The notes below the pieces were generated by a model that was not told the origin of the DNA, ran no database searches, and saw nothing but the letters and a program-made list of their open reading frames with translations. This document shows, one piece after another, positions 1 to 64,000 of a stretch of DNA of 64,000 bases. A program made the translations under genes and the position numbers. The stretch comes from an uncultured Candidatus Bathyarchaeia archaeon (GTDB lineage Archaea; Thermoproteota; Bathyarchaeia; Bathyarchaeales; Bathyarchaeaceae), in the NCBI GenBank assembly GCA_964418675.1, contig CAYQMM010000003.1, positions 152,202-216,201 on the forward strand, given 5' to 3'. How positions within the stretch are numbered: position 1 is the stretch's first letter; the number at the start of each line of letters is the position of its first letter.

Positions 1-432
1 AGGCGTACTTTTCATGCGTTCAAAACCAAGATTAATAGTGAAATGCTTCCCACAACTCTTACAGTAGTAAACCTGAATGTCTCCACGTTTATTGTGCCTC
101 ACTCCATCCCTAACCAAATTTTCAGAACCACAAATTTGACAAGATTGCAGATTCGCAATAGGTTCAATTTTTACTTTCTCAACCGTTCTTCTTAGAGCAA
201 TCGAAAATTTTACAGCAAAAATGTGCTTACATTTCACTCCCCTAAATTGATGGTCTGGACACTCACAAACCCAGTTGTTATCTACTTTAGAAACGATATA
301 GCTACCATTTCCGCTTTGAGAAAGAACCCGATAAGAGAAACTGTCAACATTTCGGATGCTGTTTCGGTTATTATTAAAAATCTCTAAACCTCTTTCTTCC
401 CGAAGTTTTTGGAGTTCTTGTATGCTCATCAT
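1..432 (-). CDS. IS/transposase-like protein, N-terminal part only (SWIM-type zinc finger plus CxxC...CxxC zinc ribbon); the gene runs off the left edge
   Basis: This is my own reverse-strand translation from the ATG at 430-432: MMSIQELQKLREERG...NNWVCECPDHQFRGVKCKHIFAV...CQICGSENLVRDGVRHNKRGDIQVYYCKSCGKHFTINLGFERMKSTP. The frame is open to position 1. It is absent from the supplied track because its 3' end is cut by the window edge. Confidence 0.6.
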   Translation of the reverse strand, partial: MMSIQELQKLREERGLEIFNNNRNSIRNVDSFSYRVLSQSGNGSYIVSKVDNNWVCECPDHQFRGVKCKHIFAVKFSIALRRTVEKVKIEPIANLQSCQICGSENLVRDGVRHNKRGDIQVYYCKSCGKHFTINLGFERMKSTP

Positions 433-436
433 AGGC

Positions 437-545
437 TTTACCTACAATTTTACCTATACACTTACCTAGTATATAAACATTTAGGTAAAAAAATTAGACA
501 ACAAATAGGTAAAAAGTTTTATAAGTTACCTACAACATTACCTAC
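437..545. promoter_or_regulatory. Array of seven TTACCTA heptamers (five direct, two inverted) in the divergent intergenic region; likely an operator/iteron array, with TATA-like boxes
   Basis: TACCTA cores start at 439, 451, 463, 527 and 539, in direct orientation with 12-bp phasing. TAGGTA cores start at 482 and 506, inverted and 24 bp apart. AT boxes are tatataaa at 470-477 and ttttataa at 517-524. Confidence 0.5.
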
Positions 546-561
546 TCGTAGAGGAAATAAT

Positions 562-753
562 ATGAACGAAAAAGAGGACTTGGGGGAAACAACAACACTC
601 ACACCCGCAACCACAAAAAGTACCTCAATGAGAGCAACTGTCCCCATGAGCATAATCAAACAATTCAACCTAAAAGCAGGAGACAAACTTGGTTGGAAAC
701 TTAAAATTGAAGATGGGGAATTGGTGGTAATTGTAAGACCGATAAAAGAATGA
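562..753 (+). CDS. AbrB/MazE/SpoVT-type DNA-binding protein (63 aa)
   Basis: The C-terminal half of track ORF 409..753 reads ...SMRATVPMSIIKQFNLKAGDKLGWKLKIEDGELVVIVRPI, a typical swapped-hairpin AbrB fold signature. I moved the start to the ATG at 562 because the upstream part of the ORF is the repeat-laden promoter region. Confidence 0.7.
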   Translation: MNEKEDLGETTTLTPATTKSTSMRATVPMSIIKQFNLKAGDKLGWKLKIEDGELVVIVRPIKE

Positions 754-761
754 AAAAAAAC

Positions 762-3700
762 TTAGTCAAAATTAATTTCAGCGTTAAGATAATTTCCAAA
801 TGATGATAGTATGTTGTTTTTTACTTCATCTATTGCCTCATATTTTTTGCAGATTTCTCTTTGTTTATCAATATCATATTCTCCATCATCTTTAATGGGT
901 ATTTTCAGGATAGCTTGTTTCAATATTGACAGTGTTACTCTTTTATTCCCTTCACCGATTGCATAATCTTTGAGAGTTTTCGATAAATAGCGGTGAATAT
1001 AACCAATGTCGATTTGGTCTTCATAGTCGCCTTTTAACAATAAAACGCCACAATGAGTTGTTATGCTAAATTTTCCATTCCTATAGAAGACAGTTCCAGC
1101 ATAAATCCCATCTGTTGTCCACGTAATACATTCAGAATCATAATCGTATGTGTCAATGCACCCAATTACTCCTTCATCAGTGGTTTTAGAAGAATAAACG
1201 GGATATGATCCGCTATGAGTTCTAATGTAATTCAACGTATATTTTGCAGAGCCTTTATGACACTTGAAAAACTTTGTTATGTTTTCCTCTACAAAGTTGT
1301 CTCCAATTTCAAAATCTACAGATGCCGATTCAATTTCATCCTTAATCATTGACAATTTGCTTTTTACTTCTTCAATCTGATCTATTTTTCCAAGAAGATA
1401 TGTCTGATCGTCTAAACTGTAGTTTCCCGTATTATCAACAGGTATAGGAATTGTCAAATCCCTGATTTTGGCAACACCACATTTATTGCTATATAAAAAA
1501 CCCGATGTCAAAAATTTTCTTTCAAGTTGCCATCGCAAATAATCTAAATTCATTAATTTCCCATACTCGTTCTTAAGAAGCATCACACGATGATCATCAT
1601 TTGTAGCAAATCTGTGTTTATGTACAAAAACCCTTCCAACATGAACGCCATTTCTGTTCCAACCTATACAGTCCTCATAGTATTTTATCCCCTGAATGTT
1701 ATCTCGAATTTGACCAATTATTGAGCTTTCATGTTTTGAGCAACCATGAACAGGAACGTCTCCATCATTTTCCCTACAAAACTTTCTTGTTAATTTAGTG
1801 TTGGTTGGTGGAAATTTAAACAAATCACCGATTTTTGCCTGTTTAAACTCTATCTTTTTTTGTGTTTTTTTTAAGGTTCTTAATTTTTCAACACTTTTAG
1901 AAAATACGTCACCTGTGTCTTCAATTTTTTCTATAAATTCGTCTAGTTCCAAAACTTCTGTTTCTTCTTCTATACCAAGATCGATTTTTTCCTCTTTTGT
2001 CCACCAATTATCAATATACCAATACTCCTCTTTGTCAAATCGTTCAATTGGTTGCAGTTTGCATCTTGGATCGCCAATTTCTTTTACTGGAAAAGTGTTT
2101 GGTGAGCCTTTATACGAATTGAATAAATCCTTTGCTTTTTCTAAGTCACTTTTTCCTTCTATTTCAAATCTATAGACATTTAATTGTTCACCAATGTTAC
2201 TTACTAAATAGGTGAATACTGGGAAGTCTTGTTCTTGTTTGGGATTATTCTTTTTTGTTATTCCTAGGATGAATGTTTTTTGTGGTGTATTAAAGAATGT
2301 TTTTGATGGTAAAGATATTATACAATTAACGAAACACTGTTCTCTAATATACTTCCTCAATTCTTTATTTTGTCTAACATTCAAGATGCTGTGAGGTATT
2401 ATTACAAATGCTCTGCCATTACGCCTTAAACTTCGTATTATCCATTCTAATGCTAATCCATCTACGCCTTTGCTACCTGTAGTATAGTAAGCTTGCAATC
2501 CTTCTGTTTTTATTTCTTCTTTTATTGAGGTAACGCCACTTGTTATGTATGGAGGATTTGTTAGGATAAGATCATATTTTTCAGCTTCGTTGGTTATGAT
2601 CCTGTTTAATGTTCCCAAATTTGACTCAGTTAAGAAGTGAAAAATACGATTAAAAAGTGCAGAGAACTCTTTCGTGATGTTTGGATACTTCTCTACAATA
2701 TCTGATAGGTAAATGAGAAGATTAGCTTTAGCAAGTATTATAAGACGTTCCTCATCACTGTCCGAACCTTTATCATAACCCTCGTAGGTTATTGTGGGTT
2801 CTATTTTCCCGTTTTTAGGAATAAAATCTTGCTTCCTAATGGGCTTTTGTATTGTTTCTGCTATGAAGCCACCTACACCACAAAAAGGATCGCATACCCG
2901 TGAACCCTCTGGGAGTTTCTCAACATCAGCCATATCTACAATGGCTCGAACAACTTTTCTAGGTGTGAAAAATTGTCCTAATCTACTCTTATCTGAGCTT
3001 TCTTTAAGAAATGTTTCAAAAAGCTTTGTCTTAAACTCTTTCTTGATATGCCTAAGTGTTGTAAAATTATCATATTTTTTTAGTGTACTTTTGAAAAGAT
3101 TGGCTTGGCTGAAGACAGGGTTACCACTTGCATCTACAAAAATAGTACCATTTATGATGGTTGTTTTATCTTTTCCTTCTGGGAATAGTTCTCTTATTTT
3201 CTTGCGTGTATTTATAGCGTAGTAATTAAGCACATCTTTGTTCTTGACTTTTTGAGCATACATACCATATACAGTTTTGAAGTCATTTGGAACTTTGAGA
3301 ACTTCAAGATCGCTAAGGAATTTAAAGATAAACAGTTCAACAACATTGTACAAGCATTTTTCAGGTTCTTTTCCAGTGTTGATATAAATGTCTTGCCATA
3401 CACCTTTAGCTAAACTTAGCGGATCGACGGTTTCAGTGGGGATTAGTGTAGAATTTTTCTCATTTACTGCCGATAATATTCTATCTACATAATCCAATGT
3501 ATTTTTTGTTGTCTCCGCTAACTTGTCAAAAATAGGCTCGGAAACATCTTGGATTACAAAAGGTTCACTTAAATCTTTTTTATCCTCATTCCTAATGATC
3601 GAATAACTACGTTCAACATTGTACTTGTCTCTGTATGTGTTATTCTTGTTTGATTGTCTTGGGTTTATCCAGATGAATAGTTGTCCATCGGTAATTACGC

Positions 3701-4010
3701 CCATTTTTGAATTTAGAACTTGACAAACATCGTTACATTGTTCTATAGCGCTTTTCTTTTGGGCATCAGTCCTAAACTCTGATGGTTGCTTATATTCTAC
3801 TACAGCGATTACGGTAATGTTTTCTTTGTTTTGCCTATTGACAAGTAAGCCGTCTGGTTTTCGTTGGGAATATCTGCCGTAATCAACATTGGGAATAATT
3901 CGATAATTTTTATACTGATTGAGCGTAGTGTCTTGGGTAGGAAAATATTCAAGATGTCCAATTTTGACACCCGCTTCCGTAAAACCCTTACTTATTAATT
4001 CTTCGCTCAT
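762..4010 (-). CDS. Single-polypeptide restriction-modification enzyme (Type IIB/IIG-like RMS fusion): N-terminal PD-(D/E)xK nuclease, gamma-class N6-adenine methyltransferase, and a C-terminal two-TRD specificity region
   Basis: The 1082-aa ORF carries PDGLL...VVEYK (nuclease), QFFTPRKV (motif X), DPFCGVGGF (motif I, AdoMet binding) and TNPPY (motif IV). About 460 aa at the C-terminus form two similar HsdS-like halves. Confidence 0.8.
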   Translation of the reverse strand: MSEELISKGFTEAGVKIGHLEYFPTQDTTLNQYKNYRIIPNVDYGRYSQRKPDGLLVNRQNKENITVIAVVEYKQPSEFRTDAQKKSAIEQCNDVCQVLNSKMGVITDGQLFIWINPRQSNKNNTYRDKYNVERSYSIIRNEDKKDLSEPFVIQDVSEPIFDKLAETTKNTLDYVDRILSAVNEKNSTLIPTETVDPLSLAKGVWQDIYINTGKEPEKCLYNVVELFIFKFLSDLEVLKVPNDFKTVYGMYAQKVKNKDVLNYYAINTRKKIRELFPEGKDKTTIINGTIFVDASGNPVFSQANLFKSTLKKYDNFTTLRHIKKEFKTKLFETFLKESSDKSRLGQFFTPRKVVRAIVDMADVEKLPEGSRVCDPFCGVGGFIAETIQKPIRKQDFIPKNGKIEPTITYEGYDKGSDSDEERLIILAKANLLIYLSDIVEKYPNITKEFSALFNRIFHFLTESNLGTLNRIITNEAEKYDLILTNPPYITSGVTSIKEEIKTEGLQAYYTTGSKGVDGLALEWIIRSLRRNGRAFVIIPHSILNVRQNKELRKYIREQCFVNCIISLPSKTFFNTPQKTFILGITKKNNPKQEQDFPVFTYLVSNIGEQLNVYRFEIEGKSDLEKAKDLFNSYKGSPNTFPVKEIGDPRCKLQPIERFDKEEYWYIDNWWTKEEKIDLGIEEETEVLELDEFIEKIEDTGDVFSKSVEKLRTLKKTQKKIEFKQAKIGDLFKFPPTNTKLTRKFCRENDGDVPVHGCSKHESSIIGQIRDNIQGIKYYEDCIGWNRNGVHVGRVFVHKHRFATNDDHRVMLLKNEYGKLMNLDYLRWQLERKFLTSGFLYSNKCGVAKIRDLTIPIPVDNTGNYSLDDQTYLLGKIDQIEEVKSKLSMIKDEIESASVDFEIGDNFVEENITKFFKCHKGSAKYTLNYIRTHSGSYPVYSSKTTDEGVIGCIDTYDYDSECITWTTDGIYAGTVFYRNGKFSITTHCGVLLLKGDYEDQIDIGYIHRYLSKTLKDYAIGEGNKRVTLSILKQAILKIPIKDDGEYDIDKQREICKKYEAIDEVKNNILSSFGNYLNAEINFD

Positions 4011-4160
4011 CAGGATCGGCTAAAAATATATGATTGCATCCATATATCCTTTATCGACTTCATCTTGTACAAAAAAGGGGTTTTATTAGTCAGAATATGC
4101 TGATGATTAACACCTTTACGGAAAGTAGCCAACTCTTCGTAGGTTTCTATCCCACGACAG

Positions 4161-4613
4161 TTAACACCCTTTCCCATCCCGCAAGGAGTTAACAGAACCC
4201 GACTTCAGGCTCTTATTCTTCAAAGTCTCCAGATAGGCTGCCAACCCCTCTATGTCCTTGACATCATGTCCCACCAAACCGGATAATCTTCTCCAGAAGA
4301 GAAGATTGGGGGTAATTTTCATCCCTTCTAGGCAACGAGCCAAGCGGTGTGTCCAGTTTTTGCCCTGCCGGTCAAAGTCCAAGAGCAGGATGACTTTGCG
4401 TTCTCCGCTTTTTTCTATTTCTCCAACAACGTCGAGGAAGGATTTTCCCGAGGTTTTTGCCGAAATTATGTTGCCGGTTATTCCCAATCTGTTGAGGGTT
4501 TGGATGTCGTTTCTTCCCTCCACCACTATGGGAGTGCCGTTGCTTGCTTGCTTCTTCAGTCTTTCCAAAAGTTTATGGATTTCTTCAAGCCTCTTCTCCG
4601 TTTTCGTTGACAA
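4161..4613 (-). CDS. Small Toprim-domain protein (RNase M5/primase-like, COG1658-type)
   Basis: VVEGRNDIQTLNRLG...VILLLDFDRQG shows the Toprim E...DxD pattern in a 150-aa protein. Confidence 0.65.
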   Translation of the reverse strand: MSTKTEKRLEEIHKLLERLKKQASNGTPIVVEGRNDIQTLNRLGITGNIISAKTSGKSFLDVVGEIEKSGERKVILLLDFDRQGKNWTHRLARCLEGMKITPNLLFWRRLSGLVGHDVKDIEGLAAYLETLKNKSLKSGSVNSLRDGKGC

Positions 4614-4618
4614 CTTTT

Positions 4619-5704
4619 CTACCTAGTTATCTCTATCTTCAACATCTTTTCCAGCGTCTCTGGATGTTCACGGAAATGCTCTCTGACAGGCTTCAGTATA
4701 TCGACCAAGGCTTCGGCGACGCCGTTCTTCAGGTCAAGAGGATGCATTTTGCCTTGGGCGTAGACATCTGCTAACTGCTTGAAGCTTTCGAAGGTTTCTG
4801 GACCGCCATATTTGGCTGGTCGCGGTATTTCCAAAAGCTCTCTTTCACCAAAGATTACGAGCCTCGCCAATTCGAGGATGGGATTCGCCTTCACCACTTT
4901 AGGGGGACAGTAAGCATCCCTTATTTTAGCTCTGATTTCTTTGGGAGTGTCATGAACTAGTATGCTGCTTTGGGGTATGCTCTTGGACATTTTGGAGCTA
5001 ATCTCCACGTTCAGGTCTGCATTTTCGTCAAACTTCTGCTCTGTGCTCTGGGGTCCCTGAAGCCCAATCAAAAGGGGAGTGTGGACGGTGGAAGGCTTTT
5101 TCCATCTGAGCTTTTCTGCTGCGTCTCTCGCTAGCATATGGGCTTTTCTCTGGTCTATACCTGAACAGGCTACATCTAGGTTCATCTGGAAGATGTCTGC
5201 CGCTTGCATGCACGGATAGAAAATCCACGCTGTCTCCATGTCTGTCATGCTGGTTTCGCGACCCATAACGGGAAGGGCGCGCCATGTTCTCTTCACTGAG
5301 ACGCTTTTGGCTATGCGGATGACCTTTTCCCAGTATTCAACTTTGTCTGTTATGTCTGATGCCCAACGGAATTCAACCTTGTCGGGTGTTAAGCCTAGGG
5401 CTGTGAAGATTTGCTTCAGGTATTCTCCACAGGTGCGGATGTTCTCCATGTCTCCGCCTAGCTTGTTGTTTATCCATGAGTGCCAGTCGGCTAGGAAGAT
5501 GGTGAAGTCGAAGCCAGCGTTGACCATATCCTTGATTTTTGCGGAGCAGACCAAACCTATGCCTATATGCAATAGTCCAGAACATTCGAAGCCCCAGTAG
5601 GCTCGGGGATTAGCCTCTGTCTCCAGTAGCGTCTGGATTTCCTGGGGAGTAATAACCTCCGCCGTGTTCCTCATGACAAGGTCTATTCTTTCTTGCAAGT
5701 CCAA
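4619..5704 (-). CDS. tyrS: Tyrosyl-tRNA synthetase (archaeal type)
   Basis: The sequence is collinear with my recollection of M. jannaschii TyrRS: GFECSGLLHIG (HIGH region), FLADWHS, YPCMQAADI, QRKAHMLARD, KMSKS, IRAKIRDAYCPP and MHPLDLKNGVAEALV. Confidence 0.93.
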   Translation of the reverse strand: MDLQERIDLVMRNTAEVITPQEIQTLLETEANPRAYWGFECSGLLHIGIGLVCSAKIKDMVNAGFDFTIFLADWHSWINNKLGGDMENIRTCGEYLKQIFTALGLTPDKVEFRWASDITDKVEYWEKVIRIAKSVSVKRTWRALPVMGRETSMTDMETAWIFYPCMQAADIFQMNLDVACSGIDQRKAHMLARDAAEKLRWKKPSTVHTPLLIGLQGPQSTEQKFDENADLNVEISSKMSKSIPQSSILVHDTPKEIRAKIRDAYCPPKVVKANPILELARLVIFGERELLEIPRPAKYGGPETFESFKQLADVYAQGKMHPLDLKNGVAEALVDILKPVREHFREHPETLEKMLKIEITR

Positions 5705-5759
5705 GTATAGCGCCCTCGTTATCCTCTCATCTTATTCTACAAACTTAAAAGTTCTTATC

Positions 5760-5978
5760 GCGGGCGTTGTGTCCCACGTAACTAACTCTCACCCTCACAG
5801 TTGGAGCTAAGCGCTCTTCTCAGATGAGCTCTCTCAAACGTGGGTTGATTTGCCCGCGCCCACCGTGTCCCATGCCTGGGTAAACCCTCCGTCAACGGTA
5901 GATGAAAGTCACCATCCTCTGTCGGGTCCGTCTGCATGAGCCCATTAAGGTGCCGGCGGGATTATGCTCCAGCCCACC
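5760..5978. ncRNA. Unclassified structured-RNA candidate (or structured tyrS leader) between pheT and tyrS
   Basis: The 347-bp gap has no credible ORF and is visibly richer in G+C than its flanks. A long hairpin spans 5760-5857 (GCGGGC/GCCCGC plus CCCACGT 5773-5779 / ACGTGGG 5838-5844). A second domain is closed by CATGC 5871-5875 / GCATG 5934-5938 and contains three small hairpins. I could not fit SRP, RNase P or tRNA consensus motifs, and the strand is undetermined. Confidence 0.35.
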
Positions 5979-6051
5979 TATCATCGCAAAACAATAGTAC
6001 ACAGGCAAGAACATAAAACTTTTCCATTCACGAAAGATGAGCAGCATTTGA

Positions 6052-7728
6052 CTATATGATTTTTTGCAGGTCGATTTCGAAGGCGCTTGTCGGATTCTCC
6101 AGTTCAAAGTTGTTCAGGACTTCCGGGTGAATCTCTCCGACAACACCAAGTTCTTTGCCTTTGATGTAAACAGCGGCTACTCTCCCCTCTAAGAAGCTCG
6201 GATGCTTAGCTTCTTTCACTGTCCAGTTTTTCAAGCTAAGGTTCATCAACAAGGCTTCCAAGTAAGATTTCATCTCTGTGAAGTTTGCGGTTGGATGAGA
6301 GGAGACTCCAGCGGCATGCAGTCGCCGTTCTGTGCGAGTCTCAGCTTTCTTGTCGATTCTTATCACGTCAGAGACCTCAAACATCCGCTGAGGAAAAACT
6401 TGATGCTTATTGTCCGCCAGATTCCTCATCAAGCTAGGCAACAGGTCATTTCTTATTATGGAATACTCCGTGGAAACCGGGTTCGCCAACCTAACCAATC
6501 CCTCAGTTTTTCTTCTCATTTTCTGGTAGTGGTCCTCTTCGTTGGCGAGAATGAAGTTCAGGGCTTCCACGAATCCCAGCCCCACCATTATCTGCCGCAC
6601 ATCCTTCGCCACCTCACTCACCCGATGCTCCTTGCCCGTTGTCACAGTCGCCGGCTTCGAGGGCTTCAACCTAAAATATCCATAGCCGATTGCAACCTCT
6701 TCAACCAAGTCAATCTCATGCAGTATGTCGATTCGGTAGGCGGGAATCGTAACTTCCAAAACTCCTTTCTCAGCTTTTTTTGCGTCAAGTCTGGATTTAC
6801 GAAGAGCCTCCACAGTTTTTGCGGCTGAAAGCCTGAGACCCAGCAGCTCGTTAGCATAATCCACCTTCAGTTTCATCTTCTGGGGCGTCAAGTCGGGTGT
6901 AACCAAGTTGTGGTCGGGATACTTGATGGCTACGCTTTCTATGGTGCCTCCCATATCTGATAGAGCTGTGACTAGGACGTTTAGGCTTCTTGAGATGGCG
7001 TTAAGTTCGGTGCCAGTGATGTCGATGAAGAGATTCCGTGTATTTTCGTCCACCCGGGTCAGCTCGCCATTAATTATAGGTGGGAAAGAGAGAACTCTCC
7101 TCTGCTTGTCCACTATTAACGGGTATCTTGGAGCCCAATCCACTTCACTTTTGTATGCCACGCCCTTCTCATGCTTCTCCAGAATCTCCTGCGGCGTCAT
7201 CTCTTCCGTCTTATCTAAGGGAACAAACTTGATTTCGTTGGGGGCGCATGTTATATAGGAGAATGGGGGTTCAACGGCATTCAGGTTGTGCACTCCGATG
7301 GAAGCCTTTTTTCTGTCTCTGCCCACCATCCAGTGAAGGTCCTCCTGCATGTCTATGAGCTCCCGAAGGGCGGCAAGGTCAATCTTCAAGTCTCGAACTG
7401 CAGCAGCCACAACGTACGGGCGGACATTAGCCACACTTTTGTCAACGCTTAGAACGATGTTTCCCTCTTCCACATCATATTTAGGCAAGCCTGTCTCCCA
7501 GCCCATGAGCCCCCGAAAGGCTCTCGCCACTCCCCCGTAACTGGAAAAGTCCACACGATTCGGGTTATACTCAATCTTCACATAATCCGAACCAATCTCT
7601 TCGGTGTCAGTTCCCAGCCATGGAAGCCACTTAGCCATCTCTTCCACGCTTAAATCTCGCCCAACAAAAGTGGAGAAGCGCTCTCGCTCCAAGGTTATCG
7701 TTGGCACACCGGGGTCCTCCTTATCCAA
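6052..7728 (-). CDS. pheT: Phenylalanyl-tRNA synthetase beta subunit (archaeal)
   Basis: The 558-aa ORF lies directly downstream of pheS and has archaeal PheT length and B3/4-B5 style sequence. The annotated start overlaps the pheS stop by 34 nt, so a slightly internal start (GTG at 7707) is possible. Confidence 0.88.
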   Translation of the reverse strand: MDKEDPGVPTITLERERFSTFVGRDLSVEEMAKWLPWLGTDTEEIGSDYVKIEYNPNRVDFSSYGGVARAFRGLMGWETGLPKYDVEEGNIVLSVDKSVANVRPYVVAAAVRDLKIDLAALRELIDMQEDLHWMVGRDRKKASIGVHNLNAVEPPFSYITCAPNEIKFVPLDKTEEMTPQEILEKHEKGVAYKSEVDWAPRYPLIVDKQRRVLSFPPIINGELTRVDENTRNLFIDITGTELNAISRSLNVLVTALSDMGGTIESVAIKYPDHNLVTPDLTPQKMKLKVDYANELLGLRLSAAKTVEALRKSRLDAKKAEKGVLEVTIPAYRIDILHEIDLVEEVAIGYGYFRLKPSKPATVTTGKEHRVSEVAKDVRQIMVGLGFVEALNFILANEEDHYQKMRRKTEGLVRLANPVSTEYSIIRNDLLPSLMRNLADNKHQVFPQRMFEVSDVIRIDKKAETRTERRLHAAGVSSHPTANFTEMKSYLEALLMNLSLKNWTVKEAKHPSFLEGRVAAVYIKGKELGVVGEIHPEVLNNFELENPTSAFEIDLQKII

Positions 7729-9200
7729 CCTAAATCATTCTTGTATAGCAGCCGAATATCCTCGATGCCGAGCTTAAGAAGAATCAGGCGTTCCAAGCCT
7801 CCCCCCCAAGCCAACACCGGATGTTTGATGCCGAGGGGAGCCAACACTTCAGGACGGAAGATGCCCATTCCGCAGAGTTCCACCCAAGTTTTAAGTTCTG
7901 GAACGTAGACCGTGGACTGCATGGAAGGCTCTGTATAGGGGAAGTAGCTGGGCCAGAACTGCACCTTTTTCAGTCCAAGTTTCAGGTAGAATTCTTTGAG
8001 GGTTCCCATGAGGTCTCGCAGGGTCACCTTCCGGTCCATTATTATTCCTTCGATTTGATGGAATTCTGCGAGGTGTTTGTAGTCCACTTTCTCGTTGCGG
8101 TATACCCTGTCCACCGAGAAGACTTTGACGGGTGGTTCTTTATGTTCGGACAAGTAACGGATGGTTGTAGCCGTTGTGTGGGTTCTCAGCAGCAACCGCT
8201 TAGCCTCTTCGGGACTCCAACTGTATTCCCAGCCTCTGGAGCCTGTTTTCCAGCCATCCTCATGGGTCTTAGAAACAGCTTCAACAACCTCTCTTTCAGG
8301 TAGTGTTCCCTTATTTGGTTGTGCTAGGTAGAAGGTGTCCACCATATCTCTGGCAGGGTGGTCTTGCGGTTGGAAGAGTGCATCAAAGTTCCAGAAGGCA
8401 GTTTGAACTATGGAGCCACGAATCTCAGTGAAGCCCATCTCCAAAAAGATTTCTCGGACTCTCTGAATTATCTGCTGGGCAGGATGAATCTTCCCTGGAT
8501 AAACTGGAGGTCCAGGAGCCTTCACGTTGAAACGTCTAAGCTTCACTTTCCTCCATCCTCCACTTCTGATGAGTTCGGTGGTTAGTTGGCTGACCTCTCC
8601 AGAAACTTCAATTCCCTTCTTAACTAGACTCCAGCCTTCATCAGTCAACTCTAATTCTCTCAGAGCCTTCTCCTCAATTTCCGCGAGCCTCCGCCGCTTC
8701 AGAACAGAAACAGCCTTCTGCAGTTCTCTGTTAAGCTCCTCAACTGTCAGGGATTTCTTTTCGGCTAGGAGACGCAGAAGTTTTTCATCCTCTCCCAGAG
8801 GCGGTTCCCTCAAAGATTTCAGTTTGCCTTGCTTGATGGTTGCCCAGCCCTTACGATTAAGCCACCCCAAGGCGACTGATAGAAACTTTTTCTCTAAGCC
8901 TGCTTCTTCAACAACATAATTAACTGGGGCTTCGCCGCCAAGCTTGATTAACGCGTTCTGTAAACGTCGTTCGGGAAGACCCTCTTCTGAATGTTGGGTT
9001 CCCTCTTCAGTTAATGAAATCAATGATTGCTTTTTTTCATGTGTTACTAGGAGTTTCTTTTCTGAGAGGGAGAGGGCAGCCCGCATAACTGCCGCGTCAG
9101 CTAATCCGCTGATTTGCACTATCTGGTCGACAGGGGCTCTTCCTTTCAGCTTTTCTAGGGCAAGCAAGGTTTTCTGTTCATTCTCTCGAAGTTCAGCCAC
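7695..9200 (-). CDS. pheS: Phenylalanyl-tRNA synthetase alpha subunit
   Basis: The 501-aa ORF has class II motifs in its C-terminal catalytic half (FQPQDHPARD, RTHTT, GMGIFRPEVL, AWGGGLERL) and N-terminal winged-helix repeats. Confidence 0.92.
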   Translation of the reverse strand: MAELRENEQKTLLALEKLKGRAPVDQIVQISGLADAAVMRAALSLSEKKLLVTHEKKQSLISLTEEGTQHSEEGLPERRLQNALIKLGGEAPVNYVVEEAGLEKKFLSVALGWLNRKGWATIKQGKLKSLREPPLGEDEKLLRLLAEKKSLTVEELNRELQKAVSVLKRRRLAEIEEKALRELELTDEGWSLVKKGIEVSGEVSQLTTELIRSGGWRKVKLRRFNVKAPGPPVYPGKIHPAQQIIQRVREIFLEMGFTEIRGSIVQTAFWNFDALFQPQDHPARDMVDTFYLAQPNKGTLPEREVVEAVSKTHEDGWKTGSRGWEYSWSPEEAKRLLLRTHTTATTIRYLSEHKEPPVKVFSVDRVYRNEKVDYKHLAEFHQIEGIIMDRKVTLRDLMGTLKEFYLKLGLKKVQFWPSYFPYTEPSMQSTVYVPELKTWVELCGMGIFRPEVLAPLGIKHPVLAWGGGLERLILLKLGIEDIRLLYKNDLGWIRRTPVCQR

Positions 9201-9306
9201 TGACTATTCCTCCGTGACACTCAGGTTGCAACCTGTAATGGTGAACTTGGTTTAGCTTTATGACAAGAAGGCTTTAAAGGTTTCAACGTCAGTGATGGCT
9301 TTAGTT

Positions 9307-10419
9307 CTAGTTAACGCCTAATATTTCTCTTGCTTTGTCAACCTGTTTCGTTCGTCTTTTCTGATGGTCCTCAATGAATTTCAGAACTATCTCTTTTGTG
9401 CAAGCCTTGTGTTCCCCACATAAGAGCTTTCCACATTTGCAGTCGTTGTACACTTTCACCATGTAGTCGTCGTCATCAACGAAGTGGCACATCTCAATCT
9501 CGTAAATGGGACAGATTTCAGGCACTCCACCCAGCTTTCTCTGCTCCTCCACAGTGGCTCTTCCGCCCGTAAAGGCACTAGATATCTTCTTGGCTATGGT
9601 TTTGGGGCTCTCGTTCAGGGTAAAGTAGCTCATGGGATTCCGCTTAGACATTTTCGGAGAACCATCCAAGCCCTTCAGAATCTTGTGGTAAGTGGAGGAT
9701 GGAGGGATGAACTTGAATTTGCGGCGGAACTTGTTGGCTAGGTCTCTGGTTAAACGGAGGTGGGCGTCTTGGTCTACTCCTACGGGAACCACTGTTGGTT
9801 TGGGTCCCCCGAAATCTTTGAGTTGAGGCATAAGGATGTCTCCCGCCTGCACAAGGGCTGAGAGATAGAGTCCGATGTGCCGTTCTCCGTAGATGGCTTT
9901 CATCGTGGCTAAGGTCACGCCAGCCCCGAAATGAACTGCTAAGTCTCTGACTCGCAGCTCCTTATACTGCCTGTAAATGTGACCGTTTTTAGGGTCAAAG
10001 CCTAACGCTAACAGGTCTGCGACATTGCCGACAGCGATTTTCTCGGTCTTCTCGAAGGGCAGTCTGTTGTCTTCGTAGGCTTCGATGTCTGCGATGGCGT
10101 AGAAGGCTTTGGCTCCCTGCTGCTGGAAATAGATGATTTCCCGCGCGGTCATGAGGGTTCCTAGATGGAATTCGCCTGTGGGTTTGATGCCGCTCATCAC
10201 CGCAAAGTCTCCGCCCTGCTTCATCGTTTCTAGGACGCGGTCGAAGTCTCTGTGTCCGAAGATGACGCCTCGCCGCATATACATGCTGGGGTTCGGTATC
10301 TCTGGCAGAAGGGGCTTAAACTTTTGTATGCCGAATTCATCGTAGAGGTGGTCGTAGTCCTCAACCACCGTTGCTCCCCAAGGGTCAAGCACGGATTTTT
10401 TATCCTTAACATTAGCCAA
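9307..10419 (-). CDS. trpS: Tryptophanyl-tRNA synthetase (archaeal/eukaryotic type) with a Cys-rich C-terminal segment
   Basis: Motifs are DPWG..., GIKPTGEFHLGTLM (HIGH-like), VGVDQDAHLRLTRD and KMSKR (KMSKS-like). Six Cys residues fall between residues 303 and 340. Confidence 0.88.
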   Translation of the reverse strand: MANVKDKKSVLDPWGATVVEDYDHLYDEFGIQKFKPLLPEIPNPSMYMRRGVIFGHRDFDRVLETMKQGGDFAVMSGIKPTGEFHLGTLMTAREIIYFQQQGAKAFYAIADIEAYEDNRLPFEKTEKIAVGNVADLLALGFDPKNGHIYRQYKELRVRDLAVHFGAGVTLATMKAIYGERHIGLYLSALVQAGDILMPQLKDFGGPKPTVVPVGVDQDAHLRLTRDLANKFRRKFKFIPPSSTYHKILKGLDGSPKMSKRNPMSYFTLNESPKTIAKKISSAFTGGRATVEEQRKLGGVPEICPIYEIEMCHFVDDDDYMVKVYNDCKCGKLLCGEHKACTKEIVLKFIEDHQKRRTKQVDKAREILGVN

Positions 10420-10552
10420 TTTTTAAGGTTCCACCTTTGCTAAACGGGTATAGATTACAGGTTTAAAGGTTTCCGGAAGAAGAAACCACTTTTCCCGCAC
10501 CTTTCGCCTTCTAAACTCTTTTAACTCTCCAAACGTTTAATGATGTTCGTGG

Positions 10553-11461
10553 GTGACTATGGCAGTCCCTGAAGAAGATTTACAGAAATATCGGCGTGCC
10601 GGAAAAATCGCGAGGGAGGTTCGGGAAGAGATTAAGAGAACTGTCAAAGAAGGAATGCCTATCATTGATGTTTGCGAGAAGGTTGAGGAGTTAACCAGAA
10701 AGAAGGGGGGCAAACCAGCTTTTCCATGTAACGTCTCAGTTAACGAGGTTGCTGCCCATTACACATCTCCCCCCAAAGACAAGCAGACTATACCTGAGAG
10801 GTCCATAGTTAAAGTAGACATCGGCGTTCATGTTGACGGTTACATAGCCGACACAGCCACAAGCGTCTGCTTCGACCCAGAATACGTTGACATGGTGAGC
10901 ACGGCGGAAGAAGCCCTAGAAAAGGCTGTGGAGCTGCTTCGACCCGGACTCTCCATAACCCGCTTCGGCTCGGCAATTCAGAAGACCATCAAGACCCGAG
11001 GATTCAAGCCCGTCTCAAACCTCACCGGACACCTCATCAGACGCTACATAATTCACGCGGGAAAGTCTCTGCCCAACGTCTTAAGCCTCTCCGCCTCCAG
11101 AATAAAGGAGGGAGAAGTCTATGGGGTTGAACCCTTCGTAACAGTTGTTGATGCCGCTGGCAGAGTGGAGAACTTGCGGGAAGCCCACATCTTCCGCTAC
11201 GCTAAACACAAGTCCCTGAAAGACCCCTACGCCAAACAGATTTTGAATTATATCAGGAAGAATTTTTTGACGCTGCCTTTCACTGAGAGGTGGCTGAGCA
11301 GATTCTCGTCGTCCGATGGCTACAAAAACGCCTTCTCTGAGCTTCTCTCATCCAAAGCTGTTGTAGGCTACCCTGTCTTTGTTGAAGCAAGCAAAAAACT
11401 TGTGGCACAAGCAGAACACACGATTATGATTGTTAAAGACGGATGTGCAGTATTAACCTGA
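10553..11461 (+). CDS. map: Methionine aminopeptidase, type 2 (archaeal)
   Basis: AGKIAREV..., FPCNVSVNEVAAHY, VKVDIGVHVDGYIADTA and AQAEHTIMI show the typical MetAP2 metal-ligand pattern in about 300 aa. Confidence 0.9.
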   Translation: MTMAVPEEDLQKYRRAGKIAREVREEIKRTVKEGMPIIDVCEKVEELTRKKGGKPAFPCNVSVNEVAAHYTSPPKDKQTIPERSIVKVDIGVHVDGYIADTATSVCFDPEYVDMVSTAEEALEKAVELLRPGLSITRFGSAIQKTIKTRGFKPVSNLTGHLIRRYIIHAGKSLPNVLSLSASRIKEGEVYGVEPFVTVVDAAGRVENLREAHIFRYAKHKSLKDPYAKQILNYIRKNFLTLPFTERWLSRFSSSDGYKNAFSELLSSKAVVGYPVFVEASKKLVAQAEHTIMIVKDGCAVLT

Positions 11462-11607
11462 ACGGCTATTTTTGTATTCTAGCATGTAACTTATTTTCTA
11501 GGTTGTTAAGAATCGTAATTGCATCTTTATAATAATAAGTATTTTTCAAGGAAAAACATTAATGTAACTTATTTCCTATTTGCTATTTCTTTGGGGGCTG
11601 GGGAGTT

Positions 11608-12375
11608 GTGAGAAGAAAACAATTCTCAAAATTAGGCACTTTGTTTATGTTTTTTTTAGCTTTACTTCCGTTGATTTTTGTGGTAGCAAAGGTTGAAGCA
11701 GTGGCAGAGGTTACTATTGGTTCGAATACAGGCTACATCGACTCTCTAGGTTATTATAATGTTGTGGGTGAAGTTCAAAACGTTGGAGACCAAGCTGCGA
11801 GGTTTGTAGAGATTTCAGCAACATTTTATGATTCTGGCGACGTTGTTGTTGGAACTAGCTTCACTTTTTCATCGGTAGATGTTCTCTTGGTTGGCAAAAG
11901 ATCTCCTTTCAAAATTATATTTATGGACACGAGCCAATCATCGAAGGTAGACCATTATTCTCTTAATGTGGACTTGGACTCTACTGCTTCCCTTCCTGAA
12001 GGTCTTGAAATTCTATCACATAGTTCATACATTGATGAGATTGACTATATGCACATAGTTGGTGAAGTAAAGAACAAAGCTGCTGAAAAAGCCACATATG
12101 TTCAAGTAATAGCTACTTGCTATGATGGAGCAGGTAATGTCGTAGATGAAAGTTTCACATTTTCAGACCCCAGCGACATAGAAGCAGGTGAAGAAGCTCC
12201 TTTTGAGATTCTAATAATGAGTGAACAAGTAGATTCTGTCGATTCATATGAGTTAACAGCAGAATCCGTAGAGTATGCCGAAATACCCGAATTCAATTCA
12301 TATCTTTTATTGCTAGTTTTCCTACCCTGCATTACGTTTGTTATCTTTGTTCTCAAACGTAGGCTTACTAACTGA
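11608..12375 (+). CDS. Secreted protein with two tandem FxLYD-like domains and a PEF-CTERM-type anchor
   Basis: It has an N-terminal signal/TM (LGTLFMFFLALLPLIFVV) and two ~100-aa repeats (NVVGEVQNVGDQAARFVEISATFYDSGDVVV and HIVGEVKNKAAEKATYVQVIATCYDGAGNVV). The C-terminus is IPEFNSYLLLLVFLPCITFVIFVLKRR. Confidence 0.7.
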   Translation: MRRKQFSKLGTLFMFFLALLPLIFVVAKVEAVAEVTIGSNTGYIDSLGYYNVVGEVQNVGDQAARFVEISATFYDSGDVVVGTSFTFSSVDVLLVGKRSPFKIIFMDTSQSSKVDHYSLNVDLDSTASLPEGLEILSHSSYIDEIDYMHIVGEVKNKAAEKATYVQVIATCYDGAGNVVDESFTFSDPSDIEAGEEAPFEILIMSEQVDSVDSYELTAESVEYAEIPEFNSYLLLLVFLPCITFVIFVLKRRLTN

Positions 12376-12417
12376 CCCCCTTTTGCAACCAAAAGTTATG
12401 GTGTCGTCTTTTCGGAT

Positions 12418-12822
12418 TTATTCTTGTTCTTTTTTCTTGGTTTCGCGGTAGATAGCGGTTATCTTCATTGTGTCATCGCATTTCTGGCAGGGTCCAGTTT
12501 CTTTGAAGATAAAGTCTCCTCTCTGAAAGTCTCGAATGTTCTTGAAATCGCACTTTGGACACTCCAGCGTAGTTATCACCCGAGGCATCTCAAAGAGTGT
12601 GCGCATGGGTTTTGGCCTTGTCTGCAAGAGCATGTATCCCGAGAGAGCAAGCCCAAAGAGACCTATAGCCAAGAAGGTGTACGAGTTGGGGAGGTCGTTT
12701 TGATTGACAATGATGTCAAATGCCACATAGAGTGCGCTCAACGACAGAACAAATAACACCAAAATTATCACAAGATATAAAGAAGAAACCCTTCTAACCG
12801 GCTCAACACCACCATCAGCCAT
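12418..12822 (-). CDS. Membrane protein with a C-terminal zinc ribbon
   Basis: Two predicted TM helices are followed by CPKCDF...CQKCDD. Confidence 0.55.
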   Translation of the reverse strand: MADGGVEPVRRVSSLYLVIILVLFVLSLSALYVAFDIIVNQNDLPNSYTFLAIGLFGLALSGYMLLQTRPKPMRTLFEMPRVITTLECPKCDFKNIRDFQRGDFIFKETGPCQKCDDTMKITAIYRETKKKEQE

Positions 12823-12832
12823 ATCTTTTCAC

Positions 12833-13957
12833 CTACTGTCCAATCCCTATCGTATTTCCTATCCCCGCTATTATGACGTTATCCCCATCCTTGGTTCTTT
12901 CCAGAAGCAGACGTTTAATTCGCTTAATCACCGGGTCAACTGCGTCGAAAACTTCTTTCCGCATGGGGGAAACTGCGTCTCCGAGGTCCTCCTTGACGAT
13001 AATCGCGTTCACAGGAATCTTATGTTTAACTATTGCATCCTCTATCTTGAACTGTTCAACACCCGGTCCGCCGATGGCGGCACCTACTCCCTCAGCCACT
13101 TCCCCAACTTGTTCACCTTCAAGTTTCAGCGCCGCGTCAATCATGATTATTGTAGAAATATTCCCTTTCTTCTCCTCTATGATCTTTCTTATTCCGTCTC
13201 CAGGTTTGCCCACGTTTCCTCCCGGACCCGTTGCCTTCAAAACATAAGCTGTTCGACCATCTATGGGCACTGTGGCTGCAACCACATCCTTGGCTACTTC
13301 TCTCGTTTTACATCCCTGCATTAGTTTGGCGGCGACCAATGCACCGGCGCCGTCACCGATGGGTTGACCAACTGCGAAAGCCCTCAGAGCCTGGGCGTAG
13401 GCTTCGGCTTGCTTCATAATCATGGGGAGAACCATCTGAACCTGCATGATGACATAAAGGCTATTAGTTTTTTTGCCTAGGAGATAGAAGTGTCGGATAA
13501 TCTTGTAGATCATGTTTAGCGCCATGGCAGCCTCCAAGGTGTTCTCAAGATTGTTCAACTGCGTTTCATCTGCTTCAGGTGCCATGAGCTTCACTTCATC
13601 TTTGAAGCGGACATCTCTAACGTCAAGGATATGTTCCAGCTTCCAGACTATGCCCGAAGGATCCATGCCCTGAGGAGTTATTGCTATGTATTCCAGAAAC
13701 TGGTCTATTCTCTCAGCGGGGTCTCCTTGGGGTTTCCCTATCTCCTTAATCGTCTCCATGGCTACCTTTCGGCCATCGTCTCGGATTAAATTCAGGCGAC
13801 GCAGATGGCTTTCGACTTCTCTGAGCATTATTCTCGTCTGAAAGCGTTGCCCGTAAAACAGGAATAATACAAAGATGGCGGAGATTGCAAACTGAATAAT
13901 CACTGAGATAGTGTTATCTCCAGCAGGAAGCAACAGCGAAGTTTGGGGAAGCATCAT
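12833..13957 (-). CDS. Conserved archaeal membrane-anchored protein (DUF1512-like)
   Basis: The 374-aa ORF has an N-terminal TM and then a soluble domain. The family assignment is from memory of DUF1512-type archaeal proteins and was not verified. Confidence 0.5.
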   Translation of the reverse strand: MMLPQTSLLLPAGDNTISVIIQFAISAIFVLFLFYGQRFQTRIMLREVESHLRRLNLIRDDGRKVAMETIKEIGKPQGDPAERIDQFLEYIAITPQGMDPSGIVWKLEHILDVRDVRFKDEVKLMAPEADETQLNNLENTLEAAMALNMIYKIIRHFYLLGKKTNSLYVIMQVQMVLPMIMKQAEAYAQALRAFAVGQPIGDGAGALVAAKLMQGCKTREVAKDVVAATVPIDGRTAYVLKATGPGGNVGKPGDGIRKIIEEKKGNISTIIMIDAALKLEGEQVGEVAEGVGAAIGGPGVEQFKIEDAIVKHKIPVNAIIVKEDLGDAVSPMRKEVFDAVDPVIKRIKRLLLERTKDGDNVIIAGIGNTIGIGQ

Positions 13958-14155
13958 CAGTAGTCACATCTGTGAAAGACCACATAGTTGGTAATAAATT
14001 TTGAGTATTTCCCAGAATGATTTAGCGAAAGTATTAGTGAATAGGATATGAAGATGTTTCGCAAAGAGCATGCTGTCAGTTCCCCTGAATTAAGGTGAAA
14101 CATAAAGTATTCTTAACTGGGTGCCGACGGTCTTTTAAGACCTGAGAAGATTGAA

Positions 14156-14280
14156 GGGGTTGCCAGCTTTCCCGGGTTCACGTGGCCGAAGACCACACTA
14201 GCACCAGGAACGGAGCGTGGTTTAACTTCTGAGTTCGGAATGGGATCAGGTGGGTCCCACGCCCTATGGCCGGCAACCCC
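14156..14280 (-). rRNA. rrf: 5S ribosomal RNA (stand-alone)
   Basis: The reverse strand reads GGGGUUGCCGGCCAUAGGGCGUGGGACCCACCUGAUCCCAUUCCGAACUCAGAAGUUAAACCACGCUCC...CCCGGGAAAGCUGGCAACCCC. The termini are complementary and the conserved CCGAAC...GAAGUUAA core is present. Confidence 0.92.
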
Positions 14281-14476
14281 AATATCTTCCCTAGCTTTGG
14301 TTCATTAAGGTTTCGCTTGGTCTTCAAAAGTTGGATAATCCTATACGTGGGCGGAGCTTTTTTTGGGATTCGTACAAAGGAGGAGTTGCTTTTTTTAACG
14401 GTCACTAGCTTTGCCTAATGAACGTCAGTTCATCTTTTTGGTGCACAATCACAAATCAATATAAAGATGACAGAGA

Positions 14477-15085
14477 ATGGTTTTGATAAGGAGGAAATTC
14501 AAGGTCGTGTCAAAAGAGAATTTCTTAGAAATTATTGGTAATCTCTCTAAATTTCATCGGGAACATGAAAAATTTTATGGCGAAGCTCCTCTGAAGACAG
14601 CAGTCAAGATACAGGATGCCTCAAAAACCTTGAAGACACTAGCGGATAGATGGAATATTTTGAAGCAAACTGAGAAAACAGAAGGAAATCCCTACATGGG
14701 CTGTGAGGACCTAAATGAGAAAGCCACCATACAACATGATGGATTATTATTCATGGAGGGAGAAGACGAACCTACAGAAATATTCCAACTAAAACGGGAT
14801 TTGAAAAACATTGCAGAAGACTTTCAACGTTCTGGTAATTGGTTATCAAAGGCGATGGAAAACTCTTGGAAGGCAGCAATACAGTTAATGAAAATTCCTA
14901 CTTTAGAAGATGTATTAGGAGAAAGACATAGGATAATCATTAATGATTGGCAAGCGGCATGCCTGAGTAGTCTTGTGGCTAGATTGCTTCTAAGATCACT
15001 TCTAATACTGGATCAGATTGATTTCAGCCCCAAGGCAATAAGAACGGATATTTCAAACAAAAAGAGATACCCACATCTCTTGTAG
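14477..15085 (+). CDS. Hypothetical protein (possibly frameshifted near its 3' end)
   Basis: This is a 202-aa ORF. A coding-looking continuation in another frame is open from about 15060 to 15215 (SASELLDRAADLSSEFAMLVHDNERRWRVFHERVQKLKSHEV). Confidence 0.45.
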   Translation: MVLIRRKFKVVSKENFLEIIGNLSKFHREHEKFYGEAPLKTAVKIQDASKTLKTLADRWNILKQTEKTEGNPYMGCEDLNEKATIQHDGLLFMEGEDEPTEIFQLKRDLKNIAEDFQRSGNWLSKAMENSWKAAIQLMKIPTLEDVLGERHRIIINDWQAACLSSLVARLLLRSLLILDQIDFSPKAIRTDISNKKRYPHLL

Positions 15086-15264
15086 TTCAGCCTCAGAACT
15101 ATTGGATCGAGCTGCAGATCTTTCTAGCGAATTCGCTATGTTAGTTCATGATAACGAGAGGAGATGGAGAGTATTTCACGAGCGAGTTCAGAAGTTAAAA
15201 TCACATGAAGTATAGAAATTGAGGGATACGCTTTTCGGCGTATCTGGTAACTTGTGGCAGCTAT

Positions 15265-16416
15265 CTATAAGATCAGGTGATTTGATGCTTCCATTTCTTC
15301 TATGTTGGTTTTTGTCAAAGTTTTTATTTTGCTTAGTTCTGCGATTTCTCCGTAGCCCACGAGGGTTATAGCGGTTCCTTCGCCTCCCATTCTGGCGGTT
15401 CTTCCGATTCTATGGAAATAAACCAGTGCATCCAAGGGGACATCATAGTTTATTATATGGGTTATTCCCTGGATGTCCAAACCTCTTGCAGCAACATCGG
15501 TTGCAACAAGCATTTTTAGTTTTCCTTTTCTGAACGAGTTGCTAACGCGGTCTCTTTGTGCTTGAGTGAAGCCAGCATGTAATGATTGTGCGTCGTATCC
15601 GTTTGCGTTTAGCTTGTTTGCTAGCCAATCTGTTCCTCTGCGGGTGTTACAGAATATAATGGCTTTTCCAATGTTATTATGCTTCATTATATCGAGTAAA
15701 TACTCAAATTTGTTCCAATGATTTACCACTGCATAGTACTGGTTCAGCTGTGTAAGAGCTATCTCGTCTTTGCTTACAAGTATCTTTTCAGGGTTCTTCA
15801 TGTATCTGTGGCACACACTCATCACTGATTCATCAATGGTTGCCGAGAAGAGGCTTAACTGCCTCTTTGCCGGCACTCTTGAGAGTATGTAGTCAATGTC
15901 ATCTATGAATCCCATGTCAAGCATCCTGTCAGCTTCGTCAAGAACAACAATATTCGTTGATGACAGATTCAATGTTCCTCGTCTCAGATGGTCTATTACA
16001 CGACCCGGCGTACCAACAACAATATGGACGCCTCTCCTCAGTTCACTGATTTGTTTTTGGATCGGTTCTCCGCCGTAAACGGCTAGAACCTTCAGCATTG
16101 TATATCTGCTGAATCGGCGTATGCGCTGGGCAACCTGTATGGCGAGTTCACGTGTTGGCGCTAAAACTAAGCCTTGAACCCCCTTGATTTTTGGGTTTAC
16201 GCGTTCAACCATAGGAATTCCGAAAGCCGCAGTTTTGCCGGTTCCGGTTTGTGCTTGCCCAATGACATCCTTTCCTTCAAGTAATGGGATTATTGCTTGA
16301 GCTTGAATTGGAAAAAGATTGCTGAATCCAAGCTCCTCTATCCCTTTCATGACTTCTGGACATAAGGGCAAGTCTTCGAAGTTTTCTATTTGCATATTTA
16401 TTATTCCTCCTGTCAC
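15265..16416 (-). CDS. DEAD-box ATP-dependent RNA helicase
   Basis: Motifs are AQTGTGKT, PTRELA, VLDEADRMLDMGF, SAT and HRIGRTAR. The real start is probably MQIENFEDL, eight codons in. Confidence 0.92.
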   Translation of the reverse strand: MTGGIINMQIENFEDLPLCPEVMKGIEELGFSNLFPIQAQAIIPLLEGKDVIGQAQTGTGKTAAFGIPMVERVNPKIKGVQGLVLAPTRELAIQVAQRIRRFSRYTMLKVLAVYGGEPIQKQISELRRGVHIVVGTPGRVIDHLRRGTLNLSSTNIVVLDEADRMLDMGFIDDIDYILSRVPAKRQLSLFSATIDESVMSVCHRYMKNPEKILVSKDEIALTQLNQYYAVVNHWNKFEYLLDIMKHNNIGKAIIFCNTRRGTDWLANKLNANGYDAQSLHAGFTQAQRDRVSNSFRKGKLKMLVATDVAARGLDIQGITHIINYDVPLDALVYFHRIGRTARMGGEGTAITLVGYGEIAELSKIKTLTKTNIEEMEASNHLIL

Positions 16417-16598
16417 AAAATTTTTTGCACGCAGTCTTCAAAAGCCTTCAAAAGCCTCGAGTTAAGCATGAATGATTAATGTGACGATAACAGCCAACAT
16501 GTATCCCCCATATAAAAAGGTTTACCCTGTACACAAGCCAACACTAAATTAAGTACACCAGATAAAATTTGTCAAAAGCAAAAAGTAATGGGAGTTTT

Positions 16599-16752
16599 TG
16601 GTCGGGCGGGCGGGATTTGAACCTGCGACAGTCCGGTTTCTGTACGCTTGATAGGCTGGGTGATGCCCACCACCGGGTAGGCGTCTACAGCGTCTCCGTC
16701 AGCTTGGAAGTCAAGCTGGCTCGGAAGCTCTACCAAGCTGAGCTACCGCCCG
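16599..16752 (-). tRNA. tRNA-Tyr(GUA) with two insertions in the anticodon arm (30 nt at 31/32 and 47 nt at the canonical 37/38 position); CCA is encoded
   Basis: The reverse strand reads CGGGCGG-UA-GCUC-AGCUUGGUA-GAGC-U-UCCGA-[30 nt, genome 16691-16720]-CUGUAG-[47 nt, 16638-16684]-A-CCGGA-CUGUC-GCAGG-UUCAAAU-CCCGC-CCGCCCG-A-CCA. C1:G72 plus A73 is the archaeal Tyr identity set. The anticodon GUA is at 16686-16688. Confidence 0.75.
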
Positions 16753-16864
16753 ACCAAGTGTAACCAACATGAAATTCCAATTTATGCGTTTCGTTACGCT
16801 CAGTTAATGTTTTTTGGGAGATGATAAAAAAATGGGGGAGACTCGAATTTCAAAAAGAAAGATG

Positions 16865-17074
16865 CTAACCGTTTAGCTCTTTGATGTGTTCTTCTACAGC
16901 AGTGAGTTCTTTCTTTAGTTCTTCTGCATAGTTCTTCAGTTTCTCGGTTTTTTCCGCTTTGGTCAAAAGGCGCTTACCATAACCATGCTCTCTGCAGTTG
17001 CAGGGTGGGACGCAAATGCATTCTATGCACATGTTTTTCTTCACCTCCAGTTCTATGCAATGATTAATATCCAA
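16865..17074 (-). CDS. Small Cys-rich protein with a C-terminal coiled coil
   Basis: MCIECICVPPCNCREHGYG is followed by KLKNYAEELKKELTAVEEHIKEL. The gene is divergent from the HxlR gene. Confidence 0.4.
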   Translation of the reverse strand: MDINHCIELEVKKNMCIECICVPPCNCREHGYGKRLLTKAEKTEKLKNYAEELKKELTAVEEHIKELNG

Positions 17075-17140
17075 AGTAAAGTATTTAAACTATAAAGTTT
17101 ATAGTGACATAGTCGCTATCCACAATGAAAGTGAAAGGCT

Positions 17141-17539
17141 ATGTGTGAAGAAGCTAATCGCGTTTGCCTCTGTCCCCTCAAGGGCATAATAGATGTAATC
17201 AGCAAGAAATGGGCTCTCCTGATCATCAACGCCCTCGGCAACTGCGAAAAGTTAAGGTTCAACAAACTCATGGAAGCGTTAAACGGCATCAGCCCAAAGA
17301 CCCTATCTGACACATTGAAAGAACTCCGAGAAGAAGGCTTAATCAAGAGAGAATCCTTCGCCGAGATACCCCCACGAGTCGAATACTCCTTAACAAAGGA
17401 CGGGACCGAACTCAGAAAATCTATTATACCTCTTCTAGAATGGACTGCAAACAGAGATAACACGGATAAAGAGCGGTGCGCTGAATGCCCCCCGCAAACG
17501 CGCACCCGCCATCAAGCAAAGTTAGGTGAAACAAAATGA
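17141..17539 (+). CDS. HxlR-family winged-helix transcriptional regulator
   Basis: CPLKGIIDVISKKWALLIINAL...RFNKLMEALNGISPKTLSDTLKELREEGLIKRE...PPRVEYSLT. Confidence 0.85.
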   Translation: MCEEANRVCLCPLKGIIDVISKKWALLIINALGNCEKLRFNKLMEALNGISPKTLSDTLKELREEGLIKRESFAEIPPRVEYSLTKDGTELRKSIIPLLEWTANRDNTDKERCAECPPQTRTRHQAKLGETK

Positions 17540-18633
17540 AACGCGAGAAAATTCATGAAATATTAGCTGGCTATGACCCCAAACAAGTTATGATTGGAGT
17601 GCTTGGGTCCCATTCTGCCTTGGAGATGGGGCATGGCGCCAAGCAGGAAGGATTCGAGGTAGTTGTCATCTGCCAAAAGGGAAGAGAAAAAACCTACACA
17701 AAACACTACAGAAACCTCTTCGACCACGTATTGCTCCTGGACAAATTCGCCGACCTCATCAAAGAGGAGAACCAAGCTAAGCTACAACAACTGAACACCA
17801 TTTTTGTGCCCAACAGATCCTTCTCAGTCTACGTGGGCTATGACAACATCGAACAGAAATTGGCGGTTCCCCTCTTAGGGAACAGGTTCATGCTCAGAAG
17901 CGAAGAGAGAAACGTACCCAGAAACCAATATTACCTGTTAAGAAAAGCTGGCTTAAAACTGCCCAAAATTTTCAGTTCACCAGAAGAGATTGATCGGCTG
18001 GCTATAGTGAAGGTTCCTGAGAGAGAAAGAAGCATAGAGCGGGCGTTCTTTTACGCTTCATCCCCAGAAGAATACAAGAAGAGGGCAGAAGAGAGAATAC
18101 GAAAAGGGATAATTGACAGGAAAGACTTGGAAACAGCAACCATCGAGGAGTATATTGTCGGAGCCAAATTCAACGCCAACTACTTCTGGTCACCAATAAC
18201 CGACGAAATAGACCTTCTAGGATTCGACAGGAGAATACAGACAAACTTGGACGGCGTCCTAGATTTGCCCGCTGACGAACAACTAGAAGCAAAAATTTCA
18301 ACACAGAACGTGGAGATAGGACATATGGGAGCAACCATGCGAGAATCCCAGCTGGAAAAGATTCTGGAAGCAGGAGAAAAATTCGTTGAAACCTGCAAAA
18401 AGGAGTATCCTCCGGGCATAATCGGCTTGTTTGCCCTCCAAGGAGCCATGACCAAGAATTTAGAGTTCTACATCTTCGACGTAAGCCCCAGAATACCCGG
18501 CTGCCCCTGCGTGGAACCCACCAGCCCCTACATGAAGTACAAGTATGGCATGGAGGTTGGTCCAGGAAGAAGAGTTGCCATGGAGATTAAGACAGCTGTT
18601 GCAGAAAACAAGCTGGAGATGATAGTAACTTGA
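17536..18633 (+). CDS. purP: FAICAR synthetase PurP paralog 1 (ATP-grasp)
   Basis: IGVLGSHSALEM..., then an ATP-grasp body and the C-terminal FDVSPRIPG. The start overlaps the HxlR stop by 4 nt. Confidence 0.75.
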   Translation: MKREKIHEILAGYDPKQVMIGVLGSHSALEMGHGAKQEGFEVVVICQKGREKTYTKHYRNLFDHVLLLDKFADLIKEENQAKLQQLNTIFVPNRSFSVYVGYDNIEQKLAVPLLGNRFMLRSEERNVPRNQYYLLRKAGLKLPKIFSSPEEIDRLAIVKVPERERSIERAFFYASSPEEYKKRAEERIRKGIIDRKDLETATIEEYIVGAKFNANYFWSPITDEIDLLGFDRRIQTNLDGVLDLPADEQLEAKISTQNVEIGHMGATMRESQLEKILEAGEKFVETCKKEYPPGIIGLFALQGAMTKNLEFYIFDVSPRIPGCPCVEPTSPYMKYKYGMEVGPGRRVAMEIKTAVAENKLEMIVT

Positions 18634-19715
18634 TTTCAAAAACTGAAGTAGACAGTATTCTGGGAAAGTATGACAGCCAGAAAATCACAATAGGCACCCT
18701 AGGCTCTCATTCCGCCCTTAACATCTTCAAGGGGGCAAAAGAGGAAGGCTTCGGTACAGTTTGTGTCTGCAAGAAGGGAAACGAAATCGTCTATCAAAGG
18801 TTCCCTCTAGTCGACCAGGTTATTCTGGTTGAGGATTTCGGTGAGCTACTGGATAATGATGTCCAGCGGAAACTGAGAGAGGCAAATACAATCTTGGTTC
18901 CCCACGGCTCCTTCAACGCCTACGTTGGAACAGAAAAGATAATCGACAAGTTGCGTGTGCCCTTGTTCGGCAACAGGGAACTCCTGAACTGGGAGACTGA
19001 TAGGGAAAAACAGAGAGAGTGGCTAAAAAAAGCTGGGTTAAAGCTACCCAAGACCTTCGAGAATCCAGATGATATTGAGGGGCTGGTTATTGCGAAGTTT
19101 CCGGGGGCAATGGGTGGGAAAGGATATTTTCTAGTAGATTCGAAGGCGTCTTTTCAGAAGAAAGCAAAGGACATGGTCAAGAGAGGACTTCTGCTTAAGA
19201 AGGATTTGGAGAACATTCATTTCCAAGAGTATGTTGTCGGCGTGAACGTTTATCCTCTGTATTTTCATTCGCCCCTCAACAAGGAAGTTGAGCTTCTGGG
19301 AATGGACCGCCGCTACGAGTCTACCGTAGACAGCATTGGAAAGATTCCCGCCAGCGAACAACTGCAAGTTAACGTTAACCCCACCTACACTGTGGTTGGC
19401 AATTTTCCGATTGTTGCGAGGGAGTCGCTTCTGCCGGAGCTTCTCAGGATGGGCGAGAACGTCACCCTAGTGTCTAGGAAGATTGCTCCTCCAGGAATCA
19501 TAGGACCTTTCTGTTTGGAGACCGTCATCACGGATGACCTGAAAATCTACACCTTTGAGATTTCTGCGAGGATTGTTGCTGGAAGCAATGTGGGCATCGG
19601 CACTTCTCCGTATGCCTATCTGAAGTATGGTGAAGGAATGTACATGGGCAGAAGAATCGCCCTAGAAATAAAGAATGCAATAGCAAACGATGAACTGGAA
19701 AAAGTTGTCTATTGA
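18630..19715 (+). CDS. purP: FAICAR synthetase PurP paralog 2 (ATP-grasp)
   Basis: IGTLGSHSALNI... and FEISARIVAG are collinear with the upstream paralog. There is a 4-nt start/stop overlap. Confidence 0.75.
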   Translation: MISKTEVDSILGKYDSQKITIGTLGSHSALNIFKGAKEEGFGTVCVCKKGNEIVYQRFPLVDQVILVEDFGELLDNDVQRKLREANTILVPHGSFNAYVGTEKIIDKLRVPLFGNRELLNWETDREKQREWLKKAGLKLPKTFENPDDIEGLVIAKFPGAMGGKGYFLVDSKASFQKKAKDMVKRGLLLKKDLENIHFQEYVVGVNVYPLYFHSPLNKEVELLGMDRRYESTVDSIGKIPASEQLQVNVNPTYTVVGNFPIVARESLLPELLRMGENVTLVSRKIAPPGIIGPFCLETVITDDLKIYTFEISARIVAGSNVGIGTSPYAYLKYGEGMYMGRRIALEIKNAIANDELEKVVY

Positions 19716-19728
19716 CCAGCTTCGTGAA

Positions 19729-19935
19729 TCACTTGGGATTTGTTCTTGTTTTTATTTCGTGTTCAAGTATTCCTCGGTAGAGTATGAGGGGCGCAATCTG
19801 TTCATTGGGTTTATTGGTTGAAATCATCTGCTTTATGCTGCCATCCAAACGCTTCTTGTAGTCCTGAAGCTCCCTCAAACTCATATCCTTTAGTTTGGTT
19901 TTAAAATACTCTATAGGATCGCTCAACACATTCAC
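19729..19935 (-). CDS. Hypothetical small protein
   Basis: This 68-aa ORF sits in the same orientation as, and directly downstream of, the dCMP deaminase gene on the minus strand. Confidence 0.35.
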   Translation of the reverse strand: MNVLSDPIEYFKTKLKDMSLRELQDYKKRLDGSIKQMISTNKPNEQIAPLILYRGILEHEIKTRTNPK

Positions 19936-19949
19936 TCTCTCATAATTAA

Positions 19950-20450
19950 TTACTGTCGGTCATACTCTTCAACTTTGTTGTTCATGACAACCAATTCGAC
20001 GCCCGCCAGCTTGAAAAGCTCTATCGTATCATTGTCAGCATGATAATGCTTTTCACAGACCACACGCTTGATTCCCGAATTTATTATCATCATGGCACAT
20101 GTTCTGCATGGCGTCATTTTACAGTAGAGCGAAGAACCATCAAGAGCTATCCCAAATTTCGCCGCCTGAATAATTGCATTCTGTTCAGCATGCAAAGTGC
20201 GTACACAGTGCTGCGTAACAGTTCCACTTTCGTTCAAAACTCTTCTCAGGTCATGCCCCGCTTCATCGCAGTGCGGTAAACCTGCAGGCGCTCCAACATA
20301 CCCAGTTGTCATGATTCGCCGATCTTTGACAATCACACAACCTGCCCTTCCCCGGTCACAGGTGGCACGCTTGGAAACAGCCTCACACAAATCCAGAAAA
20401 TATCTGTCCCAATCAGGTCGCGGCTCACACTCCATCCTCAACATCTCCAT
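19950..20450 (-). CDS. dCMP / deoxycytidylate deaminase (ComEB family)
   Basis: HAEQNAI (H-A-E zinc/catalytic motif) and PCRTCAMMI (PCxxC). Confidence 0.88.
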   Translation of the reverse strand: MEMLRMECEPRPDWDRYFLDLCEAVSKRATCDRGRAGCVIVKDRRIMTTGYVGAPAGLPHCDEAGHDLRRVLNESGTVTQHCVRTLHAEQNAIIQAAKFGIALDGSSLYCKMTPCRTCAMMIINSGIKRVVCEKHYHADNDTIELFKLAGVELVVMNNKVEEYDRQ

Positions 20451-20582
20451 TAACTCGACTATACACCTAATCTAAACATAAAAATAAACCTGTTTTTTCC
20501 GCTACCTGCGAAATCCCCCTCCTCACCCGTAATCTAAGCATTCAATAGTGTTAAATATGGTCCCTGTTTCAAACGAATAGGA

Positions 20583-20671
20583 GGGCCGGTAGTTCAGTCT
20601 GGTATGAATGCCGCCTTCGCAAGCACAGCAGAAAGAGGCGGAGGTCGCGGGTTCAAATCCCGCCCGGTCCA
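20583..20671 (+). tRNA. tRNA-Ala(CGC) with a 14-nt canonical intron
   Basis: GGGCCGG-UA-GUUC-AGUCUGGUAU-GAAU-G-CCGCC-UUCGCA-[AGCACAGCAGAAAG]-A-GGCGG-AGGUC-GCGGG-UUCAAAU-CCCGC-CCGGUCC-A. The G3:U70 alanine identity pair is present and CCA is not encoded. Confidence 0.9.
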
Positions 20672-20918
20672 CTTTGGAATGCTCTCTGTTTATCTGTGTG
20701 TTTTTTGAGAAAAAGCCTGTTTTCAACAATACGCTGTGATTAGGCTCCAAATATGTTTGTTATTTCTGCTTAATTTCTTGTTTACTGGAACTCTTGTAGC
20801 CATAATAGGTGGAAATAAAGGTGGAATATTGACGAAATTGGTGATAAATACGAAAAGGTTTTTAGTTCCGTTCTATAACAACACAGACAAAACGTAGTTC
20901 ATATATGAGGTGAAATGA

Positions 20919-21653
20919 TTGTCTGTATTTGCCGCACCAGGCGCTTACGATCGTGCCATTACAGTGTTCTCTCCGGATGGGCGCCTCTTTCAGGTTGAAT
21001 ATGCCCTTGAAACAGTAAACCGTGGGGCAACAATAGTGGGAATCGCCTGTCCTGAAGGAGTTGTCTTAGGAGCAGAAGAAAAAATTGAAACCAAACTTCA
21101 AGATACGGATTTCACTTGGAAACTCTACACCGTAGACGATCATCTTGGAGCAGCGGTCGTTGGTTTGGGGTCAGATGCTCGCATACTCATCGACCAAGCT
21201 AGAATCTATGCTCAAAGCAACCGACTAATGTATGATGAACCCATCGATATTGAAATCATGACAAAACGAGTTGGAGACATAAAACAACTTTACACTCAAC
21301 ACGCAGGAGTAAGACCCTTCGGAGTCTCAATCATCTTTGGCGGAGTTGACAAAACAGGAAGCAGAGTATTCTCCACCGACCCAAGTGGCTCTTACAGGGG
21401 CTACAAGGCAGTAGCGGTTGGAATTGGCCGTGAAACCGTTGAAAACATCCTGAAGGAAGAATATCGCGACGACCTCAAGCTAGATGAAGCCGTCAAACTT
21501 GCTGTCAAATCTCTAACCCGCGCCCTCGAAGCCAGAGGAGAGCCAAAAAGAATCAAAATAAACCTTATTCCATCAGATACAAAAAAGCTCCGAGCGCTAA
21601 GCGACGAGGAAATCGAGAATATCCAGAGAGGGCTTGAGGGCAGTGGAACTTAA
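20919..21653 (+). CDS. psmA: Proteasome alpha subunit
   Basis: YDRAITVFSPDGRLFQVEYA at the N-terminus, 244 aa, with an alternative (TTG) start as in the track. Confidence 0.93.
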   Translation: MSVFAAPGAYDRAITVFSPDGRLFQVEYALETVNRGATIVGIACPEGVVLGAEEKIETKLQDTDFTWKLYTVDDHLGAAVVGLGSDARILIDQARIYAQSNRLMYDEPIDIEIMTKRVGDIKQLYTQHAGVRPFGVSIIFGGVDKTGSRVFSTDPSGSYRGYKAVAVGIGRETVENILKEEYRDDLKLDEAVKLAVKSLTRALEARGEPKRIKINLIPSDTKKLRALSDEEIENIQRGLEGSGT

Positions 21654-22342
21654 TGAGCGAACGCTACACCATCGCGCGCATCACTCATGATGGCGAACAC
21701 TTCGAAATCCTAACCAAACCTGAGCCTGCCCTTTCCTACCGACTAGGAAAAACCATCCCTATTTCCCAAGTTCTTGCCGCCGAAATAATCTTCACTGACG
21801 CAGGAAAAGGCACGAAGGCATCAGAAGAAAAATTGCAGGAAGTCTTCAGAACCACAGACCCTCTCAAAATCGCTGAAGTAATCCTTAAGAAAGGCACCCT
21901 GCAGTTAACAACGGAACAGAGGAAACAGCTGGTTGAAGACAAACGGAAACAAATCGTTTCCTTCATATCCCGTGAATGCGTTGACCCAAAAACAAACCTT
22001 CCCCATCCTCCCCTACGGATTGAACAAGCAATGAAACAGATTCACTACTCCATAGACACTTCCAGAGGAGTAGAAGAACAAGCGAAAGAGATAATAAAGC
22101 TCCTACTTCCGATTATCCCCCTAAAAATGGAGAAAATCTCAGTGGCAATCCGGATACCCCCAGAACATGCAAGCAAAGTTTACGGAACAGTTAAAGGATT
22201 CGGCACCATAAAGAGGGACCAATGGATGGCTGACGGGTCATGGTCTGCCATCGTGGAGATTTCAGCTGGACTTTATGGTCCTTTCTTGGATAAGTTGGGG
22301 AAAATGACCCGAGGAAATCTTGAAACTAAAATGGTAAAATAA
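21653..22342 (+). CDS. SBDS-family ribosome maturation protein (Sdo1)
   Basis: The 229-aa ORF occupies the conserved position after psmA in the archaeal superoperon and has an N-terminal FYSH-like segment (IARITHDGEHFEIL). Confidence 0.85.
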   Translation: MSERYTIARITHDGEHFEILTKPEPALSYRLGKTIPISQVLAAEIIFTDAGKGTKASEEKLQEVFRTTDPLKIAEVILKKGTLQLTTEQRKQLVEDKRKQIVSFISRECVDPKTNLPHPPLRIEQAMKQIHYSIDTSRGVEEQAKEIIKLLLPIIPLKMEKISVAIRIPPEHASKVYGTVKGFGTIKRDQWMADGSWSAIVEISAGLYGPFLDKLGKMTRGNLETKMVK

Positions 22343-22358
22343 TTAAAAATTTCTTGAG

Positions 22359-23072
22359 GTGATGTTGAATATGCCCGTTTTTTATGAGAAAAAACAGCTT
22401 GTTGCTCCTGGCGACCTTCTCGCCGAAGGCGATTACGTGTCGGGAGACAGCACCTATAAAGAGAATGGAAAAATCTATGCTAGCCGCCTTGGGCTTGTTG
22501 ATTATGATGGTAGGATAGTCCAAGTTGTTGCCCTCAAAGCATTTTACATTCCCGCCCCCGGAGATACGGTTATCGGAAAAGTGGTCGAAACCACGCCAGG
22601 CGGTTGGATTATAGACATCAAAGCTCCGCATCTTGCTAGGCTCCGAGCATCCGACGTTGTTGAACGCTCCTTCAAACCCGAAACAACAGATTTGCCCTCC
22701 ATCTTCGATGTAGGAGATTTGATAATCGCGAGGGTAGTTGCTTATGACCGAACCCGCGACCCCCTGTTGACCGTCCGTGAACCCGGTCTCGGGAAGATTA
22801 TGCGGGGGCAGCTTGTTGAGGTTACTCCCACTAAGATTCCGAGAGTTATCGGAAGAAAGGGTTCTATGGTAGGTATGATAAAGAGGGAGACGGGGTGCCA
22901 GTTGACCCTTGGTCAGAACGGATGGGTTCTCGTTAGCGGCAGGTCTCCTGAGGGCGAACGGCTTGCTATCATGGCTCTTCATAAAATTGAGGAAGAATCT
23001 CATACAAGTGGGTTGACTGACCGCGTAAATGAGATGATAAAAAAGGAAAGGAAAACTGTTGAAAGCAACTAA
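22359..23072 (+). CDS. rrp4: Exosome complex RNA-binding subunit Rrp4 (S1 + KH)
   Basis: [21 protein letters not shown] (S1), then [21 protein letters not shown] (KH GxxG). Confidence 0.9.
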
Positions 23073-23853
23073 AAAGAAAACTAAAAGAAAAACTAAAAAG
23101 GAGAAATTAAATATGGCAAAGAAAAAAAATGAAAAATTAATTGATAAAAAAGGCATCAGATTAGATGGAAGAAAATTGGATGAATTAAGACCCGTGAAAA
23201 TGGAGGTTGGAATCCTCCCAAACGCAGACGGTTCTGCATATCTGGAACAGGGAAAGAACAAGATTCTCGCAGGGGTCTACGGACCTAAAGAAGCGCATCC
23301 GAGGCATATAGCACAACAGGACCGCGCTGTCATCCAGTGCCGCTACCACATGGCACCCTTTTCGGTGGACGAAAGGAAGTCTCCGGCGCCTTCAAGAAGG
23401 GATGTTGAACTCTCCAAAGTGATTCGAGAAGCTTTGGAACCCGCGGTTTTCCTCGAATACTATCCCCGAACAGCCATTCAAGTGTATATTGAGATTTTAC
23501 AGGCAGATGGGGGAACGAGATGCGCGGGCATCACTGCGGCTGCTCTTGCTTTGGCTGACGCTGGAATTCCTATGCGGGACTTGGTTGTGGCTTGCGCGGC
23601 TGGAAAAGCCGATGGGAAACTGATAGTTGACCTCATGGACACGGAAGACAAGGTTGGTGAGGCTGATGTGCCCGTGGCTTTTATGCCGAACCTAAACGCT
23701 ATAACCCTACTTCAGATGGATGGCAGTCTATCAGTTAAAGAGTTTGAGGGCGCCATTAGTATGGCTCTTGACGGCTGCAAGCAACTGTATGCTCTGCAGA
23801 AGGAGGCGTTAAAATCGAAGTATGTTGCTGCTGAGGAGGCTGAAGAAGAATGA
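23059..23853 (+). CDS. rrp41: Exosome complex exonuclease Rrp41 (RNase PH fold)
   Basis: [42 protein letters not shown]. The likely true start is MAKKKNEKL at about 23113. Confidence 0.9.
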
Positions 23854-24653
23854 CAAACTCACCTATTGTTGTGCGTGTCAAGAAAAAACGAATCACTGAA
23901 CTCCTAGCTGACGGGCAAAGAGTGGATGGACGAGAACCAACTGAATATCGAAAAATCCAAATAGAATCTGGAGTGATTGAACGAGCAGAAGGTTCTGCCC
24001 GAGTGCACCTAGGCAAAACCGATGTTATGGTGGGCGTTAAAATCGACACTGGCACTCCCTTTGCAGATGTGCCAGATAAGGGTGTTCTGACGGTTAACGC
24101 TGAACTTGTGCCCCTTGCGTCTCAAGATTTTGAACCAGGACCTCCTGGCGAGGACGCGGTGGAACTGGCTCGGGTCGTTGACAGGGGCATAAGGGAGTCC
24201 AAGGCAATAGATTTGGAGAAGCTGTGTGTTGAGCCTGGCAAAAATGTCTTCATCGTTTTCATTGATGTTTACGTTCTTAACCATGACGGGAATCTCATAG
24301 ATGCTTCGGCTCTGGCAGCCTTGGCGGCTCTGCTTAACACGAAGATGCTCAAGTATACGGTTGAGGATGGGGAGATCGTGAAAAAGCCGGGTTATACTCC
24401 TCTTCCCATGATTAACTATCCCATATCGGTAACCTTTGCTAAGATAGGTGACAAGCTCATAATGGACACGGGGCTGGATGAGGAACAGGTCATGGACGCA
24501 CGATTGACGATGGCTCTGGACAAAGACGGAAACATCTGTGCCATACAGAAGGGCGGCGGTTCTGGCTACTTCACAAAGGAAGAGATATTAGAAGCCGCGC
24601 AGATTGCCCTTAAAAAGACTGAGGAACTGAGAAAACTCGTGGTTAAAGGCTGA
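23850..24653 (+). CDS. rrp42: Exosome complex subunit Rrp42 (RNase PH fold)
   Basis: [41 protein letters not shown], with a 4-nt overlap with rrp41. Confidence 0.9.
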
Positions 24654-24928
24654 TGGGAAGAAAAACAAAAAAAGTTGGGCTAGCACAAGGGCTTGGCGTT
24701 CGTTACGGCGCAACCCTTAGAAAACGTTACGTTAAGGTGGTCACAGAAGCCAAGAAGACCCACAAGTGTCCCCAATGCGGTTCTGAGGCGGTTAAAAGAG
24801 AGAGCGTAGGCATCTGGAACTGCAGAAAGTGCGGTCACACCTTCGCTGGCGGAGCCTACACCCCCGTCACGAAACTTGGGGTTGTGGCTAAGCGTCAAGT
24901 GAAGAGTTTATCCTCTTCAGAAGCCTGA
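24653..24928 (+). CDS. rpl37ae: Ribosomal protein L37Ae (eL43)
   Basis: YGATLRKR...CPQCGSEAVKRESVGIWNCRKCGHTFAGGAY zinc ribbon. Confidence 0.92.
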   Translation: MGRKTKKVGLAQGLGVRYGATLRKRYVKVVTEAKKTHKCPQCGSEAVKRESVGIWNCRKCGHTFAGGAYTPVTKLGVVAKRQVKSLSSSEA

Positions 24929-24970
24929 TGGGAACAGCAAAACAAAAGTTCTAAATCACCGTTCTCCTCG

Positions 24971-25534
24971 GTGAGGGCAACGAAGTTGATACTGTTAACT
25001 ACCTCCCGGAGACCAACCGGAGGGATACGAACACTCTGTCGTGATTTAGCTAACTCCCTTCCTGATGTTGTGCGAGTTAACAGGGGGAAGATGAGCCTCG
25101 ATGGAATAGCTGAGAGAGCGATGGGAATGGAGGCAGACCGAGCCATTGTGGTTGACCGGTGGCATGGAGGACCCGGAAAAATAAGTCTCTTTCAGATAGC
25201 ACCAACCGGACTAAAGCCGTTTCCTCCCCTAATGCTGATTGCGGGGGTTCGTCTTCGAAGAGAATTCAAGGAAGGAACGAGGCGCAGCCGAGCATCAGTA
25301 ATCACCATGGAGCCAGAAGATTCTCCTGAACTGGAAAGAATCGCTGGGCATCTGTCGCAATTCTTGAGTTTGCCTGTTCTACCCATGGATGAAGCTGCTG
25401 AGAATGGTGCTTCGATGCATTTTTCGTTTGACTCTTCGCGGCGCCCTCAAATCACGTTCCTGCTCCTCAGTCGAAGGGTTGAAATAGGACCAAGGGTCAC
25501 CCTCTCAAAGCTGGTTTGGGAAGTCTCTGCATGA
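24971..25534 (+). CDS. Brix/IMP4-like ribosome biogenesis protein
   Basis: LILLTTSRRPTGGIRTLCRDL..., in the conserved superoperon position after L37Ae. Confidence 0.7.
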   Translation: MRATKLILLTTSRRPTGGIRTLCRDLANSLPDVVRVNRGKMSLDGIAERAMGMEADRAIVVDRWHGGPGKISLFQIAPTGLKPFPPLMLIAGVRLRREFKEGTRRSRASVITMEPEDSPELERIAGHLSQFLSLPVLPMDEAAENGASMHFSFDSSRRPQITFLLLSRRVEIGPRVTLSKLVWEVSA

Positions 25535-25782
25535 AGGCTCAGGCAGTTATTCGCCTAAATTTTTCCTCGGAGAAACAGTTGAAGGTAGTTTTGGAGGCGT
25601 TGAGACCTGAAATCGAGACTTCAGTTACTTCCCGCTCCAAAGTTCAGATGAAGGCTGAAGGACACGGTTTGGTCATGGAGTTCAGGGCGAGAGACACCTC
25701 AGCATTAAGAGCGGCATTAAACTCCTATCTACGGCTGATTGGGGTGGCGATGAACCTCCAAAAATTAACCAAAGAAAGATAG
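25516..25782 (+). CDS. KEOPS complex Pcc1-like subunit
   Basis: This 88-aa ORF reads AVIRLNFSSEKQLKVVLEALRPE...ALRAALNSYLRLIGVAMN and lies in the conserved neighbourhood upstream of prefoldin beta. Confidence 0.65.
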   Translation: MGSLCMKAQAVIRLNFSSEKQLKVVLEALRPEIETSVTSRSKVQMKAEGHGLVMEFRARDTSALRAALNSYLRLIGVAMNLQKLTKER

Positions 25783-25886
25783 TTGCGTCTTGACTTCAAT
25801 CTCCCATGCTTTTTGGTGAAAACGCTTAATATACTCCAAGTTATTTTATGCTGTCGAATTGAGAGGCAAAGTTTGAGGAGTTATAG

Positions 25887-26255
25887 ATGAGCGAAGATAT
25901 TTCGAGACTTCCACCCCAAATTCAGCAACGGTTACTCAGACTCCAACAATTACAGCAAACATTACAGGGAGTAATGGCTCAAAAACAGCAGCTTGAGCTG
26001 CAACTCACCGAGGCTGAACAAGCAGTAAACGAACTAGAGAAAATGACTGAAACCGCGGTGATCTACAAATCCATCGGCTCCCTTCTCGTCAAATCAAAGA
26101 AAACCCAAATTACCACAGAATTAAGCGAGCGCAAAGAACTCTTGAAGATGAGAGTTGACGTTCTGGGCAAACAGGAGGAGCGTCTGCGAACCCAAGTGAA
26201 GGACCTACAGGAGAAGCTGCAGCGGGACCTGCGTCCAGTATCCGCTCCTTCTTAG
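25887..26255 (+). CDS. pfdB: Prefoldin beta subunit
   Basis: The 122-aa ORF shows a coiled-coil / beta-hairpin / coiled-coil pattern (LPPQIQQRLLRLQQLQQTLQ...IYKSIGSLLVK...). Confidence 0.88.
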   Translation: MSEDISRLPPQIQQRLLRLQQLQQTLQGVMAQKQQLELQLTEAEQAVNELEKMTETAVIYKSIGSLLVKSKKTQITTELSERKELLKMRVDVLGKQEERLRTQVKDLQEKLQRDLRPVSAPS

Positions 26256-26267
26256 GGAGAAATTCGC

Positions 26268-26573
26268 TTGGAAGAGAATGGAATCCCTGAACTCACTCTT
26301 GAACAAGTTGAGGAGCTCTGCGAAAGGGCGGAACAGGCAGCCAGAAAACATGTCCTATCCCAAGTTCCAGCCAGCCGAATAGCCACCCTCGACTTGACTG
26401 TAGACACCGAAGGGACAAAACCCCTAACCGTAAACGTTGATGTAAAAGTCGTTCTCTCCCCCCTCATGAAAGACTTCGATGTCGAAGCGCTGACCAAAGA
26501 AGCAACGAAGAGAGCCTTCGCTCACATTGAAGAATACCTGAGGGAACTCAAGTGCAAATCCACGAAATACTAG
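26268..26573 (+). CDS. Conserved archaeal small protein (DUF3194-like)
   Basis: The 101-aa ORF has the position typical of the superoperon tail. The family assignment is from memory only. Confidence 0.45.
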   Translation: MEENGIPELTLEQVEELCERAEQAARKHVLSQVPASRIATLDLTVDTEGTKPLTVNVDVKVVLSPLMKDFDVEALTKEATKRAFAHIEEYLRELKCKSTKY

Positions 26574-27535
26574 CCCTAATAGACAAACTGGACGCCAAAC
26601 TAGCCGTTCTCTTATGTCACCACAACGCCGACCCAGACGCCATAGGCGCAGCCTTCGCCTTTTCCAGCCTGCTAAAGCGCCTGCGACCAGAATTGGAAAC
26701 CGAGATTGCAGCGGCTTCGGGACCCAGCAGACTTGCCAAAGTCATGCTGAAATCTCTGCCTATAGAACTTACAGCCAATCCACGTATAGAAGAGGCTGAT
26801 TTAATCGTTTTATTGGACACAAACACTGTCCAGCAGTTGAATGAGTGGGGCAAGAGAATCAAGCCCGGTCACCCTCTAGTTGTCATTGACCATCATGCGA
26901 GTCATCCAGAAACCGAGCGCCTAGCAACCCTGCTAGTGGCAGACGAGGAGGCTTCATCAACCTGCGAGGTCGTTTATCGTCTCTTCAAGGAGGCAGAAGT
27001 TAAACCCGTCTCAGACGTGGCGAAAGCCCTCTTTCTCGGAATAGCCTTTGACTCAAGACATTTCATAATAGCCACTTCCGACACCCTCAAAGTTGTAGCA
27101 GAACTTACCGAAGCAGGAGTAAACGCCCAAGAAACCCTCCCCATCCTCTCACTACCCATGGAATACTCAGAGCGCATGGCACGACTGAAGGCAAGCAATC
27201 GAGCAAAACTCTTGAAAATGAATGATTGGCTGATCGCCCTTTCTCACGTCAGCGCCTACCAAGCCTCAGCGTCCAGAGGTCTCATCGCATTGGGAGCCCA
27301 CGTGGCAGTTGTCGCTGGACAAAAAGCGGACAGAATTCAAGTCAGTTTGAGAGCTACCCACGAGTTCTACGCAGAGACCGGCATCCACCTAGGTCGCGAT
27401 GTGGCAAAGCCTCTGGGAGATTTTCTGGGAGGTATGGGCGGTGGGCACTCAGTTTCAGCTGGGGCGAATGGTGTTGGGGACTTGAAGGCTTGTCTCGATT
27501 TCTGTGCTGAATTGCTGGAAAAGAAATTAAGCTAA
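26552..27535 (+). CDS. DHH/DHHA1-family phosphoesterase (NrnA/RecJ-like)
   Basis: LLCHHNADPDAIGAA (motifs I/II), LLDTNT, VVIDHHASH (DHH) and the C-terminal GGGHSVSAGA (DHHA1 GGGH). Confidence 0.85.
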   Translation: MQIHEILALIDKLDAKLAVLLCHHNADPDAIGAAFAFSSLLKRLRPELETEIAAASGPSRLAKVMLKSLPIELTANPRIEEADLIVLLDTNTVQQLNEWGKRIKPGHPLVVIDHHASHPETERLATLLVADEEASSTCEVVYRLFKEAEVKPVSDVAKALFLGIAFDSRHFIIATSDTLKVVAELTEAGVNAQETLPILSLPMEYSERMARLKASNRAKLLKMNDWLIALSHVSAYQASASRGLIALGAHVAVVAGQKADRIQVSLRATHEFYAETGIHLGRDVAKPLGDFLGGMGGGHSVSAGANGVGDLKACLDFCAELLEKKLS

Positions 27536-27597
27536 CCCTTTTTTGAGTAGCTACTCTTAAATGAAGTGAACTTTTGCAATAACTTGGCGGACAAACA

Positions 27598-28443
27598 GTG
27601 GCCATCATCGAGACAAAAGACCTAACATACACCTACCCGGGCGCAACAAAACCATCCATCACAGAGGTATCCCTAACCATCGAAAAAGGAGACTTCGTCA
27701 TCCTAACAGGCCCCAGCGGCTGCGGAAAAACAACTCTCTGCAGATGCTTCAATGGACTCATACCCCATTTCTACAATGGAAACCTCGAAGGAGAAATCAC
27801 AGTCGCCAATCTCAAAGTGAATGACCAAGAAATCCACCAAATCGCCCGTCACGTAGGCCTTGTTTTCCAGAACCCAGAGAATCAGCTCTTCGCCTTGTCA
27901 GTTGAAAAGGACGTGGCCTTCGGTCTAGAAAACTTCGCCATGCCCCGAGACGAGATGAGAAAGCGTGTCGATTGGGCTCTCCAGATGGCAGGCATAAGTG
28001 AACTCAGTGAAAGACCGCCCCACGAGCTTTCAGGTGGTCAGCAGCAGCGGGTTGCCATAGCCTCTGTGCTTGCTATGCAACCTGAAATCATGATACTAGA
28101 TGAGCCTACCTCCTTCCTTGACCCTGTGGGAGCACAAAAGATATTCGAAGTAATCAATGAATTGAACAAAAAACTGGGCATCACAATTATTCTGGTTGAA
28201 CATCGACTGGACCTAGCCTCAAAATACGCCAATCGTGTTGTCGTCATGAATGAAGGCAAGCTTGTCCTGAATGGGAGCCCTAGAGAAATCTTCAACTCCG
28301 AAAAAGCCCGTCTGATAGGTGTCGGCATCCCAAAGGCAACACGACTATATCAGCACCTCAAAACCCATGGGATAAACCTGAAAAGAGTCCCAGTGACCCC
28401 CCAAGAGACCGCAGATATTCTACGGGAGGCTCTAAAGGCATGA
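27598..28443 (+). CDS. ecfA1: ECF transporter ATPase component A1
   Basis: GPSGCGKTT (Walker A), LSGGQQQRVAIA (signature) and ILDEPTSFLD (Walker B). Confidence 0.9.
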   Translation: MAIIETKDLTYTYPGATKPSITEVSLTIEKGDFVILTGPSGCGKTTLCRCFNGLIPHFYNGNLEGEITVANLKVNDQEIHQIARHVGLVFQNPENQLFALSVEKDVAFGLENFAMPRDEMRKRVDWALQMAGISELSERPPHELSGGQQQRVAIASVLAMQPEIMILDEPTSFLDPVGAQKIFEVINELNKKLGITIILVEHRLDLASKYANRVVVMNEGKLVLNGSPREIFNSEKARLIGVGIPKATRLYQHLKTHGINLKRVPVTPQETADILREALKA

Positions 28444-29261
28444 TTGAGGTTAAGGATCTGCATTTCACCTATCCCACCGGCGTCGAAGCCCTGAGAGGAA
28501 TCAACCTCACCGTCGATGACGGAGAATTCTTAGCGGTCATGGGGCAGAACGGCGCTGGAAAAACAACTCTGGTGAAGCATTTTAACGGGCTTTTGAAGCC
28601 AACGGAGGGTGAGATTCTGGTTGACAGTGTGAGCACCCGAGATGTAAGCGTAGCCCAGCTAGCTAGAACCGTTGGTTTCGTGTTTCAGAATCCAGATCAC
28701 CAACTATTCAGCGAGACAGTGGAGGAGGAGATTGCCTTCGCCCTCCGAAACTTTGGTTTCAAAGAAGCAGTCATAAAAAAGCAGGTTGACTGGGCACTAA
28801 ACCTTCTAGATGTATCTCAATATCGGAAGACATCCCCCTTCATGCTCAGCGGCGGAGAAAGAAAACGAGTTGCTTTAGCCTCAATCCTCGCTTGGGACCC
28901 TAAAGTGATCATTCTAGACGAACCAACAATAGGTCAGGATCACCAGCAAAAGGAAAAGCTGATGCAATTCATTCTCCAACTTAACGCCCAGAAAAAAACC
29001 GTGGTCATCGTCACTCACGACGTAGAATTTGTCGCAGAATGCAACCCTCGCGTCATACTGATGAGCCAAGGAAAAATTTTGGCTGAAGGCATAGCAGAGG
29101 AAATTTTGACAAACCAGAAGTTGGTGGCGCAGGCTTCCATAATTCCTCCACAGATAACCCAGATTTTTCTGGAACTGGCTGATTTGGGCTTGCCAACGGA
29201 TGTTATTGGCGTTCATGAGGCAGCGAAGATTCTGTTAAATCGAATGAGGGGAAAGCAATGA
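28440..29261 (+). CDS. ecfA2: ECF transporter ATPase component A2
   Basis: GQNGAGKTT, LSGGERKRVALA and ILDEPTIGQD, with a 4-nt overlap with ecfA1. Confidence 0.9.
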   Translation: MIEVKDLHFTYPTGVEALRGINLTVDDGEFLAVMGQNGAGKTTLVKHFNGLLKPTEGEILVDSVSTRDVSVAQLARTVGFVFQNPDHQLFSETVEEEIAFALRNFGFKEAVIKKQVDWALNLLDVSQYRKTSPFMLSGGERKRVALASILAWDPKVIILDEPTIGQDHQQKEKLMQFILQLNAQKKTVVIVTHDVEFVAECNPRVILMSQGKILAEGIAEEILTNQKLVAQASIIPPQITQIFLELADLGLPTDVIGVHEAAKILLNRMRGKQ

Positions 29262-30079
29262 GCGTCTTCGAAGGCTTCAAATTCAGGAAAGTCTCTTCTG
29301 CCATCCACAGGCTGGACCCAAGAATCAAATTTTTCTACGTTATCGTCTTGTTTGTGATGGCGATTCTATTCACCAAGCTGCTGGCACTGATTGTCCTATT
29401 CTTCGTACCCTTGCCCTTCGTTTTTATGGCAAGAGTCAAACGAGAATGGCTGCGTTCCCTGAGAGGAGCCGCATTCTTAGCTATCTTCATCTTCGCAACA
29501 AACTTCATCTTCGGATACTTCTATCCAACATCATTCACGGAAATAACTCCCCCCGTTGACACAATCGGAGAGATTCTTGTTCTTTTGGAGCGAGCCTCAG
29601 CCATGACTCTACGTTTCGTCGTTCTAATTGCATCCTTCTCCGTATTCTTTCTAACAACTTCGCCTGACCATCTAGGCTTGGCGCTACAGCAGAGTCACAT
29701 TCCCTACGAGTTTTGTTTTGCCTTCACAACTGCGGTTCGTTTTGTCCCTGTCTTGGCTGACGAGGCGCAGACCATCATGGATGCTCAGAAGGCTAGAGGA
29801 TTGGAGTTGGAGCGTGGAAACTTTCTTAAACGGGTGAGAAACTACATTCCCATCCTCATTCCGCTGATTGTTAATGCCATCAGAAGAAGCTTGGAGTTGG
29901 CGGAGGCTATGGAGTCTCGGGCTTGGGGTGCCAGCGAAAAACGCACAAACCTCTACGTGCTCAAACTTAAACGGGCAGATTACCTCCTCGTCCTGCTTTC
30001 TGTTCTGATGCTGATCATTGCTGTTTACGTCTGGCTATACGTCCCCATTCCCACATTAACAACACTTCTTAACCTCTAA
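29258..30079 (+). CDS. ecfT: ECF transporter transmembrane component T (CbiQ family)
   Basis: This 273-aa polytopic membrane protein follows the two ATPases and carries the conserved ARG...E region (MDAQKARGLELE). Confidence 0.85.
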   Translation: MSVFEGFKFRKVSSAIHRLDPRIKFFYVIVLFVMAILFTKLLALIVLFFVPLPFVFMARVKREWLRSLRGAAFLAIFIFATNFIFGYFYPTSFTEITPPVDTIGEILVLLERASAMTLRFVVLIASFSVFFLTTSPDHLGLALQQSHIPYEFCFAFTTAVRFVPVLADEAQTIMDAQKARGLELERGNFLKRVRNYIPILIPLIVNAIRRSLELAEAMESRAWGASEKRTNLYVLKLKRADYLLVLLSVLMLIIAVYVWLYVPIPTLTTLLNL

Positions 30080-30196
30080 ACCCTCTCCAAAGCTAATTTA
30101 CACTGCAAACAGAATGTTACACTCAAAAAACATGTTTAATCCCCAGATTTGAACGGCAGCTCAAATCAACAATATCTAACGGAAGTTTCCTTCGGA

Positions 30197-30292
30197 TTAT
30201 TTGGTCTTCTTTCTTCGTCTCTGCCTCTTCTTCTTAACCCGCTTCTGTTTCTTCTTAGCGGTCTTTTTTGTCATGCCGTGATGTCTTGCCAT
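30197..30292 (-). CDS. Possible 31-aa extremely basic peptide
   Basis: My own translation is MARHHGMTKKTAKKKQKRVKKKRQRRRKKTK. It is below the track threshold, has no homology support, and is reminiscent only in composition of L41e-type peptides. Confidence 0.25.
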   Translation of the reverse strand: MARHHGMTKKTAKKKQKRVKKKRQRRRKKTK

Positions 30293-30385
30293 TCTAGTCC
30301 AGTTTCCTTCCACATTAGTCTAAAGTGTGATTCTTAAAGTTTTACGTTACCATCCTTGCGGCGATTATTAAAGCTTATTTCACCC

Positions 30386-30453
30386 GGTTCTGTAAAGTCT
30401 TCGGTTGATGGCATGTTTTGAGAGGGCTGTAAAAAATCGGTTGATAGAACTTT
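30386..30453. repeat. Left terminal inverted repeat (68 bp) with an internal CGGTTGAT duplication
   Basis: ggttctgtaaagtcttcggttgatggcatgttttgagagggctgtaaaaaatcggttgatagaacttt. Confidence 0.9.
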
Positions 30454-30535
30454 GCAGTGGACATGCTACGAAGAGCCTCTATACCTTTCTAATCGGTTTT
30501 ATATAGCGAGTAATGAAAGCATTTAACGGTTTAAA

Positions 30536-31021
30536 ATGTCTGAAGATGAATCCACAAAAGAAATGCTCAGTAAAATAGCTTCAAAAGTATCTACATTTGC
30601 AATTGGAAACTATATTCAACCTATACATAGCTTGAAGGACAGCTTAGAGAATCATGATTGGTTTAAGGGGTTAATTCTGTCTACGACTTTCTTAGAGATG
30701 TTTGGATTCTTGAGCTTAAGAACATATTATGAGCAAAACGTAGACCGTGAACACCATAAAAAAATCGGAGAATTCCTTTATCGTTCTGGACTAGCACGGA
30801 TAATAACGTTATTGTATTTCTCGGGTTTAATAAAACGTGATAGCTATACCAAAATGATTGAAATTAACAAAGCAAGAAATGAAATAGTTCATCGTGTACG
30901 AAGAATAAAAAAAGATGAATTTGCTTTTGACGATGAGATAGATATTAAATTTGAGAGAAAAGCAAAAAAACTGATTAAGCAGACAATCATATGCCTCAAA
31001 GAATTGGGAGTATCTCACTAG
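30536..31021 (+). CDS. HEPN-motif protein (predicted RNase-type toxin/effector), cargo of the TIR element
   Basis: The 161-aa ORF looks all-helical and carries an R-x4-H motif with the typical Asn after Arg (KARNEIVHR, R114...H119) in the C-terminal third. This is motif-level evidence only. Confidence 0.5.
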   Translation: MSEDESTKEMLSKIASKVSTFAIGNYIQPIHSLKDSLENHDWFKGLILSTTFLEMFGFLSLRTYYEQNVDREHHKKIGEFLYRSGLARIITLLYFSGLIKRDSYTKMIEINKARNEIVHRVRRIKKDEFAFDDEIDIKFERKAKKLIKQTIICLKELGVSH

Positions 31022-31131
31022 ATGAACTAGACCATATAATTCCACATTCAAAAGGAGGAAAAACCGAACTTCAAAATGCACAAATTACCCATAAATCCTG
31101 CAATGCCCAAAAATCCAAAAAGACACCATAG
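30991..31131 (+). pseudogene. HNH (His-Me finger) nuclease core remnant or mini-ORF overlapping the end of the HEPN gene
   Basis: My own translation in the other frame is MPQRIGSISLDELDHIIPHSKGGKTELQNAQITHKSCNAQKSKKTP, showing the DH...N...H..CN pattern. The N-terminal CxxC half of a normal HNH domain is missing. A 1-nt frameshift within 30979-31018 would fuse it to the HEPN ORF. Confidence 0.45.
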
Positions 31132-31218
31132 ACTCTTCGTGAAAATGGCAACAAAAGGCAACTCTACAGTATCTTCATCCACATCTTTTTATGTCCAATC
31201 CTGAATAAAGATAGATTT

Positions 31219-31713
31219 ATGGCATCAGACGAACAAAACAAATCTCTATTGGTACAATACCGAGAATGTTGGGCAGAGATTAGAAATTTAGATACTTTAA
31301 TTTGGCAAATTCCTTCAATAGCCATGGCAATTAATTCTTTTTTTGGGATTGCCTATCTCGGTTATGCAAAAACCCCTGAGGCAAGAATGATACTATTGTT
31401 TGCATCATTCGCATTCAATTTTGTTTCCATTATTACACTAAGAAAGCACCGTTTCCTTCAGATTGCTCGCACAGAGGATTTGATATGGGTTCAAGAAAGA
31501 TTGAGACAAACCGTAAAAATACGGAATATAAAATGGCAAACAGCACTGATTCTTTCAGATACAGAACAATATCGTGATGTCCCGAGAGACGGAATGATAG
31601 GCATTTCAGCATATCGATGGTTACTCGCTGTACTATGTTTAACATTAATTGTTATTACTACCGTACTAATGGTTGAAATACTTACTTTCTATTTTACATT
31701 TATTCTAAACTAA
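31219..31713 (+). CDS. Multi-pass membrane protein, cargo of the TIR element
   Basis: The 164-aa ORF has hydrophobic segments IPSIAMAINSFFGIAYLGY, MILLFASFAFNFVSIITL and WLLAVLCLTLIVITTVLMVEILTFYFTFIL. Its stop codon lies 2 nt inside IR-R. Confidence 0.55.
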   Translation: MASDEQNKSLLVQYRECWAEIRNLDTLIWQIPSIAMAINSFFGIAYLGYAKTPEARMILLFASFAFNFVSIITLRKHRFLQIARTEDLIWVQERLRQTVKIRNIKWQTALILSDTEQYRDVPRDGMIGISAYRWLLAVLCLTLIVITTVLMVEILTFYFTFILN

Positions 31714-31779
31714 AGTTCTATCAACCGATTTTTTACAGCCCTCTCAAAACATGCCATCAACCGAAGACTTTACAGAACC
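31712..31779. repeat. Right terminal inverted repeat (68 bp)
   Basis: It is the exact reverse complement of 30386-30453. Confidence 0.9.
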
Positions 31780-32011
31780 TTTCACCCAATGAAGCAGCTG
31801 AATAAACTTGTTCCCTGTTTCGAGAACATCCCTCAGAAGATTCAGTTATTTTTGTTGTCATCTGCCTTGATTAAGCGTCCAGTGTTTCGTGAGGCTGTTT
31901 CAGAGTCGCTCCATTTCATCATCACGTTAAAGCTCAGAGCGGTGTCCCTCATCACACAATAAACGTCTTACATGAAAGTTTAAAACCTTATCCTCAGGTT
32001 CCGATGCTCAG

Positions 32012-33421
32012 CTAGTTGTTATCCAACTTGAATTCTCTGTGGACCGCGCGAACAGTCTCTTCCCCATCCTTTTCTTTGACTACGAAAGAGACGTTAAGTT
32101 CAGAAGAGCCTTGAGCAATCATGCGCACGTTTATCCCCTTCAGTGCGACAGCTGTGAATATCTTTGAAGCAATTCCAGGCATTCCTTTCATGCCAGCCCC
32201 TAAAACTGCGACTACGCAAACGTCGTCTTCAGATGTCACTTCTCGGATGAAATCCCTGCCCAGAAGAGCTATCTCCAAGGTGCTAATTGCCTTCTCCAGC
32301 AGGCTTCTCTGAATCACAAGGGAGATGTTCGACTCTGAGACGCTCTGCGAAATCATCAGGATATTGATGTTTTCTCTTCCAAGCACGTCGAAGACTTTAG
32401 CGGCTGTTCCGGGGGCGCCCACCATGCCTGCGCCGCTCACCGTAATCACAGCAACGTTCCTGACTAGGGTTACGGCTTTCACGCCATCTTTCCGCTTGAC
32501 CTTCTGCTCCTTCCCTATGAGAGTTCCCATGTTGTCCGAGTTGAAAACGTTTCTAATCCTGACCGGTATATTTTCTTTTCGGGCTGGTTCCAACGCTCTG
32601 GGGTGCATGGCTTTGGCTCCGAAAATCGTCAGTTCTGTGGCTTCTTGGAAAGACAGCTGGGAAATCGTCTTTGCCGAAGGAATAATTTTGGGGTCAGAGG
32701 TCATTAGTCCGTCCACGTCTGTCCATATCCAAACTTCGTCGGCGGCTAAGGCGGCTCCCATGATGGTGGCTGTGTAGTCGGAGCCTCCTCGACCCAAGGT
32801 TGTGGTTTCTCCATCCTGAGTTGCCGCTATATACCCAGTTATAACCGGGACAGCTCCCTTTTTCAGCAGAGGCTCAATCTTCTTCTTAACTTGATATTTG
32901 GTTACGTTCATGAGGAGACCGGCTTCCCCATAATTGGAGTCAGTCACTATGCCCGCTTCTCCTCCGGTGAGGTGCGGAGACTCTAGCCCCATGTCCTTAA
33001 GGGCTCCGCTGACTATGGGGACGGATAATTTTTCTCCGAAAGAAAGAACGTTGTCCATCGATTTTGGGGTGAGTTCGCTCACGTAGCTGATTCCTTTCAG
33101 GACTTGTTCGAGTTCGTCCACCCTTTCCTTTAGAACCTGTTCTGTCTCTTCCTTTAACTGCTTATCTTCGACGGCTTCGTTGGCAGCACTCAAATGTTTT
33201 TGGAGGAGTTTCTGTTTGAAGTCGCTGATGTACTTGCGGTTCCCTTTTTTTGCTTCCTCTGCCGCCTTTATCAGCTGGTCTGTAACTCCGTCCAAGGCTG
33301 AAACCACTGTGACAATCTTGTAGTCTTGACCAGCATGGTTGGCGATGAGGTTGGCTACGTGGCGGATGTTCTTGCCCGTGGCTACTGAGGTGCCTCCGAA
33401 CTTCATCACTATCTTCTTCAA
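32012..33421 (-). CDS. lysC: Aspartate kinase
   Basis: MKFGGTSV, the kinase body and two C-terminal ACT-like repeats; 469 aa. Confidence 0.9.
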   Translation of the reverse strand: MKKIVMKFGGTSVATGKNIRHVANLIANHAGQDYKIVTVVSALDGVTDQLIKAAEEAKKGNRKYISDFKQKLLQKHLSAANEAVEDKQLKEETEQVLKERVDELEQVLKGISYVSELTPKSMDNVLSFGEKLSVPIVSGALKDMGLESPHLTGGEAGIVTDSNYGEAGLLMNVTKYQVKKKIEPLLKKGAVPVITGYIAATQDGETTTLGRGGSDYTATIMGAALAADEVWIWTDVDGLMTSDPKIIPSAKTISQLSFQEATELTIFGAKAMHPRALEPARKENIPVRIRNVFNSDNMGTLIGKEQKVKRKDGVKAVTLVRNVAVITVSGAGMVGAPGTAAKVFDVLGRENINILMISQSVSESNISLVIQRSLLEKAISTLEIALLGRDFIREVTSEDDVCVVAVLGAGMKGMPGIASKIFTAVALKGINVRMIAQGSSELNVSFVVKEKDGEETVRAVHREFKLDNN

Positions 33422-33439
33422 GTCTCCTTTCTCCTCCTT

Positions 33440-34465
33440 TCAAGCTATCATTTTGGTCGCTATGTTCTGTTTAATGTCTATCAGGTCCCTTAATATGGCG
33501 CTGGCGGTCTCCAATCCCCCTGCTCCCCTCCCTATTATCGTTTGTTCACCCGCGAATTCTGAGACGAAGGTTACGGCATTGAGGGCTCCACCCACACATA
33601 AGGGATCATGTCTCGATATTTGAGTGGGTTCTACTTTTAGGCTTTCTTCAATGGAACCTATCAGTTTTATTGTGGAGCCTCTCTTGGCTGCGTCCTCTAG
33701 GGCTTGGGATTTGACGTCGCGGATGCCCTTTATCTTCACGTCTTTCAAGGTGACCTTTTTGTCCATTATCCAATTTGCCATGATGACCAGTTTGGCGGCT
33801 GCGTCTATCCCGTCCACGTCCATGGTGGGGTCAGCTTCGGCGTATCCGAGTTTTTGGGCGCCTTTAAGGGCTTCCTGAAATGTGATGTGTTTCTCATCCA
33901 TCTCTGAGAGAATGTAGTTTGTGGTTCCGTTCAGTATTCCCCGTATGGAGACTATTCGGTCTCCCATGAGACACTTCTTGGCGAATTCGAGAACGGGAGT
34001 TCCTGCCCCCACGGTTCCGCTGAATCTCAGGTAAACGTTGTTGTAGTCAGCAAGCTCTGTGAGGGCTGGCAAAGCTAAGGCTAAAGGTCCCTTGTTGGTT
34101 GTGACCACGTGTTTTCCAGTCTTGAATGCTGTCTTGATGTGGGACAAGGTGGGTTCTCCGTCTTCGATGTTGGTTGGTGTCACTTCCACCATGGCTTCAG
34201 CCTCCACAGACTCTATCACATCCAATGCTGACATGCCGGGGCTTCCATTCTTGCTGTTAGCTGCTACTGTCCCCTTCTCAGCTTTTAGGGACAGCATCTG
34301 CTCAAGGTCTAGCCCCTTAGGGTTTGTGGCGGCTCCTCCCTTATCCACGATAGCTACAATTCTGGGGCGGAAGCCGTAACTTTTGACTAGCTCCGTTTCT
34401 CGACGTAGGAGGATTTGGGCGAAGCTCTGGCCAACTACTCCCCATCCCACCAAGATTATCCTCAT
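33440..34465 (-). CDS. hom: Homoserine dehydrogenase
   Basis: ILVGWGVVGQ (NAD-binding) and GILNGTTNYIL...A...GYAEADP. Confidence 0.9.
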   Translation of the reverse strand: MRIILVGWGVVGQSFAQILLRRETELVKSYGFRPRIVAIVDKGGAATNPKGLDLEQMLSLKAEKGTVAANSKNGSPGMSALDVIESVEAEAMVEVTPTNIEDGEPTLSHIKTAFKTGKHVVTTNKGPLALALPALTELADYNNVYLRFSGTVGAGTPVLEFAKKCLMGDRIVSIRGILNGTTNYILSEMDEKHITFQEALKGAQKLGYAEADPTMDVDGIDAAAKLVIMANWIMDKKVTLKDVKIKGIRDVKSQALEDAAKRGSTIKLIGSIEESLKVEPTQISRHDPLCVGGALNAVTFVSEFAGEQTIIGRGAGGLETASAILRDLIDIKQNIATKMIA

Positions 34466-34649
34466 TGCTGATCACCTGAAGGCACGATTATATTGAGTTG
34501 TTGAATCTTCTCTATTACAATTGCGATTTATAAATAGTAATCGCAGTTTGAATGCCTACCTCATCCCTTAATCGAATGATAGAACAGAAGACCCTCGCCA
34601 CGATTGCTTATATATTCCGAAGCGCTAAGTCCAAAATGGTGCTACAGCG

Positions 34650-34874
34650 ATGAGTGATTCAGAGGATGTGGAGTTCAGGGATGCCTTCAAACACTGGACT
34701 GAGCAAATAGATTACCATCAATATCAAATTTTCGTGGAAACAGCCAAAATTGTGGATTTGCTTAAACAGAAGAAGGCGTCTGCGAAAACAAAAAACGAGA
34801 TGATCATCATAGTTAAAGGGTTGCAGGCAACAGTGAAATCCGTCTCTAAGGTGCTGGCAAAGTACATCGAGTAA
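34650..34874 (+). CDS. Hypothetical small protein
   Basis: A 74-aa ORF in an intergenic gap, with no recognisable motif. Confidence 0.3.
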   Translation: MSDSEDVEFRDAFKHWTEQIDYHQYQIFVETAKIVDLLKQKKASAKTKNEMIIIVKGLQATVKSVSKVLAKYIE

Positions 34875-34877
34875 GTT

Positions 34878-36092
34878 TTACTGAACGTTTTTTCCTAGAA
34901 AAAGTGGCATGAAGGATTCTCCCTCTATTAGACCAAATTTTCCTTTCTGGGCAGAGAATTCATCAAATTTCTTCACTCCGTCAGGTTCCTCTGAGGGTTT
35001 GTAAATTGCGAAGGGCACTGGGTCTCTTGTATGTGTCCCGATTTTGATGGGTGTTGGATGGTCTGGCAGAACAGCAACCAAGCGTTCTTCGTTTAAACCA
35101 GCTAGTAAATGTCCTATCAGCCTCTTATCCAAGTCTTCTATTGTTTTAACTTTCAATTCATAATCTCTAGAGTGCCCTGCCTCGTCCGGCGCCTCAACGT
35201 GAACAAAAACCATGTCACTGTCTTCAAGAGCTCTGAGGGCAAACTCTGCCTTGCCCTCATAGTTCGTATCATACAAGCCAGTAGCCCCCGGCACATCAAC
35301 CACCTTCATCCCAGCGTAAACCCCAATCCCCTTAACCAAATCAACAGCAGAGATAACCGCTGCCTTGACACCAAACTTTTCTTCAAATGTGGGCATGTGA
35401 GGTTTTCTGCCTCCACCCCAAGGCCAAATCATGTTTCCGGGTCTTTTGCAAGCTTCTCTTCGGGCAACATTAACTGGGTGATTGTCTAGAACATTCTTGG
35501 AATCCATGATCATTTTACTTAGCAAAGCCGCTGTGCTCTTTGCTTCTTCAGATTTGGCTTTTGGCAAAATCTCTGAGATTTCCAGTCCTATGGCATCGTG
35601 AGGTAGTGTACACTCGATAATCTCGGAGGGCAGATAATTTCTTAAGATCAAGAAATGCCGGTAGCCTAAGCCAGCAAAGAATTCAATTTTGCCTGGCTTT
35701 TCGAAATTCTCTTTTACAGCTTCTATCAGTTTATCCGATTCGCTGTTTGTTATGTGATCAGCAGAATAATCGATTAGAATTCCATCCTTTTCTGTGATGA
35801 GATTGCATCTAAAAGCTACATCCTTTTCATCTAGCTTGATGCCTCTAGAAGCAGCCTCAAATGGACCTCTTCCAGTATAGAATCTCCTTGGGTCATAGCC
35901 CAGAACAGAAAGGATTGCGGTGCCTGAACCGGGAGTTAAGCCCTCTCTCACTGTTCTGAGGAGCCCGCTGCATCCTTTGGCTGCGATCATGTCCATGTTT
36001 GGTTTGTTTGCCACTTGGAGAGGAGTCTTATTGCCTAATTCCGGAACTGGATAATCCGCCATTCCATCTCCGACAATAAGTAAATACTTCAT
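34878..36092 (-). CDS. apgM: 2,3-bisphosphoglycerate-independent phosphoglycerate mutase, archaeal type
   Basis: MKYLLIVGDGMADYP... and VHVEAPDEAGH..., 404 aa, the typical ApgM signature. Confidence 0.88.
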   Translation of the reverse strand: MKYLLIVGDGMADYPVPELGNKTPLQVANKPNMDMIAAKGCSGLLRTVREGLTPGSGTAILSVLGYDPRRFYTGRGPFEAASRGIKLDEKDVAFRCNLITEKDGILIDYSADHITNSESDKLIEAVKENFEKPGKIEFFAGLGYRHFLILRNYLPSEIIECTLPHDAIGLEISEILPKAKSEEAKSTAALLSKMIMDSKNVLDNHPVNVARREACKRPGNMIWPWGGGRKPHMPTFEEKFGVKAAVISAVDLVKGIGVYAGMKVVDVPGATGLYDTNYEGKAEFALRALEDSDMVFVHVEAPDEAGHSRDYELKVKTIEDLDKRLIGHLLAGLNEERLVAVLPDHPTPIKIGTHTRDPVPFAIYKPSEEPDGVKKFDEFSAQKGKFGLIEGESFMPLFLGKNVQ

Positions 36093-36220
36093 TGTTCATC
36101 CGACCGCTTCTAGGTTCAGTTCGATACCCCTGTCTTGCAGCATCTTCCCGTATCTCTCTTTCGTTTTCAGATGCTAATTTTCTTTCTCGGTTTACTAATT
36201 AAAATGTAGCTATAGGCAGG

Positions 36221-37222
36221 TTAGACCTGAAAACGCCCTTCATCCAGTATTATAACGGTCTTCATGTCTTCCTTGGTCACTCTTACCGTGGGATTTGAGA
36301 GGAGCATGTCCATGTGATTTTTTGAGGGATTTTTGCCGCCGGGCATGTCCGTGTTTGCTCCAAAAGCCACGTGGACTGTCCCTAAGAGTTTTTCTGCCTC
36401 AAGAAACTCGTTTACGAACCTAGCTTTAGGGTTGATGCCGAAGGCAAACTCTCCCACCACATCCGACCAGTCATCAGTTGCGAAAGTTTCTTTGACTCTG
36501 CGCAGGCTATCTCTGTCCTGAGAAAAGGCGCCTGTTGCTCTGCCATCCTTTGTAAGCACTTCCACGGGTTTTCTCAGTTTTCCGATTCCGCCAATCGCCA
36601 TGTCACACACCAGTCGTCCATTTAAGGAATCTTCGAGAGGCGCAACGATGACTTCGCCCGTGGGCAGATTCATCCATTTCATGGTCTTCCAGTCCAGCTT
36701 GGTGTCAGTGAAGAATTTCCTGTTCTTTGTGCTTAATGTCAAACTGGTTCCCTTGGGATTGCGAATCTTCACTGTTTCGGTTCCTTCTAGGGCGTGGATG
36801 AGCCGCTCCGCGTGACTCTGCATGTTCCTGTGCCCTTGTGGGGTGAGAGCTAAGGCGCCTTCGGTGAGCATGTCAATGGTTACTCCGGGGCAGTGTCCGA
36901 GGCGTGCCTTGTGGTCGCCTGTCTCCAGTTTTATGAGTTTTATTCGGAAAGGAGTCTCTTCGCGGTTACCCCGCAACAGGTTAATGTAGATGTCTGGTTT
37001 CTGGACAATAATCTCCTGAAGCTTTGCTGGGATTTCTCTTCGGGGTTCTTTGGGTCTCTCAAGAATTATGAGCCTTGTATCCAGTTCAAGGGATAAAGCG
37101 CCAGTTTCGAAAGCTTTTCCCACCTCGCTTTTCTCGTCATCGCAGACTATGAGGATTCTCTCGCCGCTACTGGCTTCAAGGACGCTTTCTAGCGCGTTTT
37201 TTGAGGCTTCCCAAGCTTCCAA
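36221..37222 (-). CDS. Aminopeptidase, peptidase M29 (AmpS/aminopeptidase T)-like
   Basis: GEFAFGINP...EKLLGTVHVAFG pattern typical of M29 enzymes. Confidence 0.7.
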   Translation of the reverse strand: MEAWEASKNALESVLEASSGERILIVCDDEKSEVGKAFETGALSLELDTRLIILERPKEPRREIPAKLQEIIVQKPDIYINLLRGNREETPFRIKLIKLETGDHKARLGHCPGVTIDMLTEGALALTPQGHRNMQSHAERLIHALEGTETVKIRNPKGTSLTLSTKNRKFFTDTKLDWKTMKWMNLPTGEVIVAPLEDSLNGRLVCDMAIGGIGKLRKPVEVLTKDGRATGAFSQDRDSLRRVKETFATDDWSDVVGEFAFGINPKARFVNEFLEAEKLLGTVHVAFGANTDMPGGKNPSKNHMDMLLSNPTVRVTKEDMKTVIILDEGRFQV

Positions 37223-37342
37223 ACAGCCACCTCAAGGGCATCTTGCTCATAAGTGGCTTAAATCTTACACGGGCACATACAGAATTTTTCGGTTTTATAA
37301 GAGGCTTGCTAAATGAGTTGAAGGAATGCTTTGCTAACGGTT

Positions 37343-38557
37343 TCATGTTTTGGATAATCTTCTTTTGTAGTGAGCTACGGCAACTGCAAGCATTATGAGT
37401 GTGAGGAACATCAGTATCCATGACGGAAATTCTGGAATGTTGGTAGTTTCCATGAGAGGATAATTGTCTTGGTTGTCTCCGTAAATAATGTGAGGGCTAT
37501 CGCCTATATTGTCACCATTTTCGTCTTGTCCAGTGTAGTTGCTCCAGTAGTTACCTTCAAAACCGTTGTCCCAGCTGTTCTCCGAGGGAGGCGCCTCGGG
37601 ATGCTCCATAGTAATATCGCTGACCTGTATCGTGTTGTGGATGAAGTTATTCTGGTAAATAGTGTTGTTTGAAGAATTGCTTAAGTACATGCCGTTCTCG
37701 TTGTTTTCTATGTTGTTTTCGAATATATTGTTGTGCTTGGGGTCACCGCCGAGATAGATGCCGTTCTTGTTGTTTACAATGTTGTTGCCAGTTATTTGGT
37801 TGTATTGGCAAGAAGAGCCGGAGAGCTGAATGCCATCCTCATTGTTTTCTATGTTGTTTCCTTCTATAAGGTCATTAGAGGAACTGCGAAGTAGGATACC
37901 GTATCCTGTGTTGTCTTTTATGTTGTTTTCAACAATGTTGTTGTAATTAGAGGGATTAGAATTGAACTCTGACCAGATGCCATCGCCGTTATTTGTTATG
38001 TCGTTTCCACTTATGCTGTTGTAATGAGAGGACTCATAGAGTAGAATAGCTAAGTTGTTTCCTGATATTTTGTTTCCTTCGATGTGGTTGTTAGAGGAAG
38101 TGTGTAGCGCGATTGCAATTTCATTGCTTGTTATGTTGTTTCCCGCAATGGTGGTGCTTGAAGAATTAATAATGTTGATGGAAGTGCGAAATTTGTTGAG
38201 TTCTAGATTTTTGATTGTTATGCCGCTTCTGTTTTTCAGCTCAATTCCTATTCCGCTTCCATTTCCTTGGAGAGTATAACTTGCTCCGTCAACCACAATA
38301 TTATCTCGTTGAATCTCAATTGTATGATTAATAATATTGTTCGTGAAGGTGTAGACCTCTCCATCTCTTTGGATAGGAGCAGAAGGATTAACGCTTCCAT
38401 CACTTCGGATATAAATGCTCGGCAATTGTGGTAGAGGAGGCATAATATTTGCTGCTGCCAAGTTAACGAGGTGCACCCCACAGGTCACTATCAGAAGACC
38501 CACAAAAACAGCGGAGAACAGATACGCCCGCACACATTTTTTACTCAGAATTTTCAA
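37343..38557 (-). CDS. Surface protein with right-handed parallel beta-helix (NosD-like) repeats and a PEF-CTERM anchor
   Basis: It has a signal/TM, then IYIRSDGSVNPSAPIQRDGEVYTFTNNI, many N-rich ~22-aa repeats (GNNI..N..GI.L), and the C-terminus TNIPEFPSWILMFLTLIMLAVAVAHYKRR. Confidence 0.8.
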   Translation of the reverse strand: MKILSKKCVRAYLFSAVFVGLLIVTCGVHLVNLAAANIMPPLPQLPSIYIRSDGSVNPSAPIQRDGEVYTFTNNIINHTIEIQRDNIVVDGASYTLQGNGSGIGIELKNRSGITIKNLELNKFRTSINIINSSSTTIAGNNITSNEIAIALHTSSNNHIEGNKISGNNLAILLYESSHYNSISGNDITNNGDGIWSEFNSNPSNYNNIVENNIKDNTGYGILLRSSSNDLIEGNNIENNEDGIQLSGSSCQYNQITGNNIVNNKNGIYLGGDPKHNNIFENNIENNENGMYLSNSSNNTIYQNNFIHNTIQVSDITMEHPEAPPSENSWDNGFEGNYWSNYTGQDENGDNIGDSPHIIYGDNQDNYPLMETTNIPEFPSWILMFLTLIMLAVAVAHYKRRLSKT

Positions 38558-39721
38558 CTATCCCCCTTCTCTTTTACTACAGTTACGATTCCCACGTCTA
38601 GTACTGATGCTTCTGTGCAGTCTTCTTTTGTAGATGAGCATTGTAGCTACGAGCACCGTGAGTAGGAGTAGCATTGGTGTCCATGTTGGAAATTCGGGAA
38701 ATTCGGGTACTACGTTGTCTGGAATAATTGGGTAATGGTCTATGTTGTTTGGGTTGATGTAGAAGGGTGTATCTCCTATTCCTGTGTTGGCTATTTCTGT
38801 AGCGTTACCATACCTTGTCAGATAGTCGCTCCAGTAGTTCCCTTTTTCGCCGTCATCCCAAACGTTAGGGTTTCCCGGTCTCCAGTCATCTATTCCTAAA
38901 TATAACCCAGGAATTGACACCTGAAGATTTTTCCCTGTTAAGCCATTGTTGATGAAGTAGTTATGGTAAATGATGTTATTGTTGTTTCTTGCGTTGTGAT
39001 CTTCAAATCGGATCGTCCACTGGTAATTCTCTTTTATGGTGTTTCCAATGATGCTGTTGTTGGGTGAATCGTTGAGAAGGATGCCGTCACTATTTCTTGC
39101 TATGTAATTTTCAGAAATTATGTTATCTCCAGTTTCCTCAAGCAAAACGCCGAACTCGTTATTGTTTGTTATGGAGTTTCCAACTATGCTGTTGTTGCCG
39201 GGATAGACAATATGGATACCTTTATCGTTTAGTGTAATGTTGTTCCCATGTATGCGATTATGTGAAGAAGTTGCTATATAGATGCTCCTATGGGTTGCAG
39301 TTATTGTGTTTCCCAAAAGTTCTATGCCCAAATTACCATTCTGGAGCCTAATTCCATAATTGAAATCTCTAATTTCCATTTTTGTAACTGTAACATTATT
39401 CTGATTTCTGATGAAAATTCCAGTAGAGTTACCATATCCTTGGAGGGTGTAGTCTCCCCCATCAAGTACAACATTATCCCTTTCAATCACTATGGAATAT
39501 CCAAAAATGTCATCCATCAAAGTGTAGATTTCTCCGTTACGTTGAATAGGCGCTGTCGTCGGATCAACGCTCCCATCACTTCTGATAGTAAAAGCTGGCT
39601 GAGGAGGTGGAATATAATGAGTGAAATTTGCTTTTGCTAACCTTATGAATTGCGCTCCAGCAAGTAATGAAAACAAAAACAGCGAACTGAAAACTGTTGT
39701 CAGCAGCTTTTTCCTATTCAT
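38558..39721 (-). CDS. Surface protein with parallel beta-helix repeats and a PEF-CTERM-like anchor (paralog)
   Basis: FTIRSDGSVDPTTAPIQRNGEIYTLMDDI, beta-helix repeats, and VVPEFPEFPTWTPMLLLLTVLVATMLIYKRR followed by a short basic tail. Confidence 0.8.
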   Translation of the reverse strand: MNRKKLLTTVFSSLFLFSLLAGAQFIRLAKANFTHYIPPPQPAFTIRSDGSVDPTTAPIQRNGEIYTLMDDIFGYSIVIERDNVVLDGGDYTLQGYGNSTGIFIRNQNNVTVTKMEIRDFNYGIRLQNGNLGIELLGNTITATHRSIYIATSSHNRIHGNNITLNDKGIHIVYPGNNSIVGNSITNNNEFGVLLEETGDNIISENYIARNSDGILLNDSPNNSIIGNTIKENYQWTIRFEDHNARNNNNIIYHNYFINNGLTGKNLQVSIPGLYLGIDDWRPGNPNVWDDGEKGNYWSDYLTRYGNATEIANTGIGDTPFYINPNNIDHYPIIPDNVVPEFPEFPTWTPMLLLLTVLVATMLIYKRRLHRSISTRRGNRNCSKREGG

Positions 39722-39727
39722 TTTTCT

Positions 39728-40573
39728 TCACTCCCCCATTCTTTTGCGTTTCAGAAACAGATAACCAGCTATCACAACTATAGCTATCAGCATAGCCCCT
39801 ACAAGGGCATAACTATACTCTATGGGTAAGCTTGAACTTGAGGAACCGGAGTTAGCTTGTTCCGACTCGTCTTCGGTGAAGGAGATTAATAGGTCGCCTA
39901 GAAGCGGTTTATCGTACTCGGAGACAATTTGGAGTGTTACTGTTTCTGCTGTATCCTCTTTTGCGATTGTGTAGTTGACTGGATTCAATGTTCCATTGAC
40001 TGCTATGGTGTTCATTTGAAGTTCTGTGTAGTTTGTTTCGAATCTTATGTTAAAGTGGGCAGTGGATTTGTTGCTCCAAGGCGACAGATAGGGGCTTATG
40101 TTCAAGTCGTACAGAAACGTGTAGCTTCCATCTACCATCACAATAGGGTGCTCATAGTGAATTTTCAGGATAAAGTGGTCTGGAACTGTGATTACCGAAG
40201 AAATCATGGGCCAATAGCCAAGGGCAGTATAATGTGTCGCGTCAGGATAGATTTGGGTGTAATTGTCCCAAGTGAGCTCTGTTTCATCCATTTTTAGAGA
40301 TATGTTGGTTGTGCCTAAAGGAGTAGGATAAACCATTGGTAGGGTATCGTCAGTAAAGGTAAATGCCGTGTTGTTAGTCAATTGATTTTGACATTCAATA
40401 GCAACTTTATCCATGGGATATGTTCCGTCCACTTTTGCCCATAAGCTTCCATTAACCTGAGAAATCGTGTAGTTGATGTATTCTTCAGGCATCTGAAGAG
40501 AATAGAGTGGAAGAGGATTCGCCTCTGCCAAGTTAAGCAGTTGTGCTCCAGCGAATGCTGAGAACAAAAGCAA
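39728..40573 (-). CDS. Secreted N-glycosylation-motif-rich protein with a C-terminal TM anchor
   Basis: It has a signal-like N-terminus, numerous NxT/S sequons, a Ser-rich linker, and then LVGAMLIAIVVIAGYLFLKRKR. Confidence 0.6.
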   Translation of the reverse strand: MLLFSAFAGAQLLNLAEANPLPLYSLQMPEEYINYTISQVNGSLWAKVDGTYPMDKVAIECQNQLTNNTAFTFTDDTLPMVYPTPLGTTNISLKMDETELTWDNYTQIYPDATHYTALGYWPMISSVITVPDHFILKIHYEHPIVMVDGSYTFLYDLNISPYLSPWSNKSTAHFNIRFETNYTELQMNTIAVNGTLNPVNYTIAKEDTAETVTLQIVSEYDKPLLGDLLISFTEDESEQANSGSSSSSLPIEYSYALVGAMLIAIVVIAGYLFLKRKRMGE

Positions 40574-40590
40574 TGCAATAAATGCTGTTG

Positions 40591-40785
40591 TTAACTTTGT
40601 TTTCTTGTTCGTTTTCCTTCATCCCCTTTTTGGTGTTCGATGTATAGTAGATATCCTGCTATTGCAACAGCAACTGCTGCTACGATAACTACTGCGTAAA
40701 GCCATTCTGTTGGTAAACTTGAGCCAAAGTAACCTAGGAAAACCGCCAGTATCAACAGAGGCAGTATTAATGCGAATTTATTCAT
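40591..40785 (-). CDS. Small two-TM membrane protein
   Basis: This 64-aa ORF reads MNKFALILPLLILAVFLGYF...AVVIVAAVAVAIAGYLLYI and heads the minus-strand surface-protein cluster. Confidence 0.45.
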   Translation of the reverse strand: MNKFALILPLLILAVFLGYFGSSLPTEWLYAVVIVAAVAVAIAGYLLYIEHQKGDEGKRTRKQS

Positions 40786-40921
40786 GTTGGATGCTCCAAC
40801 AATTCATTTATCGCCGATTACGTCATAAAAGATTTTTTGTAAAGGTTTCTTGACTAAACAAATGATGCATTTAGTCAAGGTTTCTTGACCAAAAATGTTT
40901 TCTTTTCTGTAGGTAAAGGTA

Positions 40922-41779
40922 TTGGTGGTGCCCAAGGTGGCGCAAAGAAGGGTAGCTCTCATTCTGTTATTGATTCTCTCTTTCACCCTGATAATTTTGA
41001 CAAATGTCGAGGTAGTTGGGGCAAGCGGAACCGTCTACATTAGAGCTGATGGAAGCGTTGAGGGAACAGATAGAATTCAACGCAACGGCGACATCTATAC
41101 TTTAACGGATAACATTTCAGAGGGGATTCAGGTTCAGAGAAGTTTCATTGTGCTTGATGGCGCAGGTTATACTCTCCAAGGAACCGGAGGGACAGGAGAA
41201 ATAGGGATAGACCTCAGGAATGAAAGGCATCATTACCCATCACGCCCTGAAATATCCAATGTAACAATCAAAAACCTGCGAATCGTAAACTTCGACCGTG
41301 GCATAGAAAACGTCAACACCAGAAACAACACCATCATTGGAAACTACATAGCAGACTGTTCTACTGGCATCAATATAGGTAGCTCAAACAATCTCATCAA
41401 GAATAACACCCTTGCAAACAACGTTAATGGTGTATCCATAGCCTACAGCGGAGGCAACAATATTATCACCGAAAATAACATGATAAATGATGCAGTCTCA
41501 TCAAACAACGTATTCACAGTTTGGCTGTCCCCACAACCCACCATTGATAGGAACTACTGGAGCGACTACAATGGCACAGACAGTGACGGCGACGGCATAG
41601 GAGACACTCCCCACACCCGCATTGCTGGAAACGAGACAATATACATCGACAACCATCCCCTCATGGAACCAGTCCCCATAATCCCAGAGTTTCCCTCATG
41701 GATTATTCTGCCATTATTCTTGGTAGCAACTTTAGCGGTCCTAGTCTACAAGAAGAAAACTGCCTTTGCTTCAGCCTGA
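40922..41779 (+). CDS. Surface protein with parallel beta-helix repeats and a PEF-CTERM anchor (paralog, divergent orientation)
   Basis: VYIRADGSVEGTDRIQRNGDIYTLTDNI and the C-terminal PIIPEFPSWIILPLFLVATLAVLVYKKK. Confidence 0.8.
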   Translation: MVVPKVAQRRVALILLLILSFTLIILTNVEVVGASGTVYIRADGSVEGTDRIQRNGDIYTLTDNISEGIQVQRSFIVLDGAGYTLQGTGGTGEIGIDLRNERHHYPSRPEISNVTIKNLRIVNFDRGIENVNTRNNTIIGNYIADCSTGINIGSSNNLIKNNTLANNVNGVSIAYSGGNNIITENNMINDAVSSNNVFTVWLSPQPTIDRNYWSDYNGTDSDGDGIGDTPHTRIAGNETIYIDNHPLMEPVPIIPEFPSWIILPLFLVATLAVLVYKKKTAFASA

Positions 41780-41904
41780 AAAAAGCTGTTTTTCAACAAT
41801 CTGCTGTGATTAGGCTCCAAATAGAGCTTTTGTCTGTTGTGGAAATGTTTATGTTTTTAGGGTAGACAATTCCTTCTAAGGACAGCCCCTTAAAGGTAGA
41901 ACTT

Positions 41905-43593
41905 ATGCGAACTGAATTTCGGGTCTTGGCTGAGTTAGGCGACAGGCTAGAGAAGACCAGAAAGCGCACTTTAATGGTTGATCTTGTGGCAGAATTTCTG
42001 AGAAACCTGTCCCCTGACGAGATTGAAGCCGCAGTATCCATGATTCTTGGGCAACCCTTCCCAAAGGCAGATGCCAGAACCCTTGAAGTTAGCTGGGCGA
42101 CCGTGAGGGACGTGGTTAACCGTCTGGTAAAGGTGGATTGGAAGACTTTCACGGAAGCTTTCGGCAGAACTGGAGATTTGGGGGCAACCATCAAAAGCAT
42201 ATTTGAGGCAGGCAAGATTAGACGGCAGGCTACGCTTGTTGAGAAATCTCTAACCATTCTTGAAGTGAGACGCAGTCTAGAAGCCATCGCCGAAACCAGC
42301 GGCGCCGGTTCTAGGGAACGAAAGGAGCGTCTACTGGAAACATTGTTGGGAGATGCCACGCCCCTAGAAGCAAAATACATCATCAAAATATTGATTGGTG
42401 AGATGCGAACAGGCTTCCATGAAGGACTGATGGAGCTCGCTATCTCAGAGGCTTTCCATGTTCCCCATGAAGTTGTGAGAAAAGCAAACATGATAACCGG
42501 CGACATAGGAACAGTGGCGGCGGTAGCCAAAACAAGGGGCAAAGATGGGGTTTCGAAGCTTCAGGTGCAGGTTTTTCAGCCGATAAAACCCATGTTAGCC
42601 CAGACAGCTGAGGACGTGAAAGAAGCCCTGAACCAGCATAACGGCAAAACAGCCTTCGAATATAAGCTGGATGGAGCCCGCGTTCAGATTCACATCTCCA
42701 AGGATAACGTTAGGATTTTTAGTCGCAGATTATCTGATGTGACAGGGAGCTTCCCAGAAATCGTCCACCTAGCTCAGATCCAAATCGCTGCTGATGAAGC
42801 TATTTTGGAGGGTGAAATCATCGCCGTGGGAGAGGGGGGTGGTCCGGTTCCCTTTCAGCATCTTATGAGGAGGTTTCGGAGAGTCCGTGATGTAGAAGAT
42901 ATGGCTGAAAGGATTCCTGTTCAACTTCAACTCTTCGACCTCATGTATTTGGACGGCAGAAGCCTCATCGATGAACCATATATTGAACGAAGAAAAAAAC
43001 TGGGTGAAATATGTGGGAACATACGTTTGACCAAACAGAAAATCACAGATAATCCAGCTGAAGCCGAGAGTTTCTTGAAGGAAGCTATAGGTAGCGGTCA
43101 TGAGGGGGTTGTAGCCAAAAAACTGGATAGCCCATACACTCCGGAGATTCGGGGAAAACGCTGGTTCAAAATAAAAGAATCACTGGAGCCCCTGGATTTA
43201 GTCATTGTTGCTGCAGAGTATGGGTATGGACGGAGACACGAATGGCTCTCAGACTATTACTTGGCTGCCCGAGACCCAGAGACTGATGATTTTGTTGTAG
43301 TTGGAAAGACCTTCAAAGGCTTAACAGACACAGAAATCATCGAAATAACAAGGCACCTAAAAGAGTTGACAGTTCGAGAGGAACGGCGAAGAGTAACCGT
43401 GACTCCAAAAATCGTGGTTGAGGTGGCATATAACGAAATCCAAGAAAGCCCAAAATATAGATGCGGCATGGCATTACGCTTCGCTAGGATAACCCGCATC
43501 CGAGACGACAAAAGCCCCGAAGAGGCAGACACCATCCAAAGAATCAGAAAAATCTACGAGAAACAGTTCGAAAAGAAAGCCAGATTCCGTTAA
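41905..43593 (+). CDS. lig: ATP-dependent DNA ligase
   Basis: EYKLDGARVQIH (motif I KxDG), EGEIIA, GHEGVVAKK and RWFKIK; 562 aa. Confidence 0.93.
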   Translation: MRTEFRVLAELGDRLEKTRKRTLMVDLVAEFLRNLSPDEIEAAVSMILGQPFPKADARTLEVSWATVRDVVNRLVKVDWKTFTEAFGRTGDLGATIKSIFEAGKIRRQATLVEKSLTILEVRRSLEAIAETSGAGSRERKERLLETLLGDATPLEAKYIIKILIGEMRTGFHEGLMELAISEAFHVPHEVVRKANMITGDIGTVAAVAKTRGKDGVSKLQVQVFQPIKPMLAQTAEDVKEALNQHNGKTAFEYKLDGARVQIHISKDNVRIFSRRLSDVTGSFPEIVHLAQIQIAADEAILEGEIIAVGEGGGPVPFQHLMRRFRRVRDVEDMAERIPVQLQLFDLMYLDGRSLIDEPYIERRKKLGEICGNIRLTKQKITDNPAEAESFLKEAIGSGHEGVVAKKLDSPYTPEIRGKRWFKIKESLEPLDLVIVAAEYGYGRRHEWLSDYYLAARDPETDDFVVVGKTFKGLTDTEIIEITRHLKELTVREERRRVTVTPKIVVEVAYNEIQESPKYRCGMALRFARITRIRDDKSPEEADTIQRIRKIYEKQFEKKARFR

Positions 43594-43602
43594 CATTCCC
43601 TA

Positions 43603-44346
43603 TCAGGCAAGTCGACTTTTGATGAGGTCAGCGAATCTTTTCCATCCATTCTTCTCTTTGACAAACCAGAATTTTTTTAATCTCCTGAAATAGGCTAGAC
43701 AGTAACCTGCAAACAAAAAGACAACATTAAAACCGACCAACGTTGCACTTCTGTAATCTTTCACGCTGCGAAGAACCATAGGCAAGGAGTAGCCTAAACG
43801 ATACTTCAAAACTCCATTCTGAACCCAAACATCAGCAGGATATTTTTTAGAGGCTGGCTTAATCGGTTCAACAATATAGCCACGATGATTGTAACCCAAC
43901 TCATGGATTGTATGGTGAACCACACTGTCTTCTCCAAAAACCTGTGGATAAACGCCCTTAAAAGCCTCCAAAAAAGTAGGCATCCTCAGCAGTTGCGCAT
44001 ATCCACCGTAACCAGCTAAATCCACGTTCAACTGGAGCATCTTTTCAAGGAAATCCCGTGGCAACACCGTGTCACCGTCAACCCTGAGAAGATAAGTGTA
44101 ATCTCCCAAGTTCTCATACGATAAGACGTGATTTATTGCTCTGCCAACCCGTTCTCCAACATAACGATATTGACTGTAACTTTTGTGGGCAACAACAACT
44201 TTTGAAGGCTTAACCGTTTGATTGAAAATAGACTGTAAAGTGGCAGCTGGATGATCAAGAGAAACGACGACACATAGAACTTTAGGTCCACACATACTTT
44301 TCAAACAATTCCCTCCATTCAGGGTTCTTTTGGTTACAGTCCACAC
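43603..44346 (-). CDS. Glycosyltransferase family 2-like protein
   Basis: VVVSL...L.SI.NQT followed by LLRVDGDTVLP (DxD-like). The likely start is MCGPKV at about 44295, so the overlap with the upstream gene is smaller than in the track. Confidence 0.55.
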   Translation of the reverse strand: MWTVTKRTLNGGNCLKSMCGPKVLCVVVSLDHPAATLQSIFNQTVKPSKVVVAHKSYSQYRYVGERVGRAINHVLSYENLGDYTYLLRVDGDTVLPRDFLEKMLQLNVDLAGYGGYAQLLRMPTFLEAFKGVYPQVFGEDSVVHHTIHELGYNHRGYIVEPIKPASKKYPADVWVQNGVLKYRLGYSLPMVLRSVKDYRSATLVGFNVVFLFAGYCLAYFRRLKKFWFVKEKNGWKRFADLIKSRLA

Positions 44347-45256
44347 ATGCAGGGTGGTTCAAACCAACATCCAACCGCTTCCGATAAGCTTCAAGCAAAT
44401 CAATTTCCTCAACATGCCCATAATTCTGGGAATAGGGAGCGACACAACATTGCATAAGCTTGCCTTCAAAACTGATTGCCATATTATGAAAACAACTACA
44501 AGGCAATTCATACTTTGCCAATCTTAATTCGAATTGGCTCCGATAATCCTCAAGCAACTTGTTTGGCGCATTAAGTTTGTTGCTTTGATTCTGACCACAT
44601 CCAACATGCAAACATCTAACATCCTGCCTAAAATCCTTAAAGCGGTTTTTCCAATTTTCAAGATCAAAAGCGTTGTCATCGAATAAGATGAAGTTTATCC
44701 ATAATCTTTGATGCCAATACCTGTGAGAATTGACAAAATACAAGGTTTCCATGGCTTTTTCAAATAACGGTTTACCGTGAACCTTAGCGTACAAATCAGG
44801 ATTTGATGCCGAAATCGTAAACCGTATATCATCAATGTGTGGGTTAATCAAAAGATGTTTATTTTTGGTTGCCACCCCATTGGTGAAAATATCGATTCTA
44901 CAACCCAGCCCTTTCTTCAATAACTTAACAAAATCAGGCAAACGCTTTTCAAGTAAAGGGTCGCTGTCCATCCAAGGGCGGGCATAATTGATGAACACTT
45001 TATTCTCTCTTAGAACCCGCACCAAAAACTTTGCTGTGCCAAAATCCAATTCGCCTTGCTTCTCCTTAACAAAAGTTGATTGAGGATTACAATAAACACA
45101 GTTTAAGCTGCATTTTCTATTTTGAGTATCCAATTCTAGGCTAACTGGTTGTCTAGCCCATAAAGGAACCCCATGAAGCTTCTTATGCAATTTAACGCGG
45201 GAAGTTCGTAAGCTGCACCGCAAATCCTGAAGCTTATTAATCAGTTTTCCATCCAT
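44282..45256 (-). CDS. Radical SAM protein (additional C-terminal Cys cluster, SPASM-like)
   Basis: CSLNCVYCNP (CxxxCxxC), plus the C-terminal CSCFHN...CCVAP...CVDCN. Confidence 0.75.
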   Translation of the reverse strand: MDGKLINKLQDLRCSLRTSRVKLHKKLHGVPLWARQPVSLELDTQNRKCSLNCVYCNPQSTFVKEKQGELDFGTAKFLVRVLRENKVFINYARPWMDSDPLLEKRLPDFVKLLKKGLGCRIDIFTNGVATKNKHLLINPHIDDIRFTISASNPDLYAKVHGKPLFEKAMETLYFVNSHRYWHQRLWINFILFDDNAFDLENWKNRFKDFRQDVRCLHVGCGQNQSNKLNAPNKLLEDYRSQFELRLAKYELPCSCFHNMAISFEGKLMQCCVAPYSQNYGHVEEIDLLEAYRKRLDVGLNHPACVDCNQKNPEWRELFEKYVWT

Positions 45257-45727
45257 ACCCGTTCTTTGTCAAACCGTGCTATATGACTTTAATTGCCATC
45301 AACTTAGAAAAAGAAAGTTCGCATAGGAGACGGGTGATTTATCGCCACTGCTTGAGAAAAAGCCGGATTCCATTTGCATTTCGCGTGCCATTTGGAGAGC
45401 GCTTAAAGCTTATATAGTCATTGATAGCCAACAGAGTATGATTTGGGTTTGGGAAGCATGAGTAGGCAAATGAATAAACCCCCACGTCGTCGCCGAGCGT
45501 GGATGCTTCCCTTTACCCTTTTTGGAACTCAGGGAGTTCCTATTTAAGGGGAGATATAACAGTGTTATATAAAATTTACCGGTACATTACACTCTCCCGC
45601 TTTCAAGACCCTCCCCGTACAAAAGCACTCAGTTAAGCCCAACAGTTCTATTTCGCTTTTCTGGGACCTCAGCAACCTTTTAAAGAGACAAACTCCACAA
45701 ATCATTCAGAAGTTTGAGGGCTGATTT
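45257..45727. other. Candidate replication origin (oriC) region upstream of orc1/cdc6
   Basis: This is a 471-bp non-coding gap. It contains the dyad GGAACT-n5-AGTTCC at 45524-45540 followed by GGGGAG, the inverted repeat GGGAAGCAT 45451-45459 / ATGCTTCCC 45503-45511, an AT-rich palindrome ATATAAC-AGT-GTTATAT at 45554-45570, and CCATTTG twice (45370 and 45388). Confidence 0.45.
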
Positions 45728-46927
45728 ATGCCACGATACTCCAGCGTTTTCAAGGACGAAAGCAAACTTGACATCAACTACGTCCCACAACACCTACTCC
45801 ACAGAAGACTGCAACTCAATCTCCTAAACCAGTTCTTCCGTTTCGCCACTGAAAACCCTGGAAAAATGACCCAACGCGCCCTAATCATCGGAAAAATCGG
45901 AACCGGCAAAACCGCTCTCTCCCAACACTTCGGTTCACACTTGGTCAATGAGGCGGAGAAACGTAACATCAACCTCAAGTACATCCACGTTAACTGCCGC
46001 GAATCCAAGGGCAGCCTCTTCATGATTCTTCAACGAGTCATCATGAACTTCATTCCCACCTTCCCCAGACGGGGCTACTCAGCAGAGGAGCTGTTGCAGG
46101 CGCTCATGCAGGTTCTCGACGAAAAAGACGCCTATCTAATTTTGACTCTAGACGAGTTGGAAGCCCTTGTCCGCAACGAAGGGTCAGACCCCATCTACAA
46201 CCTCTCCCGCATTCAGGAAGACCGTTTAGATGCTCCAAAAAGGCTCTCCCTTATATGCATCCTCCGCCAACCCGAATACCTGGACAAACTGGACCCAAGC
46301 ACAAGAAGCACCCTCCAACGCAACATAATCCAGCTGGAAGAATACTCAGAGGCACAACTAGAAGACATTCTCAACGACCGGGTGAACCTTGCCTTCAGAG
46401 AGGCAACCGTCCCAACCCAAACAATGAGCCTCATCGCCGAGCAGGGATACTCGGAAGGAGGAAACGCCCGTTACGCCATCGAACTGCTGTGGCGAGCTGG
46501 CAAGTACGCTGATGCCTCGGAGATGCGGGAGGTTTCACCTGAGTGTGTTCGGAGGGCGGTTGTCAGCGTCTACCCGGTTGTGCGGAGGGACATGATTCCC
46601 TCCCTCACTCTTCACGAAAAGTTGTTTCTTCTCGGGGTTGCACGGCATTTCAAGCAAACCGACTCTGCTTACATGTCCATGGGAGAGGCGGAGGAGGCTT
46701 ATGCTCTGATCTGCGAAGAGTATGGTGAGAAGCATCGAGGTCACACCCAACTCTGGAAGTACGTTAAGGGGCTTTCTGCCTCAGGAATAATCGAGACAAT
46801 CGTTTCCGGGGTTGGGCAGCGGGGGAAGACCACCCTCATCAGCCTCTCCAGGGTTCCAGCCTCTGACCTAGAAGAGGAGCTGGTTAAGATTCTCCTGCAG
46901 AAGGAGGGTGAGGCAAGGTGGCAATAG
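45728..46927 (+). CDS. cdc6: Orc1/Cdc6 replication initiator
   Basis: GKIGTGKTA (Walker A), LTLDELE (Walker B-like), an AAA+ lid and a C-terminal winged helix; 399 aa. Confidence 0.9.
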   Translation: MPRYSSVFKDESKLDINYVPQHLLHRRLQLNLLNQFFRFATENPGKMTQRALIIGKIGTGKTALSQHFGSHLVNEAEKRNINLKYIHVNCRESKGSLFMILQRVIMNFIPTFPRRGYSAEELLQALMQVLDEKDAYLILTLDELEALVRNEGSDPIYNLSRIQEDRLDAPKRLSLICILRQPEYLDKLDPSTRSTLQRNIIQLEEYSEAQLEDILNDRVNLAFREATVPTQTMSLIAEQGYSEGGNARYAIELLWRAGKYADASEMREVSPECVRRAVVSVYPVVRRDMIPSLTLHEKLFLLGVARHFKQTDSAYMSMGEAEEAYALICEEYGEKHRGHTQLWKYVKGLSASGIIETIVSGVGQRGKTTLISLSRVPASDLEEELVKILLQKEGEARWQ

Positions 46928-47184
46928 AGGATGTTTTCTCGTCAAAAGGGCGAGTGAAAATTCTCAAGATTCTGGCTGAGATTGGAGAACTGAACATCTC
47001 AGAAATTGCTAGGCGAGCAGGATTAAACTACACCACCACAAACCAACACCTGCAAGTTCTGGAGAACCACAATCTTGTCCGTCACAAGACGTTCGGAAGA
47101 ATCCGCATCTTCCGCTTTGACCAAGAAAATCCCCGAGCAAAAATGATCAAAAAACTCATAGATTTCTGGGAACAAACAAAATAA
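46918..47184 (+). CDS. Small ArsR-like winged-helix protein
   Basis: RVKILKILAEIGELNISEIARRAGLNYTTTNQHLQVLENHNLV. It overlaps the cdc6 stop by 10 nt. Confidence 0.7.
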   Translation: MAIEDVFSSKGRVKILKILAEIGELNISEIARRAGLNYTTTNQHLQVLENHNLVRHKTFGRIRIFRFDQENPRAKMIKKLIDFWEQTK

Positions 47185-47223
47185 GCCTAGATCAAATATG
47201 AATAATTAGGTGGAGAAGTTTAG

Positions 47224-47667
47224 ATGACGATGGTTGATGTTACGGCGAAGCCGGAAGTTTATCGGGAAGCCAAGGCGAAGGGAGCTATCAAGCTGAAGGC
47301 TGAGACTATACGGCTGATCAGAGCGGGAAAGGTTGAGAAGGGTGACCCCTTTCAGGTGGCGAAGGTCGCCGGAATCTTGGCGGCTAAGAAAACAAGCACG
47401 TTGATTCCCCTCTGTCACCCCCTACCCTTAACTGGCATAGAGGTTGAACTGCACATCGTTGACGACTCTAAGGTGGAGGTTGAAACAACAGTTAAGACCC
47501 GAGCACAGACAGGGGTGGAGATGGAAGCTCTCACCGCAGCAGCAACAGCCCTCTTAACGGTTTGGGACATGACCAAACAGTACGAAAAAGATAAAAATGG
47601 ACAGTATCCCCACACCAGCATCCAAGAATTACATGTGGTCAGCAAGGTAAAGGAGAGACGAGTGTGA
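47224..47667 (+). CDS. moaC: Cyclic pyranopterin monophosphate synthase MoaC
   Basis: MVDV..K....R.A.A.G, IPLCHPLPL and GVEMEALTAA. Confidence 0.9.
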   Translation: MTMVDVTAKPEVYREAKAKGAIKLKAETIRLIRAGKVEKGDPFQVAKVAGILAAKKTSTLIPLCHPLPLTGIEVELHIVDDSKVEVETTVKTRAQTGVEMEALTAAATALLTVWDMTKQYEKDKNGQYPHTSIQELHVVSKVKERRV

Positions 47668-48197
47668 GCGAGACCGCCCGCCAACACAAGAGTGAGGCAC
47701 CTAAAAAGCTCAACTTTGCAGTTATAGTTGCCAGTTCCTCCAGGTATCAGAAACTCAATGCAAAAGAACCCTTCAGCGACCCCTCAGGTGACCTGATTGC
47801 TGAGCTTCTACAGAAGGCGGGTCACAGCGTCGCTTCACGGGACATTTTGCCTGATGACCGAGTGCTAATCGGAGAATATGTGGGAAACGCCATAGGGTCA
47901 GAAAATGTGGACGCTGTTATAGTGTGCGGCGGAACTGGAGTCAGCCTCAAGGATGTGACAATCGAGACGGTACGACCCCTGCTGATCAAGACCTTGCCTG
48001 GGTTTGGAGAGCTGTTCAGGAAACTGAGCTACGATGAGATTGGTTCAGCAGCAATCATGACCCGAGCCCTAGCTGGAACCACAGATCAGGGAAAAGCCGT
48101 CTTCTGTATCCCCGGCTCGCCGCAGGCAGTTAAACTTGTCATGGAAAAGCTCATCATACCCGAAACAGGTCACATACTGAAACACGCCCGCGAATAG
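47664..48197 (+). CDS. moaB: Molybdenum cofactor biosynthesis protein MoaB/MogA family
   Basis: VDAVIVCGGTGVSLKDVT, and PGSP near the C-terminus. Confidence 0.85.
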   Translation: MSETARQHKSEAPKKLNFAVIVASSSRYQKLNAKEPFSDPSGDLIAELLQKAGHSVASRDILPDDRVLIGEYVGNAIGSENVDAVIVCGGTGVSLKDVTIETVRPLLIKTLPGFGELFRKLSYDEIGSAAIMTRALAGTTDQGKAVFCIPGSPQAVKLVMEKLIIPETGHILKHARE

Positions 48198-48374
48198 TTG
48201 GCTCAATGGTGAAGGGATAAAGATAATTGTTGAAAAGCTCTTTCTAACCCATGTCAGCATTTGAAGTGTCAGTCTACAAGCTTGCAAGTCTAACGTTAAA
48301 AGATTTAAAATTGCTTTTTACGTTAAGTTTAAAACAAAAATTCTATTATATGGAAGCAAAGGAGACACTTAGCC

Positions 48375-48962
48375 TTGAGTAAGGGACGACATCTTGATAA
48401 ACGGAAGAAGACCATTACGCGGACTTTCAGGATTAGATATGAGTGGGACGACGTTCTGCAACAGGAGGCGGCGCGGCAGGGAGTCAGCGTTAACGTCTTG
48501 TTGAATAAGATTCTCCGAAAATACTCACGTTACGCTAGGTGGGCAGACAGGAACAATGACATGAGTTTGTCCCAGCAAACTCTCCGAGAGATTTTAAAGA
48601 CACTTCCAGTTGAGAGATTAGCTGAAGCAGGGTCCAAGTCCGGAGCTTCCGATGCCATAAACATCGTGAACGCCATGGGACTCCGTTCAGATTATGACTC
48701 CTTCGTCTACTTGGTAACCGAACACCTGGGAGGTCCCAATTTTGCAAGGTGGTTCCAAAGTTTCCATCACACTCAAGGAAACACGGATATCTTTCATTTA
48801 CAACATGACCTTGGACGCGGATGGAGCGTCTACCTAGAAAAATATGTTCTCGCTTACTTGAAGTCCATGGCAGACACGGAGGTTAAGACAAGGGTCTACG
48901 ATTACGCAGTTACCTTTGAGATAACGCGACCCCGATCAAAACCCCTTGAGAAGCCACGATAA
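48375..48962 (+). CDS. Hypothetical protein with an N-terminal ribbon-helix-helix-like segment
   Basis: TITRTFRIRYEWDDVLQQEAARQGVSVNVLLNKILRKY resembles a CopG/RHH strand plus two helices. The remaining ~140 aa are unassigned. Confidence 0.45.
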   Translation: MSKGRHLDKRKKTITRTFRIRYEWDDVLQQEAARQGVSVNVLLNKILRKYSRYARWADRNNDMSLSQQTLREILKTLPVERLAEAGSKSGASDAINIVNAMGLRSDYDSFVYLVTEHLGGPNFARWFQSFHHTQGNTDIFHLQHDLGRGWSVYLEKYVLAYLKSMADTEVKTRVYDYAVTFEITRPRSKPLEKPR

Positions 48963-49015
48963 CCTGACTCAATTCTCAATAGAATATGTCTCAGTAAAAC
49001 ACGGCAACACAGTTG

Positions 49016-49630
49016 CTACTTTTTGGCTCTCTTGAACTTGTTCACCATATCGAAGATGTCAGCCATTCTCTCCTGGATCTCAAGGGCGTTGAAAACAACT
49101 GCTCCCACATGATCCGCTAAAAACTCGTACTTCTCAATCGTTTCAGGGGTGAACATGTTTTCTCGAGGATCGTCCATCTGGATCAACCCTAATGTTTTGT
49201 CGCATACTCGCATGGGAATCAAAGCCACAGATTCGTAGCCGCTGTAATAGCACATATTTCTTAATTGCCCTAAACTCTCCTTTGAGAAGCTACCCAAAAG
49301 CTGTGTTGTACTATTGGTCCAGAAGCTTCCCTTCTCTGTAAAATACGGAAGTTTCGGGTCGAATCGTCCCTTGAGGACGTTCCCGCACATACACTCCAGA
49401 AGAAAATTACCCTCATCATCGCGAAGGGGCTTGCCTTTTTCGTCTCTTGCACAGAGACTGTTCTCCTTAAGGATGAAAAAATCTGGGAACCCATCTTGCA
49501 CGTAGTAAGGGTAGTCTCCATCCTTATGCAGTCTGATGCCGATGCTTTGGCAACCGGACAGGGTATGAATTTCCTCAAGAATCTCTGTTAAGACTTGCTC
49601 GAGGGCGTAGTCCTTTGTTTTCTCAGTCAT
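49016..49630 (-). CDS. GAF-domain protein
   Basis: The 204-aa ORF has ...GCQSIGIRL..., YESVALIPM and LGLIQMDD, patterns typical of GAF sensor domains. Confidence 0.65.
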   Translation of the reverse strand: MTEKTKDYALEQVLTEILEEIHTLSGCQSIGIRLHKDGDYPYYVQDGFPDFFILKENSLCARDEKGKPLRDDEGNFLLECMCGNVLKGRFDPKLPYFTEKGSFWTNSTTQLLGSFSKESLGQLRNMCYYSGYESVALIPMRVCDKTLGLIQMDDPRENMFTPETIEKYEFLADHVGAVVFNALEIQERMADIFDMVNKFKRAKK

Positions 49631-49780
49631 TTTTCTGCTTCCAACCAGACCTCTCTAGTTAGAGGGAACTACTAATAAAATTTAGTGTTTGCACTTGAAT
49701 ACACTGTGTTGCAGTGTGGACGCTCATCTTAATTGTCGTGACGGCGAATAATGCCTTAGGACCTAGAGAGGAAAGTCGCT

Positions 49781-50068
49781 ATGAGCAATAATGTTACAGA
49801 TTTAGATAAGAAGGTCACATCAGAACTGCCGATGCCGTCTCCTATTCCCTCAGAGAAGCACATGCTGTTCCAGATTTTTTTCTTGGATTACGATCAGAGC
49901 CAAAGCGTTGAAGTCGTAGAAACTGACGAGATAGATTTTGGGGAGATTATTCAGCGCCTAAAAATGGGAGAATCAGTTTTCATCAAATACAAAAACACGG
50001 AAAAACTTGAACCCCATCCGAAGCTAAAAGAGGGAAGACAGAGCCCTTGGTACTTCACTCGTTGCTGA
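49781..50068 (+). CDS. Hypothetical protein
   Basis: A 95-aa ORF preceded by a motif shared with the next small gene (see findings). Confidence 0.35.
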   Translation: MSNNVTDLDKKVTSELPMPSPIPSEKHMLFQIFFLDYDQSQSVEVVETDEIDFGEIIQRLKMGESVFIKYKNTEKLEPHPKLKEGRQSPWYFTRC

Positions 50069-50305
50069 GGTGCCGCACTGAAGGAGCCGTTTACTTAGGT
50101 CACATGGCTCTTGGAAAGGTTTAGAAGGAAGTTTTAACGGTGAAACTTGAAAACGCACCCCTTCTCTCCTAGAGCAACTTTCAACCTCTGAACCCCAAAG
50201 AGGTCACGTGACCATAGTTTACAATTGAACACAATATCTTGCACCGTGGACGTCCCGCTTAATTACGAATTAGGCATATGAGAAGAAAGAGAGAGGTGCT
50301 TTAGA

Positions 50306-50506
50306 GTGGAAAGGAGCTTAATGCTTTCAGATAGGGCTAAAGACCCAACGCGTTTGGATGTGGTAATTGAAAAAACGGAGTTTAGGCAACGTGTCCACCA
50401 AGTTCAATGTCAAGATCGGTGGGTAAACGGTTGTCAAGCTGGAAAATGTTCAGTATTCCAAGTCACGGGTGGTAATTATTACTGTACACAAAAACGGCTT
50501 GGTTAG
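50306..50506 (+). CDS. Hypothetical small Cys-containing protein
   Basis: A 66-aa ORF with CQDRWVNGCQAGKC...YYC. Confidence 0.3.
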   Translation: MERSLMLSDRAKDPTRLDVVIEKTEFRQRVHQVQCQDRWVNGCQAGKCSVFQVTGGNYYCTQKRLG

Positions 50507-50518
50507 AGTTGAGAAAAT

Positions 50519-50782
50519 TTGAGTAAAAGAAGTATCCTTGAAATATCTGCCGATGTTTTGCGGACCGCGAAGAAAGGAGCCGTAAAGACCCGTATTATGC
50601 ACAAATCGAATTTGAACTTCAAAATAACTGAGAAGTATCTGGAGCATCTAAGAAGTGCAGGTCTGATAATGGGTCCAATGGGCGAAGGCAACATATTTCT
50701 AACAACTGACAAAGGTGTCAAGTACCTCCATCAGTTTGAAGACCTCAAAAGCTACCTAGAAAACCCATGCTTTGAACCCTGA
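50519..50782 (+). CDS. Winged-helix DNA-binding protein (HTH_45-like)
   Basis: ILEISADVLRTAKKGAVKTRIMHKSNLNFKITEKYLEHLRSAGLI...TDKGVKYL. Confidence 0.6.
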   Translation: MSKRSILEISADVLRTAKKGAVKTRIMHKSNLNFKITEKYLEHLRSAGLIMGPMGEGNIFLTTDKGVKYLHQFEDLKSYLENPCFEP

Positions 50783-50808
50783 AATACACACAACAGAGGA
50801 CAAAAGCT

Positions 50809-50898
50809 ATGTCAACAGAACTATTTTCAATCTTTGCGGGCGCTGGTTTTGGAATCTTTGCCTTCGTAATAATTAGGATTTGGATGAAATATACATAA
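50809..50898 (+). CDS. Possible 29-aa single-TM peptide
   Basis: My own translation is MSTELFSIFAGAGFGIFAFVIIRIWMKYT. A GAGGA lies 13 nt upstream. It is below the track threshold. Confidence 0.25.
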   Translation: MSTELFSIFAGAGFGIFAFVIIRIWMKYT

Positions 50899-50923
50899 AA
50901 TGTTAGCAGGTGAATAGACCGCA

Positions 50924-51187
50924 TTGATTTATCTTGCTGGTATCAAGACGGATAATGGAGGAAAAAGCACGCCAAAAGTTATTGTCAATTGGAACCGATG
51001 CAGCGGTAAAGGCACCTGCATAGAAATCTGCCCAGTCGATGTCTTCGAACTCCAAGAAATCAAGGAGCATCCAGAGACCCTTAAAGCGGTTCCTGTCAAG
51101 ATGGATGCCTGTATCCTCTGCATGAAATGTGTTCCTGCCTGTATCGAAGAGGCTATAACCGTCAAGAAAGACGAGGAAACCTGGTAG
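50924..51187 (+). CDS. 4Fe-4S ferredoxin-type protein
   Basis: There are two cluster motifs: C..KGTCIEICP and CILCMKCVPAC. Confidence 0.8.
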   Translation: MIYLAGIKTDNGGKSTPKVIVNWNRCSGKGTCIEICPVDVFELQEIKEHPETLKAVPVKMDACILCMKCVPACIEEAITVKKDEETW

Positions 51188-51207
51188 AGGTACGCTGTTA
51201 CCTCGCT

Positions 51208-51942
51208 CTAGCTTATGTATCGCGGCTCTTTTTGTCTACCCACTTCAGGCATTCTACCTTCTCTGATTCTTTCTATTTTCTGCTCCATCTCTTCAGCCTG
51301 GCGTTCTAGCTCAGACAAATCTATCTTGATACCCAAAATTTTGGTTAGAGTGCTGAGAACAGAGTGAACGGATCTAGGTTGAGGCACATCTAAATATCTT
51401 ATCTCACAAAGGAGGCATATGCCGTCAATCCCCCTCTGCTGTGCGATTCCGATGAGGAGCCCGTTGAGTCCAGTGATTCTTCCATCCCCGCTGATTAGCT
51501 TAACTCCTTCTTCTTTCAAAAAGTCTCTGAGCTCAGACTTGTTAACTACTCCGAAGACCCGGGGCTTCACGTCACGAGGATTGGGAACCGCTGCAATGGT
51601 GTAGACCCTTTTGACGCCAAACTCCTCAGCGACATCCAAAACTTGGTTAGCCAGCTGCTGTATGGCGCTTAGGGATTGGGGCTGAATCTCCCCACTGCAA
51701 ATTATCAGGTCGCCATGTTCTCCATGCCAATAGTGAAAGTGGTGTCGGTATTGGCTGAGTTCTCCCACACCATCCTTGAAGTAGATGTCGTTGCTTGCGC
51801 TACGGATTTCAGCAAACTGTTTCGCATCCAACTGTTGGATAAGGTAATCAGCTGACATCCTAGCCAGCATTCCCATGCCAGGCCAAGAGGCAATTAAGGT
51901 TGGGTTTGTAAGTGAGGGCTTTTCCTCGAAGTATACTTCCAT
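51208..51942 (-). CDS. PAC2-family proteasome assembly chaperone-like protein
   Basis: The 244-aa ORF reads LIASWPGMGMLARMSADYLI..., with the C-terminal tail ending ...PRYIS. Confidence 0.65.
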   Translation of the reverse strand: MEVYFEEKPSLTNPTLIASWPGMGMLARMSADYLIQQLDAKQFAEIRSASNDIYFKDGVGELSQYRHHFHYWHGEHGDLIICSGEIQPQSLSAIQQLANQVLDVAEEFGVKRVYTIAAVPNPRDVKPRVFGVVNKSELRDFLKEEGVKLISGDGRITGLNGLLIGIAQQRGIDGICLLCEIRYLDVPQPRSVHSVLSTLTKILGIKIDLSELERQAEEMEQKIERIREGRMPEVGRQKEPRYIS

Positions 51943-52097
51943 GCTCCTATCTCCGCGGCTACTCTTCCATGTTTTTGAAGTGTGCGTGGAACTTATTAAT
52001 CGTTCCTAGCGTTATGGCAACCGTTAAAGAGTGGCGAAAACTGAAAACCTAAAAGCAGCGGGAACCCATAATCTTCCATCGAACCCTGGAGTGTCCT

Positions 52098-52505
52098 TTG
52101 TTGATTTTGCAATTACAGCGACGCCATGTTGATTTGTTGAAGCAAGAAGCAAGGAAGGCGCATCCAATTGAGGCTTGCGCAATGCTCTTCGGAAAATTGT
52201 CTAAGGATGAAGCGTCGGTGGAAAAAGTTGAGGTTGCTACAAACGAGTTACAGTCCACTGTAAGGTTTGAAATTGACCCTATGAGGGTTGTTGCCGCCTT
52301 CAATGAGGCTGAGAGGGAAGGTTTAGAGTTTATAGGTTTGTTTCATTCTCATCCAGCCCCAGCTGCTCCTTCACCCATTGACATCAAATTCATGAAATTG
52401 TGGGGAGATGCTCTCTGGTTAATCTTGTCTTCGACTGACGACAACTTAGCCGCATACCAAATTAAGGACGAGAAGGTAGAGGAAGCAATTATAAGAATCG
52501 CATAG
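52098..52505 (+). CDS. JAMM/MPN+ metalloprotease
   Basis: HPIEACAMLFG (catalytic Glu region) and GLFHSHPAPAAPSPIDI (HxHx7Sx2D JAMM motif). Confidence 0.85.
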   Translation: MLILQLQRRHVDLLKQEARKAHPIEACAMLFGKLSKDEASVEKVEVATNELQSTVRFEIDPMRVVAAFNEAEREGLEFIGLFHSHPAPAAPSPIDIKFMKLWGDALWLILSSTDDNLAAYQIKDEKVEEAIIRIA

Positions 52506-52519
52506 TAGTTTCTTACAAA

Positions 52520-53755
52520 ATGAGGGATAAATCATTGATGCCTTCAGTGGACGTGGTTATTGTCGGGAACGGTGTTGCGGGTGTAACAGCTGCAAGAATC
52601 ATAAAAGAGAAAAATCCTGAAGCAAGAGTCTCCATTTACACAGATGAGAATCACCAGTACTATCCTCGCCCCAGACTCTACGAAGTCCTGTCTGGGGAAG
52701 CTGAACCCCGAGAAATCTATATGTTTCCTGAGAAGTGGTATGAAAAGAGTGGAATCAAGGTTCATCTAAAAAAGAAGGCAACAAGCATTGACATAGACAG
52801 GAAGGAACTGGTGCTGGAGGATCAGACAAGAGTAAGCTATGACAAACTTCTCTTGGCAAACGGCGGGCACTCATTCATTCCCCCCATCAAAGGGGTGGAA
52901 AAGACCGGAGTTTTCACTCTACGCTCCATCAGAGATGCCCTGACCATAAGAGAATTCACGAAAAAATCAGAGAAGGCAATTGTTATTGGCGGCGGGCTAT
53001 TAGGCTTGGAATTCGCTGCTTCCTTGAGGAAACTGGGGCAGCAGGTAGAGGTTGTGGAGATATTTCCGAGGTTATTGCCGAGGCAACTAGATCAGGATGG
53101 AGCCGCCATTTTGAAGAATCGAATTGCATCTCGCGGCATAGACATTGTTTTAGGCGTCAAAACCGTGGAGATTCGAGGCAGCGAGAGGGTTGCAGGTATC
53201 TTGCTTGACAGTGGAGAAATGGTTTCTGGAGACCTTGTTTTGATTTGTGCGGGAATGAGGTCTAACGCCCAATTGGCTTTGGAGGCTGGAATCAAAGTTA
53301 ACAGAGGGGTCGTGGTTGACGGTTATCTGCGAACCAGTACCGAGGATGTGTATGCCGTGGGTGATGTAGCGGAGTTTGAAGGAAGAGTTTACGGCATAAT
53401 TCCTGCTGCGTTGGAACAAGCGACGATAGCAGCCACGAACCTCATGAAGGAGGAACAAAAAGTCTACACAGGAACAATTCCATCCAACACATTGGATATC
53501 GTTGGCATAGACCTAACTTCCATGGGAATCGTCAACCCCGAAGAAGCAAAGTACGAAGAGGTTAAAAAAGTAGATGACACGCAAGGCGTCTACAAGAAAC
53601 TAGTTCTAGACCAAGGAAAAATCGTGGGCGCCATACTCCTCGGAACCAAAAAAGGTCTAACAGCAATAAAACAACTAATGAGCCAAGAAATAGACATCAC
53701 CAAATACAAAGACTCAATTCTGAATGATGACTTCGACTACAAACAAGTAACCTGA
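52520..53755 (+). CDS. FAD/NAD(P)-dependent pyridine nucleotide-disulfide oxidoreductase family protein
   Basis: VVIVGNGVAGVTAA (FAD GxGxxG), AIVIGGGLLGLEFA (NAD GxGxxG) and YAVGDVAE. Confidence 0.8.
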   Translation: MRDKSLMPSVDVVIVGNGVAGVTAARIIKEKNPEARVSIYTDENHQYYPRPRLYEVLSGEAEPREIYMFPEKWYEKSGIKVHLKKKATSIDIDRKELVLEDQTRVSYDKLLLANGGHSFIPPIKGVEKTGVFTLRSIRDALTIREFTKKSEKAIVIGGGLLGLEFAASLRKLGQQVEVVEIFPRLLPRQLDQDGAAILKNRIASRGIDIVLGVKTVEIRGSERVAGILLDSGEMVSGDLVLICAGMRSNAQLALEAGIKVNRGVVVDGYLRTSTEDVYAVGDVAEFEGRVYGIIPAALEQATIAATNLMKEEQKVYTGTIPSNTLDIVGIDLTSMGIVNPEEAKYEEVKKVDDTQGVYKKLVLDQGKIVGAILLGTKKGLTAIKQLMSQEIDITKYKDSILNDDFDYKQVT

Positions 53756-53810
53756 AAGGTCAACAATGCTGTCACGCCAAAGATGCCCTTTTCCAGATTT
53801 GGGAGCAGTT

Positions 53811-54758
53811 TTATTCTTCAGCGTCCTCGACGCCTTTCTCCGTGATTTTGAATCGCGTCTTATTTTCGGGTAGGTTTGGAGAGTCTATGACTGTAGCTAT
53901 CCTAGTTCCTTTTCCTCCTTTCCGCAGGTAGACTCTGTGCGTGCAGGCGTGGGCCATGACGTTTCCGCCTGCGGGTTTGTTGGGGTCTCCGAAAAATGCT
54001 GTAGGGTTAGCTTGAACTTGATTTGTAATCACGACGGCTATGTTGTATGCTTCTGTTAGCCGATTCAGCTTGTGGAGTTGGCTGTTGAGTTTCTGTTGGC
54101 GCTCGGAAAGGTTTTCTCTGCCAACGTATTCGCCTCTGAAGTGTCCAATCATGGAGTCTACGACAACTAGTTTTACGTTGTTTTCTGGACAGAACTTCAG
54201 GAGGTGATCTGTAAGCAAAGATTGATGGCTGCTGTTGTATGCTCGGGCTAGAAAGATGTTACTTAAAGTTTGGTGGGGGTCAAGTCCTAGTGCCTCAGCT
54301 ATTTGGTAAACTCGTTCAGGTATGAACGTCCCTTCCGTATCGACGTAGACAGCGTTTCCCTCTAATCCTCCCTGTTCCACTGGAAGCTGGACCATAACGC
54401 AGAGCGTCAGAGAAATCTGGGTTTTGCCTACTCCATATTCGCCTATGAGTTCGGTCATGGCTTGGGTTTCGATTCCGCCCCCCAAGAGTTCGTTCAGGTT
54501 CTTGGAGCCGGTAGAGCATTTGAGCATATCCTGTCTCTTTTTCCACAATTCCTCTGCAGTTATGAAGTCGACACCCAATTTTTCTCTGGCGGCAGATACA
54601 AGGTTAAGAACGGTGTTGAAGCCTATCCCCGTCTTCTCCGCTATCTCTTTGGGTGGAGTCACGGCAATTGCCGCTGCCGTTGTGAGCCCGGCTGATTCTA
54701 GTTTGTTGGCTGTGGCGGGTCCGACGCCGGGAAGGTTTTTCAGGTCATTATCTTCCAT
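53811..54758 (-). CDS. radA: DNA repair and recombination protein RadA
   Basis: An N-terminal HhH (LPGVGPATANKL), GEYGVGKTQ (Walker A), VVVDS (Walker B) and a C-terminal region typical of RadA/Rad51. Confidence 0.93.
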   Translation of the reverse strand: MEDNDLKNLPGVGPATANKLESAGLTTAAAIAVTPPKEIAEKTGIGFNTVLNLVSAAREKLGVDFITAEELWKKRQDMLKCSTGSKNLNELLGGGIETQAMTELIGEYGVGKTQISLTLCVMVQLPVEQGGLEGNAVYVDTEGTFIPERVYQIAEALGLDPHQTLSNIFLARAYNSSHQSLLTDHLLKFCPENNVKLVVVDSMIGHFRGEYVGRENLSERQQKLNSQLHKLNRLTEAYNIAVVITNQVQANPTAFFGDPNKPAGGNVMAHACTHRVYLRKGGKGTRIATVIDSPNLPENKTRFKITEKGVEDAEE

Positions 54759-54988
54759 CTTAATCTCACCTTTATTTCAAGATTCAAATTATCGTTCGAT
54801 GTTTGCTATGGAATCAGCGAGAGTTGTTTTAAGCTCTGTGGCACAACGTATGACTACAGAGAGGGGGGAGATTAGTGAAAGTAATTTTATTTTTTTGGAG
54901 AGAGTAAGACATATTTACTTTTGTTTACTTAGAACCCTTCCAACCTGATGTTGGTTAAATATAAAAGCAGAGAAGGCATGGTTGACCC

Positions 54989-55486
54989 ATGGTTTTGATG
55001 GCTAACTATAGGCTTCGACGGTTTAAACCCTCTGATTTAAAGGGGGTAATCCGAATAAATCGGGAATGTCTTCCCGAAAACTACACCACCCTCTTCTTCA
55101 TGAATCTGTACAAACGCTTCCCAGAAACATTCATTGTCGCTGAAGCAAATGGAGAGATAGTGGGCTACATCATGTGCCGCATCGAAACCGGAATCCCAAG
55201 CTTCAAGATACTGGGAATAACAAGGAAAGGACATGTGATCTCCATCGCAGTCTTATCTGGGCATCAGAAGAAAGGCATCGGTTTTGCCCTTGTACAAGAG
55301 GCGATGCAAGCCATAGTAGACTACAAGGCAAAAGAATGCTACTTGGAGGTCAGGACAAGCAATTCACCCGCTATAGAGCTTTACAGAAAACTGGGGTTTG
55401 AAGTCACGCGTACAATCAGAGATTACTATGCGGACGGAGAAGATGCCTTCCTTATGGCAAGACAACTGCCCCTTTCGATAGAATAA
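54989..55486 (+). CDS. rimI: N-acetyltransferase (RimI / archaeal Nat, Ard1-like)
   Basis: ISIAVLSGHQKKGIGFALV (Q/RxxGxG/A acetyl-CoA motif) and LEVRTSNSPAIELYRKLGF. Confidence 0.85.
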   Translation: MVLMANYRLRRFKPSDLKGVIRINRECLPENYTTLFFMNLYKRFPETFIVAEANGEIVGYIMCRIETGIPSFKILGITRKGHVISIAVLSGHQKKGIGFALVQEAMQAIVDYKAKECYLEVRTSNSPAIELYRKLGFEVTRTIRDYYADGEDAFLMARQLPLSIE

Positions 55487-55515
55487 ACAACAAGCGATTT
55501 TCCTAAAATAGAAAT

Positions 55516-55683
55516 GCCCGAGATGGGTCGAAGCCGAGGCAGACCAACCAAACACCGCCAGCAATCCAGCTGTCAGCCACAACCCGCCTCAGTTGATGCA
55601 ATCGCGCGAGACAGACTACAGCCAACTGCTGGGCAACCAACCGTGCCTAGCCAACCTATCCAAGCGTGCTCCCCAACTCGGGC
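55516..55683. ncRNA. Unclassified structured-RNA candidate (168 nt closed by a ~12-bp terminal helix)
   Basis: GCCCGAG-A-UGGG at 55516-55527 pairs with CCCA-A-CUCGGGC at 55672-55683. An internal 7-bp helix (CTGAGGC/GCCTCGG on the reverse strand) and several CAGC/GCTG hairpins are present. The segment is G+C-rich between AT-rich flanks. The only ORF (59 aa, P/Q/R/S/T-rich) looks non-coding. Confidence 0.35.
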
Positions 55684-55967
55684 AATCATCTAGAATGGAT
55701 TCGTAATCTATATAGATTATCAAAATGAGTGATAGCATAAAACCAGACAAAAACAGTGACTTTTGACAGATTCCTTTGCATCTAACAACAATGGTTTGAG
55801 TTTTTGTTTGGTGCCTATATTAAGCATATAAAGGGAATGAACTGTCAAAACGCATTTCACGGTTTCTCTCTTGAAAATTTTCACGTAGCCAAATAAAACA
55901 GTTCATAATTGAACAGAAAGACAGGGGACAGCAAATTTATCTGCAGCTTTCAGCTTTGTCTCAGAAT

Positions 55968-56129
55968 ATGCCAAAAGAGAAAAAGCGAAAGAAGGCGACC
56001 AGCAGCAGGGAAAGTTCGGTGGAAGAATATCTGAAACAGTTGCCTCCCCCTCCTGAAGAACATGCCCATGAGTTAAAGATGGAGAAACGCCTCAAGCGCC
56101 TGATTGAGGAACAAGAGAAGAAGAGATGA
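55968..56129 (+). CDS. Possible 53-aa basic coiled-coil peptide
   Basis: My own translation is MPKEKKRKKATSSRESSVEEYLKQLPPPPEEHAHELKMEKRLKRLIEEQEKKR. It is below the track threshold and has no homology support. Confidence 0.3.
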   Translation: MPKEKKRKKATSSRESSVEEYLKQLPPPPEEHAHELKMEKRLKRLIEEQEKKR

Positions 56130-56135
56130 AGGCAG

Positions 56136-56429
56136 TCAACCGCCATGAACCATCGGAACCAGAACAACTTCCTCAGCGTCTCTGACCTCGGTCTCAAGCC
56201 CCTGTAAAGCGCTGATCTCCTTTCCTCCCACGAGAATGAGAGAGTTTGGTCTGGGGTCCTCAAGTTTTGAATCAAGTAAGACCTGCTTGAATTCGGATGA
56301 AAAAGTTTCCGTAAGCTTCATTATCACTTTTCTAACGGTTGCAGGTTCCTCCAGCTTCACCTGAAGACGTTTTCTGCCGGAAAGCCGTTGGAATGTCCCT
56401 AAAAACCTAACTTCTACAGTGACAACCAT
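56136..56429 (-). CDS. MoaD/ThiS-family ubiquitin-like beta-grasp protein ending in Gly-Gly (SAMP-like)
   Basis: The 97-aa ORF reads MVVTVEVRFLG...LILVGGKEI...EVVLVPMVHGG-stop. Confidence 0.75.
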   Translation of the reverse strand: MVVTVEVRFLGTFQRLSGRKRLQVKLEEPATVRKVIMKLTETFSSEFKQVLLDSKLEDPRPNSLILVGGKEISALQGLETEVRDAEEVVLVPMVHGG

Positions 56430-56447
56430 AGCTAACTCTCTCGTAAG

Positions 56448-56825
56448 CTACTGGGGGATTTCGCCTCCGAAAAGCTCCACTATCTCCGTTGCAAATTCAA
56501 TTATATCGCTCACGTGTTCCAGTGTCTTTTCGTTATCCGATGTAGGGTTATGCGCCAATTGTTGGAGGGTTTTTTCGAGTTCGACGAGAAAATTCAAAAT
56601 CGGCTCTTTAACATCCTGTCTCGTGTGGAGGGTCTCATGGACTATCGGCGCGATATAAGTGGGGTCCCCCAAGCTGTAGTAGATGGATGCTTGGGCTTTC
56701 GTCAGGGCTTCCATGATGAAACCTGTTGCCATGTAAGGCGTTTTTTTAGCCGCGGTCAACTCTGCCTTTGCTTCTCTCAAGTAACGTAGAGCCCAGCCTT
56801 TTCGATAACCATCCATCGTTGACAA
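56448..56825 (-). CDS. Helical protein of unknown function (HEPN-like four-helix appearance, no Rx4-6H motif seen)
   Basis: This 125-aa ORF lies 18 nt upstream of, and on the same strand as, the SAMP-like gene. Confidence 0.4.
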   Translation of the reverse strand: MSTMDGYRKGWALRYLREAKAELTAAKKTPYMATGFIMEALTKAQASIYYSLGDPTYIAPIVHETLHTRQDVKEPILNFLVELEKTLQQLAHNPTSDNEKTLEHVSDIIEFATEIVELFGGEIPQ

Positions 56826-56937
56826 TCGGGTTGCCTCTCCCAGTCTGTCTGCTCAGTTCAGTTTATTCATGAAAGGTACGCAAGTAATTATAAAAGATTC
56901 GACAGAACTTAACGAAGAAGGAACCGAACAGCCCACT

Positions 56938-57162
56938 TTAACTTTGTTCTTCCTCAGCTTCGGCAGCTTCAGAACCATAAATTGTGCCTGCCAATCTTGC
57001 AGTGTAACCAGCTACCCTGTTTCTCAGCTTCGTTGAAGAAATGTTGGTGAGAGCCTCCACAAGTTTTTTGTTGTTCTCAAAATCCGTAGTGAATTTGTCC
57101 GGATACCTGTCTAGCAGCTTTCGAGCTATCCTCTTCACCTGCTCAGTTCGCACTTTCCCCAA
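56938..57162 (-). CDS. rps17e: Ribosomal protein S17e (eS17)
   Basis: [35 protein letters not shown]. Confidence 0.9.
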
Positions 57163-57201
57163 ATCTTAACCTGTCCTCCATCTAAGCGAGTCCTTGCTTC
57201 T

Positions 57202-58023
57202 TTAGACATGAATCCCCTCATCATGCCTTTTATCCCTTACGCCTTCCACTCCAAAAAAGTCAGTGAAATTCTGGAAAATCTGTTCAGCAACCTCACTTTT
57301 CTCCTTTCCCTTCAGTTGAGCTATGGCTTCAACTGCCGTGGGAATGAAAGCAGGCGTAGTCGCTTTACCTTTGAATGGTCCCCAGAAACGGACAGGCCCA
57401 TCCGTTTCTGTCATGAGATTCGTTAAGGGTATTCGCCTAATAACCTCGCGGATGCCCGTTGAAAATACTGCGGGCGGTCCTTCAGTGATGTAGTAGCCGT
57501 GGTCCACGATTCGGGATATTAGGCTGTGGGGTCGACTGAACCAGTGCAACAAAACTTTTTTGATTTTGTAGGATGCGAGAAGACTCATAATCTGGCTTGT
57601 GGTTCCCCTAGAATGGATTATTACGGGTAAAGCCAACTTCTCAGCCGCAGACAGCAGTTCATGGAAGACCTGCATCTGGATTTCTGTGGGTTCTCCGCCT
57701 CCCGAGTAACTGGAATCTAATCCTATCTCCCCCACAGCAACCACTCTTTCCCGGTTCTCTCCATTTTGGTAAATTAGATTAATTGTTTCCTGTAATTCGT
57801 TTGGGGATAGATTTTTGGTGTTCCAAGGATGAATTCCCAGAGCAGCATATACGTGGTCAGGATATTCCTCAGCTAACTGAAGGCTTTGATGACTAGTCTC
57901 TAAGTTCATGGAATTTGAGACCAAAGCAACGACGCCTGATTGTTTTGCGTCTTCCACGATTTCTCCAACTTTCGGTGCGTAATCGCTGTCTGAAAGGTGA
58001 ATGTGGGCATCAACAAATCTCAT
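57202..58023 (-). CDS. tatD: TatD-family metal-dependent hydrolase
   Basis: FVDAHIHL, GEIGLD, VIIHSR, LHWF and ETDGP. Confidence 0.85.
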   Translation of the reverse strand: MRFVDAHIHLSDSDYAPKVGEIVEDAKQSGVVALVSNSMNLETSHQSLQLAEEYPDHVYAALGIHPWNTKNLSPNELQETINLIYQNGENRERVVAVGEIGLDSSYSGGGEPTEIQMQVFHELLSAAEKLALPVIIHSRGTTSQIMSLLASYKIKKVLLHWFSRPHSLISRIVDHGYYITEGPPAVFSTGIREVIRRIPLTNLMTETDGPVRFWGPFKGKATTPAFIPTAVEAIAQLKGKEKSEVAEQIFQNFTDFFGVEGVRDKRHDEGIHV

Positions 58024-58062
58024 GTCTCTTGACAGGTTTCCTTGGAGCTAAAAACCTTTCTG

Positions 58063-58227
58063 CTAGTTCAGTTCAGCCACCAGTCTCTCCAAGGTTTCCT
58101 TTACTCGAATAATATGCTGTAATGTTTCTTTTGAGCCTTCAAAATTTCTCGTTGTCTCTTTGCACTGTCTCAGAACATCTTGGAAGGCTCTTCGGCAACG
58201 AAATCTCTCCAAACCCTCACCGATCAT
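58063..58227 (-). CDS. Possible 54-aa helical peptide
   Basis: My own translation is MIGEGLERFRCRRAFQDVLRQCKETTRNFEGSKETLQHIIRVKETLERLVAELN. It lies between osmC and tatD on the same strand and is below the track threshold. Confidence 0.3.
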   Translation of the reverse strand: MIGEGLERFRCRRAFQDVLRQCKETTRNFEGSKETLQHIIRVKETLERLVAELN

Positions 58228-58408
58228 CTCGGTTTCATGGAAGAGGCTTAAAAGACAAGCGCTTCAACGAATAAGACTGTCCTGAACAGACTTGAGTGAA
58301 AGTAAAAGTAGCAAACTCAGCAATTAAGCGGCTTTTCTGCAACGAAGCAACTAAGCTATGAGTTAGAAGACCTCCTCTATGGAGATTCGCTGAAATAGGA
58401 GAGAGAGT

Positions 58409-58837
58409 TTACTCAGTGGTTGTTTCTAATTCTATCTTTACCGGTATCTTTTCCGTAAAGATGGATACAACTGGACAGTTTGCTTCGGTTCTCCTCCAGA
58501 CAGCCTCGATCTTTTGTTTTCTCGCTTTCGCAGTTACTGTAACTTTCATGTTCACGCCTGTCAATTTAGGGGAATCAGCAGGCTTTTCCGCTTCTGCCAC
58601 GACCTCCACCTTGCTGAGTTCCACTTTGCTCTTTTTGCAAACATCGGCAAATATTGTTACGGCGCAGTCAGCCAGAGACATGATTGCCAGCTCCAGTGCG
58701 CTTGGTCCCGTATTGTCTCCACCTTTTGCAGTTCCCAAGTCCAACACTACGCTATGACCTCGAGAATTGCTTGCTATGGACTGAATGTTCTCCACTAATT
58801 TTGCAGTTGCTTTGATTGTGGGCATTTCTTTCACCAA
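58409..58837 (-). CDS. osmC: OsmC/Ohr-family peroxiredoxin-like protein
   Basis: The 142-aa ORF carries GGDNTGPSALELAIMSLADC...ANCPV, the two conserved Cys regions. Confidence 0.8.
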   Translation of the reverse strand: MVKEMPTIKATAKLVENIQSIASNSRGHSVVLDLGTAKGGDNTGPSALELAIMSLADCAVTIFADVCKKSKVELSKVEVVAEAEKPADSPKLTGVNMKVTVTAKARKQKIEAVWRRTEANCPVVSIFTEKIPVKIELETTTE

Positions 58838-58995
58838 TAATTTCTACTGTTATGTTCTCTTAAGTTAAATATTTGTCTGTAGGCGAAGCAGAAATTCTGA
58901 CAGTGGCTCGCCAGAAACGCCGTTCTTCTGAGGCGAATGGCAAAACTAGATTTTATGAAGGTTTATATTTAGCGCTTATTACTAGCCTTTTTTAG

Positions 58996-59238
58996 GTGGA
59001 TGTATTGAGCGAGACAGTTGATGACCGAGTGAAAAAAGCTATTGACGAAGTGAGACCTCAATTACAGGCAGACGGCGGAGACATTGAATACATGGGATTC
59101 GATAATGGCATTGTGAAAGTAAAACTGAAGGGATCATGCAGCGGATGCCCAATGTCAGCTATGACCCTGCAGTGGGGCGTCGAAAACTTCCTCAAGAAAA
59201 GGATACCTGAAGTAAAAAAAGTAGAGGCAATCCAGTAA
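58996..59238 (+). CDS. NifU-like (Nfu C-terminal domain) Fe-S cluster protein
   Basis: VRPQLQADGGDIEYMGFDNGIVKVKLKGSCSGCPMS. Confidence 0.85.
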   Translation: MDVLSETVDDRVKKAIDEVRPQLQADGGDIEYMGFDNGIVKVKLKGSCSGCPMSAMTLQWGVENFLKKRIPEVKKVEAIQ

Positions 59239-59297
59239 CCAAAGCACTCAAAAAACCTTGAATCCGCCATCCAAGGCATTATACTTTTTTATAGCTT

Positions 59298-59320
59298 AGA
59301 ATGCGCGCGCATTCTTTTTC
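59298..59320. terminator. Perfect 18-bp palindrome followed by a T-run; possible bidirectional terminator or protein-binding site
   Basis: AGAATGCGCGCGCATTCT at 59298-59315, then TTTTC. It lies between the nifU-like and macro-domain genes. Confidence 0.3.
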
Positions 59321-59417
59321 AAATTGGCAACTTGTTTTCTCTTCTTTTCGAGTTTACAGGAGCAGTAAGAGCTAAAATCTGCTCGCACCAATATTATCTC
59401 TGTGGAGAGGTTGAAGT

Positions 59418-59798
59418 ATGCAGGTTAAGATTAACAAGACTTTCTTGGAATTGACTCAGGGAGACATAACGGACCAGACTACAGACGCCATAGTTAACGC
59501 TGCAAACACTGCATTGCAGCTCGGCGGCGGAGTAGCAGGAGCCATCAGAAGAAAAGGCGGACCAAAAATCCAAGAGGAATGCAACAAGATAGGGGGAACC
59601 TATGTGGGCGGAGCAGTGATAACAACCGGAGGAAACCTTAAGGCAAAATATGTTATCCACGCTGTCGGTCCGATTCATGGAGACGAACATGAGGATGCAA
59701 AACTGAAAGATGCAACCCTAAACTCCCTGATTTTGGCTGACAAAAAGAATCTGAAGAGCATAGCCTTCCCAGCCATAAGCACAGGAATCTTCGGATAA
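59418..59798 (+). pseudogene. Macro-domain (ADP-ribose binding/hydrolase) gene, 3'-truncated
   Basis: [21 protein letters not shown]...VIHAVGP...[12 protein letters not shown]-stop. The ORF ends inside the second conserved phosphate-binding loop (normally ISTG[IV][YF]G[YF]P followed by roughly 40-60 more residues). Confidence 0.7.
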
Positions 59799-59851
59799 TT
59801 GTGTTTCTAATCCGAGAATCCCTTTATCAAAGGTCATATTTAAGCTCTCTC

Positions 59852-60778
59852 CTACATCATGAAGGCATAGCCGACCGTAGCCAAGAATATCAGTAACATC
59901 AAAAACATAAAAGCCAACTGTGCAACCTGCGCACCGCTAAGTTCTGGTTGCTCTTGCTGTCTCTCTCTCCTTACAAAAGGCTTTGCTGGAACCAAGTTAG
60001 GCTTGCTGTTTGACCTGAACACTCCCGTTTTTATCAGCTTTGTTTCTATCCCTTTGTCATAGAAGAACTCACCAAGTCTAAGGCTTTGAAGCTGTCTAGC
60101 CTTCTCACTTCCGATATAGTTTGAAACCTTCTTTAGGTCGTTCTGTCCGTCCATTCGACTAAAATATCTTTGAAAGCTAAGCTCGAAAACTGAGGTATCA
60201 GTTAGTGCTGCCCTCTGAGTTATAGCGATGTAACCAAGTTTGAAGTTTCTTCCTGCACTCAGCAACCTAAGCAAATACTGAGCTTCATCACTTCTAAGCT
60301 GCCCCTGAGGTATCAAACTTTGAACCTCTTCAAAGACGTAAACGATTGTTTTCCGCTCTTCTTCAGGAATTCCGATTTGCCGATTCCATTCACTCTCTAA
60401 AAGCTTGGCTATGAACTCCTTCGCAATTTTTGGAGTTAACCGACTCAGGTCAAAGACGGCACTATCGTAAATACCAACATTAACTAAAGCATCAATGCCT
60501 AACTCAAAAACTCTGGGAATTGAAGACTTTAACCAAACTCGACTGATGTCAAAGACTTTCACGATTACGCCTTTTCGCATCAGCTTATCCGCTATGGTTA
60601 TGGCTAGGTTGCTCTTTGCTGTCCCTTTTCCGCCACATATGAAAACACCAGAACGCAAAGCCTCTTCAAAATCGATTTGAAGGTTAGAAGGTTCTTCTAG
60701 TTCACTTTCATCAATTAAGCTTAATCTTCTAGCTTCTTGCTCAATGTAGCTTCTGAATTCCGAATCCTCAGATTGCAT
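59852..60778 (-). CDS. P-loop NTPase with a C-terminal transmembrane helix (HerA/FtsK/Zot-like in architecture)
   Basis: VFICGGKGTAKSN (Walker A variant), TIVYVFEEVQ (Walker B) and the C-terminal VAQLAFMFLMLLIFLATVGYAFMM. Confidence 0.65.
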   Translation of the reverse strand: MQSEDSEFRSYIEQEARRLSLIDESELEEPSNLQIDFEEALRSGVFICGGKGTAKSNLAITIADKLMRKGVIVKVFDISRVWLKSSIPRVFELGIDALVNVGIYDSAVFDLSRLTPKIAKEFIAKLLESEWNRQIGIPEEERKTIVYVFEEVQSLIPQGQLRSDEAQYLLRLLSAGRNFKLGYIAITQRAALTDTSVFELSFQRYFSRMDGQNDLKKVSNYIGSEKARQLQSLRLGEFFYDKGIETKLIKTGVFRSNSKPNLVPAKPFVRRERQQEQPELSGAQVAQLAFMFLMLLIFLATVGYAFMM

Positions 60779-61251
60779 CAGTTCCCTTCTAGCTTCTTCA
60801 TAGATTCCCGATTCCTTCAGTTCTTCGACTTCAGGGTTTATTGAACTTACGCTATGGTTTCTGCCGTGATAAATCGCAAAAGCTCTTTCAATTATGTCAT
60901 TCTGTGTTGGTGTTGTCGTTTTTCTTTTCCTCCATTTTTGTTTTAGACAAGTAAAATCTAGCCTTATTTGCTTATAAGCCTTACGATTTGGCTTCTAAAT
61001 TGAAAAATAACACCATTTCAGGGCAGAACATTAATAAGCACCGCAAATCAAACCGTTTTCAGGTTCCCAGACTTTGAACGAGAAACCCCTTCCCCAGACC
61101 GACAACAGACAAGCCACGCAGACCATAGAAGGAGAAAGAAGGATGAAGCTAACCCGACCAATCGAAGGAGAAACCGCAAGACCTGAAGACCATTGAGAAA
61201 CTTTTGGCGAAAACTAAGGGATGGGAGGGGGACAGTAACTAAGCCTTTTCT

Positions 61252-61827
61252 TCACTCTCTTTTTTCTTGTTCCAACCTAGAAGTTATATAGTCAACTAAT
61301 CTTTCTAATTTCTCATACCTTTTTTGTTTAATTTGTTCATCTACCCAAACCAGTTCGGAACCTAATTTGAGTAATATAACCTCAGGGTCATTGATTATCT
61401 TCTTTTTACCAGAAATAATCTTTCCTTTCCCGTTTGTAAACGTTTCCTGCAAAACCGTAGTTCCATCAGGATAATCTAAAGCGTGTGTTACACGGTAAAC
61501 ACCAGAATAAGGTTTCTTCCTTGACGACAAACTCGTTTTCCGAAAATGAACATCTTTAGGAACATGCGACATAGCATTTAAGATTAGATCATAATAATAA
61601 CTACCATTATCAGAATCCCACTTTTGAAGCAAACGCAAGTCAGACCTAAACCGATTAGTCAATGCAGGTAAATCCTCAATTATCCTTTTAATCCGAGAAT
61701 CATATTGCCAATGCTTATTCATCAACCCATTCTTTTCCGCCTCTTCGGCAGCTTCAATATTATCTAAAAATTTATCCCTTCTAAGGATGTATTCCTTCAA
61801 AACAGGGGAGATAAAATTACCCTTCAT
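61252..61827 (-). CDS. Hypothetical protein (mobile-element module)
   Basis: A 191-aa ORF with no motif that I recognise. Confidence 0.4.
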   Translation of the reverse strand: MKGNFISPVLKEYILRRDKFLDNIEAAEEAEKNGLMNKHWQYDSRIKRIIEDLPALTNRFRSDLRLLQKWDSDNGSYYYDLILNAMSHVPKDVHFRKTSLSSRKKPYSGVYRVTHALDYPDGTTVLQETFTNGKGKIISGKKKIINDPEVILLKLGSELVWVDEQIKQKRYEKLERLVDYITSRLEQEKRE

Positions 61828-61908
61828 CGCTTGTTCGCCTTATAAAAAATTGTAAGGCTAGCCTATAAAGATTACCTCACAATTCTATAATTGCTATGGT
61901 GAGTTAAT

Positions 61909-62184
61909 ATGACAACAACCATACAAATAAGTGAGACCAATAAGAACCGCCTCGAGTCAATTTTGAAGAAAACGGAAACTTTTGACTTCGCTATCAGCGT
62001 GTTACTCCTTTGTTTTGATAAACCCCGTTTCGCCGCAGGTGACATACTAGGTCGTGGACGCACGGTTTACCCAAAATTCCCAGATGAAGAAATTGCAGAA
62101 ATCAGGCAACAGCTAGGGAAATATGCCGAAGTTGAACCCCTCAAAACGGCTCAAGAAATCCGAGCGGAAACCAAAAAGAAGTGA
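61909..62184 (+). CDS. Ribbon-helix-helix-like small protein
   Basis: The N-terminal TIQISETNKNRLESILKK is a typical RHH beta-strand plus helix start. Confidence 0.45.
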   Translation: MTTTIQISETNKNRLESILKKTETFDFAISVLLLCFDKPRFAAGDILGRGRTVYPKFPDEEIAEIRQQLGKYAEVEPLKTAQEIRAETKKK

Positions 62185-62194
62185 GGAAACCAAA

Positions 62195-62503
62195 ATGACC
62201 GATGTAAAAACCACAAGCGAGCGACCCATCAAAGACGACATAGGCACAGCTTACGGCTTAGGAGCCGTTCAGGCTATGAACGAACCGCTTTCACAGGACG
62301 AGAACTGGACTACCGCTCATAATGACCGAGATGAAGCGCATAGGATTGCCCTAGCGGAAGAAGACAAACACTATGCTCAAAATCACCCCGACCCAGAACC
62401 ACCGATTGAAATCTTTGAGACACCAGAACAGCCAACAAACAACCGTGCAGACGTTCAGGCAGCCATGCGGCGCAACCTAATCAATCGAAGGAGGCGCAAG
62501 TGA
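62195..62503 (+). CDS. Hypothetical acidic protein with a basic tail
   Basis: I moved the start to the ATG at 62195 (MTDVKTTSERP), preceded by GAGGAAAC. The track start at 62123 overlaps the previous gene. Confidence 0.4.
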   Translation: MTDVKTTSERPIKDDIGTAYGLGAVQAMNEPLSQDENWTTAHNDRDEAHRIALAEEDKHYAQNHPDPEPPIEIFETPEQPTNNRADVQAAMRRNLINRRRRK

Positions 62504-62865
62504 TGGACGACCGCACCATCGCCAAAATAAACGCAGAAGTTAGAGAAATGCTGAAGAAACAAAAAGCCGCAGGTGGTGGACGAGCAGCCAGAGCAAGATT
62601 TTTGGCGATGAACGCAGACCTTGAAAAAAACCCACGTGCCCTTCTTGACATAGCTGAATCCACAATTCCCCCCGAAGTTAAACAGCATGAGCAGCAAATA
62701 TATGATGAAAATGAAGAAGCCATGCTTGTCCAAGCTGTCCAACAGAGTGGTAGCAACCCCGCAGCTACAGCGAGTTTCTCCCACTTGGCGAAATTTCTAG
62801 CTGAGAGATACGGCGAGGGAGCAATGGAAAAAGCCCGAGAGCTTTTAGGAGCAGACCAACAATGA
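62500..62865 (+). CDS. Hypothetical protein
   Basis: A 121-aa ORF with an ATGA overlap on both sides. Confidence 0.4.
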   Translation: MMDDRTIAKINAEVREMLKKQKAAGGGRAARARFLAMNADLEKNPRALLDIAESTIPPEVKQHEQQIYDENEEAMLVQAVQQSGSNPAATASFSHLAKFLAERYGEGAMEKARELLGADQQ

Positions 62866-63383
62866 GCAAACTTAAAAATCCGTTCGCAGACCCCACGAAA
62901 CGCCATGTTCTACAGGGCGACTTCATCGGTTCCAAAGAATGGCACCGCAGAGCCACTTTTGAGGAACAGATCATAGCTTACTGTCTTGAAAAAAACTTTA
63001 GTGCTGAAGACTTCATCAAACATTTCAACGAAAACATCGCTCCGTCGCTCGCCAAAGTCTACAAAAATCGTGAGGAACAAAAAAAGAAGCTCAGGGAAGA
63101 ATGGAAAGAAAAGAGGAGAATTTCTGAACTGCCCGAAAATTATCTGCCACAGATTTTCCTAGCAAGAAAACACGCCCCGCAAAAACTGAACGAGACCATA
63201 CAAAAATACACACTAAAGGACTTCAGGAAGGTGCATCAGAGAGCAATAAATGGAGACTTCGACAGCCTACTTGGCATTTCAGCTTTACCGTTTATTCAAT
63301 GGCTAAACATGGTAATCCAACAGAAACAAGCAAAACCCGCATCTACAAAACAAAAAATCTTAAACACCCTCAGAGGTCACTAA
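62862..63383 (+). CDS. Hypothetical protein
   Basis: A 173-aa ORF that is translationally coupled to its neighbours. Confidence 0.4.
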   Translation: MSKLKNPFADPTKRHVLQGDFIGSKEWHRRATFEEQIIAYCLEKNFSAEDFIKHFNENIAPSLAKVYKNREEQKKKLREEWKEKRRISELPENYLPQIFLARKHAPQKLNETIQKYTLKDFRKVHQRAINGDFDSLLGISALPFIQWLNMVIQQKQAKPASTKQKILNTLRGH

Positions 63384-63384
63384 C

Positions 63385-63756
63385 ATGCTCTACGGCGACA
63401 CAGTAATCCTCCTAGACGACATATCAAGCGGATCAAGCGTAGTCTACAGCAAATCCGTTAATGTCAAGGACTTCAGCAAACTACTACTCCACTTCAAAGA
63501 AGGCGGCTATAGCAATGTCGAAATAACCGTTTATGCCCGCCTCAAAAAAGACGTGGATAACGCAACGACATGGACAACCATCCTAGCAGCAACGCTTCTA
63601 TCTAGCGGCGGAACTGCCATTCTTGTTTCTGGTAGCTTAACTGGTGCGACTCAGGTGGAACTTCTTGATGAAGTTTGGGACGAAATCCGAGTGGGAATCA
63701 AAAACAGCGGCGGAACAGGAAACGTCAAAGCTTACATCTCTAGGCGAAGACGATAA
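63385..63756 (+). CDS. Hypothetical beta-rich protein (possible structural protein)
   Basis: The 123-aa ORF has alternating hydrophobic patterns (VEITVYARL, AILVSGSL, IRVGIKN, VKAYIS) and an RRRR tail. The structural role is inference only. Confidence 0.35.
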   Translation: MLYGDTVILLDDISSGSSVVYSKSVNVKDFSKLLLHFKEGGYSNVEITVYARLKKDVDNATTWTTILAATLLSSGGTAILVSGSLTGATQVELLDEVWDEIRVGIKNSGGTGNVKAYISRRRR

Positions 63757-63770
63757 CGGAGCCACAGCCA

Positions 63771-64000
63771 ATGCCCGCCAAATACTACAGACCCCGCATC
63801 AAAAACCCCCCTAACATAGACTGGCAGCGGCTACTCGCTCTGGTTGCCATTTTAGAGGACACCACCAAAGCCGAAATCGTGACCCACGCCATCGCTTCAT
63901 ATTCAATTTGCAAACTAGATGACCACTATCTCGACAACCCAACCACCTTTAAAAAGGAAATTGAAGCGGAACTCGAAAAGCTACAAAAAGAGTTTGAATA
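63771..64000 (+). CDS. Hypothetical protein, 5' part (runs off the right edge)
   Basis: My own translation is MPAKYYRPRIKNPPNIDWQRLLALVAILEDTTKAEIVTHAIASY..., RHH-like, and the frame is open to the window end. Confidence 0.35.
   Translation, partial: MPAKYYRPRIKNPPNIDWQRLLALVAILEDTTKAEIVTHAIASYSICKLDDHYLDNPTTFKKEIEAELEKLQKEFE

Follow-up and report, generated by a model that had tools for sequence, protein, structure and literature searches.

The spacer between pheT and tyrS in an aminoacyl-tRNA synthetase cluster of an uncultured Bathyarchaeia archaeon appears, with a probability of roughly 0.8, to be an independently transcribed gene for a two-module box H/ACA guide sRNA, whose likely function is to guide the pseudouridylation of two key 23S rRNA positions. 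Recognition of the gene rested on comparative structure and on the rules that define H/ACA RNAs, not on Rfam models, and the RNA is, as judged from sequence, a new family of a known kind. No Bathyarchaeia H/ACA RNA was found in Rfam or in the literature searched, and the sRNA would be the first H/ACA candidate from this very abundant, mostly uncultured sediment group. The idea of a tRNA- or amino-acid-sensing leader in an archaeal synthetase cluster, put forward on a first inspection of the spacer, is replaced by a concrete sRNA annotation.

The pheT-tyrS spacer and its conserved fold

Gene coordinates in the window (the whole 64,000-nucleotide stretch of DNA that was analysed) bear out the initial description of a tightly packed minus-strand cluster with a single wide gap. 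The genes follow one another in the order trpS (10419-9307), pheS (9200-7695), pheT (7728-6052) and tyrS (5704-4619), with pheT and tyrS separated by 347 bp (6051-5705) and the other neighbours overlapping or lying 5-106 bp apart. The spacer is also G+C-rich, as had been noticed, with a content of 0.58-0.59 at 5800-5949 against 0.41-0.52 in the flanks. The claim that its sole open reading frame is a spurious antisense one does not hold, as two short frames of 51 and 71 amino acids sit on the minus, that is the sense, strand; neither has a Pfam match, and stops or frameshifts break the 51-residue frame in nearly all orthologues.

Conservation and covariation in related genomes, on which the sequence-only reading had made its proposal depend, are both evident. 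Of 80 Bathyarchaeia tyrS loci searched with blastn, nhmmer and cmsearch, 44 have an orthologue of the element, and the window has a single copy; a covariance-model search found no second copy there, nor any near tyrS in the other loci. Identity of the element is 71-93% across genomes whose TyrRS proteins are only 61-92% identical. The elements identified in and around the spacer are as follows, in window coordinates and in the order in which the RNA is read.

6013-6025, minus strand: BRE/TATA promoter of the sRNA gene (GGAAAAG-TTTTAT), a conserved motif
5754-5989, minus strand: putative sRNA gene, ~235 nt, its ends placed by conservation
5966-5987, minus strand: candidate 5' K-turn/K-loop-like element, GC-GAU-GA-(3-nt loop or small hairpin)-GA-GC
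5955-5960, minus strand: outer helix H2, 5' strand (CCCGCC), pairs with 5859-5864
5941-5950, minus strand: small hairpin Pb, in the junction between H2 and module A
5866-5940, minus strand: predicted H/ACA module A (5'), marked by ACA, spacing, invariant pocket and covarying stems
5940-5934/5875-5869, minus strand: module A P1, the lower stem
5933-5928 and 5883-5876, minus strand: module A pocket, PS1 (AGACGG) and PS2 (UUACCCAG)
ACCC/GGGU, minus strand: module A P2, the upper stem
5923-5918 and 5896-5888, minus strand: module A K-turn, 5' GACA-GA and 3' GUU-GA-CGGA
5917-5897, minus strand: module A apical stem
5868-5866, minus strand: module A ACA box, directly 3' of P1
5859-5864, minus strand: outer helix H2, 3' strand (GGUGGG), with H5 directly after
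5852-5858, minus strand: outer helix H5, 5' strand (CGCGGGC), pairs with 5759-5765
5770-5844, minus strand: predicted H/ACA module B (3'), marked by ANA, spacing, invariant pocket and H69 complementarity
5844-5838/5779-5773, minus strand: module B P1, the lower stem
5837-5829 and 5787-5780, minus strand: module B pocket, PS1 (UUGAGAGAG) and PS2 (AGUUAGUU)
5828-5822/5794-5788, minus strand: module B P2, 7 bp
5821-5819 and 5799-5795, minus strand: module B K-turn, 5' GA-G and 3' UGU-GA
5818-5800, minus strand: module B apical stem-loop
5772-5770, minus strand: module B ACA box, directly 3' of P1
5759-5765, minus strand: outer helix H5, 3' strand (GCCCGCG)
5756-5758, minus strand: 3'-terminal A-N-A box (AUA)
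5705-5753, minus strand: tyrS promoter (TTTTAAGT, 5750-5743) and short 5' UTR, outside the sRNA

That the spacer is structured, as first proposed, follows from a fold of 53 pairs that is kept and covaries in the orthologues: 94.2% of its cells are paired, as compared to 35-44% in slid controls, and 21 pairs are compensated. Adding divergent members raises the paired fraction to 95.2% and the compensated pairs to 31 of 53 (the fold statistics cover 39-42 orthologues, with slid controls overall at 35-47% paired). Shuffles never reached the observed values on four of five measures (0/500), and reached the observed count of further pair types twice (2/500). Because the folding energy of the single sequence is not beyond chance on either strand (z = -1.2 on the minus and -1.6 on the plus strand), the significance of the structure comes only from these comparative data. 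The strand of the RNA is the minus strand, since G-U cells outnumber A-C cells across orthologues (232 versus 50). The P1, P2 and apical stems of both modules all show compensatory changes, and the four pocket strands are where the four invariant sequence blocks fall.

Three helices picked out earlier by eye prove to be real, each with compensatory changes in orthologues: GCGGGC/GCCCGC corresponds to outer helix H5, CCCACGT/ACGTGGG to P1 of module B, and CATGC/GCATG to P1 of module A. The direct repeat GTGTCCCA(C/T)G is genuine as well; read on the RNA strand it is C(G/A)UGGGACAC, which is made up of the lower-stem 3' strand and the ACA box that follows it, once in each of the two modules. The second copy of GCCCACC (5972) falls in a lineage-specific insertion. 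One lineage shows compensation in the GAGC...GCTC hairpin, and about five lineages break it. No support was obtained for GGGTAAACCC and CCGTCAACGG as small hairpins: their proposed pairs are broken in orthologues, and their bases make up the upper stem, pocket and K-turn.

Outside the modules, H2 and H5 are each paired in 100% of cells, with two to four pairs compensated in H2 (for example, A-U/G-U/G-C and C-G/U-A) and two to three in H5 (C-G/U-A), and Pb consists of three pairs, two of them compensated, with a loop of variable length. In the 5' element, GAUGA and GAGC are conserved, C-G occupies position -1 without exception, and position -2 holds G-C, G-U or A-U, with a mismatch in two lineages. 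An A-N-A follows directly after H5 in 39/39 orthologues (ACA in 17, AUA in 16, AAA in 3 and AGA in 3), making this terminal box more conserved than the ANA box of module B (36/39, with ACA in 29). An outer helix closes the junction in which each module ACA box lies, an arrangement not described among known archaeal H/ACA RNAs, and the enclosure of the modules by outer helices is a small structural novelty for H/ACA RNP biology.

Two predicted H/ACA modules and their likely rRNA targets

Archaeal H/ACA RNAs are distinguished by a lower stem, a pocket, an upper stem and an ANA box 3' of the lower stem, with 14-16 nt from the top of the pocket to ANA and a distal G:A pair 9-10 positions from the base of P2 (PMC7075261, PMC2377435, PMC11077068). 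Two hairpins of the spacer RNA display this stem-pocket-stem architecture, both with support from covariation, and both have the ANA box and the n+15 spacing among the 39 orthologues. At the sequence level, both also carry the K-turn pattern P2-GA-(C-stem) / (C-stem)-NNU-GA-P2, and the GA, the UGA and the closing G-C of this sequence motif are invariant in both. In module A, all 39 orthologues have the ACA box and a PS2 plus P1b length of exactly 15 nt; the pocket cores, ACGG and ACCCA, do not vary, and the distal G:A pair is 10 nt from the P2 base. In module B, PS2 plus P1b is 15 nt in 26 orthologues, 16 nt in 11, 14 nt in one and 17 nt in another; the blocks AGAGAG and GUUAG are invariant, and so are the GAG, C and UGA of the K-turn, and the distal G:A pair is 9 positions from the P2 base. 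Variants of the pocket strands are AAGAGAG (L062 and L080), GAGAGAU (L045) and GAGAGAA (L074) for PS1 of module B, and xAACCCA (L009, L012, L018 and L070) for PS2 of module A. A first reading of the 3' hairpin took outer helix H5 as its lower stem and the terminal AUA as its box, and was dropped because the 5' strand of the resulting loop is unconserved and a K-turn at the proper distance is missing; with the inner helix and the internal ACA, every H/ACA rule is obeyed.

Complementarity to rRNA was sought in a 23S gene recovered by scanning metagenomes for a 16S primer site, a scan that returned 120 loci, of which only L196 has a linked 23S. L196 is taken to be bathyarchaeal solely through this primer site; its 23S, linked to a Bathyarchaeia-type 16S, reads GGGAGUAACUCUGACUCUCUCAAGG in helix 69 (H69). 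The pocket of module B pairs with 4 + 9 bp around U1915 of this H69, a bipartite complementarity around an unpaired U in which five target nucleotides are unpaired, and H69 is the top match of module B in the L196 rRNA operon, with a score of 12 that was reached by 0/200 shuffles. Module A would pair with 6 + 5 bp around U2585/U2586 of the peptidyl transferase center (PTC), a match that 14/200 shuffles equal in score; the PTC site is the top match of module A in a plasmid-borne rRNA operon of Halomicrobium (L201). The PTC segment was tested in the Halomicrobium operon and in E. coli rrlH, on which the E. coli 23S numbering was verified, the L196 23S ending near E. coli position 2390. Both target models leave five target nucleotides unpaired rather than the canonical two, and U2585 of the PTC lies opposite a U in most orthologues.

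In the mechanism proposed here, L7Ae would bind the K-turns and Cbf5-Nop10-Gar1 would bind each lower stem with its ACA box. The 3' module would pair with H69 of 23S rRNA (positions in E. coli numbering) through GUUA with U1911-C1914 and (UU)GAGAGAG with C1920-A1928, leaving U1915-A1919 unpaired, such that U1915, and possibly U1917, would become pseudouridine. The 5' module would pair with the PTC through ACCCAG with C2579-U2584 and GACGG with C2590-C2594, presenting UUU 2584-2586, of which U2586 would be the most likely target. The abutting H2 and H5 helices, along with the 5' K-turn-like element, probably hold both modules in one compact particle. No pseudouridylation sites of the large subunit are more conserved than U1915/U1917 of H69 and the UUU of the PTC.

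A probable independent gene and the alternative readings

The element is always found downstream of pheT, on the same strand, and normally adjoins it, with ~800 bp in between in L031. Its relation to tyrS is of another kind. In the window and in ~30 other genomes, the element immediately precedes tyrS on the same strand; in 10 loci (L001, L002, L009, L012, L014, L015, L017, L018, L020 and L027) it is separated from tyrS by 1-2.5 kb of other DNA with pheT still adjoining, and in ~36 loci it is absent upstream of tyrS. The motif RRAAA..TTTWAT stands at -38..-27 from the conserved 5' GCGAUGA in 39/39 orthologues and is kept also at loci where the element is detached from pheT or tyrS; we infer that transcription starts near GCGAUGA. 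Only the final ~50 nt of the spacer (TTTTAAGT...; 5756-5712, spacer nt 296-340) travel with tyrS: this segment stays with tyrS in genomes that have the sRNA gene elsewhere, and TTTTAAGT is conserved only where tyrS follows. The T-run at 5705-5753 may double as terminator of the sRNA; no intrinsic terminator was found in a sigma-70 promoter and intrinsic-terminator scan, which uses bacterial models on DNA of an archaeal host.

These observations bear on the second of two options that had been offered for the spacer, a known RNA or a leader of tyrS; the former came closest, and the latter is refuted by synteny and by the presence of a separate promoter. A cis-acting tyrS leader (a riboswitch, T-box-like element or protein-binding attenuator) sensing tyrosine or tRNA-Tyr would agree with the high degree of structure and with the position directly upstream of tyrS in so many genomes, but an obligate 5'-UTR location is contradicted by the 10 detached loci and the ~36 without the element, many of whose tyrS genes nonetheless keep the TTTTAAGT promoter segment. 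The element also has a promoter of its own and a conserved 3' end ahead of the tyrS TATA box, and no T-box or riboswitch match is returned by Rfam, leaving the leader very improbable. Since pheT adjoins the sRNA gene while tyrS is often 1-2.5 kb away, the sRNA is not a tyrS leader, and the position between the two genes is, on this evidence of gene order, a matter of conserved synteny and not of regulation. The constant association with pheT on the same strand might instead suggest that the element belongs to the pheS-pheT operon as its 3' UTR or terminator structure, or else that it is conserved DNA without a function, readings that we find scarcely credible given the BRE/TATA promoter, the distance from pheT in L031, the want of any intrinsic-terminator-like site in the bacterial-type scan, and 31 compensated pairs with invariant single-stranded blocks, which is far above what a terminator needs.

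The suggestion of a known RNA that needs a covariance model to be recognized proved right as to kind, a box H/ACA guide sRNA being the favoured identity, and this came about without any Rfam match. Over the whole window there is no match to the RNA at gathering score, and a search of the spacer detects no family at gathering score or, above chance level, at E <= 10, the best being HgcG with 8.4 bits and E = 6.3 in a 551-nt search space; three orthologues searched at E <= 10 gave no H/ACA match and nothing consistent, and the only matches overall (HgcG, sR49, sR2 and mir-379) are at chance level. The sRNA thus lies outside every curated Rfam family, as nothing scores at the gathering threshold. 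It is highly unlikely that these models have missed a divergent RNase P RNA, SRP RNA or long box C/D sRNA, even though a length of 235 nt, K-turns and long-range helices would suit such RNAs, L7Ae is a partner of archaeal RNase P RNA too, there is a resemblance between the 5' GCGAUGA and box C, and one orthologue, L080, has weak sR49 and sR2 matches. No RNase P, SRP or C/D match appears at E <= 10 in the 551-nt space, the RNA is without a 5'/3' terminal stem and without a box D plus guide, no CR-I/CR-V or helix-8 motif is visible by eye, and the pattern of ACA, spacing and pocket is specific to H/ACA RNAs.

For RNase P RNA, GAUGAAAGUCACC on the plus strand was set by eye against CR-I and ACAC-GGUGGG on the minus strand against CR-V; the comparison failed because there is no model match, the topology is wrong, and G-U pairs fix the minus strand. 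For a box C/D sRNA, only the 5' element (GCGAUGA...GA) is C/D-like and the L080 matches are at chance level; there is no room for a C/D guide, since only 3 nt lie between the halves of the 5' element in many orthologues. The sequence-only reading was therefore correct to dismiss SRP RNA, RNase P RNA, tRNA and the T-box, and its dismissal of C/D boxes stands save for a resemblance confined to the 5' K-turn element.

A less remote alternative, although still an improbable one, is that the spacer encodes an H/ACA-like multi-K-turn RNP RNA whose main role is other than site-specific pseudouridylation. Non-guide roles to consider are a folding or processing chaperone for 23S domains IV/V, or an L7Ae/Cbf5 scaffold with other targets, such as tRNA; snR30/U17 is a precedent for base pairing on 18S rRNA. 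The unusual extras of the RNA, namely two outer helices around the ACA boxes, a third element of K-turn type and one ANA beyond the usual two, would be in keeping with such a role, as would the five unpaired target nucleotides predicted in both pockets and a module A match that is not significant alone. Against it, both modules obey the n+15 and K-turn spacing that places a U in the Cbf5 active site, and the predicted sites are known pseudouridine sites that are guided by a similar double RNA in Haloferax volcanii, where non-canonical unpaired stretches (UNUN) are active (PMC7075261). With a guide sRNA as the preferred reading, the covariance model built in this analysis could be used to annotate the gene in Bathyarchaeia genomes.

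Relation to known H/ACA RNAs

In eukaryotes, snR191/U19 is a two-hairpin H/ACA snoRNA for two H69 pseudouridines, and the same conserved H69 uridines are the predicted targets of the Bathyarchaeia RNA. The snoRNA devotes one hairpin to each uridine, has both H and ACA boxes and lacks a K-turn, whereas one hairpin of the Bathyarchaeia RNA is predicted for H69 and the other for the PTC.

Among archaeal RNAs, the H/ACA sRNAs of Pyrococcus (Pab40/Pf7, which is Rfam HgcG RF00064; Pab35; Pab105) contain one to three motifs per RNA, and their hairpins are plainly concatenated, without the enclosing helices seen here; Pab21 likewise carries an added C/D-type motif (PMC2377435). The HgcG consensus aligns on module B with the same layout, K-turn orientation and 7-bp upper stem, at a chance-level score of 8.4 bits against a gathering score of 77. 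The pseudouridine in the PTC of P. abyssi (2603) has no known guide (PMC2377435). Closer in phylogenetic terms, within the phylum neighbourhood of Thermoproteota, the classic crenarchaeal members sR115 and sR435 have the same module design as the RNA described here; most crenarchaeal H/ACA RNAs are atypical, without a lower stem and without ACA, and all those described (from Sulfolobus islandicus and Pyrobaculum) are single hairpins, in contrast to the two classic modules of the Bathyarchaeia RNA (PMC11077068). Proteins of P. furiosus work with heterologous guides (PMC11077068). A classic two-module RNA in Bathyarchaeia widens the known range of multi-hairpin H/ACA RNAs.

The closest known system, likened by description and not by sequence, is sR-h45 of H. 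volcanii (chromosome positions 2499846-2500055), a ~200-nt double stem-loop H/ACA RNA whose 5' hairpin guides Psi2605 (E. coli 2586), the third U of GGGUUUAGACC, and whose 3' hairpin guides Psi1940/1942 (E. coli 1915/1917) with extra target bases unpaired (PMC7075261). The predicted target pair and its 5'-to-3' order agree with those of sR-h45, and the two RNAs (~200 and ~235 nt) fall in one size class and consist of two K-turn H/ACA stem-loops. In both, more than two nucleotides of H69 stay unpaired in the guide-target duplex (as predicted for the Bathyarchaeia RNA), one box is the ANA variant AUA, and a structured region joins the hairpins, which in sR-h45 is proposed to unite two RNPs. The differences are that sR-h45 comes from Halobacteria and the present RNA from Bathyarchaeia/Thermoproteota, and that sR-h45 has a 56-nt spacer with a possible pseudoknot, whereas in the Bathyarchaeia RNA a separate covarying outer helix (H2 or H5) surrounds each module and places the ACA boxes in junctions. 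Unlike sR-h45, the Bathyarchaeia RNA also possesses a K-turn-like element on its 5' side and a further ANA at its terminus, and the module A model leaves extra nucleotides unpaired where SL1 of sR-h45 has the canonical unpaired UN at its target. That a single RNA serves the same pair of predicted sites in Haloferax hints at an old "H69 + PTC" dual guide.

A more far-reaching reading, which we regard as speculative and on balance unlikely, is that the RNA is more than two tandem guides, being a rigid particle, a chaperone that bridges H69 and the PTC, and the same ancient gene as sR-h45. In such a particle, two Cbf5 modules would be held in place by the stackable H2/H5 helices and the third K-turn; the two ACA boxes would lie inside junctions, and the terminus would carry a third ANA that is invariant. 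Simultaneous pairing with 23S domain IV (H69) and domain V (PTC) would link the two functional centres of the large subunit during assembly. Because the two targets and their order are common to sR-h45, the two could be one ancient gene, older than the split between Euryarchaeota and Thermoproteota.

The pheT-tyrS gap and an element separable from tyrS

The best homologues of the window's TyrRS are 89-93% identical to it, those with names belonging to Candidatus Bathyarchaeum or Bathyarchaeota, in agreement with a Bathyarchaeia archaeon as source of the sequence. The gap under study interrupts a cluster of aminoacyl-tRNA synthetase genes.

Gene cluster around the gap (window coordinates; genes identified by Pfam)
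10419-9307, minus strand: trpS
9200-7695, minus strand: pheS
7728-6052, minus strand: pheT
6051-5705, in the minus-strand cluster: pheT-tyrS gap, 347 bp
5704-4619, minus strand: tyrS

Because the neighbouring genes overlap or sit 5-106 bp apart, a 347-bp gap is unusual, and its G+C content reaches 0.58-0.59, as the sequence-only reading of a G+C-rich gap between tightly packed genes had it. The same reading saw a spurious antisense ORF as the only one present, which is incorrect: the gap is overlapped by two short minus-strand ORFs of 51 and 71 aa, neither with a Pfam match, and in almost every orthologue stops and frameshifts disrupt the 51-aa frame.

A TyrRS profile scan, using one genome per species, yielded 80 Bathyarchaeia loci. 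By blastn the minus-strand spacer sequence matches 41 of these at 71-93% identity, and nhmmer with a covariance model raises the count to 44, in genomes whose TyrRS proteins are only about 59-92% identical. The element is consistently found just downstream of pheT, the one exception in distance being a locus (L031) with ~800 bp between the two. It had been proposed that the element might be a cis-acting leader of tyrS, as its position in the window would allow. In ten genomes, however, 1-2.5 kb of other DNA lies between element and tyrS (L001, L002, L009, L012, L014, L015, L017, L018, L020 and L027), and where the element is located elsewhere, tyrS retains just the final ~50 nt of the spacer (5756-5712, starting AACTTTTAAGT). 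The element is thus separable from tyrS, and synteny rules out the leader; the segment at 5756-5712 is read as the TATA box and short 5' UTR of tyrS.

Several other features of these loci were recorded. A 150-aa Toprim-domain protein (4161-4613, minus strand) begins 5 nt downstream of tyrS, a pairing kept in most of the 80 loci, and in a 1082-aa ORF (762-4010, minus strand) N6_Mtase and Eco57I-type methylase domains are fused to a type I specificity domain (Methylase_S), suggesting a restriction-modification or methylase-specificity protein in a single chain. An Rfam tRNA match of 38.5 bits spanning 151 nt (16602-16752, minus strand), missed by ARAGORN, probably marks a tRNA gene interrupted by at least one intron. 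In five other Bathyarchaeia MAGs the tyrS frame is interrupted (L035, L042, L044 and L071 at ~3130-3163, L056 at ~2622-2655) by a frame-shifting 32-35-nt insert that lies within the HIGH motif (ECSG|LMHIG), directly behind codon G43. Insert and flanks resemble a bulge-helix-bulge, with a 4-bp helix CUGG/CCAG, two 3-nt bulges (ACA, AAU) and GUGAG...CUCAC as the inner hairpin, and excising AGUGAG...CCAGAA restores G43-L44-M45; by-eye analysis makes this a candidate tRNA-endonuclease-type intron in an aaRS mRNA.

Fold and class of the RNA

Folded on its own, the spacer does not outperform shuffled sequence on either strand (z = -1.2 and -1.6), so that structure drawn by eye is not in itself above chance and comparison across genomes must decide. 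RNAalifold recovered most helices, and the model was finished by hand and tested on a MAFFT alignment of 39 orthologues (A2), in which standard pairs fill 94.2% of 2055 cells, against 35-44% when partners are slid by 1-3 columns. Both sides change in 21 of 53 pairs (114 cells, against 7-25 in the slid controls), and among 500 shuffles none reached the observed value on four of five measures and two did on the count of further pair types. In an extended alignment (A3), to which three divergent members were added through the covariance model and which therefore leans towards that model, pairs fill 95.2% of cells and compensation is seen in 31 of 53 pairs, at least one in every helix except the single invariant G-C closing the module B K-turn. 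The covariation check suggested for orthologous spacers came out in favour of structure: the helices drawn by eye were largely right, being conserved and covarying, but some small hairpins were wrong, and an alternative GAGC/GCUC pairing is partial. Paired columns hold 232 G-U cells and only 50 A-C cells, and the minus strand is thus the folding strand.

A BRE/TATA-like motif, RRAAA..TTTWAT (6025-6013), precedes the conserved 5' (U)GCGAUGA (5987-5981) by 27-38 nt in each of the 39 well-aligned orthologues, the spacing expected of an archaeal promoter. Conservation stops at GCCCGCG-A-N-A (5765-5756), beyond which the flanks diverge unless tyrS follows. Taken together, these conserved ends delimit a predicted sRNA of ~235 nt (5989-5754, minus strand).

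Anatomy of the predicted sRNA (window coordinates, all minus strand; modules A and B are its 5' and 3' H/ACA hairpins)
5987-5966: 5' element, GC-GAU-GA-(3-nt loop or small hairpin)-GA-GC
5960-5955 (CCCGCC) / 5864-5859 (GGUGGG): outer helix H2, enclosing a small hairpin (5950-5941) and module A
5940-5934 (CUCAUGC) / 5875-5869 (GCAUGGG): module A lower stem, followed directly by ACA (5868-5866)
5933-5928 (AGACGG); 5883-5876 (UUACCCAG): module A pocket strands
Module A upper stem: ACCC/GGGU, on through non-canonical pairs to the K-turn
Module A K-turn: 5' strand ...ACA-GA-[apical stem]; 3' strand [apical stem]-GUU-GA-...
5858-5852 (CGCGGGC) / 5765-5759 (GCCCGCG): outer helix H5, beginning right after H2 and enclosing module B
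5844-5838 (CCCACGU) / 5779-5773 (ACGUGGG): module B lower stem, then ACA (5772-5770)
5837-5829 (UUGAGAGAG); 5787-5780 (AGUUAGUU): module B pocket strands
Module B upper stem: 7 bp, CUCAUCU/GGGUGAG, leading to a K-turn (5' GA-G, 3' C-UGU-GA) and apical stem-loop
5758-5756: 3' terminus, A-N-A

The 5' element looks, on moderate support, like a K-turn or K-loop. A direct repeat picked out earlier, GTGTCCCA(C/T)G, turns out to be the lower-stem 3' strand plus ACA box of both modules.

Archaeal H/ACA RNAs keep 14-16 nt between target U and box, known as the "n+15" rule (PMC11077068, PMC7075261), and place the distal G:A pair at a distance of 9-10 positions, counted from the upper-stem base (PMC7075261). 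In module A the box is ACA in all 39 orthologues, and pocket 3' strand plus lower-stem 3' strand measure exactly 15 nt in every one; module B has ANA in 36 of 39, and its distance is 15 nt in 26 orthologues and 16 nt in 11, with one example each of 14 and 17 nt. The G:A distances are 10 (module A) and 9 (module B), and the K-turns show no variation in their GA, UGA or closing G-C. Of the invariant stretches in the alignment, the four longest (ACGG, ACCCA, AGAGAG and GUUAG) coincide with the pocket strands, set among covarying stems, and the pattern holds in the most divergent copies (L067, L078, L080), as would be expected of guides constrained by a conserved target. These features argue that the element is an archaeal box H/ACA guide RNA, at a probability of roughly 0.8. 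The suggestion of a known RNA was thus right in kind, though the family itself is new and invisible to Rfam, a member of a well-known class with modest architectural novelty. Module B shares layout and K-turn orientation with the printed consensus of Rfam HgcG (Pab40), in a match that scores at chance level (8.4 bits, E = 6.3). No paper linking Bathyarchaeia with H/ACA RNAs was found in the literature searched.

Predicted targets in 23S rRNA

A metagenome scan with a Bathyarchaeia-type (MCG) 16S primer site gave 120 loci. Many extend >4 kb past the 16S gene, yet a 23S gene follows in only one, L196, and breaks off near E. coli position 2390. Unlinked 16S and 23S genes in the majority of these organisms could account for the shortage of linked pairs, as could loci that are too short. 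The window itself carries a solitary 5S rRNA gene (14158-14277, minus strand) and no 16S or 23S gene within its 64 kb.

The helix 69 (H69) region of L196 reads GGGAGUAACUCUGACUCUCUCAAGGUAGCC. The module B 5' pocket strand is complementary, without a mismatch over 9 bp, to CUCUCUCAA (E. coli 1920-1928), and UAAC (1911-1914) is matched by GUUA in the 3' pocket strand, leaving U1915 as first unpaired base and placing the ACA box 14 nt after the last pairing guide base. When every U in L196 was given a simple bipartite score, this site ranked first for module B (12, the next 9.75), and none of 200 shuffles reached 12; H69 is a likely target of the sRNA.

For module A, ACCCAG pairs with CUGGGU (2579-2584) and GACGG with CCGUC (2590-2594), presenting the UUU of the peptidyl-transferase centre (PTC); in four orthologues an A precedes ACCCA and would pair with U2585, leaving U2586 as first unpaired U. 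The archaeal target sequence was confirmed on a plasmid-borne Halomicrobium rRNA operon (L201), with numbering on E. coli rrlH. There the PTC site is the top module A match, but 14 of 200 shuffles score as well, and on its own statistics the match is only suggestive. Because both targets and their order agree with those of the experimentally proven sR-h45, the PTC site is nevertheless slightly favoured as a target. Both models leave five target bases unpaired, against the canonical two.

Sequence comparison documents a separate promoter, a covarying conserved fold, the geometry of H/ACA modules, pockets that do not vary, and complementarity to H69. By established H/ACA biology, L7Ae would bind the K-turns and Cbf5-Nop10-Gar1 each lower stem and ACA, and the pockets would clamp 23S rRNA and deliver U1915 (perhaps U1917 too) and U2586 (or U2585) to the active site of Cbf5. 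More speculatively, stacking of H2 and H5, together with the 5' K-turn, might keep the two modules in a single particle.

Comparison with known H/ACA RNAs

All H/ACA RNAs described from Crenarchaeota, the closest studied relatives, have one hairpin, most without lower stem and ACA (PMC11077068). Haloferax volcanii sR-h45 is a ~200-nt H/ACA RNA with two stem-loops: the 5' one guides Psi2605, which follows m3U2603 and U2604 as the third U and has A2606 and U2612 downstream, and the 3' one guides Psi1940 and Psi1942 through an atypical unpaired UNUN (PMC7075261). The latter two correspond to E. coli 1915 and 1917 (PMC5029457). The same 2016 paper equates Psi2605 with E. coli 2572, in conflict with the 2020 context (PMC7075261: m3U2603, U2604, U2605, A2606, U2612), which matches E. 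coli U2584-U2593; since that context reads GGGUUUAGACCGU and does not fit 2572, Psi2605 is taken as U2586.

Compared by published description, the Bathyarchaeia RNA has the same two predicted targets as sR-h45, in the same 5'-to-3' order. Between its two stem-loops sR-h45 has a structured spacer of 56 nt, suggested to draw the two RNPs together (PMC7075261), whereas in the Bathyarchaeia RNA a separate outer helix surrounds each module, so that both ACA boxes lie in junctions and not in a free hinge or tail. The Bathyarchaeia RNA differs further in having a third K-turn-like element at its 5' end and a third ANA at its very 3' end, present in 39 of 39 orthologues and better conserved than the module B box.

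Follow-up and report, generated by a model that had tools for sequence, protein, structure and literature searches.

A tRNA-Tyr(GUA) gene with two introns in a Bathyarchaeia archaeon, and a conserved intron core complementary to the D loop

Results

A tRNA-Tyr(GUA) gene interrupted twice

The DNA analyzed here, referred to as the window, is a stretch of 64,000 nt from a Bathyarchaeia archaeon. Positions 16599-16752 of its minus strand carry a tRNA-Tyr(GUA) gene, as an earlier note made from the letters alone had proposed, and the comparisons below lead us to read it as a functional gene with two protein-spliced introns, to which we assign a probability of about 0.9. In a local search the Rfam model RF00005 matches 16602-16752 with 38.5 bits (gathering score 29; E = 1.2e-6); the alignment runs from model position 1 to 71, covers all 71 of them and holds an insert of 86 nt in place of the expected 9 nt. 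The insertions in the gene measure 30 nt and 47 nt, and these lengths, together with the exon and insertion sequences, read just as the note had given them. The same is true of C1 (16752), G72 (16603) and A73 (16602), where the C1:G72 pair with A73 is the identity set of archaeal TyrRS (M. jannaschii system). The cognate tyrS that had been noticed in the same window is indeed present, at 4619-5704 of the minus strand (NF006330, 427 bits).

When the gene is spliced in silico, ARAGORN identifies the 77-nt product as tRNA-Tyr(gta), and this product folds as a cloverleaf whose GUA anticodon lies in a loop of 7 nt on a 5-bp stem, UCCGG/CCGGA. The check with ARAGORN that the note had recommended succeeds only on the spliced sequence: at the locus itself the default mode misses the gene at 16599-16752 and, with introns allowed, the full precursor is miscalled as Asp(atc) with a 66-nt intron. 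The same window also holds an intron-containing tRNA-Ala(CGC) gene that is mislabelled as tRNA-Arg.

All parts of the gene lie on the minus strand. Exon 1 (16722..16752) spans nucleotides 1-30 and, from the sequence and the Rfam alignment, comprises the 5′ acceptor strand CGGGCGG, the D arm, U26 and the UCCG of the anticodon stem. It is followed by intron 1 (16692..16721; 30 nt, position 30/31) and by exon 2 (16685..16691), which consists of G31, C32, U33, G34, U35, A36 and G37 and contains the anticodon that ARAGORN reports as gta, with GUA at 16686-16688. After intron 2 (16638..16684; 47 nt, position 37/38), exon 3 (16599..16637) supplies A38, CCGGA, the variable loop CUGUC, the T arm, CCGCCCG, A73 and a CCA end, which is encoded in this gene and in 90 of 98 related genes. 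The T arm reads GCAGG-UUCAAAU-CCCGC and sets A51 (16624) opposite C63 (16612), an opposition that recurs in 17/98 genomes and in 13/108 metagenome genes; it would be the sole irregular pair of the mature tRNA and is tolerated in this lineage. Among the 48 of 62 window ORFs that were scanned against Pfam, there were no EndA or RtcB genes.

Upstream of the gene, a BRE-like element, CGAAA (16789..16793, minus strand), is found at -41 to -37 from tRNA nucleotide 1, and a TATA box, ATAAATT (16779..16785, minus strand), at -33 to -27. The BRE-like site in the window reads ACGAAACGCATAAATT and is identical in the closest relative (L114); in the position-specific profile, built from 108 upstream regions, A stands at -39 in 79 sequences and at -38 in 91. 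The A/T content at -33 to -29 of the 108 related genes is 0.79-0.94, and in most relatives the TATA position reads CATAAAT. The tRNA-Tyr gene thus has a conserved BRE/TATA promoter between -41 and -27. Direct reading of the sequence on the other side reveals a T-rich run, UUUUUGCUUUU (16574..16584, minus strand), which lies 15 nt downstream of the CCA and is a likely archaeal terminator. Downstream lies a DEAD-box helicase gene whose product is 90% identical to the Ca. Bathyarchaeum helicase, which marks the organism as a member of Bathyarchaeia, and whose listed GTG start is 7 codons too long. On three contigs with helicase homologues no tRNA gene was found beside the helicase, so the position of the tRNA-Tyr gene is not conserved.

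The gene is widespread in Bathyarchaeia and its intron number varies

Relatives were found by direct DNA pattern scans, which returned the same tRNA-Tyr gene architecture in ~100 Bathyarchaeia genomes and 120 metagenome contigs. The two-intron form is present in 61 of 98 species-level genomes, every Bathyarchaeia match has at least one intron in the gene, and an intron-less tRNA-Tyr gene with these exons was found in none of the 120 genome matches. Across the 98 species, identity is 97.8% in the exons, 61.7% in intron 1 and 70.0% in intron 2; exon 2 served as one of the fixed anchors for parsing the 98 genes, and its invariance in this set follows from the parsing. Depending on the species, the orthologous gene contains one, two, three or four introns, the extra ones being inserted at 53/54 and 59/60, in addition to the positions 30/31 and 37/38 that are occupied in the window gene. 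The published maximum is three introns per archaeal tRNA gene (PMC4033280, PMC8450103), and the four introns in the tRNA-Tyr genes of relatives exceed it. In the literature that was searched, we found no description of tRNA introns in Bathyarchaeia.

Intron 1 lies between G30 and G31

Thirteen relatives that lack intron 1 read GAGCUUCCG|GCUGUAG. Because these genes give the exon junction directly, intron 1 is the segment AGCC...GAGAC between G30 and G31. The earlier note had put the 30-nt insertion at the unusual position 31/32, which is one base off: it occupies 16692-16721 rather than 16691-16720. The same 13 genes have a G at position 31; G31 therefore pairs with C39, and the anticodon stem UCCGG/CCGGA is perfect. 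Of the two A:C oppositions that had been reported in the mature stems, A51·C63 is thus genuine, while A31:C39 is an artefact. The apparent editing puzzle arose because intron 1 was placed one nucleotide too far 3′, and an additional processing or editing step for the anticodon stem is not needed.

From 5′ to 3′, intron 1 is built of an A, a hairpin named h'1 (16698-16720), GGAG and AC. It sits in a bulge-helix-bulge (BHB) of canonical 3-4-3 geometry, and the predicted cuts give the exact mature sequence. The helix in the middle, H1, has 4 bp; its 5′ strand is exonic and corresponds to C25-C28 (CUUC; 16724..16727, minus strand), and its 3′ strand is GGAG (16694..16697, minus strand), after which AC and G31 make up the 3′ bulge, cut as AC|G. 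Both bulges have 3 nt, CG|A and AC|G. The perfect 7-bp hairpin CAGCUUG/CAAGCUG seen earlier in the insertion is present, but the BHB then drawn around it, UCCG/CGGA, which leaves 3 extra nt, is in the wrong register; CUUC/GGAG leaves none. This UCCG/CGGA register is moreover broken by the GAAG variants found in relatives, and the C or U before GGAG covaries with the second intron base instead of with G30.

The comparison of related genes supports the CUUC register. The first nucleotide of intron 1 is A in 83/83 genes, and the intron ends with GGAG (75 genes), GAAG (7) or GGGG (1), followed by A-N; all three strands pair with CUUC, and the GAAG and GGGG variants keep their pairing in this register only. 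The second intron nucleotide (i2) faces the one that immediately precedes GGAG (i-7) as G:C in 67 genes, A:U in 13 and G·U in 2, a covariation which shows that the nucleotide before GGAG belongs to the hairpin and not to G30. In 80 distinct genes, H1 (CUUC/GGAG) is 100% paired, h'1 displays compensatory changes in 8 of its 9 pairs, 94.6% of cells are paired overall versus 23-55% with slid partners, and none of 500 shuffles reaches the observed score. The exonic columns of H1, like those of the anticodon stem, are constant, which makes the support partly one-sided. As for the flanking helices, h' has 9 pairs with covariation, while h is limited to 2 bp (A23-G24/C32-U33) unless S2, a pairing of intron 2 with G31-G34 described below, takes its place. 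The intron-1 BHB requires the opening of the D-stem pair G10:C25 and of the anticodon-stem pairs 27:43 and 28:42, and the local MFE computed by RNAfold takes the register UUCCG/CGGAG rather than this BHB.

Two other readings of the locus have to be weighed against these data. If intron 1 were at 31/32, as the A at the start of the intron and the G preceding C32 would also permit, A31 would stand opposite C39 and extra trimming or editing (A-to-I or C-to-U) would have to repair the stem. From a single sequence the two placements are indistinguishable unless a paired stem is assumed, but the intron-1-less relatives carry G at position 31, the canonical cuts, each made behind the second base of a 3-nt bulge, correspond to G30|A and C|G31, and the GAAG variants and the i2/i-7 pair allow the 30/31 cut register only, which leaves the 31/32 placement with almost no credibility. 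We also consider it extremely improbable that the locus is a decaying copy whose insertions and mismatches are damage, an option that the earlier note had kept in play. A pseudogene would account for the non-Watson-Crick pair A51·C63 and for the failure of ARAGORN in its default mode, and, since the view of the genome is limited to 64 kb, a second tRNA-Tyr gene is possible elsewhere. However, the two-intron architecture is shared by most of the species-level genomes and every Bathyarchaeia match has an intron, the exons have stayed 97.8% identical while the introns diverged to 62-70%, compensatory changes preserve the pairing of the intron helices, the BRE/TATA promoter is conserved, and A51·C63 itself recurs, in 17 species and 13 metagenome genes.

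Intron 2 combines a standard BHB with a local hairpin

Intron 2 occupies the canonical 37/38 position. In the RNAfold MFE of the isolated arm, the anticodon stem, the bulge AA|A, the helix H2 (CUGU/ACAG) and the bulge AG|A all form, in agreement with the BHB that had been drawn for the 47-nt intron. In 80 genes H2 and the anticodon stem are both 100% paired, U35 facing A in 37 and G in 43. The outer flanking helix h of this BHB is the 5-bp anticodon stem, and the inner helix h' in the window is (A)CGC/GCG(U). This inner helix had been proposed from the window sequence, where it holds, but it finds no general support among relatives, as both the MFE folds of 98 genes and the covariation of a competing local hairpin, P2', speak against it: in most relatives P2' takes its place and leaves ~20 unpaired nt opposite. 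P2' (16663..16684, minus strand; ACGCCUACC-CGGU-GGUGGGCAU) is located at the 5′ end of intron 2 and, in ~85% of genes, is an 8-9-bp hairpin that begins with the first intron nucleotide. Its ends covary (ACG..CGU, GCG..CGC, AUG..CAU), and G37 faces a C or a U in 86/97 genes.

A competing fold in which the intron-2 core pairs with the D loop

Intron 2 also contains a conserved core, CAGC-CUAYCAAGC-RY-ACA, which pairs with G31-G34 and with the D-loop segment G15-G22, with compensatory changes. The CAGC (16655..16658, minus strand) is complementary to G31-G34 (16688-16691), forming helix S2; it is CAGC in 87/98 genes and UAGC in 5/98, with 96% of cells paired, and U35 would be faced by a pyrimidine in 96/97 genes. 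The adjoining strand, CUAUCAAGC (16646..16654, minus strand), is complementary to G15-G22 (GCUUGGUAG; 16730..16738, minus strand), forming helix S1. In 80 distinct genes, 720/720 cells of S1 are paired, with U17:A in 61 genes and C17:G in 18, and the variants A15:U and C20:G were found in metagenomes.

Two nucleotides after the S1 strand comes an invariant ACA (16641..16643, minus strand), which in the window gene is also part of H2 (ACAG, 16640-16643). NN-ACA is present in 97/98 genes, ACA is 15 nt away from where S2 starts in 92 genes and 14 nt away in 5, and its place is unchanged in 63 genes that have 3-16 extra nt before the terminal H2 strand. We examined whether the internal ACA of these longer genes could be an alternative H2 strand; the next base is G in only some of the 63 and, because in the remaining genes the base after ACA is unable to pair with C32, it is not. 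That it is a relic of an older H2 is unlikely, as the two preceding bases and those that follow vary freely while the ACA does not.

The MFE structure of the whole precursor (-63.8 kcal/mol) uses this intron-2/D-loop fold, S1 included. A fold constrained to contain the intron-1 BHB has -59.4 kcal/mol, and the cloverleaf with the intron-2 BHB has -48.3 kcal/mol. The intron-2/D-loop fold can form alongside the intron-1 BHB, whereas it excludes the BHB of intron 2. In the 13 genes without intron 1, S1 retains 9/9 pairs and CAGC is kept.

A model for splicing and for the role of the competing fold

The sequences and boundaries of the gene, its conservation, the covariation of both BHBs and the competing fold are all observed, whereas the enzymes of intron removal, the order of splicing and the role of that fold are inferred. 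The gene would be transcribed from its own BRE/TATA promoter into a precursor of 154 nt that carries both protein-spliced introns. Intron 1 would be presented in a BHB made partly of exon sequence, in which C25-C28 and GGAG form the 4-bp central helix, the cut sites lie in the 3-nt bulges C29-G30|A and A-C|G31, the intron-1 hairpin acts as the inner helix, and an outer helix of 2 bp is possible from A23-G24/C32-U33. Intron 2 would adopt the standard layout, with the anticodon stem, the bulge AA|A38, CUGU/ACAG and the bulge A36-G37|A. Cleavage by the splicing endonuclease and ligation would then yield the 77-nt tRNA with its perfect UCCGG/CCGGA stem.

The role of the competing fold is a more speculative matter. 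Pseudouridine 35 is typical of tRNA-Tyr, and we tentatively propose that the intron-2 core may be a cis-acting H/ACA-like module that places U35 for pseudouridylation before splicing. According to this hypothesis, CUAYCAAGC would pair with the D loop of the same tRNA into a “lower stem” of 9 bp, CAGC would be the 3′ guide for G31-G34, P2' would replace the 5′ guide duplex on G37 and the intron start, and the invariant ACA would anchor the PUA domain of Cbf5. U35, the lone unpaired uridine at the junction and 14-15 nt from the ACA, would thereby be converted to pseudouridine 35 ahead of splicing. Several features of the genes fit such a module. H/ACA guides have the ACA 14-16 nt 3′ of the position facing the target, and here it is 15 nt (92 genes) or 14 nt (5 genes) away; the target U and the next base are unpaired between the duplexes, S2 ending at G34; and G37 with i1-i9 forms P2' in ~85% of genes. 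Other hallmarks are missing. An H/ACA lower stem lies within the guide and directly before the ACA, but here the partner is the D loop and 2 unpaired nt (RY) intervene; instead of an upper stem with a K-turn or K-loop for L7Ae there is only a ~3-nt linker; no tandem G·A motif or K-turn was seen in 98 introns read by eye; and no Rfam H/ACA family matches 16400-16950 at E<=1, where the only hits are tRNA and a chance CRISPR-DR33.

It is about equally probable that the core pairing is a folding device only and has no role in modification. The precursor would then take a non-tRNA shape that either provides the outer helix for the intron-1 BHB or sets an order in which intron 1 is removed first and refolding exposes the intron-2 BHB. 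Such a device would suit the facts that the intron-2/D-loop fold is the predicted MFE, that it can coexist with the intron-1 BHB (-59.4 kcal/mol) and not with that of intron 2, and that S1 covaries; stepwise removal of neighbouring introns is, in addition, known from other systems (tRNAscan-SE 2.0 paper, PMC8450103; C. merolae, PMC3728597). On the other hand, the 13 genes that have no intron 1 to present keep S1 at 9/9 pairs as well as CAGC, and a pure folding role leaves unexplained both the pyrimidine facing U35 and the invariant ACA 2 nt from S1, which in 63 genes is outside the BHB helix.

Discussion

The canonical archaeal 37/38 tRNA intron has reportedly been described, by Marck and Grosjean in 2003, as bearing an hBHBh' motif. 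Intron 2 resembles this type in its 5-bp anticodon stem, 3-nt bulge, 4-bp helix of nucleotides 32-35 with the 3′ end of the intron, and second 3-nt bulge, as well as in its predicted cuts after the second bulge base. Unlike that type, it has a conserved core of 18 nt whose pairing with the D loop and G31-G34 cannot coexist with this arrangement, and in relatives its inner helix is mostly the local hairpin P2', not closed beside H2.

The gene as a whole is of the kind known from Thermoproteales and other TACK archaea, whose multi-intron pre-tRNAs (Sugahara et al. 2008; reviewed in PMC4033280, PMC8450103) have several short introns, at 37/38 and at non-canonical positions, each delimited by a BHB formed partly from exon sequence and removed by a protein splicing endonuclease, with neighbouring introns that need alternative precursor folds. 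The comparison with Thermoproteales and Korarchaeota made in the earlier note is borne out in that the gene has two BHB introns, one of them non-canonical, whose removal restores a standard tRNA. What differs is the Bathyarchaeia host and the presence of one to four introns in one orthologous gene.

The tentative H/ACA-like module would have its closest parallel in Sulfolobales and Aeropyrum, where an H/ACA sRNA (Sso1, sR115) guides the formation of pseudouridine 35 in intron-containing pre-tRNA-Tyr (PMC2651775, PMC11077068), with an archaeal target-to-ACA distance of 14 nt (PMC2651775). In both cases the target would be U35 in a TACK pre-tRNA-Tyr that still has its intron, here as judged from sequence; the 3′ guide is complementary to the part of the anticodon stem-loop immediately 5′ of U35; U35 and A36 are unpaired; and the other duplex involves G37 and the first intron nucleotides. 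The target-to-ACA distances are similar, 14 nt in the Sso1/sR115 system versus 14-15 nt in the present genes. In contrast to Sso1/sR115, the guide-like strands belong to the very molecule that they would modify (in cis, within its intron), the lower stem has the D loop of that tRNA as its partner and stands 2 nt from the ACA, and a ~3-nt linker takes the place of the upper stem and K-turn, with no Rfam H/ACA match.

If this proposal is true, the core would be the first H/ACA-type modification guide built into a tRNA intron. Haloferax and other Euryarchaeota are said to have a box C/D guide in the tRNA-Trp intron, in work attributed to Clouet-d'Orval in 2001 and Singh in 2004. That guide provides a precedent for a tRNA intron with a modification guide directed, ahead of splicing, at the exons beside it, and the tRNA-Tyr core would be its counterpart. 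The tRNA-Trp guide belongs to another class, which directs 2'-O-methylation through C/D boxes and L7Ae/Nop5/fibrillarin; no C/D boxes were seen by eye in the 98 introns.

A tRNA-Tyr gene of this type is missed or mislabelled by default finders, and without it a Bathyarchaeia genome seems to have no tRNA-Tyr. The occurrence of one ortholog with one to four introns within a single class represents a natural series for intron gain and loss. The pairing with the D loop and the ACA at H/ACA distance offer a testable answer to the question of why the tRNA-Tyr intron is so widely retained, and bear on how pseudouridine 35 is coupled to that intron. If the H/ACA-like reading is correct, it would give a selective reason for keeping the 37/38 intron of tRNA-Tyr.

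A tRNA-Tyr gene interrupted twice in the anticodon arm

The minus strand of 16599-16752 reads CGGGCGG UA GCUC AGCUUGGUA GAGC U UCCG (30 nt) GCUGUAG (47 nt) A CCGGA CUGUC GCAGG UUCAAAU CCCGC CCGCCCG A CCA, with C1:G72, A73 and an encoded CCA, 3′ of which the sequence shows a T-rich run. The Rfam tRNA model scores 38.5 bits at 16602-16752, against a gathering score of 29, and aligns along its full 71 positions, with an 86-nt insert in the anticodon loop region where 9 nt are expected. ARAGORN in default mode did not detect the gene and, with introns allowed, imposed a single 66-nt intron on the precursor and miscalled it as Asp; after removal of both insertions, it returned tRNA-Tyr(gta) of 77 nt. 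An earlier note, made from the sequence alone, had described a tRNA-Tyr gene whose anticodon arm holds a 30-nt and a 47-nt insertion. The Rfam alignment and the ARAGORN call on the spliced form agree with this observation, which was largely correct, and its reading as a genuine multi-intron pre-tRNA was right.

The cognate tyrS (4619-5704, minus strand), also recognized in that note, shares the window within an aromatic-amino-acid tRNA synthetase cluster (4619-10419; pheT 6052-7728, pheS 7695-9200 and trpS 9307-10419, all on the minus strand), about 11 kb from the tRNA gene. A 5S rRNA gene (14158-14277, minus strand, 76.9 bits) lies 2.3 kb from it, solitary in that no 16S or 23S rRNA gene was found within the window. 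Just downstream of the tRNA-Tyr gene is a DEAD-box helicase (15265-16416, minus strand) about 90% identical to a Candidatus Bathyarchaeum protein; this adjacency is absent in all three relatives examined for synteny. At 20583-20672 on the plus strand is a tRNA-Ala(CGC); it has G3:U70, and its intron at 37/38 measures 14 nt. Default ARAGORN called it Arg(cct); the introns-allowed run and the spliced sequence both give Ala(cgc). Two stretches are low in GC: positions 1-4010 (0.34 vs. about 0.46 elsewhere), where 762-4010 (minus strand) encodes a 1082-aa fusion of an N6-DNA-methylase and a specificity domain, probably a horizontally acquired restriction-modification gene, and 30000-32000 (0.37), whose two ORFs (30536-31021 and 31219-31713) have no Pfam match.

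Relatives place the first intron at 30/31

Scanning one genome per GTDB species with a 5′ exon pattern yielded 120 loci, nearly all in Bathyarchaeia MAGs, the others being a few bacterial tRNAs of 77-78 nt. Among these loci, 98 tRNA-Tyr genes could be parsed, and covariation was analysed on 80 distinct genes aligned without gaps. Metagenomes were scanned separately with a pattern that fixed the anticodon, the intron core and the T arm and imposed nothing on the D arm.

Thirteen genes without intron 1 read GAGCUUCCG↓GCUGUAG at the junction, so UCCGG is the 5′ side of the mature anticodon stem. Intron 1 (AGCC...GAGAC, 16692-16721) thus lies between G30 and G31, and no alternative placement yields the sequence of the genes that lack it. 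The earlier placement at 31/32 (16691-16720) was one base off, and this mis-registration also accounts for the extra processing step that had been suggested and for one of two reported A:C oppositions: A51·C63 is present in the sequence, whereas A31:C39 is not, the 5-bp anticodon helix being perfect.

In 83 intron-1 sequences (82 distinct), every intron starts with A, the six 3′-terminal bases read GGAG (75), GAAG (7) or GGGG (1) plus A-N, and base 2 pairs with the base before GGAG in 82/82 (G:C 67, A:U 13, G·U 2). These features define a bulge-helix-bulge (BHB) of canonical geometry, with a central helix C25-U26-U27-C28/G-G-A-G, bulges C29-G30↓A and A-N↓G31, and the intron hairpin as inner helix, both cuts being predicted after the second bulge base, as for the 37/38 intron. 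An outer helix of 2 bp is possible (A23-G24 with C32-U33). In the 80-gene alignment, pairing of the central helix is complete (100% of cells), and 8 of the 9 hairpin pairs show two-sided changes. Taking all cells together, 94.6% are paired; sliding the partners by 1-3 columns lowers this to 23-55%, and the observed covariation was reached in 0 of 500 shuffles. The local RNAfold minimum is the UCCG/CGGA register, from which the earlier note had drawn a BHB leaving 3 extra nucleotides. That register is contradicted by the GAAG variants and also by the C or U preceding GGAG, whose covariation partner is base 2 of the intron and not G30; the CUUC/GGAG BHB leaves no nucleotide over.

For intron 2 (37/38, 16638-16684), RNAfold of the isolated anticodon arm gives a 5-bp stem, AA↓A38, CUGU/ACAG, A36-G37↓A and (A)CGC/GCG(U), the same BHB as drawn in the earlier note. 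The four bases before the terminal A-N pair with C32-U35 in 80/80 genes (U35:A 37, U35·G 43). The inner helix varies more; intron bases 1-9 fold into a local hairpin with covariation, P2′, in about 85% of genes. In 63 relatives (e.g., L073, L030, L085, L109 and L051), 3-16 nt are inserted between an ACA and the terminal RCRG-AA; these insertions are often small hairpins and mostly end in GCA, recreating the intron strand of the central helix.

Up to four predicted introns in the family

The window's arrangement (30/31 and 37/38) is shared by 61 of the 98 genes, while 13 have the 37/38 intron only. Seven carry introns at 30/31, 37/38 and 59/60, one at 30/31, 37/38 and 53/54, one at 37/38, 53/54 and 59/60, and 15 at all four positions; no intron-less gene occurs among the Bathyarchaeia matches of the genome scan. 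The four-intron genes, from 15 species (L004, L005, L007, L011, L033, L035, L045, L057, L059, L077, L089, L106, L111, L113, L116), are 207-233 nt long and all give tRNA-Tyr(gta) after in-silico splicing. Their 59/60 intron has a central helix UUCA/UGAA and their 53/54 intron CGCA/GGCG, with 3 of 4 pairs. Multi-intron tRNAs have been described in Thermoproteales and other TACK archaea, with at most three introns per tRNA (2014 review, PMC4033280; 2021 tRNAscan-SE 2.0 paper, PMC8450103). The Bathyarchaeia gene shows the testable defining features of this class, and its 15 four-intron relatives, as predicted from sequence, go beyond that maximum. We found no description of tRNA introns of Bathyarchaeota in the literature searched.

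At all four positions, nearly all genes have introns with A as first base and, at the 3′ end, A-N preceded by a helix strand of 4 nt. This shared design hints at shared ancestry or at a shared preference of the endonuclease. A metagenome relative, L200 (upstream of 2674 on contig Ga0209080_1000285), differs in its acceptor stem (CCCGCGG) and has an extra insertion of about 50 nt within the D loop, 3′ of GCUCAG, which would be a fifth intron position. Two MAGs hold two different two-intron tRNA-Tyr genes each (JAWCNE01, L008 and L066; JAOAJJ01, L016 and L053), either real paralogues or mixed bins.

Exon and promoter conservation argue against a relic

The earlier note had also considered a decaying copy. 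Mature-tRNA identity over 98 species is 97.8% at 48 positions outside the search pattern, a slight overestimate as the parsing pattern constrained some of them, vs. 61.7% for intron 1 and 70.0% for intron 2. Upstream, conservation across 108 genes extends to a BRE-like CGAAA (-41 to -37, 16789-16793) and a TATA box ATAAATT (-33 to -27, 16779-16785). This conservation speaks against decay and indicates a functional tRNA-Tyr gene.

A51·C63 (16624 and 16612) is likewise found in L006, L020, L024, L026, L042, L068, L077, L085, L089, L090, L095, L100, L108, L110, L114 and L118. The pair is A:U in 79, A·C in 17, C:G in 1 and U:G in 1 of the 98 genome genes, and A:U in 87, A·C in 13, C:G in 5 and U:G in 3 of 108 metagenome genes; G51:C63 was never seen. 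On an approximate tree built from the introns, genes with A·C are dispersed, with about 12 changes. This distribution suggests that A51 is under constraint, with U or C at 63 nearly neutral, and marks A51·C63 as a tolerated, recurring state and no sign of decay. The pair is probably an A+·C wobble; we found no evidence of editing there, and none is required.

A conserved intron core pairs with the exons

The 98 intron-2 sequences share a core, CAGC-CUAYCAAGC-RY-ACA. Its nine-base block is complementary to D-loop G15-G22 (pairing S1; 9/9 pairs in 97/98 genes), and CAGC to G31-G34 (pairing S2), with a pyrimidine opposite U35 in 96/97 genes. In the 80-gene alignment, 720/720 S1 cells are paired; position 17 covaries (U17:A 61, C17:G 18, U17·G 1), with about 7 switches on the intron tree vs. 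17.7 with shuffled tips, and five other pairs vary through G·U only. The metagenome scan adds compensatory A15:U, as well as C20:G in 11 genes; S1 is imperfect in places, with C20·A in 16 metagenome genes. The ACA lies two bases 3′ of the block in 97/98 genes and is fixed also in the 63 genes with 3-16 highly variable bases before the BHB-helix strand. Both S1 and S2 are part of the RNAfold minimum of the whole precursor (-63.8 kcal/mol); with S1, S2 and the intron-1 BHB imposed together, the fold reaches -59.4 kcal/mol, and the cloverleaf with the intron-2 BHB only -48.3 kcal/mol. From the conservation of S1/S2 and these energies, the anticodon region of the precursor is predicted to have two conserved, mutually exclusive folds.

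The S1/S2 fold stacks helices of 9 and 4 bp on one continuous intron strand and leaves U35 and A36 as the sole unpaired bases before P2′, which starts at G37; the distance between the first guide-like base and the ACA is 15 nt in 92 genes and 14 nt in 5. In Sulfolobales, pseudouridine 35 is made on intron-containing pre-tRNA-Tyr by H/ACA guides, which pair with the anticodon stem-loop through the 3′ guide and with the intron through the 5′ guide, leaving U35 and A36 unpaired, at a target-to-ACA distance of 14 nt (PMC2651775). In vivo, the modification is lost when sR115 is deleted, and Cbf5 can modify uridines of RNAs it binds without a separate guide (PMC11077068). Because the S1/S2 fold resembles these guide-target complexes in helix layout, unpaired U35/A36 and ACA distance, we propose, with a probability of roughly 30%, that intron 2 may carry a cis-acting H/ACA-like module. 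Unlike in the H/ACA family, however, the D loop supplies one strand of the lower stem, which lies 2 nt from the ACA, an upper stem and a K-turn are lacking, and an Rfam search gave no H/ACA family match. The main alternative is that the core is a folding switch, which would order splicing or give intron 1 its outer helix; such a switch leaves unexplained both the genes that keep the element without having intron 1 and the invariance of the ACA. The exon-pairing conserved core of a canonical intron is what is new about this gene, and it merits experiment.

Follow-up and report, generated by a model that had tools for sequence, protein, structure and literature searches.

A transposase-less element with passenger genes in a Bathyarchaeia genome, very probably derived from a family of IS6-like transposons

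The spacer between an EcfT/CbiQ-type gene (29258-30079) and the aspartate kinase gene lysC (32012-33421, minus strand) of a Bathyarchaeia archaeon contains a segment of 1,394 bp (30386-31779), bounded by inverted repeats and carrying protein-coding genes. What is this segment, how did it reach the spacer, and do its genes form a system of their own? The window in which it was analysed is a stretch of 64,000 nt of a Bathyarchaeia contig, and all coordinates refer to it. A preliminary description had correctly located the segment between an ECF transporter gene and lysC, and had read it as a mobilisable defence or addiction cassette.

The left terminal inverted repeat (TIR) occupies 30386-30453 on the plus strand and the right one 31712-31779 on the minus strand. 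Read in reverse complement, the right arm equals the left at all 68 nt (100% complementarity), which verifies the perfect repeats described earlier. When the 68-mer was searched at up to 3 mismatches, just these two sites were identified in the window, and shuffles predict 0 matches. A nhmmer profile of the family of ends described below recovers the left arm with E=2.4e-17 and the right arm with E=3.3e-17. The arms are two-part: in the left one a tip repeat (GGTTCTGTAAAGTCTTCGGTTGAT, within 30386-30409, plus strand) is followed by a variable spacer (30410-30426) and by an inner repeat (CTGTAAAAAATCGGTTGAT, 30427-30445), where the word CTGTAAAGTCTTCGGTTGAT of the tip (30390-30409) recurs as the inner copy. 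This internal duplication, noticed previously as a shorter word, is thus real and longer than described, and it recurs in the family of ends. The octamer TTTCACCC directly abuts both arms (30378-30385 and 31780-31787, unstranded), forming the 8-bp target-site duplication (TSD) that had been reported. GC content is 0.32-0.38 inside the element and 0.45-0.52 outside. As stated in the preliminary description, no transposase is encoded in 30386-31779, according to the ORF list and a domain search, and the Rfam scan gave no match inside the element.

The origin of the segment is indicated by two relatives with empty sites. In GCA_964623205.1 (L123; LysC 88% identical) the syntenic ecfT-lysC spacer is uninterrupted and contains a single copy of the octamer; in L122 (LysC 90% identical) the syntenic spacer aligns across the insertion point, again with a single copy. 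The sequences at this point are TTTTACTC in L123 and TTTCACTC in L122, and the element-free join in the window would read aaagcttaTTTCACCCaatgaagc. Since both spacers are unbroken and hold one octamer, the window segment is an insertion: the element entered the ecfT-lysC spacer of the source lineage and duplicated TTTCACCC. The earlier reading of an insertion by a transposase that makes 8-bp duplications is borne out by these empty sites and by the TSDs that other members of the family have of their own. The perfect identity of the TIRs had also been taken as an argument for recent mobility, which is a weak inference; the intact TSD and the empty sites of the relatives are better evidence, in favour of a lineage-specific insertion.

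It is most improbable that the segment is an assembly artefact in which the MAG contig was joined chimerically or by folding back. The Logan unitigs of run SRR14802574 (k=31), which were assembled independently, break at the repeats, and perfect inverted repeats within a short-read MAG would invite such a suspicion; however, each break lies 30 nt into its arm, precisely where k=31 would place it at a genuine inverted repeat. The k-mers of both junctions occur, with no branch at the junction. The precise 8-bp duplication agrees moreover with the single octamer of the relatives, and homologous ends and cargo occur in many independent assemblies.

A second copy of the exact element was found nowhere in the searches made, and its exact cargo proteins are confined to the source sample. 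To this extent, the finding weighs against repeated mobility of the window element itself. The nearest foreign end (L063) is 92% identical across 64 nt. No relative of the ends or of the membrane protein was identified in IMG/VR, no relative of the HEPN protein in PLSDB, and no match to the window proteins in PHROGs, so neither a viral nor a plasmid origin was indicated by these databases. The element does belong with a family that has the same type of end and includes autonomous members. The tip, as a 24-mer or 22-mer, occurs in 102 metagenome contigs and in 6 contigs of GTDB genomes, of which 5 are from Bathyarchaeia and 1 from Methanosarcinaceae. The plan of tip, variable spacer and inner copy is conserved in the family alignment, and the two-part layout is retained in 69 of the 104 distinct related ends. 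Perfect 8-bp TSDs were identified around L013 (732 bp), L014 (4,099 bp), L027 (8,770 bp), L047 (2,595 bp) and L066 (718 bp). The ends of the window element are common to elements that encode a transposase (L005, L047 and others). Many related metagenomic ends stand solo, so some family members are relics, a point against the mobile reading. Deletion derivatives are seen at more than 20 loci, where of the transposase gene just a 3' stub lies beside an end.

These relatives also bear on whether the locus might be no transposable element but a structural inverted repeat fixed in place, or a switch segment able to invert. The same ends bound unrelated cargo at unrelated sites, and each of these insertions has an 8-bp duplication of its own; at the window locus the direct duplication is matched by the empty alleles of two relatives; no invertase or recombinase gene lies nearby, and the low GC content suggests a foreign origin. 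Perfect repeats of 68 nt could allow inversion by homologous recombination, and the segment has neither an internal transposase nor a second identical copy, but with the former observations on the other side this explanation is very improbable.

Besides variable passengers, the full-length relatives carry a DDE transposase that is IS6-like and has SWIM and Zn-ribbon domains at its N-terminus. The proteins of L005 and L014 match SWIM and DDE_Tnp_IS240 (Pfam, 56 bits against a cutoff of 27) and score 112-124 bits with NCBIfam IS6, just short of the cutoff of 125. Their closest plasmid-borne relatives are long Clostridium IS6/ISCpe7 transposases (27-30% identity). The 64-kb window yielded no cognate transposase linked to ends of the same type, which weighs against a derivative of this family. 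The only transposase gene there, a fragment running from position 432 to 1 and cut off at the edge of the window, is part of a sister element and was rejected as the cognate enzyme because it is tied to a different end subtype (GGTTCTGTTAAC...). The preliminary description had recognised no named system in the element; its ends and relatives nevertheless place it among archaeal IS6-like elements.

The likeness to IS6/IS26 elements, above all to the long members of clade h (ISCpe7-like, with an N-terminal zinc finger) and to the archaeal 'IS6' clades, comprises the 8-bp TSDs of the window element and five relatives, a tip that begins with GG and contains CTGT, and the relatives' transposase, whose best matches are DDE_Tnp_IS240 and NCBIfam IS6. 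Members of the IS6 family generate 8-bp duplications and have end motifs of the form GG...cTGT; their ends measure 15-20 bp, are tipped by GG and contain cTGTt...caaa as a conserved motif (PMC7986276). When the tip GGTTCTGTAAAG was checked for this motif, GG and CTGT were present, followed by AAAG, and the spaced caaa was absent. The differences lie in the ends, which in the present family have 55-68 nt with two repeated sites (68 nt in the window element, far beyond the norm of 15-20 bp); in the size of 0.7-8.8 kb with passengers, against single-ORF insertion sequences of about 800 bp; and in the SWIM and Zn-ribbon N-terminal domains of the transposase. The window element differs further in having no transposase. 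The IS6 review lists a single passenger-carrying member and two ORF-less miniature inverted-repeat elements (MITEs; PMC7986276), and according to Harmer and Hall the archaeal 'IS6' elements are perhaps outside the IS6/IS26 family altogether, with no member assayed for its mechanism, cointegrate or other (PMC6807381). This departure from canonical IS6 in end length, size and passengers weighs against an IS6-like assignment.

Because the transposase is found only in the full-length relatives, the window element is a derivative and not an insertion sequence. The segment 30386-31779 is very probably a non-autonomous derivative of a Bathyarchaeia family of IS6-like transposons, of the type of a mobile insertion cassette (MIC), produced by internal deletion or recombination. 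As in MIC231 from the Bacillus cereus group and other MICs, IS-type TIRs surround passenger ORFs, a TSD is present and a transposase is not; mobilisation in trans is presumed for both. The described MICs are bacterial and derive from IS231/IS4, Tn3 and a small number of further families, and none from IS6-like elements or from archaea was found in the sources consulted. A MITE assignment was rejected, since a typical MITE is non-coding and has a few hundred bp, whereas the window element has 1,394 bp and two intact ORFs under purifying selection.

Under this MIC-type reading, an internal deletion or recombination would have removed the transposase, leaving ends and passengers in place, and the element would be moved in trans by a transposase of the family type, for which the lineage-specific insertion gives indirect evidence. 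Such an enzyme would bind the two repeated sites of about 20 nt in each end, and a staggered cleavage of 8 bp in the target would yield the duplicated TTTCACCC. If it acts like that of bacterial IS26, a cointegrate would be formed and later resolved.

The first passenger is a complete gene of the HEPN superfamily (30536-31021, plus strand; 161 aa, R114-N115-x3-H119). A candidate archaeal TATA box (TTTATATA, 30498-30505, plus strand) lies about 30 nt upstream and may be its promoter element, judged by sequence and position. DNA similarity to L012, a homologous locus lacking TIRs, begins at about 30497, therefore the gene travels with its upstream stretch. On the window protein all Pfam HEPN models stay below their gathering scores, including HEPN_LA2681 (E=0.012). 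The family is unnamed and its profile search collected 175 cluster representatives, where members match the Pfam models RiboL-PSP, HepT-like, Apea, MAE_28990 and DUF4145, weakly to sub-threshold (best E 7e-5). R114 and H119 are invariant in four close relatives, which share the length and C-terminus of the window protein, and in a distant alignment of 50 sequences, and the family profile pairs the R-x4-H motif with the Csm6 catalytic sequence RNKVAH. With the AF2 model (pLDDT 83), HEPN proteins dominate the top Foldseek matches, weakly (E 0.14-2.5, TM 0.45-0.65). The membership in the HEPN superfamily proposed earlier is supported by the invariant motif, its alignment to Csm6, the Pfam matches of the family and the Foldseek result. 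The dN/dS of the gene is 0.21-0.37, so it is under purifying selection. The protein is a putative metal-independent RNase with R-x4-H, and its model predicts an all-helical fold as in the HEPN RNases (HepT, Csm6/Csx1, RiboL-PSP-, Apea- and LA2681-type). In contrast to these, the gene is not adjoined by an MNT, a CARF or any further partner domain; an ORF for an antitoxin of the MNT type, as in the HepT/MntA pair, is absent from the element and from the sequence directly beside it.

Immediately after the HEPN stop codon begins the homology to a different gene, of which only a 3' remnant is present (31022-31131, plus strand; within a 46-aa ORF at 30991-31131). The 46-aa fragment matches Pfam HNH with E=4.8e-10 and lacks the first CxxC; the piece is 74% identical in nucleotides to L005 116-215. 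In tblastn it covers only residues 385-417 of the 417-aa protein of L005, which contains GmrSD_N (DUF262) and HNH domains and matches PADLOC NsnA with E=6.8e-42. This GmrSD_N-HNH gene is carried by the sister elements L005 and L111. The fragment thus resembles the HNH C-terminus of the GmrSD/DUF262-HNH type IV restriction-like nucleases (NsnA-like), but just the last 33 or so residues remain. GmrSD_N is missing, as is the first pair of cysteines in the HNH finger; with these parts lost, the fragment is a pseudogene stub. A remnant of an HNH gene had been claimed beforehand and stands, unlike the accompanying proposal that a 1-nt frameshift separates it from the HEPN protein: the HEPN-HNH fusion was rejected, since all HEPN homologues stop at the same residue and the HNH DNA is the 3' end of a separate gene. 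The overlap of the two is therefore a deletion junction, and under the MIC-type reading the stub would be the dead 3' end left behind by the deletion.

The second intact gene encodes a membrane protein of 164 aa (31219-31713, plus strand) with two strong and one weaker hydrophobic helices in the hydropathy profile. As noted previously, its stop codon lies inside the right TIR, the ORF overlapping the repeat by 2 nt. It has 13 homologues with strongly conserved motifs and a dN/dS of 0.08-0.18, so it too is under purifying selection. NCBIfam, PADLOC and PHROGs gave no match, Foldseek against PDB no meaningful one, and Pfam only chance-level matches (best E=0.0075 with DUF2270, in 2 of the 13 members). 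The gene adjoins an element end in three of its four other contexts: in the autonomous element L014 it lies next to the right TIR, and in the 732-bp mini-element L013 it is the sole gene.

Another history may be considered, in which a left module (TIR, HEPN gene and HNH stub) was fused to an L013-like right mini-element (membrane gene and TIR) through adjacent insertion and deletion, the two ends being homogenised afterwards. Both halves exist as units elsewhere: TIR and HEPN gene in L009 (75% nucleotide identity over element positions 9-635), and membrane gene and TIR in L013 and L014. Stacked ends in the same orientation are common in the family, such as the three in L080 at 4185-4381, and homogenisation would agree with the ends of the small derivatives (window element and L109), which are nearly identical, in comparison with the two ends of autonomous members, which differ (82-84% identity). 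A pairwise alignment hints that an end, now degraded, follows the HNH stub at 31144-31173; the nhmmer profile of the family, however, misses this putative internal end even with a limit of E<=10. Such a fusion is possible although less likely than not, and it concerns the history of the element and not its nature, being compatible with the MIC-type reading.

It remains to be considered whether the two intact genes work together, as a HEPN RNase toxin or abortive-infection (Abi) effector with a membrane protein that would serve as sensor, immunity protein or second effector, in a dedicated two-gene defence or addiction cassette spread by the TIR vehicle. Among the contexts examined they occur together only in the window element. 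Of the two, L009, L010 and L012 have only the HEPN gene and L013, L014 and L017 only the membrane gene; with HMMs of both families, about 100 loci bearing TIRs yielded no additional members. Neither protein matches PADLOC at E<=0.1, no MNT-type antitoxin or other partner accompanies them, and the pairing looks like a by-product of the same deletion as the HNH stub. A dedicated cassette would be in line with the invariant R-x4-H of the HEPN-family protein, with the purifying selection on both ORFs and with the cargo of sister elements, which includes the defence-type GmrSD_N-HNH gene with its NsnA match and a 1082-aa restriction-modification-like protein with methyltransferase and specificity domains; CRISPR-Cas is moreover reportedly absent from Bathyarchaeota (PMC12669027). 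On the whole this explanation is doubtful. As the genes also occur apart, the two-gene defence module advanced in the preliminary description is unproven, and they are considered independent accessory genes, of conflict or addiction type, and not a demonstrated two-gene system.

The window element is an unusual form of a known kind of element and not a new kind of system. It offers a case of archaeal IS6-like decay to a transposase-less cassette where the filled site, the empty sites and the full-length relatives are all available. The architecture of its ends, with two repeated sites in 55-68 nt, and the passenger loads of its family are absent from the IS6-family reviews consulted. Two small uncharacterised protein families are also defined: one is a HEPN family in which R-x4-H is invariant, the other a membrane protein located beside the element end and strongly constrained by purifying selection. 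A wider proposal, speculative and unlikely at present, is that Bathyarchaeia may host an undescribed IS6-like clade that shuttles defence or conflict genes. This clade would be characterised by a SWIM and Zn-ribbon transposase, a divergent AbrB-like gene and two-repeat ends of 55-68 nt, and its cargo, as far as observed, includes the restriction-modification-like methyltransferase, the GmrSD-HNH nuclease, TnpB and the HEPN protein. The window derivative would then be a minimal Abi or addiction cassette of HEPN and membrane genes, mobilisable in trans, in which the end-adjacent membrane gene would benefit the element itself. If the cargo is indeed related to defence or addiction, these elements would be a route for the spread of immunity genes in a major lineage of sediment archaea seemingly devoid of CRISPR-Cas.

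The element (30386-31779, 1,394 bp) is bounded by two arms of 68 nt (30386-30453 and 31712-31779) that are 100% complementary, and the octamer TTTCACCC directly adjoins both of them (30378-30385 and 31780-31787). No further match to the 68-mer with up to 3 mismatches was identified elsewhere in the window, where none is expected by chance. GC content is 0.32-0.38 within the element versus 0.45-0.52 in the flanks. The element comprises three ORFs, of 161 aa (30536-31021), 46 aa (30991-31131, with an HNH core, Pfam HNH E=4.8e-10) and 164 aa (31219-31713, its stop overlapping the right arm), and no transposase gene is among them. Arms, flanking octamers, ORFs (including a membrane-protein gene with its stop in the right arm) and absence of transposase are all as reported in the preliminary description. 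In the independent Logan assembly of run SRR14802574, unitigs of 1,318 nt and 3,465 nt represent the element interior and the lysC side, respectively; each terminates exactly 30 nt into an arm and the junction has no branch, which is the behaviour of a genuine inverted repeat in a k=31 graph.

The aspartate kinase next to the element has its nearest relatives in Bathyarchaeia. The gene order homoserine dehydrogenase, lysC, spacer, ecfT and ABC ATPases is kept in two related genomes, L123 (GCA_964623205.1) and L122, whose aspartate kinases are 88% and 90% identical to that of the window. Their spacers, of 600 and 529 nt respectively, align with both window flanks across the insertion point (window, ...attattaaagcttaTTTCACCCaatgaag...; L123, ...attattaaagcttaTTTTACTCgatgaaa...; L122, ...attattaaagcttaTTTCACTCggatgaaa...), so the relatives carry an empty site with a single copy of the octamer. 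The preliminary description had made the mobile-element reading of 30386-31779 depend on such empty sites; the outcome favours this reading, which is strongly supported. The insertion point lies between two other features, about 90 nt upstream of the start of an extremely basic 31-aa ORF (MARHHGMTKKTAKKKQKRVKKKRQRRRKKTK; 30200-30292, minus strand), which both relatives conserve in the corresponding spacer. The other is a C/D-box sRNA-like gene in the lysC-side part of the spacer (31898-31959, minus strand; boxes GTGATGA / CTGA / GTGATGA / CTGA), scoring 26.6 bits with Rfam sR2, under the gathering score of 42 (E=0.0028), in a stretch 94% conserved in L123. The one tRNA reported by ARAGORN in the window is a 90-nt tRNA-Arg (CCT) at 20583-20672, its length suggesting an intron, consistent with an archaeal host.

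Ends of this type are shared by a family of elements. The 24-nt tip was identified in six GTDB genome contigs, five from Bathyarchaeia MAGs and one from a Methanosarcinaceae MAG, and the 22-nt tip in 102 metagenome contigs and in no IMG/VR contig. An alignment of 104 distinct ends reveals two parts: the tip GGTTCTGTAAAGTCTTCGGTTGAT and an inner copy CTGTAAAAAATCGGTTGAT, separated by a variable spacer of 10-20 nt. The CGGTTGAT word, proposed before as a transposase-binding subterminal repeat, is real and belongs to this repeated site of about 20 nt, a pattern that would be expected of two putative transposase-binding sites per end. Five other paired members have perfect 8-bp duplications at their borders, with lengths of 732 bp (L013, CTTGTTCG), 4,099 bp (L014, CGCTTGGA), 8,770 bp (L027, TTAATTTC), 2,595 bp (L047, TTGCTTGG) and 718 bp (L066, CGGAAAAC), and in L109 and L119 (1,273 bp) the flanking 8-mers agree at 7 of 8 positions.

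Other arrangements of these ends were also found. In L080 (4185-4381), L058, L027, L028, L031 and L121, two or three ends follow one another in tandem at a distance of about 64 nt, suggesting that elements repeatedly inserted at or beside an end already present and that deletion came later. A single end stands alone at many family loci, and in nine soil-metagenome contigs (L033, L039, L084, L096, L102, L106, L108, L046 and L115) a solo tip lies beside the same 244-aa ORF, as though a relic had become fixed at an orthologous site. In L035 (502-1704), L101 (1691-2893), L052 and L110, inverted copies of the 24-nt tip enclose a TnpB gene (NCBIfam guided_TnpB, 126.7 bits). These loci lack the inner repeat, their flanking 8-mers differ and the tip terminates in TTGAT; TnpB may be cargo of a mini-element, or a TnpB element may have landed in an end.

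Internal deletion is common in the family, since at more than 20 related loci the transposase gene is reduced to a 3' stub beside an end. The 46-aa ORF has a comparable origin. Positions 31022-31121, right after the stop codon of the 161-aa ORF, are 74% identical in nucleotides to the last 100 nt of a gene in L005, a full-length member. The 417-aa product of this gene contains GmrSD_N and HNH domains, matches PADLOC NsnA (E=6.8e-42) and has an 82% identical counterpart in L111. The window covers only residues 385-417 and lacks the first CxxC of the HNH finger, so the HNH core is a deletion stub, a remnant as first described. Its proposed fusion to the 161-aa protein through a frameshift is rejected, because the four close homologues of the latter are all of 160-161 aa with the common C-terminus ...CLKELGVSH and the HNH DNA matches the 3' end of the L005 gene. 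The unit of TIR and 161-aa gene recurs in L009 (75% nucleotide identity over element positions 9-635) and that of 164-aa gene and TIR in L013 and L014; judging from this separate recurrence, the element may be a fusion of two modules. A candidate degraded internal end at 31144-31173 was seen in a pairwise alignment and was not recovered by the family profile. In L009 (1362-2605) the closest relative of the first unit precedes a transposase 3' stub, after which comes a 354-aa tyrosine recombinase (Phage_integrase), so this module also occurs in mosaics with other mobile elements.

A profile built from the four close homologues of the 161-aa protein and searched against 1.84 billion cluster representatives yielded 175 proteins (E<=0.001). 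When 50 of these proteins (21-45% identity) are aligned, the sole invariant residues are L93, R114 and H119, the last two being the R-x4-H of HEPN domains. Family members match Pfam HEPN_RiboL-PSP (10 members, best E=7e-5), HepT-like, HEPN_Apea, HEPN_MAE_28990 and DUF4145, the window protein itself matches HEPN_LA2681 (E=0.012), and the best PDB match of the profile is the Csm6 HEPN domain, with eRnklvH aligned to RNKVAH (E=0.055). The AF2 model (pLDDT 83) is all-helical with a short hairpin, and its top Foldseek matches, weak at E 0.14-2.5, are mostly HEPN proteins (MtlR, HepT toxins, AF_0298, 1wwp, 1o3u and sacsin HEPN). We conclude, in agreement with the first assignment, that the protein belongs to an unnamed HEPN family and is a putative nuclease. 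The dN/dS of its gene against homologues is 0.21-0.37. The ATG is preceded at about 30 nt by a TTTATATA box, and it is at this box that similarity to L012, a homologue locus lacking TIRs, starts.

The 164-aa protein has thirteen homologues with the strongly conserved common motifs QYREC..IR, IWQ.PS..MAINSF..I.YLGYA and KHRF.Q.AR, and hydropathy indicates two clear membrane helices and a weaker one. Its AF2 model (pLDDT 75) consists of long helices; no naming match was obtained in Pfam, NCBIfam, PADLOC or PHROGs, and Foldseek returned generic helical bundles only. The gene adjoins the right end of the autonomous L014 (transposase, 353-aa ORF, membrane gene, TIR) and is the sole gene of the mini-element L013, with its stop also inside the TIR. 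Only L017-L019 present it without a nearby end. With a dN/dS of 0.08-0.18, it is clearly under selection, and it travels with the family ends.

The preliminary description proposed that the cargo would form a defence or addiction cassette, and its reading of the cargo is now partly corrected. Its HEPN component stands, and defence-type cargo exists in the family, as GmrSD_N-HNH in L005 and a methyltransferase in a second element of the window. A cooperative system of HEPN and membrane protein is improbable: the two genes are together only here, neither was found in the other approximately 100 end-bearing loci, neither protein has a PADLOC match, and no MNT or other partner gene is present.

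The second element, also IS6-like, is larger, probably autonomous, and occupies 1-4199, the window beginning inside it. On the minus strand, positions 432..1 encode the N-terminal part of a transposase with 62% identity to that of L005 and 78% to that of L080. Two further genes code for a divergent AbrB/MazE-like protein (562-753) and for a restriction-modification-like protein of 1082 aa with N6_Mtase and Methylase_S (specificity) domains (762-4010). GC is 0.31-0.37 and stays low up to about 4,000-4,200. The right end (4140-4199, reverse complement GGTTCTGTTAACTCCTTGCGGGATGGG...) is identical at 45 of 60 positions to the TSD-validated end of L027 and overlaps the 3' end of a Toprim-domain ORF (4161-4613). 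It belongs to subtype GGTTCTGTTAAC..., unlike the ends of the 1.4-kb element. A related transposase of a different end subtype is therefore encoded in the same genome; its cross-mobilising the smaller element is possible, though unsupported.

The family's transposases are encoded by L005 (5.06 kb, 35-5095, ends 84% identical to each other) and L014, another full-length member. These proteins measure 372-383 aa and combine a SWIM finger at the N-terminus with a Zn-ribbon and a DDE_Tnp_IS240 domain (Pfam 56 bits, cutoff 27), and their closest plasmid-borne relatives are long Clostridium IS6/ISCpe7 transposases (27-30% identity). L005 also contains the GmrSD_N-HNH gene, an ArsR-type HTH and four further ORFs without assignment; its terminal 8-mers differ (CGTTGTTA / TGTTTTCA), as expected after recombination between copies or an intramolecular event. 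Defining features of the IS6 family are 8-bp duplications and ends that start with GG and carry a cTGT motif, and its usual member is of about 800 bp with 15-20-bp ends; the review lists just two MITEs and one passenger-carrying member (PMC7986276). The 8-bp duplication is common to both groups, whereas the ends of the window element are of 68 nt and in two parts. Harmer and Hall questioned the membership of archaeal 'IS6' elements, none of which had been experimentally tested (PMC6807381). Considering this doubt, the atypical size and ends, and scores of 112 and 124 bits, just under the cutoff of 125, with the best NCBIfam model ('IS6 family transposase'), the elements are named IS6-like. The window element, having no transposase, counts as a derivative rather than an IS: it is an archaeal, IS6-like, cargo-bearing cassette with unusually long two-part ends, a variant of an already known element type.
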